Positions 1-64,000 of a stretch of DNA of 64,000 bases are shown here, piece after piece (position 1 is the first letter of the stretch; every line of letters begins with the position of its first letter). Origin of the DNA: Candidatus Heimdallarchaeota archaeon (GTDB lineage Archaea; Asgardarchaeota; Heimdallarchaeia; Heimdallarchaeales; Kariarchaeaceae); contig JALWRB010000216.1 in the NCBI GenBank assembly GCA_027077875.1, positions 941 to 64,940 of the forward strand, read 5' to 3'. The notes under the pieces were generated by a model. It saw nothing but the letters and a program-made list of their open reading frames with translations. It made no database searches and was not told the origin of the DNA. The position numbers were made by a program, and so were the translations under genes.

Positions 1-861
1 ACGTCCTGAACCCCCATTACCCGCGGAGGTGATCAGGAGCATACCAGCTTCCTCGATTCTTTGGAAGATATTGGCGAATGGTGCATAATACCCACCACCA
101 CCGGAGTAATTAATGATCTTCATCGTCTGGTTCTTGGAGATCATGTAGTCGAAAGCCTCAAAATAGTGGATATTATCTGCTCCTGTCTCAAAGCTCCTTC
201 CGTTGTCTTGCATCCTCCATGCCGCAGATATCACTGTCGCATTGAAGGCGTTGCCCTTAGCCAGTGGATCGTCGTCACCAGTCCCGACGATCGTCCCAGA
301 CACAGGTGTTCCGTGGAAGGGATCCCTCGTACCGAGACCGCTGGTCTCGAACCATGTCTGCTCGATGATCCTGCCCTTTAGACCCGGGTGATCTACCTCG
401 ACACCGTTGTCCACGACTCCTACGGTGACGTTCTGCCCCGAGTATCCTAGGTCCCAGAGTTTGTCCACACCCATAAACGGTGCGTCCTCTAATGAGTCAA
501 GGGTCATCCTTGCCTCAACAACTGGAGGGACTTCGAGGTCGAGCTTGTGGACGGATGTGTCATAAGCTGGCCCCACCTCTGTCCTGATCTTCTCGATAGC
601 TCCAATGGTGGTCTCAATCAGAGCGGCTCTTAGGTTGGGGAAGGCCTTGATGACATCACTTGTCTCCAAGAGATACTCATAATCCTCTTTTGTATCCGGG
701 AAGACTATGAATCTCCTAGTAATTTCCGAGTTGAACTGGAAGTAATTCGGTGATGAATTTGCGATATATTCTTCATTCTCCACTGCCTGAATGTCTTGCG
801 GTACAACCGAAGCTATTAGGAGTGTAGCGATGAACAGAAGTGGTATCCTGTTCTTGTACAT
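1..861 (-). CDS. S8 subtilisin-like serine protease, paralog copy 1. Partial: the 3' end runs off the window start.
   Basis: Minus-strand ATG at 861..859 gives MYKNRIPLLFIATLL, a signal-peptide-like N-terminus. The translated sequence parallels ORF 983..3988 (Asp-box VVDNGVEVDHPG, HGTPVSG). Absent from the ORF track because no stop codon lies inside the window. Nucleotides about 300-520 are nearly identical to about 3400-3640. Confidence 0.75.
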   Translation of the reverse strand, partial: MYKNRIPLLFIATLLIASVVPQDIQAVENEEYIANSSPNYFQFNSEITRRFIVFPDTKEDYEYLLETSDVIKAFPNLRAALIETTIGAIEKIRTEVGPAYDTSVHKLDLEVPPVVEARMTLDSLEDAPFMGVDKLWDLGYSGQNVTVGVVDNGVEVDHPGLKGRIIEQTWFETSGLGTRDPFHGTPVSGTIVGTGDDDPLAKGNAFNATVISAAWRMQDNGRSFETGADNIHYFEAFDYMISKNQTMKIINYSGGGGYYAPFANIFQRIEEAGMLLITSAGNGGSGR

Positions 862-982
862 GGTGCGTCAAAGTCTCGTACATTATTAATTTTTACGGTA
901 TTTAATCTGCAAGAAAATCTTGGGATATATCCATTTATGGTCTTTATCTACAGTTTTTCATTCTCCAAAAGTACGATTGTAT

Positions 983-3900
983 CTACTCTTTTCTTCGTGT
1001 AGATCTTTTGACTACCGGAATCGAGAGTAGAGCGACCGTGACGAGTAGGAATACTGGGTAGAAGCTAGTATCCTCTGTTGTGGCATCGGAGAGAGTCGTC
1101 TCGCTGGTCGTCGTATTTGTCGAAGTGGTGGTTGGGATCTCCTCGCCTTCGGCCAGCCTGTAGATCACGAGGTTGTTCACTGAGACATGGTCCTTGGAGT
1201 CTGTCGCTCGTACGGTGAGTGTATGTTCTCCAGTGCTTATCTCCGAGAGGGGTATCCTCACCTTCAGCAGATTGTTAGTGTAGAACTGCTTGAAGAGAAC
1301 CGGATCAACGGATGCACCGTCGAAGAGGACTTCAATCTGGTCGAACTTAATCTCCTCAGAGGCATCTACAATCGTATACTTCACGAACCCGTAGAGCTCG
1401 TCGTAGGTGAAGTACGTATTGTTTTCTATGTCAGGTGTGATATCTGGACCATAGTTGTCGACGATTCTGTCCCATCTGAGGTACTCGTCACCGTTGCTAA
1501 CCTCTAGGGTGTGAGGACCATCGACGTCGTATTCCTCTACGATCTGGTAGTCCCCATTCATGAGTTTCTTGACCTCCTTGCTCTCGGTCTCCATGAACTC
1601 ATTCCCGATCCTCCTTGCAGTGGGTTGGGTCCTCGATCTCACCGTCACCGTTAGCTCTGTTGTGGTCTCTTCCTCTGCGATGAGGTACATCCGATTCTCA
1701 GAGGTCAGCCACTTGGCAATGTTCTGGGCTAGAACCTTGGAGGTCGCAGTGTCTCCCATGATGGCCTTGTTACTCAGGATATTGCCAGACGAGGTGACGA
1801 CTACCCTGCCTCCGTCTATCTGATCGTAGGAAGCGAGGAATGTCCTTGTGCTGTCTCCAACCAGTGGACTGAGGATTGCGTTATCTGCTGCTGCCTTAGC
1901 GATATCGAGTGAGAGGAAGTTTCCTGAGATGGATGCTGTCGTTGCCCCTCCGACGATGGAGGAAATGTTATTTAGATCCCATCCATTACCTGAGATGTCC
2001 GATGAACTTAGGTTATCATACGGCGTTATGCCCCAACCTGAAGTCAGTGGTGTTATCGCACTCGGGTCTCCACCCACAGTCACCTCACCATCATCAAACA
2101 TCCCCTGATAACTAATTAACACGGAACCCCCCCCGTCTACGAACCCCCTAATCGCAGTGATCTCTGAAGGAAGCAGGGGTTGTCCTTGGTAATCATAAAT
2201 CCCGAGGAGCTCTGGCATCCAAAGGACATCGTAGCTATCAAGTAAAGCAGAGGTAATCTCTTGGTTCTCCCGAATGACTTGAATACCCATGTCAACAAAG
2301 GTTCTTCTCATGAATTCAGTCTGGTAAGCGGTCAATGCGGTGGATGCGAATCTCTCCCCATCGGTGTGCCTTTCGTCAAATAGAACTTTTCCGATAGGTG
2401 CTTCAAGGACAGTGATGGTGAGATTGACAGTCCTCTCGATTCCATCTAGGGAGACGACAATCGAGCCTGAATATGCTCCAGGAGTAATCCCGGTTGTGTC
2501 GATATCCAGTGGTAGGTACTGAGAGTAGGAGTTATTATCCCATCTGTTCATATCGAGGCTCAGGACCTGTGAGAGATCGCCTGTCATTCTGATATTGAGT
2601 TCAGAGGCATTTGATGTGATAACTGTAAACCCATCGACACCCTCCGTGACACTTGGGAAGTACCGCAGGTCGAATAGTCCTCCATGATTCGGAGTCACAA
2701 TTAACCCCTCTGCGAATCCTCCAGTTGGGTTCTCATCCTTAATCGAGGTGTACGAGTTGTAGATGTTCACATCGCCTGCACCCTTGAGGTAGTCCATCTT
2801 ACCATAGTCCATATAGGCTCCCTGTAGAAGAGCGGCCTTGAGTGTCCCCACATTCCACGTATAGTTCTCAGCGTTGAGGGCAGAGATCAATGTGGCCACT
2901 GCACCCGCAGTCAAGGGAGATGAGAATGATGTGCCTGAGACTCTACCATAACCCTTTCCTAGAGTAGTGGAATAGACTGAAGACCCCGGTGCTGCAACAT
3001 CGGGTTTCATCCCAGGAAGAGCTCCCGGTCCTCTAGAGGAGAAGGAGGTCAGGGACGATCTCTGATCTCGGTTGGTGGCTGCGACGGACACCGGTTCGAT
3101 GAAGCAGGACGGGCATCCTACTGTCTCCATTCCAGATCCTTCATTTCCCGCTGATGCGATTAACAGCATACCCGCCTCCTCGATTCTCTGTTGGACAATG
3201 GCAAAAGGCGCAAAGTACCCACCCCCTCCTGAGAAATTAATAATCTTCATCGTCTGGTTTTTGGAGATCATGTAGTCGAAGGCATCGAAGTAGAAGATGT
3301 CATCTGGTCCAGTTTCGAAGCTCCTACCGTTGCTCCTCATCCTCCACGCTGCGGATATCACAGTCGCATTGAAAGCGTTACCCTTTGCCAATGGATCGTC
3401 GTCACCTGTTCCGACGATCGTACCTGACACAGGTGTTCCGTGGAAGGGATCCCTCGTACCGAGACCGCTGGACTCAAACCATGTCTGCTCGATGATCCTG
3501 CCCTTCAGACCCGGGTGATCTACCTCGACACCGTTGTCCACGACTCCTACGGTGACGTTCTGCCCCGAGTATCCTAGGTCCCAGAGTTTGTCCACTCCCA
3601 TAAACGGTGCATCCTCTAACGAGTCAAGAGTCATCCTTGTCCCGACCACAGGTGGAATCTGTAAATTCGCTCTGTTCACTGTAGTATCGAATGCGGGACC
3701 GATTTCCGATTGGATTCTTTCAATCTCGCCCAACTTGCTTTCAATCAAGACTGCACGAAGGTTAGGAAATGCCTTGATGACATTCGATGATTCGATAAGG
3801 TTCACATAGTTCTCCTTAGTGTCTGGGAAGACGATGAATCTCCTAGTGATTTCCGAGTTGAACTGGTAGTAATTCGGTGATATATCTATTGCGGATTCTT

Positions 3901-3988
3901 CGTTCTTTGATGCTTGTATCCCCTGTGGTAAGACAGAGACAATCAGTAAAGCCAAGAAGAATATGAAAAATCCCCTGTTTCTGTGCAT
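983..3988 (-). CDS. S8 family subtilisin-like serine protease. Secreted, with a C-terminal Thr-rich linker, TM anchor and basic tail.
   Basis: Catalytic motifs VVDNGVEVDHPG (Asp), HGTPVSG (His) and GTSFSSP (Ser). N-terminal signal peptide. The C-terminus TTTSTNTTTSETT...FLLVTVALLSIPVVKRSTRRKE is typical of archaeal surface-anchored proteins. Confidence 0.85.
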   Translation of the reverse strand: MHRNRGFFIFFLALLIVSVLPQGIQASKNEESAIDISPNYYQFNSEITRRFIVFPDTKENYVNLIESSNVIKAFPNLRAVLIESKLGEIERIQSEIGPAFDTTVNRANLQIPPVVGTRMTLDSLEDAPFMGVDKLWDLGYSGQNVTVGVVDNGVEVDHPGLKGRIIEQTWFESSGLGTRDPFHGTPVSGTIVGTGDDDPLAKGNAFNATVISAAWRMRSNGRSFETGPDDIFYFDAFDYMISKNQTMKIINFSGGGGYFAPFAIVQQRIEEAGMLLIASAGNEGSGMETVGCPSCFIEPVSVAATNRDQRSSLTSFSSRGPGALPGMKPDVAAPGSSVYSTTLGKGYGRVSGTSFSSPLTAGAVATLISALNAENYTWNVGTLKAALLQGAYMDYGKMDYLKGAGDVNIYNSYTSIKDENPTGGFAEGLIVTPNHGGLFDLRYFPSVTEGVDGFTVITSNASELNIRMTGDLSQVLSLDMNRWDNNSYSQYLPLDIDTTGITPGAYSGSIVVSLDGIERTVNLTITVLEAPIGKVLFDERHTDGERFASTALTAYQTEFMRRTFVDMGIQVIRENQEITSALLDSYDVLWMPELLGIYDYQGQPLLPSEITAIRGFVDGGGSVLISYQGMFDDGEVTVGGDPSAITPLTSGWGITPYDNLSSSDISGNGWDLNNISSIVGGATTASISGNFLSLDIAKAAADNAILSPLVGDSTRTFLASYDQIDGGRVVVTSSGNILSNKAIMGDTATSKVLAQNIAKWLTSENRMYLIAEEETTTELTVTVRSRTQPTARRIGNEFMETESKEVKKLMNGDYQIVEEYDVDGPHTLEVSNGDEYLRWDRIVDNYGPDITPDIENNTYFTYDELYGFVKYTIVDASEEIKFDQIEVLFDGASVDPVLFKQFYTNNLLKVRIPLSEISTGEHTLTVRATDSKDHVSVNNLVIYRLAEGEEIPTTTSTNTTTSETTLSDATTEDTSFYPVFLLVTVALLSIPVVKRSTRRKE

Positions 3989-4158
3989 GATGGTTCAATA
4001 GTTCAAGCTCTATTAATAGTTCCGATTTTCATTTCTGCTGAATGTGTTAGGAAATCTCTATCCCTCTGATTTTGCTAGTGATTTTCACACACCTACAAAG
4101 TCTTTGAGGTCTTTGGAGTGCCTTTGCATCCAATAAGGATATGGCCATCTCAACAGAG

Positions 4159-4166
4159 TTTATATA
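4159..4166 (+). promoter_or_regulatory. Candidate archaeal TATA box (TTTATATA), about 28 bp upstream of the GTPase ATG. Fits a leaderless transcript.
   Basis: TTTATATA sits at -32..-25 relative to the ATG at 4191, in the divergent intergenic region between the subtilase and GTPase genes. Confidence 0.3.
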
Positions 4167-4190
4167 GTTTCTCGGGTATATATCTGTTAT

Positions 4191-4766
4191 ATGGACTTCA
4201 TGGCAAAGTTACTTCTTATCGGTGATGGAGCAGTAGGGAAGACCAGTCTCAGGAAAAGATATCTTGGACATGGATTCAATGCATCCCATCTTATGACCAT
4301 AGGTGCAGACTTTGCCTCCAAGACGATTGTCTTGGACTCTGGGATAAAATTTGTAGCTCAGATTTGGGACCTCGCAGGACAGGAACAATTTGCGAGTGTT
4401 CGCCAAAGATTCTTTCTTGGCGCTTCTGCTGTCATGCTCGTCTTTGATGTGACAAACCGGGACACATTCTTCAACATTCCCAACTGGTTGCAGGAACTCT
4501 TCTCCGCGACTAACAACGCCAAGATCCCTATTATTCTTGTTGGTAACAAGGTTGATCTGGAGGACCACAGGGTGGTAAGAAAAGAGGATGCAGAGAAATA
4601 CCTTCAGCTACTGCGATCGAGCCCATTCTTCTCAGATATCCCGATGGCATACATCGAGACATCAGCCAAGGACGGTACAAACGTGGAGGATGCTTTTCAC
4701 TGGCTGGCCAAGACCCTTGTTGAGAGCGATGTCATCCACAAACCAAGAGCTTTTGGTTCGAAGTGA
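4191..4766 (+). CDS. Small GTPase of the Ras superfamily, Rab/Ras-like.
   Basis: G1 GDGAVGKT; switch I TIGADF; G3 WDLAGQE; G4 GNKVD; G5 ETSAK. Length 191 aa. No C-terminal prenylation Cys. Confidence 0.85.
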   Translation: MDFMAKLLLIGDGAVGKTSLRKRYLGHGFNASHLMTIGADFASKTIVLDSGIKFVAQIWDLAGQEQFASVRQRFFLGASAVMLVFDVTNRDTFFNIPNWLQELFSATNNAKIPIILVGNKVDLEDHRVVRKEDAEKYLQLLRSSPFFSDIPMAYIETSAKDGTNVEDAFHWLAKTLVESDVIHKPRAFGSK

Positions 4767-5153
4767 CTTGAACTAAATAAATTGAATATTGTGGATATAC
4801 AAAATATGGTACATAATTGCATGGGATATAATACAGATCTATCGCCTCCCTCAAACATAGATTCCACCTAGTGTAGTGTCAATATTCTCACACTTACTTC
4901 TACCATTTTTCTGGCGGGATCTCTCTTGAGTAGTGTTTCTTGCTTTGTAACACTGATTAGAGAACTGGATTATGTAAGCTTTGCAGAGTTGCCATCTTAT
5001 AGCTGGGTATTTGATCCGATGTTGAACTTTCGATCAATATCGCACAAATATTGCCATAATGTCCAAGAAAATTTCGGTAAAAACAAAATACATTTATATC
5101 GTCCGTAAAATGCAGTTTATAAAAATCCTAAATTAGGAAGTAGGAAGAGAACA

Positions 5154-6422
5154 ATGCGAATAAAATCAAAAGACATGCCCCTGATCCTCGCGCTCCTTGA
5201 GAATCCCACTGCTACACAGCAGGAACTCAAGGATGCCATCAAGGAATTTGCAGATCATACATGGGACGTCTCCAATATCTCTAGAAAACTAACCAAATTT
5301 TTCGATCCCGAAGATGGAATCATGAACGGTGTCCAAGCTACTTTTAACCTTAGTTTACTGAACCTCGAACTTCACGGATTCGTGGTGGAATTGGAGGACG
5401 ATGCCTGGAACAGAAATTATGATATTATTCATCAACTTGTAATTCTTCATCCGTACGCCTCCTACATGAACAAGATCTATGGACACAAAAATGGGGTCTA
5501 CTTACAGTTCTACGTTCCTAAGAAGAGCGATGTCGGGTTGTATATTGCCCGGCTCCTTGACTATCTCATCACGGCCAAAGTCGTCAAGGAGTACGACTGG
5601 ATAAAAGATCTTGACTTTGTGATCAGCTCGAGTGGCTCACTTGGTGTGTGGGATCCTTGGACTAGCTATTGGGATGTTGACTTTGACAAGTTGGAACATG
5701 TACTGAATACCGTGTATGAACCGATTTTCATTCCTAAACGAAGAAGTGTACTGCATAAGCTCAAAGACTATGACATGGCAGTTATTCGTGAGTTGTCGAA
5801 GAATCTAAGGCGAAGCCAGATTGAGATCATGGAATCACTGTTCGGGGACCTGAAGGGTGAGGAAGGCTATGATCCATACCGTAATGTCAGAGACAAATTC
5901 CCGAAATCCAAGCAGTCTCTCTCTCGGAAGATCCAATGGATCGAGGATTTCGGATTCATAAAGAGCAAATGGCTGATGTTTGACAGGGAGAAATTCGGTC
6001 TTCTCAACCAGATACTTTTTGTCATGGATCGTGATGAGATAGGGCTTGCTGCTCTGGTCAAGTCCATAGAGCTTGAGGTCGAGGCAAAGGGTATGACAAC
6101 CAAGGGTGAATACACGAAGAAGAACAAAATCCTACCATATCCCTGCAATGTCTCTGTGAACTCCGACAAAATTGTTCTGTGGCTATACCTCCAACCACTG
6201 GATCTCTTAAAGTTCAGTGATCTCTTTACCAGTAGGTTCCAAGGTGTGGAGATTTATATCCTTGGTGTTGATCCAAAAGCATACTATTTCAACAATGTAA
6301 ATTTTGATTCTGATACCAGACAATGGAAAACTCAACCCGTCTACGTCTATGATGAGATCCTTTATCAGCTAAAAGAAATTCTGGAAATGGGTGCGATACG
6401 AATATCGGATCCATTGGTGTAA
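5154..6422 (+). CDS. Putative transcription regulator with two tandem Lrp/AsnC-like modules, each an HTH plus an effector-like domain.
   Basis: N-terminal LLENPTATQQELKDAI, then an ISRKLTKF HTH-like pattern. A second similar module starts at about residue 205 (VIRELSKNLRRSQIEIMESL ... SLSRKIQWIEDFGFI). Confidence 0.4.
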   Translation: MRIKSKDMPLILALLENPTATQQELKDAIKEFADHTWDVSNISRKLTKFFDPEDGIMNGVQATFNLSLLNLELHGFVVELEDDAWNRNYDIIHQLVILHPYASYMNKIYGHKNGVYLQFYVPKKSDVGLYIARLLDYLITAKVVKEYDWIKDLDFVISSSGSLGVWDPWTSYWDVDFDKLEHVLNTVYEPIFIPKRRSVLHKLKDYDMAVIRELSKNLRRSQIEIMESLFGDLKGEEGYDPYRNVRDKFPKSKQSLSRKIQWIEDFGFIKSKWLMFDREKFGLLNQILFVMDRDEIGLAALVKSIELEVEAKGMTTKGEYTKKNKILPYPCNVSVNSDKIVLWLYLQPLDLLKFSDLFTSRFQGVEIYILGVDPKAYYFNNVNFDSDTRQWKTQPVYVYDEILYQLKEILEMGAIRISDPLV

Positions 6423-6489
6423 AAATATGTGTGTGTAATGATTCTTCGTACTGGCTGTCTGAAATTTCATTATTATTCACCTTATACCT

Positions 6490-7014
6490 TTGACATTGTT
6501 AACCAATGAAGTTATAAATTACATAATGATAAGTCAATATGAGGTCTCCATGAAAAGAATGAGAGTAGTATTCATCCTTACGGTATTCGTACTCGGAATG
6601 ATGTCATCTATCAGCACAGCATCCGCGAACTTCTCGGTGTATGTATCTTTCAACGATGCATATTATGCTGATCTTGATGGTGATACACTCCAAGATGATA
6701 TCAGGTTGGATATGACAATTGAAATCTACAACTACCAATACTCGACAGATGTTGAGTTATATGTCGGCATCACCCTTCCATCAGGAACACAATACTGGTT
6801 CTTGGTTACTTTTACCGTCTATAAGTCAACCTACGGATACAGCACTGGTATGCTGTTCAATGCTTACGACACTGCGACCGAGTCAGGATGGTATGACGCT
6901 TCGGCGGTAGGGTTTGCTAACGGAGAGTCCTACTCAATAATGGAAACAATTACCTTCGATCCTCCCGGTGGTAGTGGTCCCGGAAATCCACAGGCAGAAG
7001 CGATATTCTATTAA
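6490..7014 (+). CDS. Secreted hypothetical protein.
   Basis: Signal peptide (MKRMRVVFILTVFVLGMMSSISTASA). No recognisable domain. Confidence 0.4.
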   Translation: MTLLTNEVINYIMISQYEVSMKRMRVVFILTVFVLGMMSSISTASANFSVYVSFNDAYYADLDGDTLQDDIRLDMTIEIYNYQYSTDVELYVGITLPSGTQYWFLVTFTVYKSTYGYSTGMLFNAYDTATESGWYDASAVGFANGESYSIMETITFDPPGGSGPGNPQAEAIFY

Positions 7015-7049
7015 TAATCATTTAAATCATTATATGCTGTAGACGTGTT

Positions 7050-8372
7050 ATGGCAGACCACGTGATCTCAATAGAGGAACTGTTCAACAAAGTCCCTGAG
7101 ATGAGAAAAGTGGATCTGACTCTCTGCGTTAATTGTAAATCGGTGAAGTTAGCTTGCGGATTGCTGAGGTGCCCACTTCTAAAGCTCTATGAATTTCCTC
7201 AGACTTCTGAGAGCCTCCAGAAGCTTGACTCATCAAATACATTATTCGGACCATCACCACAGATCTTCGTGGGTGAAAGTGGTTATCCACGGGTGACTGC
7301 TGGTCCGTTGACATCCCTCTCACCGGACAGTGAACTATCCAGACTTGCGGGCAATCCCTCGAAGTGGACTTCTCTGACGCTCGACCAGATCATGGAGCTG
7401 AGATTCGGTCTGCTTAGAGGTATGCAGAAAGCACACGCACTTTCCCCGGCATTCAGGGACAGACCACAGCAATCCAGACTCGTAGATAGCTTGCAGGAAA
7501 TTGCAATGGCAACGAACTCGGTCGAGACGGAAACACAGTATACTGGAAGGATAGATCCAACGATCAAGTTAGACTCCGTACTCTCACCCATTGGGCCCAC
7601 AGGTGCCATCCGGAAGCTGGATGTGACTGGACATTCTCGAATACCAAACAAGGTCGAGCAGTTGATAGGAGACGAACTCAAGGCAACAGAGCAGGTGAGT
7701 CAGATAGCTTCACTGGGTTTCGACGTATACTATCTCCAAAATGTCTTCTCCTCTGGTCTCACAGGTATCAAATCCTCTAGGAAAATGGTTCCTACGAGGT
7801 GGTCAATCACTGCAGTAGATGATATCGTCGGGAATAATCTTATCCAAGGTCTACAGGACTTCAAGGAGATAGAGGACATAACAGTCTACCATGGTGGTTT
7901 CTACGGTAACTACTTCACCTTTCTCCTTCTTCCCGAAAGATGGGGGTTCGAGAACTTCGAGAACTGGATGAAAGGATCGATATATTCTCTTGCCAGTAAG
8001 GGCTACCTTATCTCCCAAGATCATGAAGATCTGAAATACTCTTCTGTATATAGGGGGAAGTCTAAGTACTCCAATCAAGCTGGTGGCTACTACGCAGCGA
8101 GAATCAGCTTGCTCTATCATTTACACAAGCTCAGACGACAAGCAAAGGTGATTTCATTCAGGGAAATAACTCCCGAGTACCTAGTTCCATCTGGAGTCTG
8201 GGTTGTTCGGGAGGCTTCCCGAGTAGCGTTAACTGCTCAACCTCGGACTTTCCAGACCAGAGAAGAAGCTGAGAACTATGTCGATTCGGTCCTACTCACC
8301 CCTCTACAGGAATACAAAAATCGATCTTTCCTCCTTGTCCAAAGGTCACTTGATGAGTTTTTTTCTGACTGA
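7050..8372 (+). CDS. Hypothetical protein, possibly an archaeal NreA-like DNA repair protein (DUF650/DUF651).
   Basis: 440-aa ORF with an N-terminal Cys motif, LCVNCKSVKLACGLLRCP. This resembles my memory of the Nre N-terminus. The family call is uncertain. Confidence 0.4.
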   Translation: MADHVISIEELFNKVPEMRKVDLTLCVNCKSVKLACGLLRCPLLKLYEFPQTSESLQKLDSSNTLFGPSPQIFVGESGYPRVTAGPLTSLSPDSELSRLAGNPSKWTSLTLDQIMELRFGLLRGMQKAHALSPAFRDRPQQSRLVDSLQEIAMATNSVETETQYTGRIDPTIKLDSVLSPIGPTGAIRKLDVTGHSRIPNKVEQLIGDELKATEQVSQIASLGFDVYYLQNVFSSGLTGIKSSRKMVPTRWSITAVDDIVGNNLIQGLQDFKEIEDITVYHGGFYGNYFTFLLLPERWGFENFENWMKGSIYSLASKGYLISQDHEDLKYSSVYRGKSKYSNQAGGYYAARISLLYHLHKLRRQAKVISFREITPEYLVPSGVWVVREASRVALTAQPRTFQTREEAENYVDSVLLTPLQEYKNRSFLLVQRSLDEFFSD

Positions 8373-9572
8373 AAAAACCATGAATTTGGCAATCCTTGAG
8401 AATTCTAGGTAAAGATCACGTGGATTGTTCTTGATTAGTCTTTCATCCGATAGTGTGGGTTCTTCGATTGCCTCTATACTAAATCCAGCATTAACGCAAT
8501 ATTTAGTATACTGTGAAATGGTTCTGTGGAAGTATTGCAGCTTTTTTCCGTTGTACTCATAAATACTCGGTTGGGAATTGTAGTAGTTGTCTACCATGTA
8601 CACTCTGTCCTCATTCCTCTCCGAGTCCCATGGAAATTTCACTGGATTGAGAACAGGAATGTTGAAGCAAGGATGTGTTATCGAGAAGACGAGTATCCCC
8701 TCTGGTTTTAACACCCGGTGAATTTCTGCCATAATGGGTTCAATTAGGGGAATATCCATAAATGCCATGTTGCAGACAGCCTTATCGAAGGTATTTTCTA
8801 GGAATGAATCCAAGGAATCAGACTTTAGGTATTCTATTCCGAAATTGTCTTCCTTTTCTAACTCTATCGCATAATCGATCATCTTTGATGGATCGATTCC
8901 TGTCACCAATACTCCTTGTTTTGCAAGGATTCTGGCGATATTTCCCTCTCCGCAAGCAAAGTCCAGAACCTTTTCCCCATTATTGACACCGAGTAGCTTT
9001 AGAACCTCGGGAATAATTATGTATCTGTGGTTAAGATCTGGTTGATTAAGTCTATCCTCAACCCAAGTGGGTGCTATTTTATCCCATACATCAACTGAGT
9101 CCAAAGCAGTATCCAACCTCAATGGTAGAGAGCCCTTGGGTATTAGCTCTGCACTCCTTGGGAAAGGATTTCCAGTCGGAACTGATCCTGTTGGTATCCA
9201 CAAGACGAACTCGGTGGACGGTCTGAACTCACCAAATTGGATTGGGTGTTGAAGAGCAATTTCCGCGAAATCTAAAGCGGGAAGGTGCTTTCCACATCCT
9301 GAGCAGGGGATTGAGTAATAGTATTCATAGATGAGGAATCTCTCCTGAATCATTAGTTCATCGGCACAACCGACACAAGTATACCGATTACAGTCTTGGC
9401 ACCATCCAACACCAGAGAAATGCTTTTTGATCCCACATGAGTCACACTTGAACTGAAAGTGGAGCTCGCATCTGGGCGTAATTGGGTCGGTAAATTTTGT
9501 ACCAGGGTTAAGTGGATAGTCTGGGATAATCTTCTGATATTGACTACAATAATAGCACAGCTGCTGTATCAC
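8346..9572 (-). CDS. Class I SAM-dependent methyltransferase with an N-terminal Cys-rich zinc-ribbon region.
   Basis: Motif I VLDFACGEGNIA. Multiple CxxC pairs at the N-terminus. Confidence 0.6.
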   Translation of the reverse strand: MIQQLCYYCSQYQKIIPDYPLNPGTKFTDPITPRCELHFQFKCDSCGIKKHFSGVGWCQDCNRYTCVGCADELMIQERFLIYEYYYSIPCSGCGKHLPALDFAEIALQHPIQFGEFRPSTEFVLWIPTGSVPTGNPFPRSAELIPKGSLPLRLDTALDSVDVWDKIAPTWVEDRLNQPDLNHRYIIIPEVLKLLGVNNGEKVLDFACGEGNIARILAKQGVLVTGIDPSKMIDYAIELEKEDNFGIEYLKSDSLDSFLENTFDKAVCNMAFMDIPLIEPIMAEIHRVLKPEGILVFSITHPCFNIPVLNPVKFPWDSERNEDRVYMVDNYYNSQPSIYEYNGKKLQYFHRTISQYTKYCVNAGFSIEAIEEPTLSDERLIKNNPRDLYLEFSRIAKFMVFSVRKKLIK

Positions 9573-9607
9573 ATTGGAAATCTAATAAGAGTGTTCTAAA
9601 GCTTTTC

Positions 9608-11122
9608 TTAATTGAATTCGGGAATGTCTTCAGAGGTAAATTCCTCTGTGATCTCTTTATCAGGGAAGGACCATGTACCGTCTCCGTTGGCCCTAGCTCC
9701 TTTCTGATAGTCTTCATGAGGTGTCTCTACGAATGAAAGGAGGATGAAACCTATTACCATTAAGACCATCAGAACGATAATCGCATACCGCGTAGCCCTG
9801 CTTGCAGTGAACCCAAAAAAGATCAGGATATCAATGGAGATTGACCAGACGAATGGACCAATCGCAGCGGATATCCTTCCGAATATGTTGGTGAATCCAA
9901 AATAATTTCCTATCTTCTCTGGTGGGGCCAGTTCATTAATGAATTGGCGTTGGACAACCCAGCTACCTCCAAGTGCGGGTCCCACAAATAGTGGGAAAAC
10001 GAAGACAAGAATGGCAGGTGTACGGATATCACCAATGGTCAGATTTGTGAGAACACCGAGTGTGAGGGCCACCATCCACAGGGAGAAGACAAGAACTAAC
10101 CCTTTTTTCGGACCATGTTTGTCGACAAAGACTCCCACGGGATAGGTGAAGACCACAGCTGAACCAATACCGATAGCGAGTACTATGAGCACAGTGCTCC
10201 CCTCACCGAATTCCAGTCCCACGATGACCATGACGGACATAAAGGCAATCACGGTATTTGCTGCGTCGACAAAAATCAACCAACCAATGAGGAAGAAGAG
10301 CATCTGTCTGTAATTCCAAATCTCCCTCCCAGTCTCCATGACATTGAGGGATACCTGACCCAGAAGCTCATTGGGAGGTACTGGTTCAATCTCGTTGGGT
10401 CTCTCCTTAACAAAGATCATGGGGAGAGCAAAGAGCAAGAACATTGCTGCTGAGACTGGAAATATGTACGGGAGGTAGCCGAAGACAAATAGGTCTGGTT
10501 GACCTTTGACCGGATCTGCTGCTTGAGCGAAGAAGTCCCCGAAAATAGGCTCCAGTGCGAACCCAAGTCCAATTCCTATGAATGATCCGAAGTATCCGAG
10601 CGCCACTCCGAACCCACTCACTTTTCCGATGTTTTCCTTGGTTGTGATGAATGGTAGCATACTGTCATAGACCACCAACCCCATTTGGTAGAAGAGGTTT
10701 GAAAACAGGAATATTGCGAGGACTAGAAAGATGTTTGTCGTGAACGCAGAGGCTATGAGTGAAGCCATAAACGTAATACAGAGCATCGTCAACCACATGA
10801 GCAATGACTTTCGTGATCTCTGCTGATCTGCAAATGCCCCGAGGAAGGGAGAGATCAGTGCCATGATGATGTTCCCTATAAGTAGGGTAGTAGAGATGGC
10901 ATAGTTTCCCTGTCTGATTGCCTCACTCCCTACTCCGAGTTTTTCATAATACATAATGTAGATCAGTGGACCGAGGCTCAAGGAGACAACAACCATCGAG
11001 AAGATGGTGTTTCCAAGATCGTAGAGCGCCCAGTTCAGGACATTCCAGTTAAGCGCCTTGATGCTAGGGAGTTCGATGTCATCCACCATGTCTGGTGCAG
11101 GGTAGGTTTCTTCCATAAACAC
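9608..11122 (-). CDS. MFS transporter, Atg22-like/UMF1 family.
   Basis: About 12 predicted TM helices. N-terminal WALYDLGNTIFS resembles the Atg22-family WxxYDxANSxF motif. Confidence 0.55.
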   Translation of the reverse strand: MFMEETYPAPDMVDDIELPSIKALNWNVLNWALYDLGNTIFSMVVVSLSLGPLIYIMYYEKLGVGSEAIRQGNYAISTTLLIGNIIMALISPFLGAFADQQRSRKSLLMWLTMLCITFMASLIASAFTTNIFLVLAIFLFSNLFYQMGLVVYDSMLPFITTKENIGKVSGFGVALGYFGSFIGIGLGFALEPIFGDFFAQAADPVKGQPDLFVFGYLPYIFPVSAAMFLLFALPMIFVKERPNEIEPVPPNELLGQVSLNVMETGREIWNYRQMLFFLIGWLIFVDAANTVIAFMSVMVIVGLEFGEGSTVLIVLAIGIGSAVVFTYPVGVFVDKHGPKKGLVLVFSLWMVALTLGVLTNLTIGDIRTPAILVFVFPLFVGPALGGSWVVQRQFINELAPPEKIGNYFGFTNIFGRISAAIGPFVWSISIDILIFFGFTASRATRYAIIVLMVLMVIGFILLSFVETPHEDYQKGARANGDGTWSFPDKEITEEFTSEDIPEFN

Positions 11123-11222
11123 ATCATTATAGCGGTTTTTTTGTATCTTTCTTCCTTCAAGTAATAAAACTCAAATCACGCTGGGGTCATTTCTGACCAA
11201 TATACTCTATGAATAAGCTCCC

Positions 11223-12686
11223 TCATTCATCTCTATGACTGTAAAATCTTCTCCGGACTCCAAGAAGGATAATAGGTAGGGCCACCATGGCGATTGAGGA
11301 AAAATCTAGTAGATTCTCCTCCGATGAACTTGGAGTGGCCTGTGATGTGGAGCTGATCGATGATGTAGGGGTAGTTGTTGACGTAGAGGTAGTCGATAAG
11401 GCGGTGCTTTCCACCAGCTTACCGAAATAGACATCCATCTCACCGTCCCTTCCGTCGCTCCAGACTATGTGGGGGACATCATCACTATCAAGCTTTAATG
11501 TGAGATAGTCTCCAGGACGGGTGAACTCCGAAGAGGTTGGTGTCTGCGACACGATGATCTCATCTCCAAAAGTCATGGATGTGGTATTCAGTACCCTGTA
11601 CTTAACCGAATACGTGTCTACACTACTCTGGTCATAGTAGGCCAAGTGCACGTTGCCAACAGAGTCAATTTCTATATCAGGCATCCACTGCTTGTCTTCC
11701 GTGAACTTGTTCACCATTATCCTGCTACTCCACGTATCCCCATAATCATCAGAATAGGAGAGCCAGACGTTGAAATCGTAGCCACCGTAGGTCGTGTTAG
11801 CAGAAGTATCCTCCCACGCTAACCATATCCTACCGGTACTGTCCTGCTCCATTGCTGCAAGGGAGACAACTGCTGGTCGACCACTACTACCTCTGGTGAA
11901 CCAAGACCCATTAGACGCACTGTTGATATCAACCGGGTCTTTCCATGTCTTCCCGTTGTCCTCCGATCGGGTGAAGAAGATCTCAGACTTCTCAGGGGTG
12001 TCCCCAAGATAGGTGACCGCCAAGTATAGGTTATCATTTGACCTGTCAGGGAGAATGTATGGTCCCACGTAAGAGCCATTCAGAACGAGTGTGGTGTCAT
12101 TGAACGAATCTCCTCCATCCACAGAGGTAGACAACTTGACAAGAACATTAGACACAATGTCATCATATGCCAGATAGATAGTACCGTCGGAGTCTATTGC
12201 AAAAGTCTCCTTGTCCGCGAACCCACTGGCATTAGTAGCGGATACTAAGTTCCAGCTACTCCCATAGGTATTGGAAGTCGCCATGGTCATTTGGGAGTAC
12301 TCGTAACCCGCTTCGAGATAGAGGAAGTAGAGTGTGTTATTGAAGTAGTGCATCCACGGATCTGACTGAATACTCAGATCTGAGGTGTTGAAATATGGCA
12401 TCTCCACCGGAGGGAAGAATGTTTCCCCATCATCATCCGAGAAGACATAGGATACTCTCTCACCACCTCCATCGAATGTGTAAGCATTCTTGAACCCAAT
12501 GAAGACCTCACCTTGATCTCCAAGCGTCATGGTAGGCTCGACCTGATGCAAGTAGTTCATCTCGTCTGTTGAGACAAGGACGTTGGTGAAGACCAGAATT
12601 GGATCGGGATTCTCTTCACCAATTGTCTGACTTGGGATAAGTGTCCCCATGAGAATTAGAATTCCTAAGAAGGCAGCAAATCGCAT
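11223..12686 (-). CDS. Secreted BNR/Asp-box repeat protein (sialidase/glycosidase-like beta-propeller) with a C-terminal Ser/Thr-rich linker and TM anchor.
   Basis: Asp-box motifs SDDDGETF, SVDGGDSF, SEDNGKTW and SDDYGDTW. Signal peptide. C-terminus STTSTSTTTPTSS...MVALPIILLGVRRRF. Confidence 0.7.
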   Translation of the reverse strand: MRFAAFLGILILMGTLIPSQTIGEENPDPILVFTNVLVSTDEMNYLHQVEPTMTLGDQGEVFIGFKNAYTFDGGGERVSYVFSDDDGETFFPPVEMPYFNTSDLSIQSDPWMHYFNNTLYFLYLEAGYEYSQMTMATSNTYGSSWNLVSATNASGFADKETFAIDSDGTIYLAYDDIVSNVLVKLSTSVDGGDSFNDTTLVLNGSYVGPYILPDRSNDNLYLAVTYLGDTPEKSEIFFTRSEDNGKTWKDPVDINSASNGSWFTRGSSGRPAVVSLAAMEQDSTGRIWLAWEDTSANTTYGGYDFNVWLSYSDDYGDTWSSRIMVNKFTEDKQWMPDIEIDSVGNVHLAYYDQSSVDTYSVKYRVLNTTSMTFGDEIIVSQTPTSSEFTRPGDYLTLKLDSDDVPHIVWSDGRDGEMDVYFGKLVESTALSTTSTSTTTPTSSISSTSQATPSSSEENLLDFSSIAMVALPIILLGVRRRFYSHRDE

Positions 12687-12738
12687 AGAGAAAAATGATA
12701 CTGGGGCATTAATAAACTCATGACTTCCTTGTGTGGTT

Positions 12739-13344
12739 TTATGAGTTATACTTTTTCATCATTTTGATAGTCAGGAGGTCTACTTCCTTACCTCGATCCT
12801 GCAGGACTCTTATGATGTTCTCTCTCTCCTCTACACTCATATTCTGACCGAACTTGATCTTCATCGTTACTTCCTCTGGTCTGACTGCCAGCACTGCAAC
12901 TCCCTGCAGGGCGTTTTTGTATATCGGGTTATCTGCTGAAATCGTTATGAACCTCCCTTCTGGCTGGTATTTCCTCATCATGGCATCAAGGGCTGCAGCC
13001 TTCTCCTCAACCGATTCCACAATCTCTAATCTTCCTCTGATGTGAAGGGATTTGAAGAACTGTGTGGCTGGACAGGCATACTTTTCGCTTTTGAAGTACG
13101 ATGGGATATAGGAATAGGGTACACTCACACTGAATGTGGCCTTGGGATTTGACTTGGCAAGCTCGAACTTTTCCCCACTATTCGCACCGTGGACATATAT
13201 CGACCCTTTGAAAGAGACAAAGTTGAGGGGTACGATCCGTGGAAAACCCTTCTTGTCTACGATCCCGAGATGTCCATCCAGTGCCGTCGAGGTGATTTCA
13301 TCATACTCCTCCACACTGTCGCTGCTGAATTCCGATCTTCTCAT
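12739..13344 (-). CDS. Pyridoxamine 5'-phosphate oxidase-like, NimA-like FMN-binding split-barrel protein.
   Basis: About 200 aa. The pattern GFPRIVPLNFV...GSIYVHGANSGEKF is typical of the PNPOx-like fold. Family assignment is by resemblance only. Confidence 0.45.
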   Translation of the reverse strand: MRRSEFSSDSVEEYDEITSTALDGHLGIVDKKGFPRIVPLNFVSFKGSIYVHGANSGEKFELAKSNPKATFSVSVPYSYIPSYFKSEKYACPATQFFKSLHIRGRLEIVESVEEKAAALDAMMRKYQPEGRFITISADNPIYKNALQGVAVLAVRPEEVTMKIKFGQNMSVEERENIIRVLQDRGKEVDLLTIKMMKKYNS

Positions 13345-13449
13345 AATCTCACTATGTGTTCAATCCTAATGAGGGTTGCCATCTCCTAAGCAACCAGACC
13401 TACTGGAGTATATCTTGTGAGTTCTCAATAACTGGATGGGAAGGAAGAC

Positions 13450-14625
13450 TCAGTAGGCGATAAAGAGTTTTGATCTCCTAAAACGTTTATTCAAGTAAAG
13501 AACCATGACCAAAGTAAATAGCAAAAGCACAGGTCTGAATATTCTGAATGGGTCTGGGTTATTTACATAGGGTTGGTTAAGGAAACCAAGGGGGTAGATC
13601 GTCATTCCAAAAAGTGATGAAATGAAAAGGAGGATTGGGCTGATCCACATGATGATACTCCTCTTCCGTACTATATCCAGAAGAAGTACATGAATAAATA
13701 AGAATACAACATAAGTCAAGGCAATGTAGAGAAACGCTGGGAGATAGATAGTAGGGATATATTCAAACCCAGCAAAATCACCTCTCTTTCCAATTATAAT
13801 TGGTAAATTCAAATATGTCATAAATGCAAGGTGAACAGACATGTAGACAATCATCCTTGCTTTGTATTGCTCTAATGCATTAATCGGATAGACTGAGTAC
13901 ATCATTACCCTAGAAGTCTTTGATGTCCTACCCGATGTCAGTGCTACAAGGAAAATTGAAAATAATAGGATAGAGTTAGGGTTAATCACAGATTGGATGA
14001 CTGAATAAATATGGAAATCCCATGAGTAGAAATATACTCTTTCAATATTTTTTGTTAGCAATTCTGGATGTCCAGTATCCCACAATAAGGGAATACTAAG
14101 GATTACCAATATAACAAATGGTCGAATTTTTAGACTCTGAACTTCGTCTTTGATATAATCGGGGATATTTCTGGTTCTCCAAAACTGCTCAATAAGGATT
14201 GCTCCCATCAGTAGGGACACCGAGATACCCAAATATATGAAAAATGCATAACTAATGCCCTCACTATATACCTTATAATAACCACTTGATACCTCATTTG
14301 ACCAAATTTGTATAGCTACTGTACTAGAAGAATTCATCTTGAATGACATAGTAACATCTTGAGTGACAACTTTACTTATATTCACAAACCCATCTACTTG
14401 GATGTAATCACTGATCTTCATAGAAACATTCCCTGTAAAATCAGTAATATCGATGTTAATGGTTTCACCAATCCTGCTACGAACAAGTATTAACCGATTA
14501 TAGTTCTCTTCTGGAAATTCAAGTGAGTCATCATAGAAGGTCTCATTCTGAATAAATCCTGTTGAAAGGATCATTAAAGAAATACCGAAAATCATAGAAA
14601 TTTTGGATATATTGTTCATATTCAT
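13450..14625 (-). CDS. ABC-2 type transporter permease subunit.
   Basis: N-terminal TM, a large extracytoplasmic domain, then a C-terminal multi-TM bundle. Last gene of an operon with ATPase 15816..16706. Confidence 0.5.
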   Translation of the reverse strand: MNMNNISKISMIFGISLMILSTGFIQNETFYDDSLEFPEENYNRLILVRSRIGETINIDITDFTGNVSMKISDYIQVDGFVNISKVVTQDVTMSFKMNSSSTVAIQIWSNEVSSGYYKVYSEGISYAFFIYLGISVSLLMGAILIEQFWRTRNIPDYIKDEVQSLKIRPFVILVILSIPLLWDTGHPELLTKNIERVYFYSWDFHIYSVIQSVINPNSILLFSIFLVALTSGRTSKTSRVMMYSVYPINALEQYKARMIVYMSVHLAFMTYLNLPIIIGKRGDFAGFEYIPTIYLPAFLYIALTYVVFLFIHVLLLDIVRKRSIIMWISPILLFISSLFGMTIYPLGFLNQPYVNNPDPFRIFRPVLLLFTLVMVLYLNKRFRRSKLFIAY

Positions 14626-15815
14626 TAGTAAACCTCCGATTGAATGTACTTCCTAAAGCTGAAGGTGTATATTGGTATCGATAGTAACAAAGGGAATAAT
14701 GTATCAAAATATCCCTGCGTTCCATCTAAGAAATCTCTGAAAATTGTTAATGCAAGTGTTGGAATGTGTACTACCGATTCAAGAAGTGCTTCTGATAGGT
14801 ATCCGACTGCAAATACGACCATTTCCAATTTTCTAGAGAAGAATAAGATAACTGAAAATATTGATAAATGAAACGTTACCGCCCCAATCAAGACTGCGAT
14901 GACTGAAATAATACTTGTCCAATCCCTGATAGAATAGGGATATGCAAGGAAGAGGTGAAAGAAGATGATGTAATAGTAAACAAAGACCTGGGATAATATG
15001 AGACTTATATTCTTCAAAGCATATAGAATTCGATAGAGAAAGGTGTATTCTTTACCTCGATAGGTGATCCATTGTTCTCTCACGGAGTCTACATCTCTAG
15101 TAAGATAGAGTGATCCAAGGAAAATAAGTAGTGACCAATAGATTCCACTGAAAATAAACCCTCTAAACATAATCTCAGACAACATCATCTGGTACACTTC
15201 CTCATACTCAATGAAATTCGGGATCCTATAGCTAAAAATAGCGATTGAAAAGATCACTGGGACTCCGGTTTCGAGAAAGTCTAAATTACCCCTTTTCCCA
15301 TAAAAAATGAATTTTGATTGTCCTCTACCACGAAACCACCACCACAGTATTGATACAGTTAGTATTATTGATGCACTAGCCAAATAGGGAAAACTTATTT
15401 TCAGTAGAACAAGATTTTCAACCTCGACCTCAAATGATAGGGAAAAAGTCATAGCTCTAATTCCAGTAGTGTTGTAATTTGGAATAGCATTGATGATTAG
15501 TATTCCACCATTGGTAATACTCAACTTAAATGAATATGGTCTTACCTCCCCATTACGGGTCAGATTCCTTGAAAGTAAAGATATCGTTTGGTTATCCACT
15601 GATCTTACTGTCAGTACCAAAATGTATGTGGCGTTTGTAGTGACTATACCCTTAATCAAGCTACCTCGGTAAACTGGAATAGTATCTTGAACAGTGTAGT
15701 CCAAGGAACTCTTTTCATTTGTATAATTAAGAAGATCTCTGTTATTCCCAACAATCAGGGTTGCAGCCAACAGAACAAAAATGAATCCTGTAGATACTCT
15801 TGCCAAGACGTTCAT
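14625..15815 (-). CDS. ABC-2 type transporter permease subunit.
   Basis: Same architecture as the neighbouring permease. Its start overlaps the ATPase stop and its stop overlaps the next permease start. Confidence 0.5.
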   Translation of the reverse strand: MNVLARVSTGFIFVLLAATLIVGNNRDLLNYTNEKSSLDYTVQDTIPVYRGSLIKGIVTTNATYILVLTVRSVDNQTISLLSRNLTRNGEVRPYSFKLSITNGGILIINAIPNYNTTGIRAMTFSLSFEVEVENLVLLKISFPYLASASIILTVSILWWWFRGRGQSKFIFYGKRGNLDFLETGVPVIFSIAIFSYRIPNFIEYEEVYQMMLSEIMFRGFIFSGIYWSLLIFLGSLYLTRDVDSVREQWITYRGKEYTFLYRILYALKNISLILSQVFVYYYIIFFHLFLAYPYSIRDWTSIISVIAVLIGAVTFHLSIFSVILFFSRKLEMVVFAVGYLSEALLESVVHIPTLALTIFRDFLDGTQGYFDTLFPLLLSIPIYTFSFRKYIQSEVY

Positions 15816-16706
15816 CTATTCCTCACCTCCCACTATTTCGACGAATATCTGTTCTAGAAGGCTCCTTCTTGGAGTTAGGGTGTATTTATTCAGTTTTGAA
15901 ATTTGATCCTTATCTCTCAACCTGAACTCAATGAGTGTTCCTTTCTGTTTTATTCTCTCTACTCCCACTTTATTTAACTCGTCAAGGATTTTCCCCTCAT
16001 CTTCTTCCTCTACCTTAATAGAATAGTCTCTAATAAATTGAGTTTTCATTAGCTCTTTCATTGTGTGGTGGGCTTTTATTTTTCCTTCATGTAGGAAGAC
16101 AACCTCGTCGCATATTCTCTCCAGATCATGGAGGATATGGCTTAGGATCATAACGTGCATGTCTTTGGTGAGGGCAAGTTCCTGTAAATATTCGAGGATA
16201 TCACTTCGGGCCCTGACGTCCAAGTTAGCCGTAGGTTCATCCAATAGTACGTACTTTGGGTGACCAATTATCGCTACTGCAATAGCATATTTTTGTTTCA
16301 TTCCAGCTGAGAGAGTTTTGAAAACTGAATCCTTTCTACTAAAGAGATCGAATTTTTTCAATAATTGCTCAGCTTCTTTTCTTGCATCGTCTTCGGATAA
16401 TCCCCTTAATTTTGCAACGAATTTTAGATGACTTCCGATAGTACTCCAGTCTGGGAAATCGGGTCTTTCGAACATCACCCCTACTCTCTTTAACACTTCA
16501 TTTCTCTCAGAGATGACGTCCATAGCATCAACAGTAATCTTACCAGTAACAGATCTTCTTAAGGCAAGAATTAGGTTAACAAGTGTAGACTTTCCTGCTC
16601 CATTTTGACCGATTAACCCTGTTATTTTTCCTGCAAATTTCACGGAAAAGTTCTCGAATATTTGGTGAGAACCATATGAAAAGTTAATATTTGAGACTTC
16701 TATCAT
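15816..16706 (-). CDS. ABC transporter ATP-binding protein.
   Basis: Walker A GQNGAGKST; ABC signature LSAGMKQK; Walker B VLLDEPT. Confidence 0.85.
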   Translation of the reverse strand: MIEVSNINFSYGSHQIFENFSVKFAGKITGLIGQNGAGKSTLVNLILALRRSVTGKITVDAMDVISERNEVLKRVGVMFERPDFPDWSTIGSHLKFVAKLRGLSEDDARKEAEQLLKKFDLFSRKDSVFKTLSAGMKQKYAIAVAIIGHPKYVLLDEPTANLDVRARSDILEYLQELALTKDMHVMILSHILHDLERICDEVVFLHEGKIKAHHTMKELMKTQFIRDYSIKVEEEDEGKILDELNKVGVERIKQKGTLIEFRLRDKDQISKLNKYTLTPRRSLLEQIFVEIVGGEE

Positions 16707-16775
16707 GTATTATTTTTCCAACTAATTCACAAGTAATAAACGTTATCTTTATTTATTCAAAAAAAAATCTAATCA

Positions 16776-17444
16776 ATGGCGAGAAAAAGTCATATCTTGA
16801 AGAGTATCAGTATCATTTTACTGATCAACGTCTTGCTTGTTACCTTGAGCTCTACTTCTGCGCTAGGGTGGGTAACAGTGAAGAATGGTACATTCTCAGG
16901 AATGTATGAAGATGAATACAATAGAGTTGAGAGTGGTAATTCGGTTCTCACTGCTTCAACACCGACAGGTACCACAATTAAGGTATATGCAAAGGGGAAG
17001 AATAACTGGTTTACACCTGGTGAAGCAAGTATTAATCAAGTTTATGACACTGCAGTTCCAGGTAATGACTATGAGTACTCTGGCAAATCAGGTAAGATTT
17101 ATCAATCCTATGTCACGTATAATTTGAAAGCAGATCTTTCTGGATCCAATAAGTACATTAAGGTGACTGTAAAATTGTATTACAATGATGCAGTTGGACA
17201 ACAGGTTCTCGCAGAATATTCAAGAACATACACTTCATCTATTAGTAGTACAACATCTTACACAATTTATTCAGGATCAGGTCAATTGAGTGCGAATAGG
17301 GGCCTTTACGTCGAAGTAACAGTCAGAGTTTATGCTAGGTCTGTGTATGGGCAATCCACATCAATAGTGGAAATGAATGACGGAAGCAACCAATTGACAC
17401 TTACTGGATGGGCTATCCAAGAATACTATTCAGGAATAAATTAG
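16776..17444 (+). CDS. Secreted hypothetical protein.
   Basis: Signal peptide, then a Ser/Thr/Tyr-rich beta-rich sequence. No recognisable domain. Confidence 0.4.
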   Translation: MARKSHILKSISIILLINVLLVTLSSTSALGWVTVKNGTFSGMYEDEYNRVESGNSVLTASTPTGTTIKVYAKGKNNWFTPGEASINQVYDTAVPGNDYEYSGKSGKIYQSYVTYNLKADLSGSNKYIKVTVKLYYNDAVGQQVLAEYSRTYTSSISSTTSYTIYSGSGQLSANRGLYVEVTVRVYARSVYGQSTSIVEMNDGSNQLTLTGWAIQEYYSGIN

Positions 17445-17579
17445 GTATCTCTCCTTCCAAGGACCAATTGTGAATTAAATTCAGATACAGTAGAATCAAA
17501 ACCCCTATCAAGCAAATGTGCATTTCTTTTACGGTTCAATGGTTCTATTAAAGAATGGGTTGGAATGACATAGCTTCAT

Positions 17580-19601
17580 ATGGAACCACCTATTGCGAGG
17601 AAGGATCGAAAGGAAATATTGATCCACGGTAAGACACTGATTGATGACTACCACTACATGAGGAACAAGGACTCTGAGGAGGTTCTGAATTACCTCAAAG
17701 CTGAGAATGCATATTCTGAGGAACAGTTAGCGCACACGAAAGACCTTCAGGATACCCTCTTCCAAGAGATGAAATCGAGGATTAACGAGACCGACCAAAG
17801 TCATCCTTACAGGTGGGGAGACTACTACTACTATACGAGAACAGAAGAGGGGAAAAACTATCCCATCTACTGCAGAAGAAAGACCCTGGATGCAGACGAG
17901 GAGGTCTTTCTCGATGTGAACGAGCTTGCAGAGGGCAAGGACTTCTGCAGAGTTGGAGACATCGGCTTCGATAGTGGTCACAATATCTTGATGTACTCAG
18001 TGGACTTCTCCGGATACGAGACCTACGACATCGTGTTTAAGGATCTGAGAACGGGACAGATCCTTGAGGAGAAGATCTCTGGCGTAGGTGGAGACTTTGT
18101 CGTGGTCCGTGATTACCTCTACTATAACGAGCTCGATGAGATCCACAGAACATACACTGTCAGAAGGCACAAGCTAGGAGACAAAGACTCAAATGATGAT
18201 GAATTGTTCAGAGAGGACGACAACCGATTCTTCATTTACCAGTATCCAAGTCGGGACAAGAAATTCCTCTTGGTCTTTGCCAATGGTCCAGACACCACAA
18301 CGGCATACTACATTGACCTAGAGAACGGTGGTCCCATAACTCCATTCCAAGGGAGGAAGGAAGGTGAGGAGTTCATCATCGATCACCACGAAGGATACTT
18401 TTACTTCACGACCAATCGGGATGCCAAGAATTACAAACTCTGTAAGACTCCGGTTACAGATACCTCAGAGGAGAACTGGTCAGTACTCCTTGATCACGAT
18501 CTGAATCGTAAGGTCGAGACTCCAAGTTGCTTCAAGGATTATATGGTTGTCTTCGTCAGAAAAGGTGGGTTCCGGTCAATTCTGTACTTGAATTATACAG
18601 ATGAGAGTTTTGAGGAAGTTAATCTTCCCGAAAAGATTTACGGCATTTTCCCTTCCGAAGCGAACAAGCTGTATGATACTCAAACTTACAGGTTCCACTA
18701 CTCCTCACTGATCACACCTATGTCCGAGATGGAGGTGAATTTCTCAACTGGAGCAGTTAAGACGTTGAAAACAGATGTAGTTAACAACTTCAACAGGGAT
18801 GACTATGCTTCAGAACGCCTTTATGCAGAGGCAGAGGACGGGACTAAGATTCCCATCTCTATGGCGTACAAGAAAGATGTTAAATTTGATGGGACTGCAC
18901 CATTGCTCCTCTATGGGTATGGATCCTATGGCGCCAGTATAGATCCGTACTTCGACGCCAAGAGACTGAGCCTTCTCGACCGTGGTATCATCTACTGCAT
19001 AGCACATATACGTGGTGGAGGAGAGCTTGGAAGACTGTGGTATGAGAATGGCAAACTCGCGAAGAAGATGAACACCTTCAAGGACTTCATCGCTAGTGCA
19101 GAGTACCTCATCGAGAACAAATACACAAGCAAGGACAGGATTGCTATCTGGGGTGGTAGTGCTGGTGGTCTTCTAATTGGTGCAACAATCAATCTAAGAC
19201 CCGATCTCTTCAAGGCAGCAATTGCTCAGGTTCCATTTGTCGATGTGATCAACACCATGATGGACGATTCCATACCCCTCACGACATTCGAGTACAAGGA
19301 ATGGGGTAATCCTAATATTGAGACAGAGTTTGAGTGGATGTATGAGTACTCACCCTACGACAATGTCAGTGACAAGGAGTACCCCAATCTCCTCATCACT
19401 GGAGGATTGAATGATCCCCGTGTTCACGTCTGGGAACCTGCTAAATGGGCAGCCAAACTCCGTGATCACTGGAAGGGTTCGAACAAGCTTCTGGTTAAGA
19501 TCAATATGGGAGCTGGACACTCCGGTGCATCTGGAAGATATGACTATATGAAGGAGACTGCATTCTATTATGCCTTCATCATCGACAACATCATGTCGTA
19601 G
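17580..19601 (+). CDS. S9A prolyl oligopeptidase family peptidase, oligopeptidase B-like.
   Basis: 673 aa with an N-terminal propeller-like region. Catalytic GGSAGG serine motif, and C-terminal Asp/His region (GGLNDPRV...GAGHSG). Confidence 0.8.
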   Translation: MEPPIARKDRKEILIHGKTLIDDYHYMRNKDSEEVLNYLKAENAYSEEQLAHTKDLQDTLFQEMKSRINETDQSHPYRWGDYYYYTRTEEGKNYPIYCRRKTLDADEEVFLDVNELAEGKDFCRVGDIGFDSGHNILMYSVDFSGYETYDIVFKDLRTGQILEEKISGVGGDFVVVRDYLYYNELDEIHRTYTVRRHKLGDKDSNDDELFREDDNRFFIYQYPSRDKKFLLVFANGPDTTTAYYIDLENGGPITPFQGRKEGEEFIIDHHEGYFYFTTNRDAKNYKLCKTPVTDTSEENWSVLLDHDLNRKVETPSCFKDYMVVFVRKGGFRSILYLNYTDESFEEVNLPEKIYGIFPSEANKLYDTQTYRFHYSSLITPMSEMEVNFSTGAVKTLKTDVVNNFNRDDYASERLYAEAEDGTKIPISMAYKKDVKFDGTAPLLLYGYGSYGASIDPYFDAKRLSLLDRGIIYCIAHIRGGGELGRLWYENGKLAKKMNTFKDFIASAEYLIENKYTSKDRIAIWGGSAGGLLIGATINLRPDLFKAAIAQVPFVDVINTMMDDSIPLTTFEYKEWGNPNIETEFEWMYEYSPYDNVSDKEYPNLLITGGLNDPRVHVWEPAKWAAKLRDHWKGSNKLLVKINMGAGHSGASGRYDYMKETAFYYAFIIDNIMS

Positions 19602-19655
19602 CGGGAATTAACAATGTATTGCAATCTTTTTAACGAAATAATTATTCTCTAAGAT

Positions 19656-20894
19656 TTAGCTGATCAGCTTCTCTTTCAGCCTTCTGTCTAACTCATCCAT
19701 GAATTCTTGAGTCGTTAACCATGTGCTCCTGTCAGGGTTAAGGGTTCCATGAATCGATCGAGCTAGGTCCTTGGTCATCTTCCCGTCCTCGATTGCCTCA
19801 ACACATACCTTCTCAAGGGTCTCAGCGAAGTTGACTAGCTTGTCGTTACCGTCAAGCTTACCTCTGTGCTTCAGACCTATTGTCCATGCAAAGATTGATG
19901 CAACAGGGTTTGTGGAGGTCTCCTTACCCTGTTGGTGCTGCCTGTAGTGTCTGGTAACTGTCCCGTGAGCTGCCTCTGCTTCAAGTGTCTTACCGTCAGG
20001 GCAGACGAGCTGCGATGTCATCATCCCGAGTGAGCCAAAACCCTGTGCAACGGTGTCGGACTGGACATCACCGTCATAGTTCTTAAGTGCCCACACAAAT
20101 CCTCCATCCCACTTCAGCACCTGCGCAACCATATCGTCGATGAGCCTGTGCTCATAGGTCAGTCCCTTCTTCTCGAATTCCTCCTTGAACTCGTTGTCAA
20201 AGACCTCTTGGAAGAGATCCCTGAACCTGCCATCGTAGGCCTTGAGGATGGTGTTCTTGGTCGAGAGGTACAGTGGATAGTTGTTGTCAAGAGCTACCCT
20301 CATTGAGGCCCTTGCAAAGTCCCTAATGGAGTCATCCTGATTGTACATAGTCATGGCAACTCCACCGTGCTCTGGGAACTGGTGAACTTCCCACTCCTTC
20401 TTTTCCCCATCTGCTCCTTCGAAGACCATCTTGAGTACACCTGCTCCTCCAATCTTCACGTCGGTAGCTTTGTACTGGTCACCAAAGGCGTGCCTTCCGA
20501 CAATAATTGGCTTGGTCCAAGCGGGAACCAATCTGGGGATGTTCTTGCAGACAATAGGTGCCCTGAAAATCGTACCACCGAGAATGTTCCTTATCGTACC
20601 GTTTGGTGACTTCCACATCTTCTTGAGGTTAAACTCCTCAACTCGTGCCTCATCGGGTGTGATGGTTGCACATTTAATTCCTACATTGTACTTCTTGATA
20701 GCGTTAGCAGCATCGATTGTGACCTGATCATCAGTCTCGTCCCTGTGCTGAACAGAGAGATCATAGTACTTAAGGTCGATATCTAGATAGGGAAGGATAA
20801 GTTTGTCCTTAATCCACTGCCAGATGATTCTGGTCATCTCATCTCCGTCGAGTTCCACAACTGGGTTCTCGACTTTTATTTTCTCAAATGCCAT
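19656..20894 (-). CDS. icd: NADP-dependent isocitrate dehydrogenase, eukaryotic-type subfamily II.
   Basis: 412 aa. The N-terminus [21 protein letters not shown] and [10 protein letters not shown] are typical of IDH1/IDH2-type enzymes. Confidence 0.85.
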
Positions 20895-21036
20895 TAGTCA
20901 GAGAATCTACCCCTTCATTATAATAGATTCTCATCAATTACACACCTACCTTTCCAGAATGTAGGTGTATAAAAATGAATGAATACCACTCATATTAAGT
21001 ATATTTTCACAATTATCTACCAAATTTTTTAAGCAT

Positions 21037-22392
21037 ATGCAACTACTACCATTTATGAAACTGAAAGAGATCGACAAAGGGGGAGTTGTAAGCCTTGAAC
21101 TTCGCGAGAGTTGGAGAAGAACCTTCAACTATGTCATGATTTGGATGATCTTCCTCGGGACTCCGATAATAGGTATGGCTTTTGCAATATTAGGACCCTC
21201 TAATCCCATGCTTCTGGTTGTGATCGTATTTATTGCTGCATTCTTCACATTCATCACCCGGGCTTTCGCTGAATCTGGGATTGCCTTGATTGACAATACT
21301 GCGGGTACCATTACGATCAGACGGCAGGGTATTTTTGGGAACAAGGTGACAATCCCCATAAATCCAGATGACAAAATCATCCTCAAGCGAAATTTCAGGA
21401 TTGTAGAGACAACGTCAGCTAATAACACCTCTACCAGAAGACGGTTGGCTTACCTTAGATCTCTGAGAGCTGAGAAGGAAGCTATTCTTTATCAGACATT
21501 GAGCTATGATGGCTACGAAGCCTCGGTCCCCCGTGACGATCTCACCCCTGATGACATTGAGAGAATCAGGCAGATAGATGAAGAACTGGTATACAGAGAG
21601 GGTGGATTAGGTGTGAGCTACACGGAAGAATGGGAAATTGCGTACCTCCCTGCAAACACTGTTGAGCCCATACGAATGCTCAGTATCAAGAAAGGGTTTG
21701 ACAATAATATGAACGAGTTCGTCGAGAGAGTAGCAGAGATTGCACAGATCAAGATGATAGATCACAGTGGAATCTATCCAGAGATTATTCCAGTGGGACA
21801 GACTGACGCTGACCTAGCTAGTAAGGTAAGGGCTGCTAATGTCCAACCTCTAAAGGTAGAGGATATGAATTTGAGAGAGAATCTCTTCAAATCCCGTGAG
21901 ACTGAGAACGGAATTGAACTTGAGGGAGTCAGTGACAAACTGAAAGGTAGTGACTTCCTGCGTGGAATAATTGGGGCTATACTCCTATTGATTATTACCA
22001 GGGTTGTGATCGAGATGCTGAGATGGTTATTCCTCAGCACTCCAAAAAATGGTGGTGAATGGACGAAATACGTCAGTATCCTGCTCTTCTGGTTGGTCAT
22101 TGGATTTCCCATCGCTTACTTTGGGTTCAGATTACTCGATGGTATAATTCAGAAGGATATCATTATCATAGACAATGCAAACAACAAGGTCACCTATAAG
22201 AGGAATAAACTGATTTCGAGAAAGGGTATAACCATGGATCTCGAAAAGGTCGAGAGAATCCTTGTTGTCAGAAAGGGAGACACCTACACGGTTGAGCTTG
22301 TCAGTGATGAAATGAGGATGCCCTTTGGATTCGGATACAGTCTTGACGACGCCAAGAAGTTCAGAGACGTAATCGTGAGTAATCTACAGTAA
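21037..22392 (+). CDS. Membrane protein with two repeated modules, each a TM hairpin plus a beta-rich domain (bPH-like?).
   Basis: Two TM pairs, each followed by IDN...T/K-rich beta segments (IDNTAGTITIRRQG and IDNANNKVTYKRNK). Confidence 0.35.
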   Translation: MQLLPFMKLKEIDKGGVVSLELRESWRRTFNYVMIWMIFLGTPIIGMAFAILGPSNPMLLVVIVFIAAFFTFITRAFAESGIALIDNTAGTITIRRQGIFGNKVTIPINPDDKIILKRNFRIVETTSANNTSTRRRLAYLRSLRAEKEAILYQTLSYDGYEASVPRDDLTPDDIERIRQIDEELVYREGGLGVSYTEEWEIAYLPANTVEPIRMLSIKKGFDNNMNEFVERVAEIAQIKMIDHSGIYPEIIPVGQTDADLASKVRAANVQPLKVEDMNLRENLFKSRETENGIELEGVSDKLKGSDFLRGIIGAILLLIITRVVIEMLRWLFLSTPKNGGEWTKYVSILLFWLVIGFPIAYFGFRLLDGIIQKDIIIIDNANNKVTYKRNKLISRKGITMDLEKVERILVVRKGDTYTVELVSDEMRMPFGFGYSLDDAKKFRDVIVSNLQ

Positions 22393-23850
22393 TCATAGGA
22401 TTATAATATTTAGTATCTCAAGTATTTGGAAAACTAAGAGGACCGTGTTCATCACCATCCCAAAGTTCCAGAACATCCGAAAATCCGGAATGAATGGTAT
22501 TCGCGGGTCTTGGTTAATTCTATTCAGTAGAAGGAGGAGAAGAAGAGATGTGGTCGACATACCGAGGTAGAGTACAAGCCATTGTTGAACCCTTGGACCG
22601 AACGAGTAGAAGAGTACATTGAGTATGAGAATGAGAATGGCGAGAGAAATAACGAGGTATTTCTTCTGAGTCCTCGCTGATCTCATCGCAGTCATCCTGT
22701 TTGTGAGTGCGATCAAACCGCTTGATCGTTTTTGATTCAGTCGCCAGGAGAAGACCGCCATCTTCGGGTCTAACCCCTGCATCATACAGACCTTCCTTAG
22801 GACATCTCTCGTCTTGGCATTCTTGTAGGTAACGTATGTCTCAACAGCCTGAGCCAGAGTGAGTTCGGGAGAGTCACCAGTCACCAATTCCTTTATTTCC
22901 GCATCTCTGGACTTCTCGTCTTTGGATTTTTCAATATCTTGTGCCAGAACCTCGTAGCGGTCCTTAGAAACTCTATTTATCCTATTTGACTTTGTAACAA
23001 TTTCCTCCCCAAAACCCATATCATCCGAGAGATCGGACAGAAACACTATAGGGTTCATAATTTTCTTCGATGATGAAATCACCTGTCTTAGGCTCTTCCT
23101 CGGTTCTTGAGTATCTGCAAAATAGGTGGAGAGTGACTTCACGCTCTTTATCTCGTTCGATGATAATCTCTGGATTACCCTAACGCTACCGTCTTGGGTG
23201 AGTGAGACATAGAAGTCATCATTGTCGTCATAGTAGTAACTGTCAATGAGGTAGCTTATCTGTGAGAAATCGTGAAGTGACTTGTGGGACTTCTTCTTGA
23301 GGTTGATACTGGTGACAGTTCCGTCTTGGGAGGATACGACGACCTCTTCTTCATTGAGAATAGAGAGCTTACATGTGTGCATTGGGGGATCAAGTTGATA
23401 GTCACCTACGTTAAACTCGATACCCAGTTTCCAGACTGATACAAGACCAGATTTTGTGAGGTAGGCCAACCTTTGGTATTCGTAAGATACTGTTCCAGCC
23501 ATGACCTCTTCGTCGATTGGTATTGAGCTCTCGATGTCGAACCCAATGAGATTAACTTTGTACACTCCATTGTGCATAAACAGGTAGATGAGGTTGTTAT
23601 TCCCGTCCACGAAAAGATCCCTGACGGGAGCGACAATTAACACACGATCTCCAAATGGAGTCTCCTCAAAATTCTGAATCTCGTGGACAATCTCTCTGTA
23701 TTTGAGGTTGTAAAGAATCAATTTCCCAGTGTCTGTGCCAATTACGAGAAGTGGCTCTGACGGATGTAGACGGATTGCAGTAAAGAACTCATCGCCCCTC
23801 GGTTCGACTATCCACTCCTCGGTTTTCACATCTAACAAAATTTCTAACAT
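22393..23850 (-). CDS. Hypothetical protein with an N-terminal WD40-like beta-propeller and C-terminal transmembrane helices.
   Basis: The N-terminal 200 aa carry repeated beta-strand blades (LVIGTDTGKLILYNL, LVSVWKL, GTVTSINL). The C-terminal 90 aa are strongly hydrophobic. Confidence 0.45.
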   Translation of the reverse strand: MLEILLDVKTEEWIVEPRGDEFFTAIRLHPSEPLLVIGTDTGKLILYNLKYREIVHEIQNFEETPFGDRVLIVAPVRDLFVDGNNNLIYLFMHNGVYKVNLIGFDIESSIPIDEEVMAGTVSYEYQRLAYLTKSGLVSVWKLGIEFNVGDYQLDPPMHTCKLSILNEEEVVVSSQDGTVTSINLKKKSHKSLHDFSQISYLIDSYYYDDNDDFYVSLTQDGSVRVIQRLSSNEIKSVKSLSTYFADTQEPRKSLRQVISSSKKIMNPIVFLSDLSDDMGFGEEIVTKSNRINRVSKDRYEVLAQDIEKSKDEKSRDAEIKELVTGDSPELTLAQAVETYVTYKNAKTRDVLRKVCMMQGLDPKMAVFSWRLNQKRSSGLIALTNRMTAMRSARTQKKYLVISLAILILILNVLFYSFGPRVQQWLVLYLGMSTTSLLLLLLLNRINQDPRIPFIPDFRMFWNFGMVMNTVLLVFQILEILNIIIL

Positions 23851-23926
23851 CTTAATAAGACCTTAGAGAAAAAATTTTGGAATTGCCGCGGGAGAAAGGA
23901 TAATAATTGCAAATCTAATTTCAACT

Positions 23927-25525
23927 GTGGACATCTTCAATTCCAGACGATCACAGATTTTTACCAAGAACGGTGTTGTGGCATCCTCACAACCACTGGC
24001 ATCTATGGCAGGAATAGAGATTTTGAAACAGGGAGGAAATGCAGCAGATGCTGCTGTTGCAACAGCTGCAGCTCTGAACGTCACTGAACCCACCTCCACG
24101 GGTATTGGGGGAGATTGCTTTGCACTTTTCTACGACGGTAAAGAAGTCAAGGGCCTCAACGGTAGTGGACGATCACCCAAGGGTTTGAGCTTGGACTACC
24201 TTGACGAGAAGGGTATTAGCTCTCTTGAACCTTTCAGTGTTCACACTGTGACTGTTCCAGGAGCGGCCGCAGGATGGGTAGACACTGTTGAGAAATTTGG
24301 TACGATGGAAATTAAAGACGTACTGGCTCCGGCTATTCGACTGGCAGAAGAGGGGTTCCCCGTTGCACCACTCACAAGTAGAGCTTGGAGAAGAGGTGCG
24401 GAGAGGCAGCTCAAAAGGTGGCCTCATGCGGATGAGATGCTGATTGACGGAAGGGGTCCCAATGCTGGAGAGATAATGAGAAACCCCACCCTTGCCAAGA
24501 CATTTAGAGAGGTTGCAGAGAACGGTAAGGATGGTTTCTACAAAGGACGCATAGCAGAGAAAATCGTGGCGATACTTGGGAAATACGGGGGTACAATGAC
24601 TCTGGAGGATCTTGCAGCTCATAGGTCGACCTTCGAAGCACCCATCTCAACTAACTATAGAGGTATCGAGGTATTCGAGATCGCACCCAATGGACAAGGA
24701 ATAACCGCACTAATTGGCCTGAACATCCTCGAAGGTTTTGACGTGGAGGATATGGTACACTCATCACCAGAGCACCTACATACCCTCATTGAAACGATGA
24801 GACTGTCCTTTGCCGATACACGGTGGTATGTAGCTGATCCTGCTGTGGTTGATGTCCCCATCGAGGGTCTTCTCAACAAGGAATACGCCAAGAAACGAAG
24901 GGGCCTTCTTAACCCCGATAGGGCTACTGTAGATGTCCAGAGGGGAAGTCCTTTCACAAGCTCTGACACAGTATATTTCAGCGTAGCAGACGCCGATGGG
25001 AATGCATGTAGCTTCATTAACTCAAACTATATGGGATTTGGAACAGGAATAATCCCAGAGGGATGTGGGTTTACCCTCCAGAATAGGGGACATAATTTCT
25101 CACTTGAAAGGGGTCATCCCAATATGCTAGAACCCAACAAAAGACCATACCATACCATAATTCCAGGTATGGCTACAAGAGACGGAGAACTCTACTCTAG
25201 CTTTGGAGTTATGGGTGGTTTCATGCAACCCCAAGGCCACATGCAGGTCATCTCTAATATGGTTGATTTCAGGATGAATCCTCAGCAGGCCCTGGACGCC
25301 CCACGATTCTGCATAGGCGACGGGATGTCGAATGGAAGGGTCAATCTTGAGGAGGGAATATCTGTTAAGACGATGTCCAAGCTATCACAGATGGGTCACA
25401 ACGTGATCCCAACCGCCGGCTTCGCCCGTACAATATTCGGAAGGGGCCAGATAATTAATCGAGTTGATGATGTCTGGGAAGCTGGCTCGGATCCTAGGGC
25501 TGATGGACAAGCGATTGGTTACTAA
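23927..25525 (+). CDS. ggt: Gamma-glutamyltranspeptidase.
   Basis: The N-terminus GVVASSQPLASMAGIEILKQGGNAADAAVA and the TSTGIGGD autoprocessing Thr region are typical of GGT. Confidence 0.85.
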   Translation: MDIFNSRRSQIFTKNGVVASSQPLASMAGIEILKQGGNAADAAVATAAALNVTEPTSTGIGGDCFALFYDGKEVKGLNGSGRSPKGLSLDYLDEKGISSLEPFSVHTVTVPGAAAGWVDTVEKFGTMEIKDVLAPAIRLAEEGFPVAPLTSRAWRRGAERQLKRWPHADEMLIDGRGPNAGEIMRNPTLAKTFREVAENGKDGFYKGRIAEKIVAILGKYGGTMTLEDLAAHRSTFEAPISTNYRGIEVFEIAPNGQGITALIGLNILEGFDVEDMVHSSPEHLHTLIETMRLSFADTRWYVADPAVVDVPIEGLLNKEYAKKRRGLLNPDRATVDVQRGSPFTSSDTVYFSVADADGNACSFINSNYMGFGTGIIPEGCGFTLQNRGHNFSLERGHPNMLEPNKRPYHTIIPGMATRDGELYSSFGVMGGFMQPQGHMQVISNMVDFRMNPQQALDAPRFCIGDGMSNGRVNLEEGISVKTMSKLSQMGHNVIPTAGFARTIFGRGQIINRVDDVWEAGSDPRADGQAIGY

Positions 25526-25571
25526 ATTTCATTTTTAATCAGATTGAAGGTAGTGTACTCAAGATATATAT

Positions 25572-26999
25572 TTGGAGGTGAATAACTCTGTTATCAAACC
25601 GACAGAATTTAAGCCCAGAGGGTACCAAGTAGAGATCCTAGACAGAACCCTAACCAACACTCTTCGTGGTCTGAACACTATAATCGAGCTGGACTGTGGT
25701 TCGGGAAAACGCTATCTCCAGTACGAGCTTATCGCCAAGAGGTTCAGGGAGAAGAATATCCTCCTGCTCCTTCAGGCTTCAACCTCTTTGTACGAGACCT
25801 ACCGGTACTTTAGGGATGTATACGGATTGAGATCTGTGGAAATGATAGACTCACGCCTTCCATCAAAGAACCGAGCGTACAAGCTCAGGAATGCAAAGGT
25901 CGTACTTTCCCTCCCTCAGACCTTGATGAATACACTCAAGATAGACCCTAATGCGATTGACCACTTCGATATTGTGCTGATCAATGAGGTGGATCAGCTT
26001 ATCCGTAGAAGGTCCACCTCCTCATCACTGAAGCAGCCATACGGCAAGCTCCTTGAATTTTTCAGGGATAAGACGATAATCGGGATGAGCGGAACACTGA
26101 GGGACGAGCACTACATAGAGGACAACCAGCAGCTCGTCATTAGGAACGAGTTAAATACACTCGTAGATTACTTTAAAGGGGCACAGCTTATAACTATGGA
26201 TGAGCTCATGACCACAGATATCTCCGAGTATATCGCGGTCACCTCAATTATTCCCACCGCGGTCGAAGACGAGAATATGGCAAACCTGACAATGGAGCTA
26301 CAAGCTCACATTGAGGAAGCAAGGGAGGAGATACTGCAGAGCCTTGAGGAGGAGGATCCTGCACTTGCCAAGGAGATCAGGGATCGACCGAGTAAGATCT
26401 TCAACACCTATCTTCCCGTAGAGGAATCGCTCCTCCAGAAATTCAATAAGGGATACCTCGTGAGGAAGTACCTCTGGGGGCTCCCCGGCGAGGACAGCAA
26501 GAAGCACTTATACTCTTATGGTCTTGATCCACAGTGGGTGAGGGATACAATCAGGGATGTTCCTGGGAAGTTCCACAAGACCTTCGACCTTGTGAAGCAT
26601 GCACAGAAATCAGTGGTCCTATGTTCATACCTCTCTACCTGCGACCTTCTAGAGAGCAGATTGCACCAGATGGGGATTGGCACTATCAAGATCACAGGTC
26701 GAATACCCCACAAAAAGAGGGACGAGATACTGCAGGAGTTCAGACAGGCAGACAAGCAGATGGTGGCGATAATATCCAATGTGGGTGAGAGAGATCTTGA
26801 CATCCCTGAAGCGGAACTCCTCATTGTTTTCGACCTCGTGAGGACTACGAAAACCGTCTATCAGAAGCTCAAGAGAACACGTGGTGGTGAGTGCAGGATC
26901 CTATTCTACAACGGAACGGATGAGGTTAAGAAAGTCTCAAGTGTGACCAAGAGTATCCGTGAGAAGTACCCATGGAGTACTGAAATCGTAACTGAGTGA
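25572..26999 (+). CDS. SF2 helicase-like protein of the Hef/FANCM/XPB-like family, with degenerate ATPase motifs.
   Basis: Q-like PRGYQVE. Motif I LDCGSGKR. Motif II LINEVDQL, with Asn in place of the DExH Asp. Motif III GMSGT. Motif VI QKLKRTRGG. Confidence 0.55.
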   Translation: MEVNNSVIKPTEFKPRGYQVEILDRTLTNTLRGLNTIIELDCGSGKRYLQYELIAKRFREKNILLLLQASTSLYETYRYFRDVYGLRSVEMIDSRLPSKNRAYKLRNAKVVLSLPQTLMNTLKIDPNAIDHFDIVLINEVDQLIRRRSTSSSLKQPYGKLLEFFRDKTIIGMSGTLRDEHYIEDNQQLVIRNELNTLVDYFKGAQLITMDELMTTDISEYIAVTSIIPTAVEDENMANLTMELQAHIEEAREEILQSLEEEDPALAKEIRDRPSKIFNTYLPVEESLLQKFNKGYLVRKYLWGLPGEDSKKHLYSYGLDPQWVRDTIRDVPGKFHKTFDLVKHAQKSVVLCSYLSTCDLLESRLHQMGIGTIKITGRIPHKKRDEILQEFRQADKQMVAIISNVGERDLDIPEAELLIVFDLVRTTKTVYQKLKRTRGGECRILFYNGTDEVKKVSSVTKSIREKYPWSTEIVTE

Positions 27000-27058
27000 T
27001 GACTGAACCGAGAACTGATGATCATCTATAAGTAGCTCAAGAACATGTCTGACCTAGG

Positions 27059-28024
27059 ATGATCAGAACGCTGTCGTTTGATGAGAATAATGTTCCCGTC
27101 AAACTAGATGAATCCATACCTTCGGACATCAACGAGACAGTGAAAACCAAACAGCGGTGGATATCCCTTAGAGCACATGATGATGTGAGACGTATTCTCC
27201 CGTCTATCGTGATGAGAACACAGAGCTTCGTCGACGATCTTCTGGAAGAGCAACGTCCGAGAATACAAGAGTACTCCACCCTCGAGGAGAATGACGAGAC
27301 CTACAAGGTGATCATCGTCAAGCTTCCAACTATAAAGATACTGGAGACAGATGATTTTCAACTACAGGTTTCCTTAATGATTGTAGGTAAGACCCTGATC
27401 AGCATCACCAACAGGGATCACCATCTCTTTCATCAGATCATGTCCAAGCTGATTCTCCGCAAGAAATCAATGGAGATCAACCAGGTCATCGGGTTCATTC
27501 TGGAAGAACTGGCCGACAACTCAATAATGGTCAGTGCCGAGATTGAGGATGAGATAGAGAGGATGGAACAGAATGAGCTCAAGGGGAGGATTAGGGCAAA
27601 GGGGTTCCTATCGCGAGTTACAGATCTGAAAGGTAGACTCTTCGAGGGTATAAAGGACTCCAGAGCAGACTTAGAGGTTGCTCGCGAGATCATTGGAGAT
27701 CCTGATATGACTGATGTGATATTTGAGCATGTTGAGGACAGGGTTCTCTACCTAATTGATCAGCTTGAGAGCCAGCGGAGCTCGATAAATGACCTCGTCA
27801 ACATCCACATCTCTATGGCCTCTCACATTATGAACCAGAGATTGTACAACCTGACAATTATCGGTTCGCTCATGGTGATCCCGACGATCATCAGCGGATT
27901 GTTTGGGATGAATGTTGAACTCCCACCTCTGACATTTAACCAGATCCTTCTCTTTATCTTGGTGAATATGGTTATCTCATACTTGCTGATCCGTGTGATA
28001 TTTCGTATAGATCGTGTAGAATAG
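27059..28024 (+). CDS. corA: CorA family magnesium transporter.
   Basis: Two C-terminal TM helices with the GMN signature (LFGMNVELPP). Confidence 0.8.
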   Translation: MIRTLSFDENNVPVKLDESIPSDINETVKTKQRWISLRAHDDVRRILPSIVMRTQSFVDDLLEEQRPRIQEYSTLEENDETYKVIIVKLPTIKILETDDFQLQVSLMIVGKTLISITNRDHHLFHQIMSKLILRKKSMEINQVIGFILEELADNSIMVSAEIEDEIERMEQNELKGRIRAKGFLSRVTDLKGRLFEGIKDSRADLEVAREIIGDPDMTDVIFEHVEDRVLYLIDQLESQRSSINDLVNIHISMASHIMNQRLYNLTIIGSLMVIPTIISGLFGMNVELPPLTFNQILLFILVNMVISYLLIRVIFRIDRVE

Positions 28025-28051
28025 TATTGGTAGAGAGCGTCTATAAGAAAA

Positions 28052-29185
28052 TTACTTTGCGTAAACTATCTGGTATCTGCTGATGGGTCTGATACCCTTC
28101 TCGAATTTTACCAGTACCTTTCTTGAGCTTCTCTTCCCGAAGCGCTTGTAGATATTACCCACAACTACAGCTCCGTTGTCAGGATAAGTGAAGGTGATGG
28201 TCTTCCCGATAACAGCCTCGCTGTCGAACTCAGGGTTGAGTTGGACAATGAGTTGACTGTTGTTTATATCTCTTCTACTCCTTCTGTGAGAGGAGACAAA
28301 ACCTAGAGCAGTGCCTTTCTCGATAACCGATCTTGGCTTGGACTCATTTGAGACTCCACTCTTCCCTCGGACCTTGAAAGTTCTGAATGACCTCTTGACA
28401 TCCTCGGGAGCGTAGTACTCAATTACCTCTCTTTTCTTCTTCTCGAAGACCTTAACCTCTTTTGTTTCCTTCTGCTTCTTGACTGGTTTCTCGCTCTTTG
28501 CCTTCTTTCCGGTCTTGACAGCCTTCACGGGTTGTGGCGGTGAGGGGATCTCACGAGTAATCTGGTCTGCCATAGACCTGATTTTCTTCCTCTCTGCCTT
28601 CTTCTTCTTCTCCTCTTCACTGAGTTCTTTGGCCTTGACTACCCAAGTCGACCTATTCTCAAGATCTGACTCGTCAATAATCTCAACCTCCTTCTCGACC
28701 TTCTTGACCTGAGCTACCTTCTTCTTTCGAGAGTAGGTTGGCTCGTCATAATCGTCGGGAATAGTCCTCTTAGGAGTGGTCTTCTTCTTAGCCTTCTTCT
28801 TTGGTTTCTCAGCTACTTTTACAGGTTCCTCTACAGGGGTTTCCTCGACCGGTTCCTCGATTGTTTCCTCAGCAGGTTCCTCAATTGGCTCCTCAGTGGG
28901 TTCCTCAATTGACTCTTCAACAGGTTCCTCAACAGGGGTCTCTTTGACTTCCTCCTTCGGTTCCTCTGCTGGAGGCTTGACCTCCTCTACAGGTTCTGCA
29001 ATGGTTGATTCAACAAGCTCTCTGGCGTTATTAATGATCTTAGCCGCGGTTCCTTTACCGATACCGAGTGCGACTACCTCATCAACGGTGGCTGCTGCCA
29101 GCTTTTCTGCGGTGTCTATATTGGCGGAGCCTAGTTTCTCTGCCGTCTTCTTTCCGACACCTTTAACATTTACAACATCTGTCAT
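28052..29185 (-). CDS. Fusion protein: N-terminal tandem helix-hairpin-helix, PEVK-like acidic repeats, a Lys-rich region, and a C-terminal ribosomal protein L35Ae-like domain.
   Basis: HhH: VKGVGKKTAEKL...GIGKGTAAKI. Repeats: EEPxEEPxEEP. C-terminus HRRSRRDINNSQLIVQLNPEFDSEAVIGKTITF...GNIYKRFGKRSSRKVLVKFEKG matches the L35Ae pattern (RRGKHTQNxNQ...GKRV...G.V.R.HGNSG.VRAKF). Confidence 0.6.
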   Translation of the reverse strand: MTDVVNVKGVGKKTAEKLGSANIDTAEKLAAATVDEVVALGIGKGTAAKIINNARELVESTIAEPVEEVKPPAEEPKEEVKETPVEEPVEESIEEPTEEPIEEPAEETIEEPVEETPVEEPVKVAEKPKKKAKKKTTPKRTIPDDYDEPTYSRKKKVAQVKKVEKEVEIIDESDLENRSTWVVKAKELSEEEKKKKAERKKIRSMADQITREIPSPPQPVKAVKTGKKAKSEKPVKKQKETKEVKVFEKKKREVIEYYAPEDVKRSFRTFKVRGKSGVSNESKPRSVIEKGTALGFVSSHRRSRRDINNSQLIVQLNPEFDSEAVIGKTITFTYPDNGAVVVGNIYKRFGKRSSRKVLVKFEKGIRPISRYQIVYAK

Positions 29186-29282
29186 TGCATTCTAGCTCCT
29201 ATGTTCGCTCTCTGATTCCAAGTTCGAGTGAGTTTATTTAAAACTTGATGAAGATTACAGCTCTACACCTACTGTTGTTATC

Positions 29283-30074
29283 CTATTCCTCTCCGAGTCT
29301 CTTCTTGAGGTTATCAATAATCTCGTCTGATCTCATCATCTTCTCCATGAAGGAAGTGGAGATCTCTTCCTGTATTCTCTCGTTCTCTTCCCTTTCCTCC
29401 TTGAGACGCTTCTCAAGATCCTCGACCTTCTTCCTTAGCCTCTCGGTCTCTTCTGAGTCTCCGACATTTCCAACGACCTTCTTTACGATCTCGTCAATTG
29501 TTATCCCAGGTGGAAGCTTCTCTTCCACGAGGAGTTCAAGGGTCTTCTTCTCTTGGTTAAACACACTCTGCATATGTGTCCTCTCATCTTTGAGACGCTC
29601 CTCAAGATCTCTCCTAATGACACCCTCTGATGCCAATTGCTTCTTGACCTCTCTGAGCTGATCAGTAAGTTCTTGGACGTTCTCTTGCTCAATGGTGAGT
29701 GATCTACGTGCATTCTTGGCTGAATTCTCGAGCTTGTCCATTGCTTCATTATACTTCTCGATGAGAAGAGCATAGGAGTTGATGAAGTCCCTGACCATTG
29801 GGTGTATTAGATCAAAGTACTCTTCTATGTCCTCCTCTAGCTGCTTGTGCTCCGAGCTGACGAGTTTCTCCTTGTAGACTGGCTTTACGAGGTATTCAAT
29901 GTCATTGTAAGGATTGTCGTAATCTTTGATATGATCAAAAAGGGTTTTCTTCTTCTTTCCAAACATGTCTATGAGAGAATTGGCCCACAAGTGAAATAAA
30001 CATTTCCCCTCGAAAACTCCCGATTTGGAACCACGTGAAGAGAGACCTCTCCTTTGAGCAACCTTAATAATCAC
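29283..30074 (-). CDS. Coiled-coil hypothetical protein.
   Basis: Long heptad-like E/K/R/L-rich sequence. The true start is probably the internal Met (MFGKKKK, near 29966), which leaves room for divergent promoters. Confidence 0.45.
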   Translation of the reverse strand: MIIKVAQRRGLSSRGSKSGVFEGKCLFHLWANSLIDMFGKKKKTLFDHIKDYDNPYNDIEYLVKPVYKEKLVSSEHKQLEEDIEEYFDLIHPMVRDFINSYALLIEKYNEAMDKLENSAKNARRSLTIEQENVQELTDQLREVKKQLASEGVIRRDLEERLKDERTHMQSVFNQEKKTLELLVEEKLPPGITIDEIVKKVVGNVGDSEETERLRKKVEDLEKRLKEEREENERIQEEISTSFMEKMMRSDEIIDNLKKRLGEE

Positions 30075-30075
30075 C

Positions 30076-30783
30076 GTGCTCCATTATAGTATTAGTAGAA
30101 TGTCCGAGAGCGACAAAAAACCTCCAAAAGGCCTAATCCCCCGGGAGAAGAAATCATCGTATATCCATATCCGAGTGGATCCTGACTTCAAGGACCAGGT
30201 GACCAAGAAGGCCATGGAGGAGGAGATGAATCTGACCAACTTTGTTGTTCTCGCTCTTGAAGAAGCGATCTACGAGAAGGACGTTGAAGAAGAAGAGAAG
30301 GAAGAGGAGGAGGAGGAAGAGGAAGATTTCCTTTTAGAAGAGATACTCACCGCTATGGAGAACCTCGAGCGGAGGATGGAGATTCGATTGGCTACTCTTC
30401 AAGACGCGTTCAACTCGCTAATTGGAAAACTCCTTGACTTCGAGAGGTCTGGTGCCTCCCTCGCTAGAGGTAGAAAGAAGGGCAAAGCGAAGGACAGCGA
30501 CGACGAGGAGAGCTTCGACTTCGAACTGGATAATGTCTTGCAAACAGAGCCAGAGAAACTTATCTACCAGAGAGTTAAGCGGTACATTGAGAGCAAGGGA
30601 AGTGTTGGGCGGCTACCTCCATTCAGCGAGATTGTTGCGCACCTTGAAACGGACAAGAAACTCAAAGAGTACCTCATCGCTCAGGACAAGAACTTTCCAG
30701 GTTGGAAAGATACACTCATCAGGGACGCTATCGACGAGGCAATTGACGAGCTGGGCATCCCAGTGTACGGAGGAATTGACTGA
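30076..30783 (+). CDS. Ribbon-helix-helix (CopG/Arc-like) domain protein with a poly-Glu acidic tract.
   Basis: SYIHIRVDPDFKDQVTKKAMEEEMNLTNFVVLALEEAI fits the RHH beta-alpha-alpha pattern. The stop overlaps the start of the downstream integrase-like gene (TGATG). Confidence 0.55.
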   Translation: MLHYSISRMSESDKKPPKGLIPREKKSSYIHIRVDPDFKDQVTKKAMEEEMNLTNFVVLALEEAIYEKDVEEEEKEEEEEEEEDFLLEEILTAMENLERRMEIRLATLQDAFNSLIGKLLDFERSGASLARGRKKGKAKDSDDEESFDFELDNVLQTEPEKLIYQRVKRYIESKGSVGRLPPFSEIVAHLETDKKLKEYLIAQDKNFPGWKDTLIRDAIDEAIDELGIPVYGGID

Positions 30784-32654
30784 TGGCAAGACGACCGTTC
30801 ATGAGGCGGAAGTCGAACAAAAAGCGTAACAAGGAAGCAATCGATGTCTTCAACCTTCATAATACCCTCCATCCGGGGACAAGAGCCCACTACGTCAACA
30901 TCGTGAAACAGTTCGGTGATTTTCTCCTGCTGCACAAGAAGAGCCTGTGGGATGTCACTCCTATTGATGTGCAGAACTTTCTTAACCAATCAGATGGCGA
31001 TACAAACATCAAGTCGATCCTCCACACCTTCTACCGTGTGCTGATTGAGTCCGAGGAATACGAAAGGGAGAACCCAATCGTACTCTTGAGGAAGAAAGAA
31101 GCGGAGGAACGCAAGCGTAAAAAGGGCCAGGTCAAGGAGGTGTCCGAAGCAGAGAGAGTGATCGCCGGGCTCGACGAGGAAGAGACGAAGGAGATTGAAA
31201 AGAGGGACAAGGCGAAGGTCAAGAAAAGGAGAAAACTCCCCAAGCCAATCATGACAATCGCAGACCTCGAAGAACTCCTCGCAAAGACCCGCCATATTAG
31301 GGAGAGGGCCATCCTCGAACTCCTCTTTGCCACAGGAGCAAGGTTGAAAGAGCTCATTAATCTGAATGTCTCCGATATAGACCTAGAGGGGAAGAAGGTA
31401 CTGTTCTTTGAGTCAAACACACAGATATCTAGGGCGATAGCCCTTCCCAAGCGGACACTTGCTTTCCTCAAGGTTTACGAGCGGTGGAGATTCAGGCAAC
31501 TCTCTCCATCCAACGCGTATTTCATCTCCAAGAGGACCAAAGAGAGGATATCGAGCTCCACAGTCTCGACCTGGCTCTACCGTCTACAACGTGGGAAGAA
31601 CCCCGAATTGAGGTGGACTGCTAATGATTTCAGGAAGAGATCTATTCTTCATCACTACTGGCTAACCAAGGATCTGGCTGCTGTGACCCGTTTCGCTGGT
31701 TTCAAACGACCAGAGGCCACATTGAGGATTATCAATCAGGTGCTTGTGGACAGGGGGATCGAGAGCATTGAGGAGCTCGGGAAATTGCCAGAGTTCGAGG
31801 AGCTCGAGAAGGACCGCAGAAAGGTCTCCCCGACTATCGAGAGCTCGACAAGCATTACCATTAACCTTGATCCGGACGAACTTGAGATGCTCAGGAGATC
31901 GGGGCTCACACCAACTCAGGCGGTTCGAACGATCTTCAGTCTCAAGGACCTCTACGGTGCTGTAGCTCCTGGTGCAGTGGCCGCGCCTGGTGCTGTTGCC
32001 TCCCCCGCTGCGAGACCGGTTGGGAAGTCAAGTGGTGGACCTGGTGGAGGTCCTATGGGCGGACCAGGTGGGGGTCCGGGTGCGATCAAGCCGTTTACTC
32101 CCTCTGCAGGTGGACCCAACCTCGCAGGAGGAGGTGCTCCTAAGCTATCGGGAGGTGGGAGCACACCCAATCTAGCAGGAGGTGGATCCAAACCAGCGTC
32201 CACTCCCAAACCGGTTGCCAAACCGCCACCTATGCGACCGCCTCCACAGAGACCCAGTAGCCCAGGGGGTGGAGGGCAGGCGAACTTCCTCGGTGAACTC
32301 AAGAAGAAACTGGCAGCGAGAAGAGCAGCAGCCGCGGAGGGAGGTGGTGATACCGTCGGACCGAAGGATCACTTTAGCAATGTCAAGATCCTTGACAATG
32401 ACTCGGGTGGTGGAGAGACGGGTGAAAGCGGTCCAAACCTTGGAGGATCTGGTAGTCCAAGTCTCGGAGGTAGCCCAAGTTTGGGTAATAGTCCAAGTCT
32501 TGGTGGTAGTTCTAGCACGTCGAGTGGACCAAGTCTTGGTGGTGGTCCTGGTGGTTCCCCCAGCCTTGGAGCGAAGAAAGAGGGTGGTGGGCCTAGCCTT
32601 GGATCCAAGAAGTCTGGAGGGCCCAGTTTAGGAGCTAAAAAAGAGGACGACTAG
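30783..32654 (+). CDS. Tyrosine-recombinase (XerD/phage integrase)-like protein. Active-site residues appear degenerate. Fused to a roughly 230-aa Gly/Pro/Ser-rich low-complexity tail.
   Basis: N-terminal SAM-like core-binding pattern (AHYVNIVKQFGDFLL, DVTPIDVQNFL). Catalytic-domain box I LFATGARLKELINLNVSDIDL. Box II reads NDFRKRSIL instead of HxLRH, and no Tyr occupies the nucleophile position. The tail carries PPPMRPPPQRP, GGPSLG(A/S)KK repeats and an LGELKKKL motif. Confidence 0.6.
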   Translation: MARRPFMRRKSNKKRNKEAIDVFNLHNTLHPGTRAHYVNIVKQFGDFLLLHKKSLWDVTPIDVQNFLNQSDGDTNIKSILHTFYRVLIESEEYERENPIVLLRKKEAEERKRKKGQVKEVSEAERVIAGLDEEETKEIEKRDKAKVKKRRKLPKPIMTIADLEELLAKTRHIRERAILELLFATGARLKELINLNVSDIDLEGKKVLFFESNTQISRAIALPKRTLAFLKVYERWRFRQLSPSNAYFISKRTKERISSSTVSTWLYRLQRGKNPELRWTANDFRKRSILHHYWLTKDLAAVTRFAGFKRPEATLRIINQVLVDRGIESIEELGKLPEFEELEKDRRKVSPTIESSTSITINLDPDELEMLRRSGLTPTQAVRTIFSLKDLYGAVAPGAVAAPGAVASPAARPVGKSSGGPGGGPMGGPGGGPGAIKPFTPSAGGPNLAGGGAPKLSGGGSTPNLAGGGSKPASTPKPVAKPPPMRPPPQRPSSPGGGGQANFLGELKKKLAARRAAAAEGGGDTVGPKDHFSNVKILDNDSGGGETGESGPNLGGSGSPSLGGSPSLGNSPSLGGSSSTSSGPSLGGGPGGSPSLGAKKEGGGPSLGSKKSGGPSLGAKKEDD

Positions 32655-33101
32655 TTCAACGAATCAATCATGTTTGAAATTTTCTAAAATAAATTGAAAT
32701 TTCAATTGTAAACGTAGCATACAAACTCTACAGACACGCGTATTCTATCTGGGTGATATGAAGTAATAGGAGATCCAAACTTATTTGTTGACCTCTACCG
32801 ATTCGTTCCTTCGTCAAACCCAGCTATGTTCAAATTATTTTGTTTCCGAACACTCGCTTCTAGTCATGTTATGAGTCATGTTTTAAATTTATAAGCAATC
32901 ATGGGTATAATTTTTAATTCGATATTGATCGTTAGTTCGTATGTCATTGAGTTTGATAATCGAAATCACGAATTTAATTAATTTTAATATAATTTCCAAT
33001 CTAAGACCTATATTCTCTGCGAATTTAGAAAAAATTCCAAATTTGATCAAATGCGCATATTTTGAAAACCCTTTTCAATGAGTTCGTCATAAGGGAAATT
33101 A
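32655..33101. other. Unusually long (about 450 bp) AT-rich intergenic region with short palindromes.
   Basis: No ORF. Much more AT-rich than the flanks. A 12-bp perfect palindrome, ttgaaatttcaa, lies near 32689-32700. Confidence 0.5.
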
Positions 33102-34220
33102 GTGTCGTCATTATACGAAGAATGGCAGAAAAATGATCCTTCAAATTCATTGAGCCAGAACGAAGCGCGAGTTTTACACAGTTTAATCAAATGGCCTGAC
33201 CTTACAGATCAGGCGGTCCATTCCCAGATTGGAATGAAGAAATCAACCTTTAGTAGCATAAAGACTAGGCTTAAGGAGAATGGGTACTATACCAGATACT
33301 ACGTACCGAATTTCCCCAAGATTGGACTGGAACTCCTCGTTGCAATGCACGGTCACCTCAATAGGTTCACCACTCTGGAGGAGAGAATGAGGGTGGCAAA
33401 GGATCTTCTCGAAAGCTTTGTCGAGGATTTCCACATAGCCTCAGAGTCCAACAAGGCTTTCAATCTCTCTGCATCAGCTAATCTTACGGAGTACTCTAAG
33501 AACCAAGAAAAATTCGTCCAATTATATAGCGAGAATAAATTCCTCGACAAGAACGGAATGTCCGTGGTCTACTTCCCGTTCGAGATCAGTAGAGTACGAG
33601 CATTCATGGACTATGAGTCCTTAGTTGCAAAAATATTTGGATTCGCCTCAGACCCCTACGAGAAGAGGCAGACAATACCCTCTGGAAAGGTCACAAAGGC
33701 CAAACTGACCAAGGCAGAGAAGAAAGTACTAGCAGGTCTTGTTCAGTTCCCCGAGGAATCAGACACCTTGATTGCTGATAAGGTGGGTGTGTCTAGGAAC
33801 ACGGTTGCCAACGCCAAGAAGAAGTTCCTTGAGCAGAACATCTGCTTCCCGAGGGCGGTTCCTGATCTGCAGAAGCTTGGTTTAAAGATCCTCGTCTTCT
33901 CCTATCGGAAGTTCAATCCTATGACGACCATGGCTCAGAGAGTGGAAGCATCAGAGATGGTACGGCAACTTCTGGCGCCCTTCATGTACATATCCAAGAA
34001 CCTCGATGGAATAGTGATCTCTGCTCATAGGTCATTTGAGGAGTACAATGCAGCACACGACGAAATTATGAGGTTCTACCTCAAGCACGACTACATCATT
34101 GACGAGCCAATCAGTTACCAGATGAGCATGTCAAACATTAATTATATCAAGGAATTTGATTTCCTCCCATTGACGCTCAAGACCCTCGGTTTTGACATGA
34201 TGAAGGATGGTCGTGAGTAA
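33102..34220 (+). CDS. Putative transcription regulator with two tandem winged-HTH (Lrp/AsnC-like) modules.
   Basis: EARVLHSLIKWPDLTDQAVHSQIGMKKSTFSSIKTRLKENGY and KAEKKVLAGLVQFPEESDTLIADKVGVSRNTVANAKKKFLEQNI. Same architecture as ORF 5154..6422. Confidence 0.45.
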   Translation: MSSLYEEWQKNDPSNSLSQNEARVLHSLIKWPDLTDQAVHSQIGMKKSTFSSIKTRLKENGYYTRYYVPNFPKIGLELLVAMHGHLNRFTTLEERMRVAKDLLESFVEDFHIASESNKAFNLSASANLTEYSKNQEKFVQLYSENKFLDKNGMSVVYFPFEISRVRAFMDYESLVAKIFGFASDPYEKRQTIPSGKVTKAKLTKAEKKVLAGLVQFPEESDTLIADKVGVSRNTVANAKKKFLEQNICFPRAVPDLQKLGLKILVFSYRKFNPMTTMAQRVEASEMVRQLLAPFMYISKNLDGIVISAHRSFEEYNAAHDEIMRFYLKHDYIIDEPISYQMSMSNINYIKEFDFLPLTLKTLGFDMMKDGRE

Positions 34221-34221
34221 T

Positions 34222-36003
34222 CTACCCCGAACGCCTGAACCATCCTTCAAGTGTACCATGGGAGAATCGTAGTATCGTAGGTCTCCCGTGAGCACAGGTC
34301 CAAGGATTGCTGCACTTCAAGAGATCGTCAAGGACTTTGGAGATTGTGTCATTGTCTACGAAGTACCCTGATCGTATAGAACCATGGCAAGCTAACCTGC
34401 TCACAATATAGTACTGCAACTCGGAGAGAGGAGTGCTCACCACCTTTGCTTCCTCAGAGTCCTTCACGGAAAGCAATATATCTTCGAAGAAGGAGGTGAT
34501 TGACTCAGATGATAACTTCTGATCGAAATAAGTTGGAATTGAGTGGATTAGGACACGGTTATTCACTGTACTCACGTCCATTCCGAACTTGGAGAATTCT
34601 TCCCGATTATTCCTAACTAAGTCGATGATATCAGACCCCATTTCAATCGGTAAGGGATTGAGGAGTTGTTGAGACATTATCATAGAGTCTGCATGTGACT
34701 CGTACTTCTCAAACTTGACCCGCTCGTCACTGGCATGGATATCCATGAGCCAGAGTTCATCTCCAGCATCTATTAGAGCGAATTTTTTCATGATTTGCCC
34801 TAGTACCTTATGTCCATGTGTAGTTCTGCTCTGCCTGCTACCGTGAAACTCTTCGAGGGACATCTGTCTACTGTCAAACTTGGCGCTCTGCTTTTCGCCT
34901 TCATCCTCTACAGATGAGGTTGTGGTTGCTGTGGAAGAGGGCTTAGTTGTGTTGTGGTCGAACTTCGCCTCGAAGCTTCTAGTCCCTTGGAACGTTGGGA
35001 CCTCGGCACCTTCAGACAGGGCTTTCTTGACCAGAATGGAGAGCTCTTCGAGGACAGGGTCATCAGATGCGAACCTGATCTCTGTCTTCTGTGGATGGAC
35101 GTTGTAGTCTACCCAGTGATTCTCACCGCTGATGTCAAGGATAATGACCGGATATGTTCGCTTCAGAAGTTGAGCGCCATAGGACTCCTCAACTGCCTTC
35201 TGGATGTCATTCTGCTTAACTGCTCTGCCATTGACCCTAATGAATTGCATTGACCTATCTTTCTTCGTTAAGATTGGAGCGGAGACATAACCTGATACTT
35301 TCCATCTTCCTGCATCTCCCTCAACTTTTACCAGATTCTTTGCCACCTTCTCTCCAAGGATGTCATACACTGCAGACAGCTGTTCTTCCCTTGCAGGTGA
35401 CTGCACGAGGGTGACCATCTTTCCACCCTTGGTCTCGGTCAGCTCGATGTGTAGATTGTAGTAGGTTAGGGCAATGTGGTGGATCAGATCCACAATCGCC
35501 TTCTTCTCCACACTTGTGGACTTAAGGAATTTACGCCTTGCTGGAATGTTATAGAACAGTCCTACCACCTCAATCTCAGTCCCCGGATTCCTCATTGTGA
35601 CATCCGTCTCCTTCTTCACCTCAGAGCCCTCGATTATTATCTGTCTCCCCTTCTCCTGCTTTCTTGGTCTGCTCTTGCACTTGACCCTGGTTACCGCTGT
35701 AATCGAGGCTAAGGCCTCACCCCTAAATCCCAGTGTACTCACATTGTAGATATTGTCGTCATCAATTTTACTAGAGGAATGAAGTTCGAAAGCGAGAGCA
35801 AGTTGATCTGCTGGAATACCCGCTCCGTTGTCCTTGACCACAATGCGTCCTATGCCACCGTCTTGAATGTTGATAGTCACTCTTGTAGCTCCTGCATCTA
35901 TGGCATTTTCTACAAGCTCTTTGACTATGTTGACGGGCCGTGTAATCACTTCTCCCGCTGCTATCTGGTCAATGACCCTCTGCGGTAACTTTCTAATCTG
36001 CAA
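34222..36003 (-). CDS. mutL: DNA mismatch repair protein MutL, with the endonuclease motif.
   Basis: GHKL ATPase N-terminus IDQIAAGEVITRPVNIVKELVENAIDAGAT. C-terminal DIHASDERVKFE (the DQHAxxExxxxE variant) and CAHGRPT. Confidence 0.9.
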   Translation of the reverse strand: MQIRKLPQRVIDQIAAGEVITRPVNIVKELVENAIDAGATRVTINIQDGGIGRIVVKDNGAGIPADQLALAFELHSSSKIDDDNIYNVSTLGFRGEALASITAVTRVKCKSRPRKQEKGRQIIIEGSEVKKETDVTMRNPGTEIEVVGLFYNIPARRKFLKSTSVEKKAIVDLIHHIALTYYNLHIELTETKGGKMVTLVQSPAREEQLSAVYDILGEKVAKNLVKVEGDAGRWKVSGYVSAPILTKKDRSMQFIRVNGRAVKQNDIQKAVEESYGAQLLKRTYPVIILDISGENHWVDYNVHPQKTEIRFASDDPVLEELSILVKKALSEGAEVPTFQGTRSFEAKFDHNTTKPSSTATTTSSVEDEGEKQSAKFDSRQMSLEEFHGSRQSRTTHGHKVLGQIMKKFALIDAGDELWLMDIHASDERVKFEKYESHADSMIMSQQLLNPLPIEMGSDIIDLVRNNREEFSKFGMDVSTVNNRVLIHSIPTYFDQKLSSESITSFFEDILLSVKDSEEAKVVSTPLSELQYYIVSRLACHGSIRSGYFVDNDTISKVLDDLLKCSNPWTCAHGRPTILRFSHGTLEGWFRRSG

Positions 36004-36037
36004 GACAATGAGAGAATTGACCCGTTCGATATATAGT

Positions 36038-38767
36038 TTAGGATTCGGAGTTCAGGAGGGAGGTGAGGTACTCGAGGATCTCAATTGCCTTTATGGGCGT
36101 GATGGCATTCACGGTCAGATTCCGTAGGGTAGAGAGTACTTCAGTTTCCTCTGGGGTAAAGACGGGTTTAGGGTCAACCATCTTCTTCATTGGCTTCATC
36201 TGGGACAGCTTGTTCTTGGTCTCCTCTGGATCGAAGTCATCACTAAACCAATCGTCGATAGTCCCAAATACACGCTCGACCTCATCGGACCCCGAGACCT
36301 TTTTAGAAATCTTCTCCTCCTCGTTGATGGAGCTCGACTTGCTCTCGAGAAGCGATAGAATAAACCTAGCTCTGAGAATGATCTCAGTAGGAAGACCGGC
36401 TAGTTTTGCGACCTCCACTCCGAAGCTCTTATCTGATGATCCCGGGAAAATTCGATGATCGAATAGCGGTTTCTCCCCGTCAAATCCTATCTTGAAATGG
36501 AAATTCTTGGCGCTCTCAAGAAAACCTTCGAGCTCGGCCAGTTGGTGGAAATGTGTAGCGATCATGGTCAGTGGCTTCGCCTCACTGTTGTGTAGATGCT
36601 CTGCAATTGCCCAAGCAATGGCTAGACCGTCATAGGTGGAGGTTCCCCTACCCAGCTCATCTGCTATGATCAGGGATCTTGTGGTAGAGTTGTTCACCAA
36701 GTTAGCTGCGTCCAGCATCTCGACCATAAATGTTGACTGACCCGCGATAAGGTTGTCGGATGCACCGATTCTGGTGAAGATCCTGTCTACTATTCCGATG
36801 GTGGCTGCAGAACAGGGAATGAAACACCCGATCTGTGCCATTATAACGTTGAGCGCAACTGACCTGAGCAGCGAGCTTTTCCCACTGAAGTTGGGCCCAG
36901 TGATGATGAGTAACCGCTGTTCTTCCTTATCCAAGAGAACATCATTTGGAACATATTCGCCTAGGAAACTTTCAATCACCGGGTGTCTTATCCCGCTGAA
37001 TTCCAGTCTGAACCCGTCATTTATTGTCGGTCTGGTGTACTCATTTGATATAGAGATGAAGGTAAATGCGAGGAGAACATCCAGCTCAGCTATTCCTTTG
37101 GACACATCCTGTAGTCTGTCTACATGCTTTGACAGATCCTTCAAGAAATTCTCATAGAGCGACTGCTCAATCTGTTTGATCTCTATTTCTGCATTCAGGA
37201 TGTTGTACTCCCAGTCTTTGAGTTCATCGGAGATGTATCTCACGACGTTCACCATCGACTGCTTGGTGATGTATGTATCAGGAACCTTTGAGGTGTTGCT
37301 TTTGGTGACCTCTATGAAGTATCCCAGATGGCGGTTCTGTTTGACCTTGAGCGAGGTGATTCCCGTTCTCTGCTTCTCCCTCTCAATGAACCTCTCGATC
37401 CACCGTTCTCCCTCCTTCAGGAGTTCGCGCAGTTCGTCAAGCCTCTCATTGACTCCGGGGGCTATGACGTCCCCATCCGCAACACTCACAGCTGGTTCCG
37501 ATAGGATCATCTTCTGGATGAAGTCTACGATATCTTGGCAGTCTTTGATCTTCTCGAGGAAGGGGATGGGTATTGTGGCTTCGTTCTGTATCTGTTCAAG
37601 CGATGCCCTGATACTAGGGATGACCATGAGGGAGTTTAGTAACCGGATGATCTCACTTGGTTTCGAGACTCCCAATGAAATTCGAGTCCCGAGCCTCTCA
37701 ATGTCAGATATGTGCTCCATCTCACCCCTGATGTGATTTGCAGCAAGCTCGGAACTGATAAACCGATCGACCGTATCGAGCCTTCGATTAATTGTATCAA
37801 CTGATGTCAACGGAGTTCCGATCCACTTCTTAAGTTCCCTGGTACCCATCGGTGTAACCGTCTGATTCAGGAGTTTGAATAGACTGCCCTCCTCGGAGTT
37901 ATCGACCGTGTTATTGAACAGTTCCAGTGACCTGATCACTCCTCGGTCAAGAAGCATTGAGTTCTTCGATTCAAGGATTTGAATCTTGGTGATGTTCGAC
38001 ACCTTCCGTTTCTGTGTATCTTGGAGGTATCTCAGGAGAGCCCCTGCTGCACAAACTCCCAGACTTTGGTCACTCAGACCGAATCCCTTCATGCTCTTCA
38101 CTCCAAAGTGCTCCTCAAGAACCTCCTCGGCCTCTTGAGGATCGAACCAGAACTCTGGAAGAGGGGAAACCGTCTCATGCTCTATTTCTTTACCCCAGAG
38201 TTCAATGAGTGAGTTTCTTTCGCTTTCAGGGAATATCACCTCTACTGGTTGCATCGTGTCCAGAATGAACCTCATCTCTTTGATCTCTTCGGTGGTAGTG
38301 AAATTCCTTGCATAGAATTCCCCGCATGACAAATCAGCAAGGGCCAACCCGTAGGTTTTCCTATCTCTCAAGATCGATGCAATGTAGTTATTATTCTCCG
38401 TGAGAAGCGAGTCCTCGGTCAGGGTTCCCTTGGTGACAATACGTGTGATCCCCCTCTCAACTACTCCCTTTACAGCTTTTGGATCCTCCAATTGGTCAGC
38501 AATTGCTACCTTGTATCCCTTATTCACCAGCTTTCCGACATAGAGATCCACGGACCTAACGGGTACTCCAGCGAGGGGGTGAGCCGTGTCTCTAATCTTA
38601 CGGGAGGTCAAGGTGATGTCGAGCTCTCTGGCTCCAACTTCTGCATCCTCGAAGAAGAGCTCATAAAAATCACCCACCCTGCAGAACAAGATGACATCAT
38701 TGCCGATTTCTTCTTTCATTCTCACCCACTGCCTCATCATGGGGCTCGTGAGATTCTTCCGATCCAT
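36038..38767 (-). CDS. mutS: DNA mismatch repair protein MutS, bacterial MutS1-type.
   Basis: Mismatch-binding domain with GDFYELF. Walker A GPNFSGKSS. DELGRGTSTYDG. Confidence 0.9.
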   Translation of the reverse strand: MDRKNLTSPMMRQWVRMKEEIGNDVILFCRVGDFYELFFEDAEVGARELDITLTSRKIRDTAHPLAGVPVRSVDLYVGKLVNKGYKVAIADQLEDPKAVKGVVERGITRIVTKGTLTEDSLLTENNNYIASILRDRKTYGLALADLSCGEFYARNFTTTEEIKEMRFILDTMQPVEVIFPESERNSLIELWGKEIEHETVSPLPEFWFDPQEAEEVLEEHFGVKSMKGFGLSDQSLGVCAAGALLRYLQDTQKRKVSNITKIQILESKNSMLLDRGVIRSLELFNNTVDNSEEGSLFKLLNQTVTPMGTRELKKWIGTPLTSVDTINRRLDTVDRFISSELAANHIRGEMEHISDIERLGTRISLGVSKPSEIIRLLNSLMVIPSIRASLEQIQNEATIPIPFLEKIKDCQDIVDFIQKMILSEPAVSVADGDVIAPGVNERLDELRELLKEGERWIERFIEREKQRTGITSLKVKQNRHLGYFIEVTKSNTSKVPDTYITKQSMVNVVRYISDELKDWEYNILNAEIEIKQIEQSLYENFLKDLSKHVDRLQDVSKGIAELDVLLAFTFISISNEYTRPTINDGFRLEFSGIRHPVIESFLGEYVPNDVLLDKEEQRLLIITGPNFSGKSSLLRSVALNVIMAQIGCFIPCSAATIGIVDRIFTRIGASDNLIAGQSTFMVEMLDAANLVNNSTTRSLIIADELGRGTSTYDGLAIAWAIAEHLHNSEAKPLTMIATHFHQLAELEGFLESAKNFHFKIGFDGEKPLFDHRIFPGSSDKSFGVEVAKLAGLPTEIILRARFILSLLESKSSSINEEEKISKKVSGSDEVERVFGTIDDWFSDDFDPEETKNKLSQMKPMKKMVDPKPVFTPEETEVLSTLRNLTVNAITPIKAIEILEYLTSLLNSES

Positions 38768-38809
38768 CGCAATATTTTCTCGATCTTCCGTGCTTAAAAG
38801 TTTAGATAC

Positions 38810-39724
38810 TCAGAACCACTCGTCGAGGCTGGCTTGCCCCTTGTTCTTTGCGTTCTCCACGAATTCAACTTCCCACCCTGCGATTTTCTTCATTGACACT
38901 GCAAAATAGTACATCCCCGATTTTACCACGAGGTAAGCTCCTTTTACCCCGACGATCTCTCCACCGAACTCCGCCCCCTCCTTTACCTCAAATTCCTGCA
39001 GACGATCAACCATGTCTATTTTTCCGTAGTACTGTCCAAGATCAACAAGAGGACCATCCCCAAAAAACTCTCCGTCCACCCCAGATCTTGCCACTACTTC
39101 CTCAAATATGGACTTGACAGATGGCAGGTTCTCCTCCAGCATCATCTTGAACTCTTCTGGGGACCTCTGCTTAAATGACTCAAACTTCCTCTTACTTCCC
39201 ACCTGCTGTTTAATTCCTAGTTCCTTGGAGACCATCTGCTCTACTGCTCTCGCTTCTAGTCCTGGAAGCATGGCTACAAGGTATCCGTAGTCGCTCCCCT
39301 GCTCGATCCATCTCCTGAGGTAGCTCATGGAGACTCCCACCTTGAAGACTCTACCAACCTCTGTCAGGTAGACTGCCGTCCTTGGTGGCTGACAATAGTC
39401 CTTCACCACTGGTGAGGAAGGGAAGCAAACATTCCCTATACAGGTCCTTCGGCATGCGAACATGTCAGCTCCACTGCATGTGTTGCACTGGACTCCTTTG
39501 AACACTACCCTTGGTCTCTCATCACCAGTGGTTTGCATGCAGGACACCCAACCCTTGTCTGTTTCACTTCCAACACAGAACCTGCCTTTACCTACTCGTA
39601 TTCCGAATGTCTCTCCAACCTTGAGTTCCTTTCTAATCACTTCCCCAGACTGCAAGTCGGTGTAATAGACTAAGGGCTTGACTGGATTCAAGGTCCATTG
39701 TAGCTTAGAGACCAGATATTTCAC
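38810..39724 (-). CDS. Cys-rich hypothetical protein adjacent to mutS.
   Basis: 304 aa with a CNTCSGADMFACRRTCIGNVC cluster. No recognisable family. Confidence 0.4.
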   Translation of the reverse strand: MKYLVSKLQWTLNPVKPLVYYTDLQSGEVIRKELKVGETFGIRVGKGRFCVGSETDKGWVSCMQTTGDERPRVVFKGVQCNTCSGADMFACRRTCIGNVCFPSSPVVKDYCQPPRTAVYLTEVGRVFKVGVSMSYLRRWIEQGSDYGYLVAMLPGLEARAVEQMVSKELGIKQQVGSKRKFESFKQRSPEEFKMMLEENLPSVKSIFEEVVARSGVDGEFFGDGPLVDLGQYYGKIDMVDRLQEFEVKEGAEFGGEIVGVKGAYLVVKSGMYYFAVSMKKIAGWEVEFVENAKNKGQASLDEWF

Positions 39725-39732
39725 TCATGAAC

Positions 39733-40122
39733 CTAGCTGTATTTCTTTAAAGTGCTTTCTATAATCTCTCTAATTTCTCCGTTGTAGTGTGAGTGTACCA
39801 GCTCCTCGAAGAGTTGCCTGATCTCTGGATGGGATTGGAAATCTCTCCTCGCCAGCACTTCAAGAGCGTTCTTCCTTACGAGATCACTGGTATCATGCTT
39901 CACAACATCTATCAATGGTAGGATCATCTGGTCGTCTTGAATCCATGAGAGTGACTGTATCGCGGCTACCCTGACCAGCCTACTGGGATCCTTGAGGGTT
40001 CGTATCAATGGAGGTACACACTTTGGGGTTCTAATCCTCCCCATTCTCATCGCTGCATTTCGACGCTGGTTCTCAGTACCCTCGTCAATTTGCCTGATTA
40101 ATGTGTCAATCTCACTACTCAC
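39733..40122 (-). CDS. HEAT-repeat (PBS lyase HEAT-like) protein.
   Basis: Repeated units of the form V..LI..L.D....VR..A...L. Confidence 0.6.
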   Translation of the reverse strand: MSSEIDTLIRQIDEGTENQRRNAAMRMGRIRTPKCVPPLIRTLKDPSRLVRVAAIQSLSWIQDDQMILPLIDVVKHDTSDLVRKNALEVLARRDFQSHPEIRQLFEELVHSHYNGEIREIIESTLKKYS

Positions 40123-40297
40123 AGACTTACCTTTAGCTTTGTTATTATAAAGTATTTTTCGTGGAAATGGAGAAGGATGGAACTTAACTGATGGTTTTCA
40201 CCATTTTTTCTTCCGGCTTTCAGAGGTTCAAATATATCGTAGCAGTTAAATTCGATCAGTTCTCAAACGGAATAGGTACTTCAAGTACCGAGGTTGA

Positions 40298-41713
40298 GTG
40301 CCGATGGTTACAGTAAATGAGTCCATCTTGGTAAAGGAAGTTACCGAGAACCAAGATAAAATTCTTTCTCTCTTCAAACTCTCCAGTGGGAGAATTGACT
40401 ATGTAGAGAAGTACTCTGAAAAAGGGGATAAAGCAGGGAAAAAGGAGAAGAGGATCTACCTCGAGGTGAAGGTGTTCAATGACAGTAACCAGCTAGCTGG
40501 TATCGTCTGGTACTTCGGGAAGAACAGAGCATACATCCACGACGTGGACAAGCTTATCGAGAGGAAGCAAACCCAGAAGGTCGATATGATTCTGATTTCC
40601 GAAGAGCAAACCACCTCAGCAGGGAAGAGAAAGCTCAAGGAGAATAAAATCACCATCTACAAGAACTTCGAGGGAATCAAGACCTCCAAGACAAAGAGGC
40701 GAAAGAAGAAAAAAGAGAAAGTAGAGATCAAAGAAGTTGACATTAAGGATGACACCGACATGTCCAAGGTGGCTGAATCAGACCTCCTCTCACATGCAGT
40801 TAAGCTTGTGCAGAGGGTAGAACCAGAGATCATCAAGACTGCAACCATCGAGACTGAAGACGTCTTGATCACAGATGTAAAAGGATATTCATCCAACAAG
40901 TCACTCCTCGCAGTGTACAGGACAATCGACAAGAAGAATGTCGGAGTCAAAGAGGTCAGGAACTTCGTCGGAGAAGTGACCGACCCCACCAATATCACCT
41001 ACGGTCTCATCGGACGTGACAAATTTACACCTGCAGCCAAGAAGACCGCTGAGGAAGCTAAGATCATCACGATCTCACTGAAGCAGGAGCAGGAGGGAGA
41101 GGGTGATCCCCTCACTCAGGAACTTGTCCTCAGACTTGTCAATGGAGCGAAGGAAATCCTCACATACAGAGGCTACCATATCATCAATGAGTCTGACAAG
41201 AGGTATGAGAAACTTGTGGCAGGCAGCGAGAAACTCGGAGCCTACATCATAGCTGAGCGGGATGACGATAAGATAATGGCGCTAATTCCTACGGATGAGG
41301 TCGTTAGGGTCGCAACCGTCAGAGGGTTCTACGAGCAGATGAATGAACTTGACATCTCCAACGGGATGATCATTGCCATCAAGAGGTTCACCTACACCGC
41401 CAACCGTGAGTGCAGGATTCTCAAAATATCTGCTCTCAGAAAGAACCATCCGGTCTTTAACATATTCAACCACATGCTTGTACCAGATCATATAGTCATC
41501 CCCACTGCTGAGATAAGGAATGTCCTACGTACGTACAATTGCAAACTCCATCAGCTCCCCAAGATCTACGAGGACGATCCAGCTGTTGTCATGATTGATG
41601 CCAAGGTTGGGAACGTTATAAAGATCGACAGGGGGAACGATAACTATTCCTACCGGTTAGTCATCCGCAAACCTCACCGAAGAGCTATTGGTGAGGAAGA
41701 TGATTCGGATTGA
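40298..41713 (+). CDS. rpoH: RNA polymerase subunit Rpb5/RpoH homolog. Carries the eukaryote-type N-terminal jaw domain and an additional N-terminal extension.
   Basis: C-terminus NHMLVPDHIVIPTAEIRNVLRTYNCKLHQLPKIYEDDPAVVMIDAKVGNVIKIDRGNDNYSYRLVIRK matches RpoH/Rpb5-C (HELVPKH...LP.I...DPV......G.VVKI.R.S.T.G....YRLVV). The preceding roughly 130 aa (EILTYRGYHI ... NIFNHMLVPDH) parallel the yeast Rpb5 N-domain (EMVKDRGYFI ... NITHHELVPKH). Further upstream are duplicated PD-(D/E)xK-like segments and a K-rich linker. Confidence 0.7.
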   Translation: MPMVTVNESILVKEVTENQDKILSLFKLSSGRIDYVEKYSEKGDKAGKKEKRIYLEVKVFNDSNQLAGIVWYFGKNRAYIHDVDKLIERKQTQKVDMILISEEQTTSAGKRKLKENKITIYKNFEGIKTSKTKRRKKKKEKVEIKEVDIKDDTDMSKVAESDLLSHAVKLVQRVEPEIIKTATIETEDVLITDVKGYSSNKSLLAVYRTIDKKNVGVKEVRNFVGEVTDPTNITYGLIGRDKFTPAAKKTAEEAKIITISLKQEQEGEGDPLTQELVLRLVNGAKEILTYRGYHIINESDKRYEKLVAGSEKLGAYIIAERDDDKIMALIPTDEVVRVATVRGFYEQMNELDISNGMIIAIKRFTYTANRECRILKISALRKNHPVFNIFNHMLVPDHIVIPTAEIRNVLRTYNCKLHQLPKIYEDDPAVVMIDAKVGNVIKIDRGNDNYSYRLVIRKPHRRAIGEEDDSD

Positions 41714-41772
41714 TCAGCAGTTTGTATTGTTGACTCTAATTTAATATATACAGGTGCGAAATTTGGCTTGAA

Positions 41773-42690
41773 TTGTCCCCTATCTCTTCATGTTTCGTCA
41801 CAGGAGCTGCTACTCCTCTTGGTGTTTCGATAATCAAAACCTTGAGAGCACAGAATCTGGATGTGACTTGTTTGGTCAATACAGAGAATCGTAACATTCA
41901 CATCGAGAGGTTGTTCAATCTTGGTGGTAAGATAGTTGAGGGCGATATAAAAGACATACAGACCTATGGTAATTCGATAGAGGGAATTGACTGCGTCATA
42001 CACCTTGATGATCTCAAGTTCGGATCTGAACATGAGCTCATTCAGCACAATGTCAACGGAACTAAAAGCCTTATATCTGCACTATCGGAGGGTACGGTAG
42101 TTATTTTCCCCTCTACATTAGGTGTGTATAACGTTTCATCAGGTGTGGTTCACGAGGGGACAGAAACAAAACCGTCGGATATCTATTCAAGAACAAAAAG
42201 ACTGGCGGAAAACCTGCTGATTAAATCCGACACGATTGTGTCGATTATCATGAGGTTACCATCTATCATCGGGCCGTCTACAGGTGAGGTAGGGGTTTAC
42301 CTCAAGAGGATATTCGCTCGGAGAGTGGTGCCCAGATGTACGGATATGAGGTACGCCTTCCTCCACGAAAGCGATCTCCTCGATTATATTATCACCTCAC
42401 TGTCCCACGAACTACACGAGACAGTGACAATTAATGCAATTGGGGACTACCTTTCCTGTGATGAACTTTACGAAGCCTATACTATGGGAAGTGGCGATGA
42501 AGGTTGGAAACTTAGGATTCCCGAGTGGCTTATAGGCAACCCGCTCAGGAGCCTTCACCCTTATCTCATCGGATTCAAAAACTCAGTAGAATTTGACCTC
42601 TCACTTGCCGAAACAGAGCTGTCATGGGTTCCAGATTACACGAAAAAATCAATTTTTGAGGAACTTGTATCAATAATCGAGGCACTCTAG
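41773..42690 (+). CDS. NAD-dependent epimerase/dehydratase family (extended SDR) protein.
   Basis: N-terminal FVTGAATPLG Rossmann motif. Catalytic YSRTK (YxxxK). Confidence 0.7.
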   Translation: MSPISSCFVTGAATPLGVSIIKTLRAQNLDVTCLVNTENRNIHIERLFNLGGKIVEGDIKDIQTYGNSIEGIDCVIHLDDLKFGSEHELIQHNVNGTKSLISALSEGTVVIFPSTLGVYNVSSGVVHEGTETKPSDIYSRTKRLAENLLIKSDTIVSIIMRLPSIIGPSTGEVGVYLKRIFARRVVPRCTDMRYAFLHESDLLDYIITSLSHELHETVTINAIGDYLSCDELYEAYTMGSGDEGWKLRIPEWLIGNPLRSLHPYLIGFKNSVEFDLSLAETELSWVPDYTKKSIFEELVSIIEAL

Positions 42691-45434
42691 AATATGTTCT
42701 TGTACTTAGTATTTCTCTTGACAAACTTCATCACCTCGGAGAAGGCAAGAAGTGAGAGGGACATAATTACGACCCACGCCCATTCTAAATAGCTCAAGGG
42801 TACCGTCTCGAAGAGTGTGTGAATGATGTCTGTCTTTTGATTCGTCAGCATCAGCCAGATGTCATCTCCTTGAACCACAACGATCTGTAACAGAATAGAG
42901 ATAATTATCGTGTACAGCAAGGTCTTGTTCTTGACTGCGTTTGCATTAAGAATTGAGAGATGGCTTTCCCTCACGGCCATTGCATTGACGAATTGAGCAG
43001 TCGCGAGAATAGTGAATGCGATTGTTCGAGCTTTGAACAGCTCTCCTTGGACACCGAAAACTGGCGTTGCATAGAAGAGATAATATGATCCGAGGGTGAT
43101 GATTGACAACCACAATCCAATTAGAAAGATATAGCTCATCCTTGACTTTGCTAGGAGGTTCTCTTTTGGATCCCTTGGTTTCCTCAACATGATGTCGTCC
43201 GATGTCGGATCCACACCGAGAGCTATTGCAGGTACTCCGTCCGTGACGAGATTAACCCAAAGAATTTGCACTGGAATTAACGGTGTGGGAAGACCCAGCA
43301 TAATGCCGACAAAGATGGTAAAGATTTCAGCGGTGTTAGATGACAACATGTACCTGATGAACTTGGTCATGTTGTCGTATATTCCTCTTCCTTCCTTAAC
43401 TGCACTTACAATCGTGGTGAAGTTATCATCTTCCAAGACCATCTCCGCTGTCTCTTTGGTGACATCAGTTCCTGAACCCATTGCTATCCCAATATCCGCA
43501 CCTTTAAGTGCTGGTGCGTCATTTACACCATCACCTGTCATTGCTACGATGTGACCTTTATTCTTCAAGGCCCTAACGATTCTGAGTTTATGAGTGGGTG
43601 AGATCCTCGCAAATACCGCGATCTTATCAATCTCCTCCTCAAGTTCATCGTCACTCATCTCGTCGAGCTGAATGCCGTTAATTGCGATCGAGTTGTCATC
43701 TGCAATACCAATCTCTCTCCCTATGGCAACAGCGGTATTTATATGATCTCCTGTCACCATTATGACATTGATCCCAGCAGTCCTACAGTCTGCAACTGCC
43801 TCTTTAACTCCTGGTTTTGGTGGATCGATCATCCCCATAAGTCCGGTGAGTACGAGTTTCTGTTCAAACTCATAGATGTTGTACGATGATGCTTTGAGCT
43901 CATAGTATCCGAATGCTAATACCCTCAGGGCCTCATTGGCGAGCAGGTCAATCTCCGCTTGAATCTCCTCTCTTATCGCATCGGTTAATTCAGTCGAACC
44001 ATCTCCCAAGTCGACACTTTTCGCCATCTGTAGAAGGACATCCGGCGCTCCTTTTGTGAAAGAGATTTTCGTGTCACCATTCTCGACCATGACTGTCATT
44101 CGTTTCCTCTCACTGTCAAACGGGATCTCGTCGATACGGCGGTACTTCTCCGAGAGATTCTTCCGATCCATACCTATCTCGTCCACAGCTCGGAGGAGGG
44201 CAAGCTCTGTCGGATTACCGAACTCCCTGTGGTCGTCGAGGACAGAGTTATTGCAAAGTGCTGCACTCTTGTACAGCATCTTGATATTCCTCTGCTCAAG
44301 CCTCTCTCCTTTGATATCCTCTGGAGAGAACACGGTGAAGTGATGATCCCCTTGAGGATTGAAGGTAACGACCTTTTTCACCGTCATCTGATTAATGGTG
44401 AGGGTTCCTGTCTTGTCTGTGCAGATTGTCGTCACAGAACCAAGAGACTCTACCGCTGGTAGTTTCTTCACAATTGCATTCTTCTTGGCCATTCGCTGGA
44501 CGCCAAGGGCCAGAGCTAACGTGACGACAATAACCAGTCCCTCCGGGATTGCGGCCACTGCAAGGGTGACTGCAATCAGGAGAATCTCCTCAAATTCGTA
44601 GTTAGCCACGACGACACCCCAAAGAACCATAAGGGCCATCATGCCCAGAATAACATAGGATAACCTTTTGCTGAATTCGTCGAGTTTCACTTGAGTGGGT
44701 GTGGGCTCCTTCTCAATCTCTTGCACATTCTCCGCTATTTTACCCATCTCGGTCTGCATACCTGTCCGAACCACAACTGCTTTTCCCCTCCCAGATACGA
44801 CATGTGTTCCCATGAAGAGAAGATTCACCTGATCTCCGAGGGGTGCATTGGGCTGTACCTTGGTGAAGGAGGACTTCTGGACTTCAAGACTCTCACCCGT
44901 GAGTTGAGCCTCTTCTGTTCTGAGGTTGATTGACTCGATGAGCCTCGCATCTGCAGGTACTCGATCTCCCTGTTTGATAATAATAATGTCACCTGGAACG
45001 AGCTCCTTGGACGGAATTTCTAACTCTTCATTGTCTCTCTGTACGTGGCTAAGGTGTGAGACCATCTTTTTCAGGGCGTCGATAGCCTTATCTGCTCGCC
45101 ATTCTTGATAGGTCCCGACAAAGGCATTGATAATCAGAATGACCGCTATCAATATTGTATCCACAAAGTCTCCTTCTTTGAGCCCGATAACCCCACTAAC
45201 AATTGCTGCTCCTATCAGTGTCCAGACAAGAATATCCTTGAACTGGGAAATGAATATTTCAAGTACCGTAGTTTTCTTCCCTTCAATTAGCTCATTTGTC
45301 TGGTAGTGTTGGAGTCTGATACTAGCCTCCTGAGTCGAAAGTCCTTCTGGAGATGTCTTGTAATACTCCATGACCTCTTCTTTGGACATTGCATGGAAGT
45401 CAGCTTGTTCATCGGGATAACTCATTCTATTCAC
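42687..45434 (-). CDS. P-type Ca2+-transporting ATPase, SERCA/PMR1-like.
   Basis: DKTGTLT phosphorylation site; TGDHINTA; MTGDGVNDAPALK; 10-TM topology; 915 aa. Confidence 0.85.
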   Translation of the reverse strand: MNRMSYPDEQADFHAMSKEEVMEYYKTSPEGLSTQEASIRLQHYQTNELIEGKKTTVLEIFISQFKDILVWTLIGAAIVSGVIGLKEGDFVDTILIAVILIINAFVGTYQEWRADKAIDALKKMVSHLSHVQRDNEELEIPSKELVPGDIIIIKQGDRVPADARLIESINLRTEEAQLTGESLEVQKSSFTKVQPNAPLGDQVNLLFMGTHVVSGRGKAVVVRTGMQTEMGKIAENVQEIEKEPTPTQVKLDEFSKRLSYVILGMMALMVLWGVVVANYEFEEILLIAVTLAVAAIPEGLVIVVTLALALGVQRMAKKNAIVKKLPAVESLGSVTTICTDKTGTLTINQMTVKKVVTFNPQGDHHFTVFSPEDIKGERLEQRNIKMLYKSAALCNNSVLDDHREFGNPTELALLRAVDEIGMDRKNLSEKYRRIDEIPFDSERKRMTVMVENGDTKISFTKGAPDVLLQMAKSVDLGDGSTELTDAIREEIQAEIDLLANEALRVLAFGYYELKASSYNIYEFEQKLVLTGLMGMIDPPKPGVKEAVADCRTAGINVIMVTGDHINTAVAIGREIGIADDNSIAINGIQLDEMSDDELEEEIDKIAVFARISPTHKLRIVRALKNKGHIVAMTGDGVNDAPALKGADIGIAMGSGTDVTKETAEMVLEDDNFTTIVSAVKEGRGIYDNMTKFIRYMLSSNTAEIFTIFVGIMLGLPTPLIPVQILWVNLVTDGVPAIALGVDPTSDDIMLRKPRDPKENLLAKSRMSYIFLIGLWLSIITLGSYYLFYATPVFGVQGELFKARTIAFTILATAQFVNAMAVRESHLSILNANAVKNKTLLYTIIISILLQIVVVQGDDIWLMLTNQKTDIIHTLFETVPLSYLEWAWVVIMSLSLLAFSEVMKFVKRNTKYKNIF

Positions 45435-45638
45435 CTCTATCCCTAACTGATTCAGTACCGATAGTGGTACGATTTGCTAACATACAAATATTTGAAATTT
45501 TTGTATCTCCAGCCGATTTATCGGCTGTTTTAGTAGGGTAAGGTGGAAATTTCAATAGTTAATTTTAACTGATGACTAATTAAATAATTTCGATTGCGCA
45601 TAATCAAATAGGACTCATAAAATTTGTAAATTGAGATT

Positions 45639-46322
45639 CTAAGGGTTTACTATTTTTATTTTCTTGGAGTAATATTCTCCTAGATGGTTGGTTGAGTTAA
45701 GGTCAACGATTGTCCATTTCCTATCGTCATATCGAATACGCGTAATTGAACAGTTGCCAAGCTTCATCCCAATAATGTCTGAGTGCTTTACACCCTTAAC
45801 GAACCCTATGAAGAGTCTGATTGGTCCTCCGTGGGATACTACCGCTATATTTGTTCCATTTTCTGCGGATTGAACAATCCTGTTGAATGTCCGCATCGTC
45901 CTCTCGAAGACGTCATCAAGGGACTCCCCGTGGTTTTTAATCATTGATCTCAATGAGTTGAGAGACGATATCTCAGAGTTTCCCAACTTCGACCCAAAGA
46001 CCCTTCCCTCCAACTCCCCCCCATATCCCTCCCTGAGGTCCTTGGTGATATGCAGTGATGAGTTGGCTTGCTCCTTCCATATGATCCTCGCGGTCTCTGC
46101 TGCTCGGCTTAGATCGGACGTATAGATTCTGTCGAGATTTATGCTTCTAAGTTCCTTAGCCGTCAGAATCGCCTGATTCTTTCCATGAGTATTTAATGGG
46201 ACGTCCTGATGACCTTGGAACCTTCGGATCATATTCCAGTCCGTCACCCCATGCCTGATTATGTAGAAGTTGATGTTCAACACCAGATGGATAGATAGGG
46301 TCTTTAGAAGAATTCCGATCAT
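45639..46322 (-). CDS. Histidine phosphatase (phosphoglycerate mutase) family protein.
   Basis: N-terminal IIRHGVTDWN (RHG motif). A second His lies in VSHGGPI. Confidence 0.7.
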   Translation of the reverse strand: MIGILLKTLSIHLVLNINFYIIRHGVTDWNMIRRFQGHQDVPLNTHGKNQAILTAKELRSINLDRIYTSDLSRAAETARIIWKEQANSSLHITKDLREGYGGELEGRVFGSKLGNSEISSLNSLRSMIKNHGESLDDVFERTMRTFNRIVQSAENGTNIAVVSHGGPIRLFIGFVKGVKHSDIIGMKLGNCSITRIRYDDRKWTIVDLNSTNHLGEYYSKKIKIVNP

Positions 46323-46395
46323 GGGTTGGAAAATTAATTTCCAGAAGGTTTAGTATCGAACATATATTTTTAAGGAGTAAAGCCCAGATAAGGTC

Positions 46396-46746
46396 ATGAA
46401 AGGAGACATTCACATCCATCCCGAGCATGACCTCCCTGACCACGTGACAGAGACAATCAGGTTGATGGGAAAGAAATGGGCTCTGGTTGTTCTACATACT
46501 CTCTCCCATTCTCCTGCATCGTTCGGTGAATTGAAAACCAAGATCGTTGGAATCTCTGCATCGGTACTTTCAGATCTCCTTAGCGAATTCTCCAAGAACA
46601 ATCTTGTTGAGAAGAGATCGACTGGTCCAAATCAGCACATGTATTTTATAGGAGAATTCGGACCACTTCTTTGTGAACTGGTAGACAATCTGGACAGATT
46701 CGGAATGAAGATGATGGACGTTCGCCCCTCAATTTCCATACAGTAA
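46396..46746 (+). CDS. HxlR-type winged-helix transcriptional regulator.
   Basis: GKKWALVVLHTLSHSPASFGELKTKIVGISASVLSDLLSEFSKNNLVEKR fits the HxlR/DUF24 pattern. Confidence 0.6.
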   Translation: MKGDIHIHPEHDLPDHVTETIRLMGKKWALVVLHTLSHSPASFGELKTKIVGISASVLSDLLSEFSKNNLVEKRSTGPNQHMYFIGEFGPLLCELVDNLDRFGMKMMDVRPSISIQ

Positions 46747-46792
46747 GGTTCTAGACTTCAGACTTTATTAATCGGGTAGACCCCAATGAGGT

Positions 46793-48094
46793 ATGTACAA
46801 CGGGATGGAATTTGCCGAGAGAAGAAAGCGTTTCTTCTCACATATGGAGAGCAACTCAATCGCCATTCTCACGAGCAACGACACGAGTACTATGAGCAAT
46901 GATGTAGAGTATTACTATAGGCAGAACTCCGACCTCTACTATCTATCGGGTTTCAAGGAACCCAAAACTGTTCTAATCTTCGAGAAAAACGATAAGGAGC
47001 AGAAATTCACCATGGTCGTCCCTCCACGCGATCCGGAGTTCGAGACTTGGAATGGTAGAAGAGCTGGTCTGGAGGGAGCTATTTCAATATATGGTGCTGA
47101 TGAGAGCTTCAGTAACGAGGATCTCGAAGAGGTTCTATCCGAGAAACTCCCCAACTATGAGACGGTATACTACGAGACAGAACGTAGCAAGAAGATGGAT
47201 GGGATCATTCTAGGTTTGATTGCCAAGGCTTACAAGGCCAAACGCAAACCAAAGACTGGTCCCCATACCATTATCAACCCCACATTGGTCATTGAGAAGA
47301 TGAGGACCAAGAAGAGTGCATATGAAATCGAATTACTGAAGAGAACAAATCAGATTAGTATTGAGGCTCACAGAGCAGCAATCAGGGAGACCAGACCCGG
47401 AATGATGGAGTATGAAATAGAGGCCATATATCAGTATCATTTCCTTAAGAATGGGGCTCGAAGACCTGCGTATACATCGATTGTAGGATCGGGTGTGAAC
47501 GCAACAATCCTCCACTACATCGAGAATAGTGACAGAGTAGAGAACGGTGACCTTATACTCGCAGATTGTGGATCTGAATACCAATACTATGCTGCCGACA
47601 TCACCAGGACATGGCCTGCCAACGGGAAATTCACTGAGGCGCAAAAGGAAGTATACCAAATCGTTCTAGATGCACAGAATGAATGTATTGCCATGTGCCG
47701 CCCAGGGGTAAAATTCTCCGATATCATGGATAAGTCCATTCGCATACTCACCGAAGGGATGGTTAAGCTCGGTCTTCTGCAAGGGGACTTAGATGAACTT
47801 ATAGAGAATAAGGACTACAGGAGATTCTTTATGCACGGTCTCGGTCACTGGCTGGGGATTGACACGCACGATACCTCCCGCATCTCCCTCAAGGAGAGCG
47901 TGCTTGAACCCGGACATGTGTTCACGATCGAACCAGGACTCTATATTCCTACAGACGACGATATTGAGGAGAAATACCGTGGAATCGGTGTCCGGATTGA
48001 GGACAATATACTCATCACCGAGGACGGTCACGAGAATCTAACAGCTAGTTTGGAGAAGGAAATTCCTGATATTGAGAAACTTATGTCTCCATAG
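46793..48094 (+). CDS. pepP: Xaa-Pro aminopeptidase (M24B).
   Basis: N-terminal AMP_N-like domain. HGLGHWLGIDTHD, EPG and metal-ligand pattern in the C-terminal pita-bread domain. Confidence 0.8.
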   Translation: MYNGMEFAERRKRFFSHMESNSIAILTSNDTSTMSNDVEYYYRQNSDLYYLSGFKEPKTVLIFEKNDKEQKFTMVVPPRDPEFETWNGRRAGLEGAISIYGADESFSNEDLEEVLSEKLPNYETVYYETERSKKMDGIILGLIAKAYKAKRKPKTGPHTIINPTLVIEKMRTKKSAYEIELLKRTNQISIEAHRAAIRETRPGMMEYEIEAIYQYHFLKNGARRPAYTSIVGSGVNATILHYIENSDRVENGDLILADCGSEYQYYAADITRTWPANGKFTEAQKEVYQIVLDAQNECIAMCRPGVKFSDIMDKSIRILTEGMVKLGLLQGDLDELIENKDYRRFFMHGLGHWLGIDTHDTSRISLKESVLEPGHVFTIEPGLYIPTDDDIEEKYRGIGVRIEDNILITEDGHENLTASLEKEIPDIEKLMSP

Positions 48095-48368
48095 TCTCCA
48101 GCTGGGCAAGAGCTTCCTCTCCCAACTCTTTTGTAATAATCGTGTTGTCCATCGAGAACCTGATTGCAGTCATGATTATCTCAACATCACCCAGTGCTTC
48201 CACAAGCATATTTACCCTGAAATCCATTGGCATAGCTGTATTTCCCAAGATGTTCTTCACCATCATGGTGTAGATTTGGAGATCGTCGAGCTCGGCAGCC
48301 TGCTCTTCTCTCTCCTTGGCCATCTCCGAAAAATCAGGTGCCTTGCTCATATTCAAAACTAAACGCAA
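48081..48368 (-). CDS. Small hypothetical protein.
   Basis: 95-aa ORF in a tight gap between convergent genes. No recognisable domain. Confidence 0.3.
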   Translation of the reverse strand: MRLVLNMSKAPDFSEMAKEREEQAAELDDLQIYTMMVKNILGNTAMPMDFRVNMLVEALGDVEIIMTAIRFSMDNTIITKELGEEALAQLETMET

Positions 48369-48502
48369 CTTCTGATATTAAAAATGTACTTACTACAAGA
48401 GGTATAAATTAGATTTTGAATATCTACTAATTATATAGCTTTCTCTGCTTTCTCACTACATCGAAGTTTTTTGTTCATGTTGGAAAAATACGTCACTGTA
48501 GC

Positions 48503-49762
48503 TTATTCGGGAGGGTGCAGTACCCTATCCTTCGCAATCCTTGAGAGGTAGTTCAAGGATGGTCTGGGCTTTCTTTCCATGGTCTCCAAATCCACTTCAA
48601 TTAGTCCAAATTTCGGATCGTATCCTTCCGCCCACTCAAAGTTGTCGAATGCACTCCAGTAGGTGTAACCAATAATATTTGCACCTTGGTTAATTGCCCT
48701 TAGTACCTGTTCGAGATGCTGGTAGATGTACTCCCGTCTCCACCGATCATCTTCGGTAGCAATCCCGTTCTCAGTTATGACGATGGGGAGCTTGACCCTC
48801 TTGGACATTCTCATCAGTACATTGTACAGACCTTCTGGATAAACCTCCCAACCTGTCTGTGTCAATCGTCGTTTCTTCCTTGGATCCTTGGAATCTGATA
48901 GACCTTGAACGCCAAGTCCGCAATATTGTGGAATATAGTAATTCAAACCAATGAAGTCCCCGGGGTCTCCTTCGTCTATTTTCTTACCATAGATTGGGGT
49001 TTTTTTCTTCATGAATTTCCTCAGAAAAGAACCTTGGAATGAGTAGTCTGAAATGACCTTGACCAGTTGGTCGAAGGGACTCCACCTACGAAGAGCGACG
49101 AAATCCATCATGTTCTTCACGAGCCCAACTTTAGCTTTAGGGTCGAGTTCGCGAATGATACCCACTGCGATAAAATGTGCTCTTGTGATATTCTCCGAGA
49201 CTCGTACAAAGCTCCTGAAGCTTGTTTTACCCGGGGAGTGCCACCCCTTGAGGTAGCCCAGTGTGGCATAGATGTAGGGCTCATTTACGGTATTGTAGTA
49301 CTCGATAAGATCCCCCAGTTCCTCAACTGCGGTTCTCACCCAGAATCTCCAGTGCTCTAGGTTCTCCTTCTTCTCGAAACCACCCATCTCCATGAACCAC
49401 TGGGGTGTAGTGAAATGATGCAAGGTCACATAGGGTTCCATGCCATTGTCTCTGATTGACTGAATAACCTCCCTGTAGTGCTCTACTTCCTTTCTATTCA
49501 CCTCACCAGGTGAGGGGATAACCCTAGACCATTCTATCGATATACGGTGGTGGAAGAACCCACGGCCAGCCAGAAGTTTGTAGTCCTCTTTGAATCTATT
49601 GTACTGGTCGATCGCTTCCCCTGAGACCTGCCCACCTTCAATGTTTCCCTCAATCTGTTCGAACTGCCACCAATCGTTTTTCGTATTCCCTCCTTCAGCT
49701 TGGTGTGCGGATATGGCAGTTCCAATAAAGAATTCTTCTGGAAACTGATTTTGATCAGTCAT
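48503..49762 (-). CDS. Glycoside hydrolase family 1 beta-glucosidase/beta-galactosidase.
   Basis: Nucleophile motif ITENG. Acid/base NEP in TVNEPY. LNYY. N-terminal FPEEFFIGTAISAHQAEGG. Confidence 0.85.
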   Translation of the reverse strand: MTDQNQFPEEFFIGTAISAHQAEGGNTKNDWWQFEQIEGNIEGGQVSGEAIDQYNRFKEDYKLLAGRGFFHHRISIEWSRVIPSPGEVNRKEVEHYREVIQSIRDNGMEPYVTLHHFTTPQWFMEMGGFEKKENLEHWRFWVRTAVEELGDLIEYYNTVNEPYIYATLGYLKGWHSPGKTSFRSFVRVSENITRAHFIAVGIIRELDPKAKVGLVKNMMDFVALRRWSPFDQLVKVISDYSFQGSFLRKFMKKKTPIYGKKIDEGDPGDFIGLNYYIPQYCGLGVQGLSDSKDPRKKRRLTQTGWEVYPEGLYNVLMRMSKRVKLPIVITENGIATEDDRWRREYIYQHLEQVLRAINQGANIIGYTYWSAFDNFEWAEGYDPKFGLIEVDLETMERKPRPSLNYLSRIAKDRVLHPPE

Positions 49763-49767
49763 TACTA

Positions 49768-51351
49768 TTGATTTGCACGGAAGAGTACATTAAGTATTCC
49801 CCCACTCGTCGTGTGATGGCAGATTCAAAGAGACCCAGACCACAAGTACTCCTCATAATCGATGGTTTTGGGTACTCCGAAATAACCGAGGGAAATGCAA
49901 TTGCCCTCGCTAAGACCCCGACATTTGACTATCTTTACAAGGAGTATCCTCACACTCTTCTGGATGCTTCCGGGATCTCGGTCGGACTTCCAGCGGGGAC
50001 AATGGGGAACTCGGAAGTTGGTCATCTCACCATAGGCATTGGGAGGATCCTCTATCAGAGTTACGAGAAGATCAACCAGTCAATAGCAGACAGTTCACTG
50101 GGAAAAAATCCCGTTTTACACGAGACCTTTGAATTCGTCAAGTCCAATGATTCCTCTCTGCACTTCTTTGGACTCCTGAGTGATGGCGGAGTTCACAGCC
50201 ACATTAACCACCTCTTCGAGCTCCTGAGACTGGCCCGCGATAATAATGTTGACAGAGTTTATGTACATGCTTTCACCGACGGTCGGGACGTTCCCCCGAG
50301 GAGCTCGGATAAGTATGTATCCCAACTCCTCGAAGAGCTTGAGAAATATCCTGGATATTCTCTTGCAGATATCGTTGGGAGGTACTATGCGATGGACAGG
50401 GACAAGCGCTGGGATCGGACCCAAATCGCATACGATATGCTGATCCAAGAGAGGTCAAAGGAGGTTCTTACAGACCCTGTGGAGGAGATTCATCGCAGAT
50501 TTAAGCAGGACGAGACCGACGAGTTCCTCAGACCTATCCTCGTCGAGAAGGACGGTATCGTGAAAGACGGTGATGCAGTGATCTTCTTCAACTTCAGACC
50601 AGACCGTGCTAGGCAGATTACAATGGCATTTAACTACTCACCAGACATGGAATTGAAGAAGTTCAAGAACCTGAAGTATGTCACCATGACGCAGTACGAT
50701 GACTCGTTCGATCTTCCTGTTCTCTTTCCTCCAGAGAAGGTGAAAGACTCGCTAGCAGAGGTCTACGCCAAGCATGGATTCAGACAGGCTCACATAGCTG
50801 AGACCGAGAAGTATGCCCATGTTACCTACTTCATTGATGGTGGAGAGGAGGAGCCGTTTGAGAATGAGGACAGGATTCTCGTACCTAGCAACCGTACTGT
50901 TGCTACATACGACCTCGCTCCCGAGATGAGGACGATGGAGATTGTTGAGAGGGCAGCAGAGTCAATAGCCAAGAAAGACGATGGTTCACATTTTTACGAC
51001 CTTGTCCTGCTGAATATTGCAGCACCTGACATGGTGGGCCACACTGGTGTGCTTGAGGCAACAATAAGGGCAGTTGAGGTGACCGATGCCGCTGTTAAGA
51101 AGCTCTACGAAGTCTGTGTAGAAAATGGGTACACTTTGCACATTACTGCAGATCACGGAAATGCAGAGCAGATGATCAAGGACGGAAAGCCCCACACCGC
51201 CCATACGACGAATCCCGTTCCTTACATAGTCACGAATAGATCAATCAAGCTCAAGGAAGGTGGTGGTCTTTCAAATGTCAGCCCTACATTACTCGATCTA
51301 GCAGGTATTAAGAAACCCGATGAGATGAGTGACTCCTTGGTTCAGAGCTGA
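49768..51351 (+). CDS. gpmI: 2,3-bisphosphoglycerate-independent phosphoglycerate mutase (iPGM, bacterial-type).
   Basis: VLLIIDGFGYS, GNSEVGHLTIGIGR and the C-terminal ITADHGNAE pattern. The real start is probably MADSKRPRP (about 49816). Confidence 0.85.
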   Translation: MICTEEYIKYSPTRRVMADSKRPRPQVLLIIDGFGYSEITEGNAIALAKTPTFDYLYKEYPHTLLDASGISVGLPAGTMGNSEVGHLTIGIGRILYQSYEKINQSIADSSLGKNPVLHETFEFVKSNDSSLHFFGLLSDGGVHSHINHLFELLRLARDNNVDRVYVHAFTDGRDVPPRSSDKYVSQLLEELEKYPGYSLADIVGRYYAMDRDKRWDRTQIAYDMLIQERSKEVLTDPVEEIHRRFKQDETDEFLRPILVEKDGIVKDGDAVIFFNFRPDRARQITMAFNYSPDMELKKFKNLKYVTMTQYDDSFDLPVLFPPEKVKDSLAEVYAKHGFRQAHIAETEKYAHVTYFIDGGEEEPFENEDRILVPSNRTVATYDLAPEMRTMEIVERAAESIAKKDDGSHFYDLVLLNIAAPDMVGHTGVLEATIRAVEVTDAAVKKLYEVCVENGYTLHITADHGNAEQMIKDGKPHTAHTTNPVPYIVTNRSIKLKEGGGLSNVSPTLLDLAGIKKPDEMSDSLVQS

Positions 51352-51644
51352 ATATCTTCCCCATCGTAGAGAGCTTTCAGTGCCTCTTCCCCCTGTTCAT
51401 TCATACTCCAGTATTCTATATCATCCAACCACACCTTGGTAAGGTATCCATTGTTCTCCAATGACTCTATGGCCTCAATGATTTCGTCGTCTGTCGGCTT
51501 TCTCGAAGCGATGAGATACAGTGGGCGGATCTTTGCTTCAACATCGATTATATTCAGCTTCCTGAGGTTTTTCCGAGCTGCTGAAGGTTTGAAGAGCTCG
51601 AAGACGTTCAATTTCAGGTTGAAGTAGAATTGGTCATCTTCCAC
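51342..51644 (-). CDS. Small hypothetical protein.
   Basis: 100-aa ORF. No recognisable domain. Confidence 0.3.
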   Translation of the reverse strand: MEDDQFYFNLKLNVFELFKPSAARKNLRKLNIIDVEAKIRPLYLIASRKPTDDEIIEAIESLENNGYLTKVWLDDIEYWSMNEQGEEALKALYDGEDIQL

Positions 51645-51685
51645 AACTATATCTCACTATCTTCACTAAAAAATGTTCATAATAG

Positions 51686-52297
51686 CTAAGAGATCACGTG
51701 CTTGGAGACAGTTTCAACTGCATCAAGCTTCTCCATCCTTCCCACGGCAATATCGACCCTTTCCTTCACAAGGCTCTTGCGCTCAATGATATGTGCATGA
51801 TACAGGGCCACAGGATAGAAATCCTCTAGTATTACCTGCGCCTCCTCCTCATCCTCGAAGTCGATCATGGGTAGAGGTGAGATCTTCTCGAAATCTCCGA
51901 ATATGGTCTGATATTCCAGATCGAGAAGGTAGAAATGTTTCTCACCATCTCTCTTTTGAGCCTGATGAATCGTTTCAGCAAGGGAGTGATACGGATGCTC
52001 TGAGAATATCTTGCTCTTGCTCTCAAGGACCTTGGTCTCATCATTGATCATCGTGGCCCGAATAAATGCTTGGAAGTAGATTGTATTCAATACATTTGAG
52101 TTATCCAATGCTTTCTGGAAGTCTGCGTACTTCATCAAATATGCATAGGATGCAGCATAGTCCGCTTTCTCATCAGCCAACTTTATGGCATCAGCGAGAT
52201 CCCTAACTGCTCTACTCCTCGAATCCGGGTCTTCAAACCATTTGGTTACCTGACGGACGAAACTCCTAATCTCGGATGACACTATTGCCTCTATCAA
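51686..52297 (-). CDS. Hypothetical protein.
   Basis: 203-aa ORF. No recognisable domain. Confidence 0.35.
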   Translation of the reverse strand: MIEAIVSSEIRSFVRQVTKWFEDPDSRSRAVRDLADAIKLADEKADYAASYAYLMKYADFQKALDNSNVLNTIYFQAFIRATMINDETKVLESKSKIFSEHPYHSLAETIHQAQKRDGEKHFYLLDLEYQTIFGDFEKISPLPMIDFEDEEEAQVILEDFYPVALYHAHIIERKSLVKERVDIAVGRMEKLDAVETVSKHVIS

Positions 52298-52342
52298 TCC
52301 CTAATTTTAATACTCTTCTTACATCTGTTGTCGAGAAGTCAA

Positions 52343-53620
52343 CTAATCTTCCTTCTCTTTCTTGTCTTTCTTCTTAAAGATTCCACCCACGAATGAGTTG
52401 ACTCCATTTACGGCTCCCTTGATGGCCTTAGCTGGTTTATCCAATGGTGATTCCTTCTTTTTCTTTTTGGGCGTAAGTGACCTTCCTGATGTCTCTCCGA
52501 AGTACTTCTCCTCCAGTTCGCTGTAGTTTTCGTCGGTGATCTTGTCATTGGAGATAAATTTATTCGAACTCGTTTCTTCCTCGATCGGTTCTTCGTCTGT
52601 AGTTTCGGCTTCCTCTGCATCACTTGCCACATCATCTGGAGAGGTTTGGGGTTTAACCAGACCAAGCTTACCAAGGAATCCACCCTTCTTCTGGTATTCT
52701 TCCTTCTTCTCGTACTTCCTTACTCGTTTCTTGAGCTCTTCGAGTTCTTTCTCCATATTCCTGTACTTCGGGACATCGTCAATCAGCTCCGTGAGCAGGG
52801 TCGGGAGGTTAATCCTCTTCTTCACCTTATTCCTGACATTACCTCGGAATTGCAGGTAGTACAGGATCGTCATGAGCGACAGCGGAAGTACGAGTAGAGT
52901 GACACCGTAGCCAACCAACCCCAAAAACACTAATGCATTGGACAAGGGATCTGCTCCCTCGGTTCCGGTAAGAGACAGTCCTGCTGTTACTGCACCAATC
53001 GCGATAAAACTGTTAAATTTCACCCTGTACTTGTCTGCTACTCTCCAGTTCACCCCTTTCTTCTTGTCCCATGCCTTGATTCTAAGATCCTCCATTGCCC
53101 AGATGATCGGGATGATGGGTGTGAGGAGGACTGGGACAAGCACGAGGAGAAAGGCCCATATAGTCATGCTGTTCGCGCTAGCGACGGGACTGTCAAGGGT
53201 AATGTTTTCATTGACTGAGGAGCCGATTTTGATAAGGGTTGTCGACAGTCCGAGAAAGGCTATAAGGAGGGAGATGAAACGACCAAACGGCGCTCCTATC
53301 CCGACCTCTTCCTCGTCATCAGCGTACTCGAAGTAACTGAAGGATCCTCCTGCAATGAGCTTCCTCCCGATGAAGTTAACGTTCGCAAATTCTACAATCC
53401 AAGGAGCGAACTGGTTAGAGAACCACTTCCAGAAGGGCATGATCACGAAAAGGCTGAAGATTCCAACGTTGAGAAGGACCAATCCAAACAACAGATTCTG
53501 CTTGAAGACGAAATTAATCTGAAGATACAGCCCTATAAAGAATAGGACTCCAAGGCTGATAAAGTGTAACCTTCTACGGAGGTACTGAGAGGTAGACTTC
53601 ATCCACGTACCGAAGCTCAT
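52343..53620 (-). CDS. Membrane protein with a C-terminal highly charged (K/E-rich) cytoplasmic tail.
   Basis: About 7 TM helices, followed by EELKKRVRKYEKKEEYQKKG and an acidic stretch. Confidence 0.4.
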   Translation of the reverse strand: MSFGTWMKSTSQYLRRRLHFISLGVLFFIGLYLQINFVFKQNLLFGLVLLNVGIFSLFVIMPFWKWFSNQFAPWIVEFANVNFIGRKLIAGGSFSYFEYADDEEEVGIGAPFGRFISLLIAFLGLSTTLIKIGSSVNENITLDSPVASANSMTIWAFLLVLVPVLLTPIIPIIWAMEDLRIKAWDKKKGVNWRVADKYRVKFNSFIAIGAVTAGLSLTGTEGADPLSNALVFLGLVGYGVTLLVLPLSLMTILYYLQFRGNVRNKVKKRINLPTLLTELIDDVPKYRNMEKELEELKKRVRKYEKKEEYQKKGGFLGKLGLVKPQTSPDDVASDAEEAETTDEEPIEEETSSNKFISNDKITDENYSELEEKYFGETSGRSLTPKKKKKESPLDKPAKAIKGAVNGVNSFVGGIFKKKDKKEKED

Positions 53621-53723
53621 TATCTACCCTGTCCTCTTTCGTCATAAAAAATACTCGTTATTCTGCCCGTAAGTAAGGAGCAAAGATCACTAAGCTTTTG
53701 ATAATTTCTCCGTAGTTCAACGT

Positions 53724-54590
53724 ATGGACAGAAGCATTCTCGTTCTTGGAGGAACCAGTTTCCTCGGACTCCACATCCTCAAGGATCTTGAGAGAAGAGG
53801 GATTCGTGCAGCGGCGTCCACACGCAGGGAGATCGTGGACATAGATATCAATGGTGTTGATTGGTTCAGAGCGGATATCCGGGAAATAGGTGTCATAGAG
53901 GCACTGATCAATCAGGTTCAACCAGACACAGTCGTCAACTGCATCTCCTTGTCCTCTCGTGATCAATGTGACCAAGAACCGCAGTTGGCTTGGGTGCTAA
54001 ACACCTCTTTTGTAGAGCACTTGACAATGCTTTGCGAGAGATCTGGTATACTTCTTTTCCATATGAGCACCGATTTCGTCTTCGACGAGGTGGTCGGAGC
54101 GCCTTATGACGAGACTGTAAGTCCACTGGCTTCCTCGGACCTTGGAAATACTAAGATGCTGGGCGAGCAAGCTGTCCTTCAGTCGAGCATTGGAAGGGTA
54201 GTTCGTATGTCCACTGTCTGGGGTAAACCACTGCTTGAGGAGGGGAAGGTTCCTTTCGCATGGAGAGCGTTACAACAGGTCAGGGAAGGAAAGACTGTTG
54301 ATGTCTTCTCCAATGTATACCGAACTCCCATAATTGCTGATCAGGCTGCAGAGGCTATTGTAGATATGGTTTTGGACGAGATTGAGATACCTCTAGTACA
54401 CCTAACCGAGGGTAACTATGCTAGTAATTATGAGAATTTTCTCAAAATTCAGGGAATAGATCACTCACTTGTGAGAGCCAAGAAAGTTGAGAACAACCTA
54501 ACTGCTCTGAAACTGGGTCTGTTGACGAAACATCCTGAGTTCAGCAGGAAGCTGGACTTTGAGAAGGGAGTGAGCAGGTGGCTACTCTGA
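53724..54590 (+). CDS. RmlD (dTDP-4-dehydrorhamnose reductase)-like SDR family protein with a noncanonical active site.
   Basis: ILVLGGTSFLG Rossmann motif. QPDTVVNCISLSS...EPQLAWVLNTSFVEHL...HMSTDFVFD matches the RmlD core, but the expected YxxxK reads LGNTK (Tyr replaced by Leu). Confidence 0.5.
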   Translation: MDRSILVLGGTSFLGLHILKDLERRGIRAAASTRREIVDIDINGVDWFRADIREIGVIEALINQVQPDTVVNCISLSSRDQCDQEPQLAWVLNTSFVEHLTMLCERSGILLFHMSTDFVFDEVVGAPYDETVSPLASSDLGNTKMLGEQAVLQSSIGRVVRMSTVWGKPLLEEGKVPFAWRALQQVREGKTVDVFSNVYRTPIIADQAAEAIVDMVLDEIEIPLVHLTEGNYASNYENFLKIQGIDHSLVRAKKVENNLTALKLGLLTKHPEFSRKLDFEKGVSRWLL

Positions 54591-54908
54591 AGTAATTCCC
54601 AAGTTCTCCCTCTCCGATATAATGCATCCGATCCCGTTCTCAATCACTTCTTGAACCTCGTCTTGGTAATCGAGAAGATCAGAGTCCCTGTCCTCCCATG
54701 TCTTCCTGTAGCTGAAGATGATCTCTATCTCTCCAGTGACTCCGAGGTAGTCCAACCTTAACTGTGGATATCGATTCGGTTGTAGTTGATCTACCTCAGA
54801 GGTCAGTTCAAATACCCGAGTATCCAATTCTCCAAAGTCGATATCATCATCGTTATCACTCAGCTCCCCCCTGAAGAGGATATGCTCCTTGTATACGGTA
54901 GCAAACAT
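54582..54908 (-). CDS. Small acidic hypothetical protein.
   Basis: 108 aa, Asp/Glu-rich, immediately downstream of lonB. Confidence 0.3.
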   Translation of the reverse strand: MFATVYKEHILFRGELSDNDDDIDFGELDTRVFELTSEVDQLQPNRYPQLRLDYLGVTGEIEIIFSYRKTWEDRDSDLLDYQDEVQEVIENGIGCIISERENLGITSE

Positions 54909-54913
54909 CTATA

Positions 54914-56869
54914 TCACGTGGGTATAGTCGACTGCGATCCCTGATTCTGCCTTTTCTGAACTACAACTAGGTCATCACTATTGATATTCAGCTCGATCTC
55001 CTCATCGGGTTTGAAACGATCTGCAAGGTACGACTTGCTTGGTATCAATGCGTGCTTTAGGACCTCGTTGAAGTGAGTGACAGGGATGATCTCGAGATGC
55101 TCGAACTGCTTGTCCAATTTGAGGTCCCCGAGATTCTGAATAGGTATGATAACCCTCTTGATGCCTAGTCGGGCGGCAGCTTCTGCTTTGTAGGTCACCC
55201 CTCCGATCGGAAGGACTTGCCCCCTTACGCTGAGTGATCCTGTCATTGCAGTATCCTGCCGGATGGGTGCCTCCTCAATAGCGGAGACCACCGCTGTCGC
55301 GATTGTCACGGATGCGCTGTCCCCTTCCACTCCGTGCGTGCCCACAAACTGGATGTGGATATCCATATTGGAGATCTCCTTGCCCAGATAGTTCTTGATC
55401 AATGCAGAGATGTTCTGAACTGACTCCCGTGCAATTACCCTGAGCTGTCCTGTTGCGTATATCCTGCCAGCACCCTGGTGTAGTGCGGGTGTGATCGCTG
55501 CCTCAATAGGCATTACGATACCTCCTGTGTTCCCGATTACAGCAAGACCATTGACCCTGCCAACCAGTCCCTTCTCGATGTGTACAAGATTGTAGTCTTT
55601 ATACTTCTTGATCTGATCTGTGGTGATCTGGGATTCGAGGGTAATGGCGAGGTTCTTCGCTTCTATCACATCGGTTTCCTCAACAAGGGCGTGCCCCTTC
55701 TCAACTGCTAAGTCACCCGCAGTTCTCACAAGACCACCGAGGTCCCTGAGCAGAAGGGTCAAGGACTTTGCTCTTCCCGCTCTTCTCTGTGCCTCATAGA
55801 TAATCTGCTCGACTGCTGGCTTCGTGAAATGAGGGATCTTGTGATCCTTAGATACTTCCTGAGCAACGAACCGAGCGATCTTTCTCCTGTTGGTAATGTT
55901 GTCGGGCATTAATGTGTCCATGAAGATCTCGTATCCCTGCCCCCTGATCCTCGATCGCAGAGCAGGATGAAGATTCCTGATAGTCTCCTGATTACCCGCA
56001 GCGATCAGGATGAAGTTACAGGGAACTGGCTCGGTTCTTACCATTGCACCTGATGAAAGCTCACTCTGTCCAGTGATCTGGAATTTTTTCTCTTGGAGAG
56101 CGGTTAGTAGCTGCTGCTGTGTCTTAATGCTAAATGTCCCAATCTCGTCGATGTAGCAAATCCCTTTGTTTGCCTTGTGGATAAGACCGACCTCGACCCT
56201 CTCGTGAGGTGGTGTTCCAAGTCCCCCTGACTGGTAGGGGTCATGTCTTACGTCCCCAAGGAGAGCACCTGAATGCGCACCTGTCGCATCAACGAATGGT
56301 GCTTGGGTGGTATTTGATGTGTCCACGAGTATCTTTGGTACTAGAATATCATTCCTCGATCGCATACTGTTCATGACCATGAAGAGGAAGAGTCCTGCGA
56401 TTAGGGACATGGCAATTACATCTGCTTGGAACCCACCGATCATACTGATCAGGAGGACTACCAGTACGGGGAGGAATATGGCGATCATATTTTTCTCCCG
56501 TTCTGCTTTCCGTGCCTTCTGCTGTGCCATCTCCACCCTTATTCTACCTTCCCCAGAGGGTAGAGTTACTATCCTTGGGTTGTTTGGATTACTCGGATTG
56601 GCGACCACGAGGATGTCTTCGAGGGTGTCGTGGGGAAGCATCTCCGAAGCTGCTGCCCCGAGAAGGCTCTTCCCTGTTCCCGGATCACCTATGAGCAGCA
56701 CGTGTCTACCCTGAATAGCAGCCTTCCGTATAATATTGATTGCCTTCTCCTGTCCAAGTACTTGGTCAATTAGATTAGGCGGTACGCTGATCTCGCTTGT
56801 ATCATGAAAATTTATATCAAGTAGAGGTTCTTTCCCCTTGTTCACGGTAACCATAAGTTGACTAATCAT
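54914..56869 (-). CDS. lonB: Archaeal membrane-bound Lon protease (LonB).
   Basis: Walker A GDPGTGKS. Two TM helices inserted in the AAA+ domain ([18 protein letters not shown]). C-terminal protease domain with GDSAS (catalytic Ser). Confidence 0.85.
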
Positions 56870-57029
56870 AATGTAAGAACGAACTAAAAAAAAGCTTTAG
56901 CTCAGAGTAAGATTAGGGATTTATTAATACAAAGCGTTTTGTACATCCAGCCATTCACCAGATTTGTTTACACTACGATGTGGACTTGATCGATGGTCTT
57001 AAGTCGGAGGACTCAATATCAACCATAGA

Positions 57030-57920
57030 TTGAACTACATTGTTTCGGGATCAACGGGGAATAAACTCGCATCTGCACTTGCGGAAATCCTCCATTTCAG
57101 GAGGATTGGGCTTTTCACGAAGACGTTCTCAGATGGAGAAACCCTTCTGAGATTCGAGGATTTCCCTGAGGAGGTGGAGCATGCCATTGTAGTTCAGAAC
57201 CTCTTTGCACCCCAGGAGTACAACCTGTTTCAACTTCTCAACATCTGCCAAGGACTTGTCAGGCGAGGGGTTGAGAGACTTACTGTTGTCAGCCCGTACC
57301 TATGCTATGCCCGTGCTGATCGTGAGGCCTATCCTGGTGATATCGTATCGTTCAAGACCGTCTTGAATCTCATGAGGGATTCCGGAGTATCCCGTCTTAT
57401 CACTCTGGATCTCCATAACCCTGATGCTATTCCCGAGGATGTGGGTTTCGATCTCGTGAACCTACTTCCCACCACCCCAATCGCCGAGTACTTCAGGTCA
57501 AATTACTCCATAGATCATACATGGGGTGTTGTCGCCCCGGACGAGGGAGCTCTATTCAGGGCACGATCTGTTGCTGACAAACTAGGCATTGATGCCTGCC
57601 ACCTGATCAAGAATCGGGATCCAATGACTGGGGAAGTCTCGTACAGTGCTCAGGAGATGGATGTCCACGAGAATATAATAATGGTAGATGACATTACTAC
57701 GAGTGGATCGTCAATCGTCAAATCCTCACAGATCCTCGCTGATAAGGGCGCTAAGAGGGTCCATGTTGTGATCTCTCATCTCGTCAGTGAAGAAGCTGGG
57801 GAGAGGATCAACTCGACCATATCTGGTAATTTCATGGCCACCGAGTCCATCCCCTCGAAGTTCAGCACCATCGATATCTCACAGATAATTGCGGAGGAGA
57901 TCCGAAAATTTACCTCATGA
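57030..57920 (+). CDS. prs: Ribose-phosphate pyrophosphokinase (PRPP synthetase).
   Basis: PRPP-binding motif IMVDDITTSGSSIV. 296 aa. Confidence 0.75.
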   Translation: MNYIVSGSTGNKLASALAEILHFRRIGLFTKTFSDGETLLRFEDFPEEVEHAIVVQNLFAPQEYNLFQLLNICQGLVRRGVERLTVVSPYLCYARADREAYPGDIVSFKTVLNLMRDSGVSRLITLDLHNPDAIPEDVGFDLVNLLPTTPIAEYFRSNYSIDHTWGVVAPDEGALFRARSVADKLGIDACHLIKNRDPMTGEVSYSAQEMDVHENIIMVDDITTSGSSIVKSSQILADKGAKRVHVVISHLVSEEAGERINSTISGNFMATESIPSKFSTIDISQIIAEEIRKFTS

Positions 57921-58906
57921 GAATTTCATGCGCCCACAAAGGACTTGCGCACATCGAAGTAGAAGAACTCTTCCCAGATGTCACGTGGAAGGCAGACAAT
58001 CTCGCTTTAGTAGATTGTGACTTAGAATACCTTGAGCATGTCTTGGAGTTTATCGGCTCAGTTAGGCTGGTGTTCGAACCTTTGGGTGAGGTCCCTTCTA
58101 CTAATATCGAATCTGTCCTCGAAGCAGTAGATAAGATCGACTTCAAATACCTTGAGGGGGTGCCTATGCGGGTCAAGGTCTTCAAGATCGGGGTTGTGGA
58201 TGTCGACTGGAAGTCAGAAGCTCTCGAACGAGCTGCAGGGAGCAGGATTTTCAGCAAACTTGAGAATCCAAAAATAGACCTGAAGCACCCTGAGGAAGTA
58301 GTAGCCATCGTTGTATGGTCTGGTGGAATTGCAGTCTCAAGGTTTGTGCGTGAGATAAAGGCAAGCACCATAACCAAGCGGGCTCCGAAGAATCTTCCGA
58401 ATTCCAAGGGAGGTGCGATGAAGCAGACGATAGCCAAACTCATGGTCAACTCTCACAGGATGAAACCCGGGGACTATGTGCTCGACCCATTCTGCGGTCA
58501 TGGCGGTCTTCTGTACGAGATGGTAGAGGCAGGATACACTCCTATTGGTATAGAGCTGGACAGTAGGATAGTGGGACAGGCTGTGGAGAACATGAACTAC
58601 CTAGGGTACAGGGATAGGATACATCTGATCCACGGAGATGCGCTCTCACCCCCGTTGAGGAGAGGGGTCATCGAGTATGTCGTGACAGATCCACCATATG
58701 CATTGCAGACCACTACCTCAGGCAGGACGGTCGAGGAGATCATCCTCCAGTGGCTGGGGACGTTCACCGACAAAGTGGTGATCTCGATGGCCACACCAAA
58801 TGAGAGTTTAAAAGAGCTACCCGATAGGTGGATTACGTTGAAAACATCTACCGACTACGTTCACAAAGGACTGACAAGACGAATGAGGTTGATCACTAAT
58901 GGATGA
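57917..58906 (+). CDS. THUMP-domain tRNA (guanine-N2)-methyltransferase, archaeal Trm-G10/Trm11-like.
   Basis: Motif I DPFCGHGGLLYE and motif IV VTDPPY, preceded by a THUMP-like N-terminal domain. Confidence 0.65.
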   Translation: MRISCAHKGLAHIEVEELFPDVTWKADNLALVDCDLEYLEHVLEFIGSVRLVFEPLGEVPSTNIESVLEAVDKIDFKYLEGVPMRVKVFKIGVVDVDWKSEALERAAGSRIFSKLENPKIDLKHPEEVVAIVVWSGGIAVSRFVREIKASTITKRAPKNLPNSKGGAMKQTIAKLMVNSHRMKPGDYVLDPFCGHGGLLYEMVEAGYTPIGIELDSRIVGQAVENMNYLGYRDRIHLIHGDALSPPLRRGVIEYVVTDPPYALQTTTSGRTVEEIILQWLGTFTDKVVISMATPNESLKELPDRWITLKTSTDYVHKGLTRRMRLITNG

Positions 58907-59810
58907 CGTAATACTGACTTTCCTCGGCACGGGTGCGGCCATTGCGAGACCGAATCGATTCCAGTCGTCCGTTGCTCTCAAGCATCCCTTCGGTCTGGTC
59001 ATCTTCGACGTGGGTGAGGGCGCCCAGTACAATCTCAGGAAGTACGAGGTCCCGATCAGGAAGGAAATCACCATCTGTATCAGCCACCCACACCCTGACC
59101 ACTACCAAGGTCTAGCAGGATTACTGGCATCACTGTCACTCCTCGACCGGAAAGAGCCTGTCAACCTGCTCGTGCCACAGGGCTTCCCCGACTACGTCAA
59201 GCTCCTCCTCCACGCGACATTCGTGCAACCGTCTTATGAGATCAACTTCGTGGAGATGGTGGACGGTGACTTCTTCAAGGGAAAGGGCTACCTGATCAAG
59301 GCGATAAAAGCCCTGCACTTCAACAATGCGCTGAGCTTCCTCTGGATGGAGGACAGTAGACCCGGTAAGTGGGACAAGACGCTCCTCGAGGAGAACAACT
59401 TTTCCGATAAAGACAAGAAACTGATCCGGGAGGGCAAGTCAGTTGAGAAGGATGGGAAGGTCTTCACTCCCGAGGACATCATCGGCCCGCCCCGGTTAGG
59501 GAGACGGATTGTCTACTCGGGTGACACCAAGTACAACCCAGAACTTATCGATCTCTCCAAGGATGCTGATGTGCTCATACACGAAGCTACCTATCCCGCG
59601 GACATGCACACGACCGCGATTGAGCGTGAGCACTCATGCACGACAGACGGGCCCAATATCGGTAAGCTTGCAGGAGTCGATCTTGTTATCCTCACTCACA
59701 TCGGCACTCGGTTCATCAAAGTGAAGGACGAGCTGAAGATTGCCAATGAGATCCACCCGACGAAGATAGCTAAGGACGGCTTCCAGTACGTTGTAAAGTT
59801 CAAGAATTAA
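58899..59810 (+). CDS. rnz: Ribonuclease Z (tRNA 3'-processing metallo-beta-lactamase).
   Basis: ISHPHPDHYQGL (HxHxDH) and a C-terminal ILTHIG His motif. About 300 aa. Confidence 0.75.
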   Translation: MDDVILTFLGTGAAIARPNRFQSSVALKHPFGLVIFDVGEGAQYNLRKYEVPIRKEITICISHPHPDHYQGLAGLLASLSLLDRKEPVNLLVPQGFPDYVKLLLHATFVQPSYEINFVEMVDGDFFKGKGYLIKAIKALHFNNALSFLWMEDSRPGKWDKTLLEENNFSDKDKKLIREGKSVEKDGKVFTPEDIIGPPRLGRRIVYSGDTKYNPELIDLSKDADVLIHEATYPADMHTTAIEREHSCTTDGPNIGKLAGVDLVILTHIGTRFIKVKDELKIANEIHPTKIAKDGFQYVVKFKN

Positions 59811-59812
59811 GA

Positions 59813-60340
59813 CTATGTGAGGTCGAGGACGTCACTGTCCTTTGCTTTCTGCCTTCTCTTCTCCTTGCTCTTCTTCTTCTCCATCAGTCTTCTGAAATAC
59901 TCCTTCTTCTGCTCGTCGGTCATCTCCTCTCCCTCTATGGTCGATGGAGTGATCCTGTCGATGGCGTTCATGAGCTCGGTGGGATCTGATGCGATGATCT
60001 GCAACATAACCGGTCCAAGTGGTGGATCGTCCTCGAAGTCAAGGAGGATCAGCCTGTCGAGAACAGCGGCGTTCCTGTTGAAGTATACCGTGGTCAGAGT
60101 CTCGTTCTCCACGTTCCTTAGGAAACGGTTGCGCACCGTGTCAAGCAGACTCTGGTTCCTCACCCAGTCCGAGAAGAAGGTAAGTGCATCAATCCCCTCG
60201 GCCATGAGGTAAAGGTACTTACCAGTGGATCTGAGATCCTCCCGGATCTCACCGGGTACAAATTTTTTCAAGACGGTTCTCAGAACTTCCTCGTCCTCTG
60301 TGGGATTCGCTCTCAACTCACAGACGATATTAAGCGTCAT
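59813..60340 (-). CDS. Hypothetical protein.
   Basis: 175-aa ORF with a K/E-rich C-terminus. No recognisable domain. Confidence 0.35.
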   Translation of the reverse strand: MTLNIVCELRANPTEDEEVLRTVLKKFVPGEIREDLRSTGKYLYLMAEGIDALTFFSDWVRNQSLLDTVRNRFLRNVENETLTTVYFNRNAAVLDRLILLDFEDDPPLGPVMLQIIASDPTELMNAIDRITPSTIEGEEMTDEQKKEYFRRLMEKKKSKEKRRQKAKDSDVLDLT

Positions 60341-60918
60341 CAGATGATGTTCTGGTAGTACATTAAAAAGGATAAATATATCTCCCGAGCTCTCTCCAAA
60401 CCGTCGGGCGAATCTATGAGGTAGTCGGCTGTGGCGATGACCTCACCCATTCCGACTGAGAGCTCCACCTTGTCCCTCTCCCTGAAGGAGCTTAGACCCG
60501 TCGCGTCATCAAACCTCCCTCGGAGTTTCACTCGGTCAAGTCTCTGCCTCGGACTGGCGTGAATTGCCACGACCTCAAAATTCCTGAACCGTCTTTTGAA
60601 GAGATCTACCTCTGTGAGAGACCGCAGACCGTCGATGATAATCTTCCTTGCCCCCTCGTCATAGAGCTTCTCGACACGCTCCATTGTCATCAGCGCCACG
60701 ACATCCTTCCCCCTCTCCTTCCTGAGCTCGATCATGACTCTGTTGGAATTTTCTCTGTTGACCTCCAGCCCCCTGTTCTTGCACTCTTCACGGATGATGT
60801 CTCCCATGACAACCGAGGTGTAGCCTATTGATTTCGAGACTTCAGCGAAGACAGCCTTCCCCGAGGCGGGTAGTCCTGCAACTCCGAAGATGCTGAGATT
60901 TGCTGTGTCGATGGCCAC
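60340..60918 (-). CDS. UPF0200-family P-loop nucleotide kinase (dephospho-CoA-kinase/adenylate-kinase-like).
   Basis: Walker A FGVAGLPASGKA. GYTSVVMGDIIREE...GLE...N...V..LR resembles archaeal UPF0200 proteins. Confidence 0.55.
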   Translation of the reverse strand: MAIDTANLSIFGVAGLPASGKAVFAEVSKSIGYTSVVMGDIIREECKNRGLEVNRENSNRVMIELRKERGKDVVALMTMERVEKLYDEGARKIIIDGLRSLTEVDLFKRRFRNFEVVAIHASPRQRLDRVKLRGRFDDATGLSSFRERDKVELSVGMGEVIATADYLIDSPDGLERAREIYLSFLMYYQNII

Positions 60919-61109
60919 GATAGTACTGCAACCTGTCTAGCTTTTTAATTTTCTAGTAACAGACAACCTAGTCAAACTTACGAATCCCTAGGGATGCAGT
61001 TCATTTGAAATCCTATACAAATCCTCAAGCGCTTTTTCCCATCACTTGCAGTTCACTTGGAATTCACCCTCCGATCAAGTTATTAAGGAGTGCACAAATT
61101 CTTGTTTGA
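60919..61109. promoter_or_regulatory. Candidate replication origin and orc1/cdc6 promoter region, with two direct ORB-like repeats.
   Basis: GCAGTTCATTTGAAAT at 60996..61011 and GCAGTTCACTTGGAAT at 61048..61063. TTCAnTTGRAAT resembles the archaeal mini-ORB core TTCCAnTGGAAA. The region sits immediately upstream of orc1/cdc6. Confidence 0.45.
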
Positions 61110-62312
61110 ATGACTAATGTTTTTGCCAACTACTCGGGAGATTCTGTATTCAGGGACAGGTACACCCTGACACCCGAGTTCGTTCCCCCCGAGATGCCTT
61201 GCAGGGAGGAGGAGACAAACCGGATGGTCGAGGCTCTGAGCATTCTGCTAGATCCCTACCGTTCTGTCGCAGTGAATTTCGCCATCATTGGAGAAGCGGG
61301 AGTAGGGAAGACCACACTTGCCAAGCTCATTACCAATCACCTTGCGGACTACGCCATACAGCAGAACATACAGCTTGAGGTACAGTACGTCAACTGCCAC
61401 TCCTTCAGGACCAAGACCGCGATCCTGCGCAAGCTTGCAAACGAGAAGTTCGCCATGCACGGAAGAGGATTCAGCGACGAGGAACTCATGGAGATGCTGG
61501 CCACACGGCTCGACCGGGAGAACAAGAGACTGGTGCTCATCATCGACGAGGCAGGTATGCTAAGAGCAGAGGACATACTCGGACTCATCCACATCAACGA
61601 GCTCTTCGGCCCCGGGATCGGCAGGCTCTCGACAATTGCCATCACCCGAATCTCGGACTGGATGACCATGCTCGATACACACCTCTCCGGGAGAATACAG
61701 GACAAGTTGGAGCTGGAGAATTATGACCGGGAACAGATCGAGACAATCCTGAAATACAGAAGGAAACTCGGATACTACCACGAGGCACTACCCGATGACG
61801 TCCTCAACCTGATCATCGATGTGAGCGCCAATTCAGGAAATGCCCGTCACGGTATCGAGATCATGCTCAGAGCGGGGATGATCGCCAATACCAAGCGGGC
61901 GAAGGTAGTGACTCCCGAGTTCGTCAGGGCGGCCCGTAACGAGATCTACGCGGAGCTCCGACCAGACATATTCAGGGACCTTAAGTTCAACGAGCTTGCA
62001 GCCGCGGTAGCAGTGGGCAGACTTCTCTCCAAGAAAGGCGCTGCCTCATACACAACCATCAATGAATCCTTCGAGGTCTTCAAACTTGTCTGCGCCGAGA
62101 ACAAGGTCAAGCCCCCTGGTGTAGCTACCTACCGCAACTGCATAAAGGAATTGTCCAGGCTGGGCATACTCGTCTACAAGGTCAAACCCGTGGGGTCCAA
62201 TGCAAGGGGAAGACACTCGGTCATAGGTCTCATGGACATACCCGCGGTCATCCTCATCGAGCGTGTACAGGAGGTCATGAAGGAGTACCAGTCCAAGAGG
62301 GGCAAGTTCTAA
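61110..62312 (+). CDS. cdc6: Orc1/Cdc6 replication initiation protein.
   Basis: Walker A GEAGVGKTT. Walker B LVLIIDEAG. C-terminal winged-helix domain. 400 aa. Confidence 0.85.
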   Translation: MTNVFANYSGDSVFRDRYTLTPEFVPPEMPCREEETNRMVEALSILLDPYRSVAVNFAIIGEAGVGKTTLAKLITNHLADYAIQQNIQLEVQYVNCHSFRTKTAILRKLANEKFAMHGRGFSDEELMEMLATRLDRENKRLVLIIDEAGMLRAEDILGLIHINELFGPGIGRLSTIAITRISDWMTMLDTHLSGRIQDKLELENYDREQIETILKYRRKLGYYHEALPDDVLNLIIDVSANSGNARHGIEIMLRAGMIANTKRAKVVTPEFVRAARNEIYAELRPDIFRDLKFNELAAAVAVGRLLSKKGAASYTTINESFEVFKLVCAENKVKPPGVATYRNCIKELSRLGILVYKVKPVGSNARGRHSVIGLMDIPAVILIERVQEVMKEYQSKRGKF

Positions 62313-62905
62313 AGATCTGGTATCATCCGCAGGATAAATTCTACAATCCTCTCATAGGGACGGTCTCCCCTGATCACGAAGTCTGCATTGCGTTTCGACG
62401 GCACGATGACATTCTTGCTCCCGGGGATGACCGTGGCCTCTAACTGGTCACAGATCTGAAGAGTCTCTCTCCCCCTCTCGGTAAGGTCCCTCCTTACCCT
62501 GCGTACCACTGCCGTCTCGATGTCCACGTCAACGAAGATTATGAGGTCCATGAGCGCCCTCACCTCGCTGACCACCGTGGTAAATATGCCCTCGATGATG
62601 AGGAGCTTCGGAGGTCTTATGGTGATGGTCTCCTCTGACCTGAGGTGCTGTGTGAAGTCGTAGACGGGGACATCTATCTCTTCCCCCTTGAGCAACTTTC
62701 TCAAATCACGGAGCAGTCGGTCAATCTCCAGCGAGTCTGGATGATCGTAGTTCACAAGTCTCCGCTGTTCAAGTGTGAGCTCGGGTCTGTGCTTGTAGTA
62801 GTTGTCGAAGTTGATCACCCTAGACTCGGGTATCCTCTCGTCGATGATCTTGGCGAGTGTGGACTTCCCACTCCCAGATATGCCACCTATTCCCAGAATG
62901 AACAC
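62309..62905 (-). CDS. udk: Uridine kinase / phosphoribulokinase family P-loop kinase.
   Basis: Walker A GIGGISGSGKSTLA. 198 aa. Confidence 0.65.
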   Translation of the reverse strand: MFILGIGGISGSGKSTLAKIIDERIPESRVINFDNYYKHRPELTLEQRRLVNYDHPDSLEIDRLLRDLRKLLKGEEIDVPVYDFTQHLRSEETITIRPPKLLIIEGIFTTVVSEVRALMDLIIFVDVDIETAVVRRVRRDLTERGRETLQICDQLEATVIPGSKNVIVPSKRNADFVIRGDRPYERIVEFILRMIPDL

Positions 62906-63061
62906 ATGTGTACGTACTCCTACGTGACCTTAAGGATTCTGTCTATCTCTGTGTTTAGCTTGTCAGGGGTTTGGGCATACTGTCAATGTTTTGAGGATCT
63001 GTGCCTAAACTCTTATCCTCTATCCAGAATAGTTTTTATGTATTGCTGACAACTCTATCCT

Positions 63062-63391
63062 ATGTCAGTGATGGTTGTCCACTTATCTACGGAGGTGGAC
63101 CTAGAGAAGAGACCCTCATCGAAACTGAATGGAGACACCTTCTCCAAAAGCCATCTAAACACCCTCGGTGCAGTGGTCAAGGTCATTCGTCAAGGTTCAA
63201 GGGAGTGTCAATGGTGGGATGTCCTCCCTGATTTCAGAAATTTGGCCTTGAGACTGGCAAAGAGGTCCGAGCTTATATTTATTGACAGTGATCTTCTACC
63301 CGACTTCGAGAAGGATTTTGCAGAGTACATGGATAGGGTAAGAATAATGGAAGATTACACTGTTGAGGAGCTGAATCAACAGTTCACTTGA
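63062..63391 (+). CDS. Small hypothetical protein.
   Basis: 109-aa ORF. No recognisable domain. Confidence 0.3.
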   Translation: MSVMVVHLSTEVDLEKRPSSKLNGDTFSKSHLNTLGAVVKVIRQGSRECQWWDVLPDFRNLALRLAKRSELIFIDSDLLPDFEKDFAEYMDRVRIMEDYTVEELNQQFT

Positions 63392-63419
63392 GCTGGAAGA
63401 CAGACTATGGCATAACCAG

Positions 63420-64000
63420 CTATCTTATCCTAGGGCCTCGCCGTCTAATGATCCATATCACGAACACCGTTGCAACTACTGGGCTAAGGGGGAGTGGTGA
63501 TGCAACTGTCTCCGTATTATCTGAGGTCCCAATGGTGGTATTCACCACCTGTGAGCTGGTAGAACTGGTGGTGTTGGTAATTTGTGACGAGGTCTCTGAT
63601 GTTGTAGAACTGGAAGTGGGTTGGTCTTCAACCCAGAAACCAGCAACGGTGTCATTGACCGATCCGATCTCACTGACTGTCTCCAGAATTATCGTATAAC
63701 TAGTCCTTTTCAATCCAGATATGTCCCAAGCATAACTGGTGCCAGATATGTTCATGGCTATTGGCCTGAATGGATCGTCCGGGAGACTGTACTCCCTGAA
63801 ATATAGATTGTAGGTCACTGTAGTTGGTGGATTTCCGTCCACATATCCAGCAAACCATGTCACATTCAGGGTATTGTAGTACCTTCCTGATCTGGACGGA
63901 GAGGTTATCCTCCCTCCAAAAAGCTCCCTGTTCCTTATCTCATATGTTCTAGTGGTGTTCTTAGACATCGTTCCCGAGTCTAGGACAACTCTGGCCAGTA
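63420..64000 (-). CDS. Cell-surface protein with an FN3/Ig-like beta domain, a Ser/Thr-rich linker, a TM anchor and a basic tail. Partial: the 5' end lies beyond the window.
   Basis: The frame stays open upstream of the ATG at 63968. C-terminus TSSSTTSETSSQITNTTSSTSS...VVATVFVIWIIRRRGPRIR has the same anchor architecture as the subtilase and BNR proteins. Confidence 0.5.
   Translation of the reverse strand, partial: LARVVLDSGTMSKNTTRTYEIRNRELFGGRITSPSRSGRYYNTLNVTWFAGYVDGNPPTTVTYNLYFREYSLPDDPFRPIAMNISGTSYAWDISGLKRTSYTIILETVSEIGSVNDTVAGFWVEDQPTSSSTTSETSSQITNTTSSTSSQVVNTTIGTSDNTETVASPLPLSPVVATVFVIWIIRRRGPRIR

Follow-up and report, generated by a model that had tools for sequence, protein, structure and literature searches.

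Small GTPases with the full set of Ras-superfamily motifs are encoded in some archaeal genomes, and the locus considered here raises the question of which family one such protein belongs to, whether it can be called a Rab in the strict sense and to which cellular process it might be connected. The gene in question lies near one end of the window, the whole 64,000-nucleotide (64-kb) stretch of DNA that was analyzed, and is described as follows.

4191..4766, plus strand: stand-alone gene for a Ras-superfamily GTPase of the Rab-like/Asgard RasL type (191 amino acids [aa], ATG start)

As detailed below, the product of this gene is very probably a soluble, single-domain Asgard Ras-like (Rab-like) GTPase, encoded by a Heimdallarchaeial genome near the Kariarchaeaceae and likely to operate as a binary switch.

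Conserved motifs and predicted fold of the GTPase

All five G boxes that define Ras-superfamily GTPases, including the TIGADF and WDLAGQE motifs named in the original prediction, were located by a regular-expression scan and occur in canonical order: G1 (GDGAVGKT, residues 11 to 18), switch I (TIGADF, residues 36 to 41, within which Thr36 is located), G3 (DLAGQ, residues 60 to 64, inside WDLAGQE at residues 59 to 65 and containing the catalytic Gln64), G4 (NKVD, residues 119 to 122), and G5 (SAK, residues 158 to 160). They conform to the superfamily patterns GxxxxGK[ST] (G1), Thr (G2), DxxG(Q) (G3), [NT]KxD (G4), and SA[KL] (G5). The profile search that had been suggested as a check returned the Pfam Ras family (PF00071) with an E value of 5.1e-47 and 159.9 bits (cutoff, 21.6), the match spanning profile positions 1 to 160 of 162, and the NCBIfam family TIGR00231 (small_GTP) was matched with an E value of 4e-24 and 85.2 bits (cutoff, 42.5). 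The combination of five motifs and a profile match in this open reading frame (ORF) is confirmed to be far beyond chance, and the gene is an intact member of the Ras family. Secondary Pfam matches to Arf (60 bits, versus 160 for Ras), Gtr1_RagA (33 bits), and Roc (also weak and overlapping) are those expected of any Ras-superfamily protein.

The gene is under purifying selection: a dN/dS of 0.11 was obtained when two close orthologues were compared with each other, and the same orthologues, when compared with the window gene, gave a pN of 0.14 and a pS of 0.86, the latter reflecting saturation of synonymous sites. A 79%-identical orthologue in a related locus (L092, positions 6305 to 6883) carries the P-loop GDGAVCKT, in which the invariant Gly of GxxxxGK is occupied by Cys; the substitution may be an error introduced during sequencing or assembly or, alternatively, a naturally occurring variant, in which case nucleotide binding would likely be impaired.

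An AlphaFold2 (AF2) model, built from a 40-sequence family alignment, displays the canonical G-domain topology (pLDDT, 89.3; pTM, 0.85), being poorly defined only at switch I residues 29 to 32 and in the last nine residues. The model comprises a single G domain of approximately 20 kDa, with a sheet of six strands (residues 2 to 11, 39 to 47, 53 to 61, 80 to 86, 114 to 119, and 152 to 156) and five helices (residues 17 to 25, 65 to 75, 96 to 106, 131 to 143, and 165 to 178). The G domain ends at approximately residue 178, and the C-terminal tail (residues 183 to 191) is disordered in the model. At the N terminus (MDFMAKLLLIGDG), the P-loop is preceded by just 10 residues, while the C terminus reads VIHKPRAFGSK and the protein as a whole contains no cysteine. 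Helix α4 and strand β6 are separated by an insert of approximately nine residues (LQLLRSSPFFSDIPMA, at about residues 144 to 152), which is modeled with high confidence and is absent from the Thorarchaeota Rab (Thor-Rab) and from eukaryotic Rabs. In the family alignment, the window lineage and a few of its top-scoring relatives (P0003 to P0007, P0010, and P0012) have two signatures in common, namely, a conserved Pro within the α4-β6 insert and the switch II/α2 motif RQRF[FL]LG.

Host genome and distribution of homologues

The window derives from a Heimdallarchaeial genome related to the Kariarchaeaceae, as indicated by its sequence relationships. It harbors archaeal genes for Nre, LonB, Orc1/Cdc6, a homologue of Rpo5, and MutS/MutL, and the nearest named relatives of its LonB are those of Kariarchaeaceae and Heimdall LC_2 (65 to 69% identity), a further LonB with 74% identity being encoded by a metagenome-assembled genome (MAG) labeled “Methanobacteriota archaeon.” The closest named homologues of the GTPase are found in Heimdallarchaeota, Kariarchaeaceae, and Hodarchaeales, with a few in Thor and Hermod lineages, and thousands of homologues are present in the database. 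The LonB taxa and these homologues bear out the earlier assignment of the DNA to an archaeal, Asgard-type genome. Many Ras-like paralogues occur in Heimdall genomes, often several within a 20-kb locus. An exact-peptide scan of GTDB with the single GTPase protein gave no match, a profile-based scan did give matches, and the window species is absent from the GTDB representatives.

Copies of the GTPase that are 99 to 100% identical were identified on NCBI/ENA contigs (GCA_037928875.1 and hydrothermal-vent metagenomes) with the same gene order, those carrying the identical gene including contig JAGSHL010000037.1 of GCA_037928875.1 and an ENA scaffold of 178 kb, and orthologues with 79% identity are encoded on syntenic JGI contigs; all other relatives are at most 56% identical. 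These data bear on the possibility that the gene is a eukaryotic contaminant of the assembly or a recent acquisition from a eukaryote, for which an identity of approximately 40% to eukaryotic Rabs might be cited. Against this stand the recovery of the identical gene, in an unchanged archaeal gene order, from four contigs that are independent of one another and originate from different samples, the synteny shared by the 79% orthologues, and the position of the uninterrupted gene between archaeal genes on both flanks. The closest relatives beyond these orthologues (49 to 56% identity) are also located on Asgard contigs and are nearer than any eukaryotic match. Synteny and homologue distribution thus refute a eukaryotic origin by contamination or recent transfer, to which we assign a next to negligible probability.

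Two related loci (L015 and L016, approximately positions 8296 to 10925) harbor a paralogous Rab-like gene whose product is 52 to 53% identical to the window GTPase. Upstream of this paralogue lies a gene for a protein of Thioredoxin-V4R-V4R architecture, and a 127-aa ORF begins 8 bp downstream of it; the latter was considered as a Roadblock candidate in L016 and rejected, being a coiled-coil protein with no Roadblock match. V4R is a prokaryotic relative of the Bet3 fold of TRAPP, and the V4R protein and the Rab-like gene of these loci could represent a GTPase/TRAPP-like pairing.

Several further features of the contig were recorded. A 471-aa ORF (positions 40298 to 41713, plus strand) contains an Rpb5/RpoH domain at its C-terminal residues 387 to 452, preceded by PD-(D/E)XK-like stretches (NA-iREase1 and Mrr_cat). 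Archaeal RpoH structures (78 to 84 aa) align only to residues 386 to 458 of this ORF, while eukaryotic RPB5 (210 aa) aligns through its residues 61 to 200 to ORF residues 317 to 450, an alignment which extends into the eukaryote-specific N-terminal domain; the ORF may represent a “long” Rpo5 of the eukaryote-like type, encoded by a Heimdall genome. Positions 30783 to 32654 encode a tyrosine recombinase of 623 aa (Phage_integrase, PF00589), which is preceded by two ORFs without a Pfam match and followed by a TrmB-like helix-turn-helix (HTH) protein, and the region from 29283 to 32654 may be an integrated mobile element. A 485-aa protein (positions 22393 to 23850, minus strand), which has matches to WD40 beta-propellers only and these far below the Pfam cutoffs, and a 129-aa protein with HEAT repeats (positions 39733 to 40122, minus strand) are further “eukaryote-flavored” repeat proteins on the contig. 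Searches for tRNAs and Rfam families yielded none in the window.

A Rab-like protein rather than a Rab in the strict sense

The best PDB sequence match to the GTPase is Thor-Rab (7EZB; E = 6.6e-40), and the 59 matches that rank behind it are without exception eukaryotic Rabs (Rab11, Rab8, Ypt1/Rab1, Rab2, Rab7, Rab10, and others). The same picture emerged from the AF2 model, whose top 50 Foldseek matches in the PDB are exclusively Rabs, with target-normalized TM scores of 0.72 to 0.91. When scored against individual reference proteins, the GTPase gave 138 bits with Thor-Rab, 116 with Rab1A, 114 with Rab7A, 110 with Rab11A, 103 with Ran, and 101 with Rab5A, whereas HRas (67 bits), RhoA (58), Rac1 (53), and Arf1 (22) scored far lower. 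The eukaryotic reference sequences used for these scores and for the trees below were entered by hand after the UniProt entries, and the independent PDB sequence and Foldseek searches agree with them. The original description of the protein as Rab/Ras-like is, in this respect, correct, the matches to 7EZB and to Rabs making it Rab-like; its lack of cysteine and of a supported sister relationship to Rabs argues against a true Rab, as set out below.

A true Rab orthologue would be directly related to the eukaryotic Rab ancestor and would act on membranes in vesicle-like trafficking. In addition to the top sequence and structure matches, the well-matched RabF1 (IGADF) and RabF5 (LVFDVT) motifs are in keeping with such an identity, as is the switch I sequence TIGADF, which we take to be identical to that of Rab7. 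The RabF1 to RabF5 consensus motifs, reportedly defined by Pereira-Leal and Seabra in 2000, are IGVDF, KLQIW, RFRSIT, YYRGA, and LVYDIT. Read from alignments against this consensus, the GTPase matches 4 of 5 positions of RabF1 (IGADF), 3 of 5 of RabF2 (AQIW), 2 of 6 of RabF3 (QFASVR), 2 of 5 of RabF4 (FFLGA), and 4 of 6 of RabF5 (LVFDVT), with conservative changes in addition in the last two. RabF2 to RabF4 are thus only partially preserved, the Arg of YYRGA being replaced by Leu.

A further departure from Rabs is found at the C terminus, where no geranylgeranylation motif (CC, CXC, CCXX, or CAAX) is present. The protein contains no cysteine anywhere, and prenylation (a geranylgeranyl anchor) is therefore impossible; a C-terminal Cys is likewise absent from all 40 aligned relatives. 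Asgard archaea are not known to provide a context of Rab escort protein or Rab geranylgeranyltransferase. Compared with eukaryotic Rabs, to which it is 36 to 41% identical and with which it shares the fold (target-normalized TM scores of 0.83 to 0.91 among the closest matches), the Rab-type switch I TIGADF, and the good RabF1 and RabF5 matches, the GTPase lacks the hypervariable C-terminal tail and the CC/CXC/CAAX cysteines, retains RabF2 to RabF4 only in part, and possesses the additional α4-β6 insert.

Thor-Rab presents a comparable situation. It is approximately 43% identical to the window GTPase, with an identical P-loop (GDGAVGKT) and G3 region (IWDLAGQ), and each of the two proteins consists of a G domain that stands alone, has a short C terminus, and lacks a prenylation cysteine. 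The two differ in the α4-β6 insert of approximately nine residues, which Thor-Rab lacks, in the RabF4 region (FYRGA in Thor-Rab versus FFLGA), and at the position of the MglA-like arginine (Arg37 in Thor-Rab versus Met35), and their hosts belong to different Asgard classes. The structure of Thor-Rab (7EZB/7EZD/7EZE) was solved by Tran et al. (2024), who reported GDP and GTP binding and a slow intrinsic GTPase activity (PMC10933270). Thor-Rab is likewise without a lipid anchor, as it has no prenylation cysteines, and neither for Rab escort protein nor for Rab geranylgeranyltransferase was a homologue found (PMC10933270).

Ran scores as high against the GTPase as does Rab5 (103 versus 101 bits). 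In a neighbor-joining (NJ) tree with 100 bootstraps, the phylogeny that had been suggested alongside the original prediction, members of the window lineage cluster tightly in a clade of their own (100% bootstrap), and their identity to anything else is only approximately 50 to 56%. The backbone of the tree, which would place this clade within the Asgard Ras-like radiation and relative to Rab and Ran, has a bootstrap support of 3 to 34%, and the tree gives no supported sister relationship to the eukaryotic Rabs. In a maximum-likelihood analysis of 996 sequences, no Asgard sequence was specifically sister to the eukaryotic Rabs (10.1101/2024.02.28.582541), and Vargova et al. assigned proteins of this type to the Asgard “RasL” group, which lies inside the Rab/Ras/Rho/Ran clade (10.1101/2024.02.28.582541). 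Considering these data together, a true Rab orthologue is highly unlikely. The protein fits the Asgard Ras-like (RasL) group: it is Asgard encoded, single domain, and nearer to Rab/Ras/Rho/Ran than to Arf, Rag, or MglA, and members of this group, of which many paralogues are present per Heimdall genome and often several per 20-kb locus, are distinct from MglA, ArfL/ArfR, and RagGtr. Asgard RasL small GTPases are said to have been delimited by Klinger et al. in 2016.

Comparison with MglA-, Arf-, and Rag-type GTPases

MglA-, Rag-, and Arf-like GTPases are also encoded by Asgard genomes (PMC10933270), and the Pfam Arf and Gtr1_RagA profiles do match the protein secondarily and more weakly, which makes it necessary to weigh a function as an MglA-type polarity or motility GTPase with a Roadblock (MglB) GTPase-activating protein (GAP) or as a Rag- or Arf-type GTPase. 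MglA/MglB resembles the present system in being a prokaryotic Ras-superfamily switch. MglA has a Thr at the position of the G3 Asp, an arginine finger in switch I, and a Roadblock partner gene, whereas the GTPase retains the G3 Asp (Asp60 in DLAGQ), has Met35 at the arginine-finger position (aligned to Thor-Rab Arg37 and MglA Arg53), and has no Roadblock or longin gene adjoining it or elsewhere in the 64 kb. Similarity to MglA is also much lower, with no MglA structure among the top 60 PDB sequence matches or the top 50 fold matches. It had been anticipated that best matches to MglA or to a translation factor would overturn the assignment; the best matches are instead 7EZB and then Rabs.

Arf and ArfR proteins are characterized by an N-terminal amphipathic helix, the P-loop GLDxAGKT, and the interswitch motif WDVGGQ, none of which is found in the GTPase (P-loop GDGAVGKT and G3 WDLAGQ), and Arf1 matches it with just 22 bits. 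A Roadblock domain fused to the C terminus of the G domain, as in Rag/Gtr proteins, is likewise absent, the protein being a bare G domain of 191 aa in total. Together with the Pfam scores (Ras, 160 bits; Arf, 60; Gtr1_RagA, 33), these motifs and the protein length refute an MglA, Arf, or Rag identity at the level of sequence and fold, and we regard it as extremely improbable.

Proposed action as a GTP-dependent switch

The Rab-like protein contains the full catalytic set (Lys17/Thr18, Thr36, Asp60, Gly63, Gln64, and NKVD/SAK), from which we infer a GTP-on/GDP-off switch; judged by this motif conservation, nucleotide cycling is most likely. The P-loop GDGAVGKT and the NKVD and SAK motifs would bind the guanine nucleotide, Thr36 of switch I and Gly63 of switch II are predicted to sense the gamma-phosphate, and Gln64 would position the attacking water. 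Intrinsic hydrolysis is presumed to be slow by analogy with Thor-Rab and, since Met35 provides no intrinsic arginine finger, the same analogy implies that the switch would require a GAP and a guanine nucleotide exchange factor (GEF) that are products of other genes and act in trans. No GAP or GEF candidates are encoded in the 64 kb. As stated in the original prediction, no Roadblock or longin partner lies beside the gene, and a search of the window's 49 main ORFs detected neither of these nor a second Ras-like gene. Because the protein possesses neither a cysteine nor an N-terminal amphipathic helix, Rab- or Arf-style membrane anchoring is not available to it, and any recruitment to membranes or targets would proceed through protein partners.

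Sequences flanking the GTPase gene

Two features flank the coding sequence.

4159..4166, plus strand: TATA-like element TTTATATA, centered approximately 28 nucleotides upstream of the GTPase ATG

5154..6422, plus strand: 422-aa gene downstream of the GTPase gene, syntenic only in the window's own lineage (L001 to L005)

The spacing of TTTATATA relative to the start codon would fit an archaeal promoter that gives rise to a leaderless or near-leaderless mRNA. An A/T-rich element (CTTAAATA) is present at a similar distance upstream in the 79%-identical orthologous loci; in the upstream alignment with these orthologues, little is conserved beyond the start-codon context and the A/T-rich element at approximately position −28, and no regulatory motif was evident. 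The 422-aa gene was considered as a partner or regulator of the GTPase and rejected: its product has no Pfam match even at an E value of ≤0.1, residues 207 to 286 display only a subthreshold resemblance to the CodY winged-helix domain (E = 0.11), and it is not paralogous to the TrmB-like ORF at position 33102.

Recurrent proximity to membrane-anchored subtilases

On the other side, the GTPase gene is divergent from secreted protease genes, as had been noted previously.

983..3988, minus strand: 1001-aa subtilase gene, divergent from the GTPase gene and 203 bp away (Peptidase_S8 domain at residues 141 to 404)

1..861, minus strand: second S8 protease gene, arranged in tandem with the 1001-aa subtilase gene and truncated by the window edge so that only its C-terminal part is included

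The complete S8 tandem pair (1003 and 1001 aa) is seen in locus L001. The 1001-aa subtilase carries a signal peptide at its N terminus, while its C-terminal portion comprises a Ser/Thr-rich stalk followed by a transmembrane (TM) helix and a basic tail; it is a possible functional partner of the GTPase. A BNR-repeat protein encoded elsewhere in the window (positions 11223 to 12686, minus strand) ends in the same manner, with one TM helix and a basic tail after a Ser/Thr-rich stalk, which suggests a common scheme of surface anchoring, and probably also of glycosylation, for the S8 and BNR-repeat proteins.

This arrangement would be of interest if the GTPase and the adjoining membrane-anchored subtilase formed a functional module, in which a cytosolic GTP switch would be coupled to the way a giant surface protease is produced, exported, anchored, or turned over. 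In approximately 2 Mb of Asgard loci centered on Rab-like genes, 103 Rab-like lineages (90% clusters) were evaluable. Of the 8 lineages of the clade with the shared signatures (RQRF[FL]LG and the insert Pro), whose members are the top matches by score, 7 have an S8 gene no more than 500 bp away, versus 0 of the 95 others. A scripted tally gave 6 of 7 versus 1 of 96 (Fisher P = 3e-8, a statistic which ignores phylogeny), the single “other” lineage, L013, being a member of the cassette clade described below that falls outside the signature regular expression. The closest relatives of the GTPase outside the window lineage (P0004, P0006, P0007/P0010, and P0012; 49 to 56% identity) are each followed on the same strand, 55 to 340 bp downstream, by a gene for an S8 protease of approximately 1400 aa. 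These genes form part of a recurrent cassette in related Heimdall loci (L008, L010 to L013, L017, and L171), in the order Rab-like gene, S8 gene (approximately 1400 aa), small HTH or unknown ORF, MptE-like gene (PF01973), and second Rab-like gene; the Rab-like and S8 genes are separated by 55 to 80 bp in four lineages and by 340 bp in L017, and the flanks of the cassette vary. All of these S8 proteins share one topology, in which a signal peptide and an S/T-rich stalk are combined with a TM helix at the C terminus and a basic tail in the cytosol.

A number of observations weigh against a functional coupling. The window GTPase and S8 genes are divergent and are therefore not cotranscribed. The catalytic domains of the window S8 protein (1001 aa) and of those of the cassettes (approximately 1400 aa) are only 31% identical, and the architectures of the two types are not alike. 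When the comparison was reversed, starting from the 23 proteins of the window-type S8 family, the expected association failed to appear: homologues with 35 to 43% identity have no Ras-like neighbor (loci L173 to L175, of which L174 and L175 were evaluable). One member of the signature clade, L006, has no S8 gene nearby. The two S8-linked Rab clades are not recovered as sisters by bootstrapped NJ; although the window lineage and the S8-cassette Rabs grouped in a first NJ tree, the bootstrap support for this grouping was just ≤33%, and shared signatures and top similarity, rather than orthology, are therefore claimed for them. The carriers are, moreover, related organisms, since one MAG label is shared by a cassette GTPase and a LonB that is approximately 74% identical to that of the window, and the GTPase-S8 pattern may reflect one or two historical events followed by inherited synteny. 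Finally, the protease is extracellular, with only an 8- to 12-residue tail facing the cytosol. On balance, a functional module of the window GTPase and its subtilase neighbor is put forward tentatively, as a doubtful reading with some chance of being correct. The broader proposal, that a Heimdallarchaeial Rab-like clade including the window GTPase constitutes a conserved module with giant membrane-anchored subtilases, acting as the switch that controls their deployment and, in one branch, also comprising an MptE/Maf-like enzyme, a small regulator, and a second Rab-like GTPase, appears somewhat less likely again.

Implications for Asgard Rab-like GTPases

Ras-superfamily GTPases of Asgard archaea are among the leading “eukaryotic signature proteins” in the case for an archaeal ancestor of eukaryotes that was already equipped with parts of a membrane-trafficking toolkit. 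The window GTPase provides one more well-preserved Heimdall example, which alone changes nothing; such genes are already known and numerous in Heimdall genomes, and apart from its link to S8 genes the present gene is ordinary. It also restates a known caveat, in that a Rab-like G domain is present without the lipid anchor to which Rabs owe their role as membrane identity tags. To our knowledge, almost nothing has been reported on what Asgard Rab-like proteins regulate, and the clade-specific, repeated adjacency to genes for surface proteases provides a concrete hypothesis regarding the cellular process involved, representing the only nonroutine lead from this locus. If the GTPase and its adjoining subtilase do form a module, prokaryotes would have a counterpart of secretion under GTPase control, and, if the association holds for the wider clade, it would constitute a pre-eukaryotic link between Rab-like GTPases and a secretory or cell-surface pathway.

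Follow-up and report, generated by a model that had tools for sequence, protein, structure and literature searches.

The canonical archaeal form of ribosomal protein eL33 (L35Ae; Pfam accession PF01247) is a stand-alone protein of 80–100 aa, and its eukaryotic counterpart (RPL35A; Rpl33 in yeast) helps lock the rRNA expansion segments ES7 and ES39 onto the ribosome core. Contacts between eL33 and both segments have been described in eukaryotic ribosomes (PMC9700599; bioRxiv version of PMC7594248). In yeast, eL33 is an essential 60S protein, and the protein is mutated in Diamond-Blackfan anaemia (PMC9700599). The family is recognized by a 22-residue signature that spans G69..P90 of the yeast protein (G-x5-H-G-x2-G-x-V-x3-F) and in which yeast G69 and G76, the counterparts of signature glycines, are functionally critical (PMC9700599). 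Some eukaryotic members carry an N-terminal extension (the Drosophila chain is 157 aa long and trypanosomatid chains are 125–144 aa), though, unlike the protein described here, these additions are short (10–60 aa) and include neither a folded domain nor a helix-hairpin-helix (HhH) module.

Heimdallarchaeia are among the archaea closest to eukaryotes. ES39 measures 115–132 nt in Heimdallarchaeota as compared with 45 nt in Pyrococcus, and a supersized ES39 has been reported among prokaryotes only in Asgard archaea (PMC7594248). A published table of r-protein distribution scores eL33 as '+' in Loki- and Thorarchaeota and as 'unknown' in Heimdallarchaeota (PMC9932298, Table 1). This table is the only discussion of eL33 in Asgard archaea found in our literature search, which also found no paper that joins HhH with L35Ae and none that cites the assembly accessions.

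Two further groups of proteins resemble parts of the one described here. The first is the N-terminal (HhH)2 domain of RadA/Rad51 (Pfam model HHH_5). The N-terminus of our protein matches this model over its full length, but our protein lacks the recombinase ATPase core and joins its HhH domain to a ribosomal protein-like domain. HhH modules are classically DNA-binding. The second group comprises ribosome assembly factors that resemble r-proteins, among them Rlp24, which transiently fills the eL24 site in eukaryotes. Rlp24 and Sas10 (PMC9932298) hold an r-protein fold within a larger protein, as the fusion protein does, though the latter is not homologous to them and no co-existing genuine eL33 was seen in the window or in the loci that we scanned.

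A gene that fuses an HhH domain to an eL33-like barrel

The window, by which we mean the whole 64-kb stretch of DNA analysed, encodes on its reverse strand a 377-aa protein (28052..29185) that starts with ATG and ends with a stop codon at 28052-28054, which confirms the open reading frame and translation given in the initial annotation. The exact protein is present on independent ENA and Logan contigs, where the frame is uninterrupted and identical, and nine full-length orthologs have 36–97% identity to it. Its architecture (an HhH domain, a long linker, a conserved middle block and a C-terminal barrel, hereafter type A) is found again in about 30 sequences, which come from independent assemblies (NCBI, JGI, ENA and Logan) and fall into 18–21 clusters at 50% identity, so that the check for orthologous fusions in relatives proposed at the outset returned them from four data sources. 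Type A proteins include Kariarchaeaceae-labelled members and contain between one and four HhH modules each. A merger of an HhH gene with rpl35ae by sequencing or assembly error, or a chance reading frame, should not read unbroken and identically on independent assemblies, recur in some 30 fusions at 36–97% identity, or leave a conserved middle block standing between the two domains. We give this explanation essentially no credence; the ortholog set has already refuted it, and the fusion is a real gene. NCBI annotates members of the family as 'helix-hairpin-helix domain-containing protein' or 'hypothetical protein', and the JGI pipeline independently labels members 'ribosomal protein L35AE/L33A'.

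The N-terminal domain (residues 3-56; 29018..29179, reverse strand) contains two hairpins, GVG and GIG, and is recognized by HHH_5 (Pfam accession PF14520) with an E-value of 1.3e-10 and a score of 42.1 bits (gathering cutoff, 27 bits). The match extends over model positions 3-57 of 57 and covers both hairpins, in agreement with the tandem HhH module originally proposed. In the AF2 model (pLDDT ~90), helices at residues 12-20, 26-31, 34-39 and 44-62 form helix-hairpin-helix pairs. The nearest named relatives are the N-terminal domains of RadA/Rad51 (TIGR02236, residues 2-58; PDB entry 1PZN, residues 37-92).

The C-terminal region (residues 281-377; 28055..28345, reverse strand) consists of a pre-barrel segment (SKPR...) and a predicted six-stranded eL33/L35Ae-like beta-barrel with an HMM core at residues 295-367 (28085-28303). 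As a single sequence the barrel scores 13.1 bits against PF01247, below the gathering cutoff of 27, and its orthologs score 21–25 bits; NCBIfam model PRK04337, whose cutoff is 85, gives the window protein 26.7 bits. Profile comparison with hhalign aligns the barrel to 18 stand-alone L35Ae proteins with 99.4% probability (E = 9.9e-22, 82 columns, 27% identity), and an HMM built from six stand-alone L35Ae proteins matches residues 297-367 with 42 bits and has no other match in the 64-kb window. All 22 PDB matches to the family profile at E ≤ 10 are eL33/L35Ae proteins, the best of them (E = 8.7e-7) spanning residues 5-80 of an 87-aa chain. Archaeal chains reach E-values of 1e-6 as compared with 1e-3 to 1e-4 for eukaryotic eL33, which belongs to the same family and is found by both profile and fold searches, at lower sequence similarity than archaeal eL33.

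Structure prediction agrees with these searches. The AF2 model of the barrel has six strands (pLDDT 83.4), and the best 50 Foldseek matches in the PDB are all ribosome entries, in which the chains that also appear among the PDB profile matches are eL33 (TM 0.63–0.82). Chain 9qf4_Bc superimposes on the model with TM-scores of 0.73/0.82 and an rmsd of 2.0 Å. Over the C-terminal 85 residues, the alignment with archaeal eL33 (Pyrococcus furiosus 1SQR, 4V6U chain Bc and 9QF4 chain Bc) runs from end to end, and the two proteins share the six-stranded fold, a basic SxRRSxR strand-loop and a G...G...F core. Invariant positions of the barrel are RRSxR, G343, F349-G350-K351 and F361. Three of these (G343, G350 and F361) belong to the eL33 signature, whose His is replaced by F349, so that the HG motif of canonical archaeal eL33 reads FG in all aligned type A sequences; the following loop is two residues longer. 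A further difference from the stand-alone canonical protein lies in the ~280 residues (HhH, disordered linker and conserved helix) that precede the domain.

Neither Gar1 nor any other barrel family emerged as a better match in Pfam, in the PDB profile search (E ≤ 10) or among the best 50 Foldseek matches. Such a match had been named in advance as the result that would overturn the L35Ae assignment, and L35Ae was never outscored, whether by sequence or by fold. Profile searches and the predicted structure thus bear out the L35Ae-like C-terminal domain of the initial annotation and identify the barrel as a full-length homolog of eL33/L35Ae.

The linker, its conserved block and the gene neighborhood

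Between the two domains lies a linker of ~225–230 aa (residues 57-280), originally described as about 200 aa of PEVK-like EEP repeats followed by a Lys-rich stretch. The EEP repeats and the Lys-rich part are present, though the repeat array spans only ~40–60 aa and the linker includes a conserved helix. 'PEVK-like' proved an overstatement for what amounts to some nine copies of a 12-bp unit that are absent from orthologs beyond P0001. The array of xEEP tetrapeptides lies within a disordered acidic segment (residues 64-131; 28793..28996, reverse strand; AF2 pLDDT <50) and is visible in the DNA as 9.4 copies of the 12-bp repeat unit at 28821-28936 (TRF). Residues 66-121 contain seven EEP and eleven [VIPAT]EE[PTSV] motifs, and residues 61-125 contain 26 D+E as against 4 K+R. 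Among the orthologs, a net-acidic linker with this array is found only in the window protein and in P0001, a relative with 97% identity to it; the linker of P0002 is about balanced in charge, and those of the other orthologs are net-basic.

The acidic segment is followed by a Lys-rich mixed-charge stretch, assigned on composition (residues 132-180; 28646..28792, reverse strand; AF2 pLDDT 52–66), in which residues 151-180 have 20–47% identity in orthologs more distant than P0002. A second basic stretch (residues 226-280; 28346..28510, reverse strand; 19 K+R as against 8 D+E; pLDDT ~50–56) leads into the barrel region. Between these two stretches is the middle block (residues 181-225; 28511..28645, reverse strand), which features W181, a helix at about residues 190-207 and an ITREIP..PQPVKA motif. 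Leaving aside P0001 (97% identical), orthologs have 49–80% identity over the block with full alignment coverage, and W181, L188, E191, E192, R199, I209, T210, R211, P214 and K221 are invariant. Block-mean AF2 pLDDT over residues 181-220 is 79–93, DSSP assigns the helix to residues 190-207, and no PDB chain or Pfam family matched the block. Beyond the closest pair of orthologs (P0001 and P0002), the HhH domain, middle block and barrel each retain ~45–65% identity, as compared with mostly 20–45% for the linker regions.

Upstream of the fusion gene, the intergenic region (29186..29282, reverse strand) contains a TATA-like TTTTAAATAAA at 29233-29243 and a GGAG at ~29196-29199, 9 nt before the ATG, both read directly from the sequence as putative signals; a similar CAATTTTAAA element occurs upstream of the gene at loci L002 and L012. 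Next comes a co-directional gene for a ~230-aa coiled-coil protein (29283..30074, reverse strand). This partner lies directly upstream of the fusion gene at L001, L002, L009, L012 and L026, with 52–55% BLAST identity to the window copy at the first four. No family match was obtained for the coiled-coil protein (in Pfam or the PDB) or for a 235-aa neighbor. The fusion gene lies outside any r-protein cluster, and its conserved neighbors are the coiled-coil protein, CorA, an XPB-like helicase and a recombinase-like protein.

The presence of DNA-related genes nearby (those for the XPB-like helicase, the recombinase-like protein and MutS/MutL) would suit a chromatin or nucleoid protein that binds DNA through its HhH domain and an H1-like Lys-rich linker, with the barrel serving as a generic module that has no ribosomal role. 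The same can be said of the closeness of the HhH domain to the dsDNA-binding N-terminal domain of RadA/Rad51, of the variation from one to four HhH modules per protein, of the label 'histone H1/5' that JGI attached to one ortholog and of the tails of a related form (type C, below) that match the H1-like family PF07382. We nevertheless regard this explanation as improbable. The barrel is 43–53% identical in orthologs whose variable linker has only 26–36% identity, keeps eL33-specific motifs and matches nothing except eL33 by sequence and fold, and a generic module would have no need of an rRNA-contact signature. Nor does the linker of the window protein, net acidic over residues 61-125, sit well with H1-like DNA binding.

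Other L35Ae-like forms in Heimdall-labelled genomes

Two further L35Ae-like forms occur in Heimdall-labelled genomes. Type B proteins (203–282 aa; for example MHA1399954.1, Heimdallarchaeaceae) consist of an HhH domain, a short Lys-rich linker and the barrel, and type C proteins (104–212 aa) of a histone-H1-like tail and the barrel. In all three types the barrel sits at the extreme C-terminus behind a basic low-complexity N-terminal extension and has a loop insertion after HG/FG. Type B has the N-terminal (HhH)2 domain in common with type A; type C lacks it, both lack the middle block, and neither shares synteny with type A. Named members belong to Kariarchaeaceae in type A and to Heimdallarchaeaceae in type B, and this sorting by family suggests one form per lineage.

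Barrels of types B and C have 25–27% identity to those of the window family. Mutual identity among the three types is 21–27%, which leaves them as distant from one another as each is from DPANN-type L35Ae. A neighbor-joining tree recovered joint monophyly of types A, B and C in 2 of 100 bootstraps and gave an unsupported relation to canonical L35Ae. Against a canonical L35Ae HMM, the type A barrel scores 42–53 bits, type C 37–40 and type B 34–36, and hhalign E-values against L35Ae are 1e-21 for type A and 1e-25 and 3e-16 for the other two forms. Judged by these sequence scores, the barrels of the other Heimdall forms are no closer to canonical L35Ae than that of type A.

A search for a second gene covered the 64-kb window and 25 related loci (L001-L015 and L019-L025, where L004, L005, L010 and L011 duplicate the window locus exactly or nearly so) and returned no other L35Ae-like open reading frame. 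Two candidates were examined and set aside. At L013, a gene 3 kb upstream of that for the type B protein encodes a 458-aa HHH_5 protein; its HhH is C-terminal and it lacks an L35Ae domain, so that it is not a type A copy. A stand-alone 91-aa protein (P0040) does not represent a split fusion, as the gene upstream of it encodes a membrane protein and seven proteins tested from L016 gave no match to the window. In a word-indexed search for a canonical Heimdall L35Ae, a profile of stand-alone L35Ae matched only DPANN-type and microsporidian proteins, an outcome that carries no weight for or against such a protein. A scan of species genomes added one Heimdall locus and one weak, partial proteobacterial match. 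Contigs with type A and type C were also noted in near-adjacent JGI samples (Ga0114931 and Ga0114923), which says nothing about residence in the same genome.

These results bear on whether the fusion protein could be an eL33 paralog that has left the mature ribosome, acting as a biogenesis placeholder on the pre-50S particle or as an extra-ribosomal RNA-binding protein, with a separate eL33 encoded elsewhere. Three highly divergent L35Ae-like forms at 21–27% mutual identity are what such a history might leave behind, duplication does occur (two type C copies are present in the MAG with locus-tag prefix ACTSSH), and assembly factors can mimic A/E-specific r-proteins and take their sites (PMC9932298). 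The change from HG to FG and the absence of r-protein synteny at the fusion locus point the same way. Each scanned locus, however, has a single L35Ae-like open reading frame, and co-occurrence of two forms was never seen; the four NCBI assemblies with type A and the three with type C that could be identified do not overlap, though a sample of seven is too small for a conclusion. The sorting of named members by family also speaks against a paralog, as does the type A barrel, which is as near to canonical L35Ae as the other forms where a neofunctionalized paralog would be expected to have diverged further. We consider the paralog explanation unlikely, though less so than a chromatin role.

A candidate eL33 with a long N-terminal arm

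We favor the reading that the fusion protein is this Heimdallarchaeia clade's own eL33, equipped with a long N-terminal arm, and assign it a probability of roughly 0.55. The initial annotation had offered two roles, a nonribosomal nucleic acid binder or a ribosomal protein with a long surface extension, of which the second, listed there among the outcomes that would refute the original idea, is now favored and the first less so. The fusion is present in all relatives from the clade, no second L35Ae-like open reading frame appears in the window or fetched loci, and the barrel is not more divergent than those of the other forms. The barrel also keeps RRSxR and the G-x5-[H/F]-G...F signature, and the extension is N-terminal in all Heimdall forms, as in eukaryotic eL33. 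The 'unknown' entry for Heimdallarchaeota (PMC9932298) counts in favor too, as it would be expected for a protein that scores below the Pfam cutoff (13–25 bits against 27). Set against this reading, the divergence among types A, B and C is unusually high for orthologous r-proteins within one class, and 21–27% identity is compatible with old paralogy. The lack of an r-protein cluster, the FG in place of HG and the variable HhH number (1–4), which would also suit a chromatin protein, are further observations on that side.

If the fusion protein is the clade's eL33, its C-terminal barrel would occupy the usual eL33 position on 23S rRNA domain II/VI, next to ES7 and ES39. The ~280 residues ahead of the barrel would extend outward on the solvent side and form a flexible tether, mostly basic and with one conserved helix, and the (HhH)2 module at the tip of this tether may bind duplex nucleic acid without sequence specificity. 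Since eL33 contacts ES7 and ES39 in eukaryotic ribosomes and the Heimdall ES39 is supersized, the arm may bind ES39 rRNA. We infer that this enlarged segment is the likeliest ligand and that the arm would stabilize or organize it. DNA is an alternative ligand, in which case the arm would tether the ribosome to it and the large subunit would be physically coupled to the chromosome or to transcription. That some Heimdallarchaeia ribosomes carry a ~300-residue eL33 arm, tipped by one to four HhH modules, that grips ES39 or ties the subunit to DNA is a tentative proposal, and we hold it to be clearly less probable than the assignment of the protein as eL33.

Because the family falls below Pfam and NCBIfam thresholds, pipelines that rely on marker genes or estimate completeness will count eL33 as absent from these genomes. 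Should the fusion protein be the eL33 of Heimdall archaea, the 'unknown' entry in published r-protein distribution tables (PMC9932298) would be filled, and large r-protein appendages beside an expansion segment would have arisen on the archaeal side too. Either role of the arm would represent a type of ribosomal appendage absent from all solved ribosomes, and an arm that grips ES39 would show, in a prokaryote, an r-protein extension that co-evolved with an rRNA expansion, as happened in eukaryotes. The fusion protein may bear on the joint origin of r-protein extensions and rRNA expansion segments in eukaryotes.

Architecture of the fusion protein

The open reading frame at 28052-29185 on the minus strand has 377 codons, and its translation is identical to the one in the initial annotation. 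The tandem helix-hairpin-helix module, (HhH)2, proposed there for the N-terminus is borne out by a match of residues 3-56 to Pfam HHH_5 (E = 1.3e-10; 42.1 bits against a cutoff of 27), with RadA/Rad51 N-terminal domains as the closest named relatives. In a full-length model, this domain (pLDDT about 90) is followed by a disordered stretch (residues 64-131, pLDDT about 35), Lys-rich sequence of low confidence, a middle block containing a confident helix (about residues 190-207), a second low-confidence stretch that is basic, and a C-terminal barrel (pLDDT about 90). The EEP repeats noted earlier in the linker are present (28821-28936; 9.4 copies of a 12-bp unit), though they extend over about 40-60 rather than ~200 residues. 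Among the orthologs compared, a net-acidic linker is confined to the window protein and its 97%-identical relative P0001; charges are about equal in a further ortholog, P0002, and net-basic in all the rest.

In an alignment of nine full-length orthologs three blocks are conserved: the HhH domain, the middle block (W181 ... ITREIP..PQPVKA) and the C-terminal ~100 residues. With P0001 and P0002, the closest pair, set aside, orthologs share 44-64% identity with the window protein in the HhH domain, 49-71% in the middle block and 43-53% in the barrel, and 26-36% in the variable linker, 20-47% in residues 151-180 and 29-49% in the basic linker 226-280. The middle block has no match in PDB or Pfam.

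Taken as a single sequence, the C-terminus scores below cutoff against PF01247 (13.1 bits; cutoff 27) and NCBIfam PRK04337 (26.7 bits; cutoff 85), and its best PDB match has E = 0.04. The suggested L35Ae identity was put to four tests on the last 98 residues, and each supports eL33/L35Ae. Searched as a profile, this region yields 22 PDB matches at E ≤ 10, every one of them eL33/L35Ae, led by the P. furiosus protein (E = 8.7e-7, residues 5-80 of 87 covered), and against 18 stand-alone L35Ae proteins a profile-profile comparison returns a probability of 99.4% (E = 9.9e-22, 82 columns). In reverse, an HMM derived from six such proteins matches residues 297-367 at 42 bits and nothing else in all six frames of the window. 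Finally, the AlphaFold2 model of the domain has six strands (pLDDT 83.4), and its best 50 Foldseek PDB matches are all ribosome entries, with the chains shared with the profile match list being eL33; matches include P. furiosus 9qf4_Bc (TM 0.73/0.82, rmsd 2.0 Å) and T. kodakarensis 6skg_Bf. Gar1 and other barrel families are absent from every sequence and fold match list, leaving the Gar1 alternative unsupported. The C-terminal domain is thus confirmed as an eL33/L35Ae homolog.

Extended eL33 architectures in Heimdallarchaeia

A database search for orthologous fusions in relatives recovered nine full-length orthologs (36-97% identity), one labelled Candidatus Heimdallarchaeota. That the fusion is an artefact is extremely improbable. 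When 1.84 billion representatives were searched exhaustively with the barrel profile (HMMER), 52 proteins scored E ≤ 1e-3. The 21 at E ≤ 1e-10, among them 18 at E ≤ 1e-30, are full-length or fragmentary members of the window family (type A). Complete members are 308-605 aa long. The number of (HhH)2 modules per protein is one, two or four, and the names attached to members are Candidatus Kariarchaeaceae and 'Heimdallarchaeota archaeon'. NCBI labels type A proteins 'helix-hairpin-helix domain-containing protein' or 'hypothetical protein', and JGI labels some 'ribosomal protein L35AE/L33A / predicted flap endonuclease-1-like nuclease', its automated annotation having already registered both COG hits.

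Matches scoring below type A in the same search define two further types. Type B (203-282 aa, one member Heimdallarchaeaceae) joins (HhH)2 and a Lys-rich linker to the barrel. Type C (104-212 aa, >45 clusters at 90% identity) joins a histone-H1-like Lys/Thr/Ala/Pro tail to it; several members are labelled Heimdallarchaeota or Asgard group, and some are 'ribosomal protein L35AE/L33A' per JGI. All three types place the barrel at the extreme C-terminus and share a loop insertion after the HG/FG motif. Their relatedness to canonical L35Ae is similar (hhalign E = 1e-21 for A, 2.6e-16 for B and 1e-25 for C; best PDB matches 32-36 bits).

Several observations concern individual type B and C loci. One Heimdallarchaeota MAG encodes two distinct type C genes (P0220/P0223; ACTSSH_07490, ACTSSH_07640) on separate ~2.9-kb contigs, either through recent duplication or because the bin mixes strains. 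At type C loci L006 and L008, from two different assemblies, an ESCRT-II/Vps4 gene pair lies roughly 3-5 kb from the L35Ae-like gene. On the Heimdallarchaeaceae contig L013, a gene at 2784-4160 (plus strand), some 3 kb upstream of the type B gene, encodes 458 aa with recurring 'PTGVP[IV][KR]EAKV' motifs; the product has (HhH)2 at its C-terminus and lacks an L35Ae domain.

Genomic neighbourhood

The window is ordinary chromosome, encoding gamma-glutamyltranspeptidase, an XPB-like helicase, CorA, MutS, MutL, Orc1/Cdc6, Lon, iPGM and a P-type ATPase; tRNA and Rfam searches of it gave no match. The surroundings of the fusion gene are kept down to orthologs of about 45% identity, with CorA and the helicase conserved downstream. 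Directly upstream and co-directional is a coiled-coil gene (29283-30074, minus strand; ~230 aa), found in the same position in the type A loci reaching that far (L001, L002, L009, L012 and L026/L027; 52-55% identity in the first four). The two genes are a conserved pair. Neither the coiled-coil protein nor the 235-aa protein described below matches a family, and no translation gene is among the conserved neighbours. Read by eye, the 97-bp spacer upstream of the fusion gene contains a TATA-like TTTTAAATAAA, with GGAG 9 nt before the ATG, and the gene may therefore have its own promoter.

A 235-aa gene (30076-30783, plus strand) encodes a Glu/Asp run of about 17 residues and a weakly NikA/RHH-like N-terminus (E = 0.03); it is divergent and adjoins the recombinase-like gene in relatives (38-42% identity). 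The latter (30783-32654, plus strand; 623 aa) combines a tyrosine-recombinase domain (Phage_integrase, residues 160-313) with a tail of ~250 aa that is rich in Gly, Pro and Ser and contains repeated GGxxPSLG motifs. Its synteny with the fusion gene extends to distant relatives (L002 and L009, 39-47% identity; in L026/L027 the position is taken by a gene of 612-618 aa), so it looks chromosomal and conserved rather than like a mobile-element integrase. A bacterial-type mismatch repair pair, MutL (593 aa) and MutS (909 aa, domains I-V), occupies 34222-38767 on the minus strand and is also kept in L026/L027.

Elsewhere in the window, a 471-aa protein (40298-41713, plus strand) carries at residues 387-452 the C-terminal domain of RNA polymerase Rpb5 (PF01191, E = 1e-19) and, N-terminal to it, two restriction-endonuclease-like domains, NA-iREase1 (76-122) and Mrr_cat (212-260); L009 encodes a 452-aa ortholog. 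Archaeal RpoH/Rpo5 normally consists of the ~80-aa C-domain only. Since the N-terminal 'jaw' of eukaryotic Rpb5 is placed among the restriction-endonuclease-like folds, the protein could be a full-length Rpb5-like subunit. The architecture is not described in a 2026 paper on archaeal RNAP small subunits (PMC13257274).

A probable ribosomal protein with an appendage

Whether the fusion protein is the lineage's own eL33 or a paralog of a true eL33 encoded elsewhere is the crux. We put the probability that it is a genuine ribosomal protein with an appendage at roughly 55%. In favour, the fusion occurs in all relatives of the clade; the window and 25 related loci that were scanned each hold exactly one L35Ae-like ORF (four of these loci being the window locus again or nearly identical to it); type follows family among the named members, Kariarchaeaceae having type A and Heimdallarchaeaceae type B; and the yeast-critical glycines of the eL33 signature are invariant in type A. 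Against the canonical HMM the type A barrel scores 42-53 bits, versus 34-36 for B and 37-40 for C, so it has not drifted further from canonical L35Ae than theirs. In a review of archaeal and eukaryotic ribosomal proteins, eL33 is recorded for Loki- and Thorarchaeota but given as 'distribution unknown' for Heimdallarchaeota (PMC9932298), an entry that fits proteins scoring only 13-25 bits against Pfam L35Ae. Against this reading, the three types share only 21-27% identity, no closer than to DPANN L35Ae, a neighbour-joining analysis fails to unite them (2/100 bootstraps), and type A has Phe in place of the signature His. A biogenesis or extra-ribosomal paralog is the less likely alternative. Identified type A assemblies (GCA_024278115.1, GCA_027001445.1, GCA_048061815.1, JACZSS01) and type C assemblies (GCA_018238155.1, GCA_018238125.1, GCA_019894765.1) do not overlap, though seven are too few to prove much.

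Yeast eL33 belongs to the dII/dVI cluster, binding 25S domain II and contacting ES7, domain VI and ES39, and loss of its contacts blocks early 60S maturation (PMC9700599). Penev et al. place uL13, eL14 and 'aL33' beside ES39, one unpaired segment of which touches ES7 and aL33 in eukaryotes, and report ES39 lengths of 115-132 nt in Heimdallarchaeota versus 45 nt in Pyrococcus (PMC7594248). From these contacts and the enlarged Heimdall ES39, we infer that, as a ribosomal protein, the barrel would dock at the canonical eL33 site, the basic and largely disordered N-terminal region would run over the solvent surface, and the (HhH)2 tip, a probable duplex binder without sequence specificity that relatives carry in up to four copies, would bind the long ES39 helices. 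Alternatively, the tip might bind DNA, tethering the ribosome to the nucleoid; that the protein is itself a chromatin-type DNA binder seems less probable than the paralog. Eukaryotic eL33 also carries N-terminal extensions (Drosophila chain 157 aa, trypanosomatid chains 125-144 aa), but none with a folded domain, unlike the HhH arm.

Our literature search found no paper with the HhH-L35Ae combination, and Asgard eL33 discussed nowhere beyond one table (PMC9932298). What is new here is the N-terminal HhH arm, without precedent on an eL33-family protein. The arrangement is conserved throughout a Heimdallarchaeia clade and is one of three extended eL33 architectures in Heimdallarchaeia.
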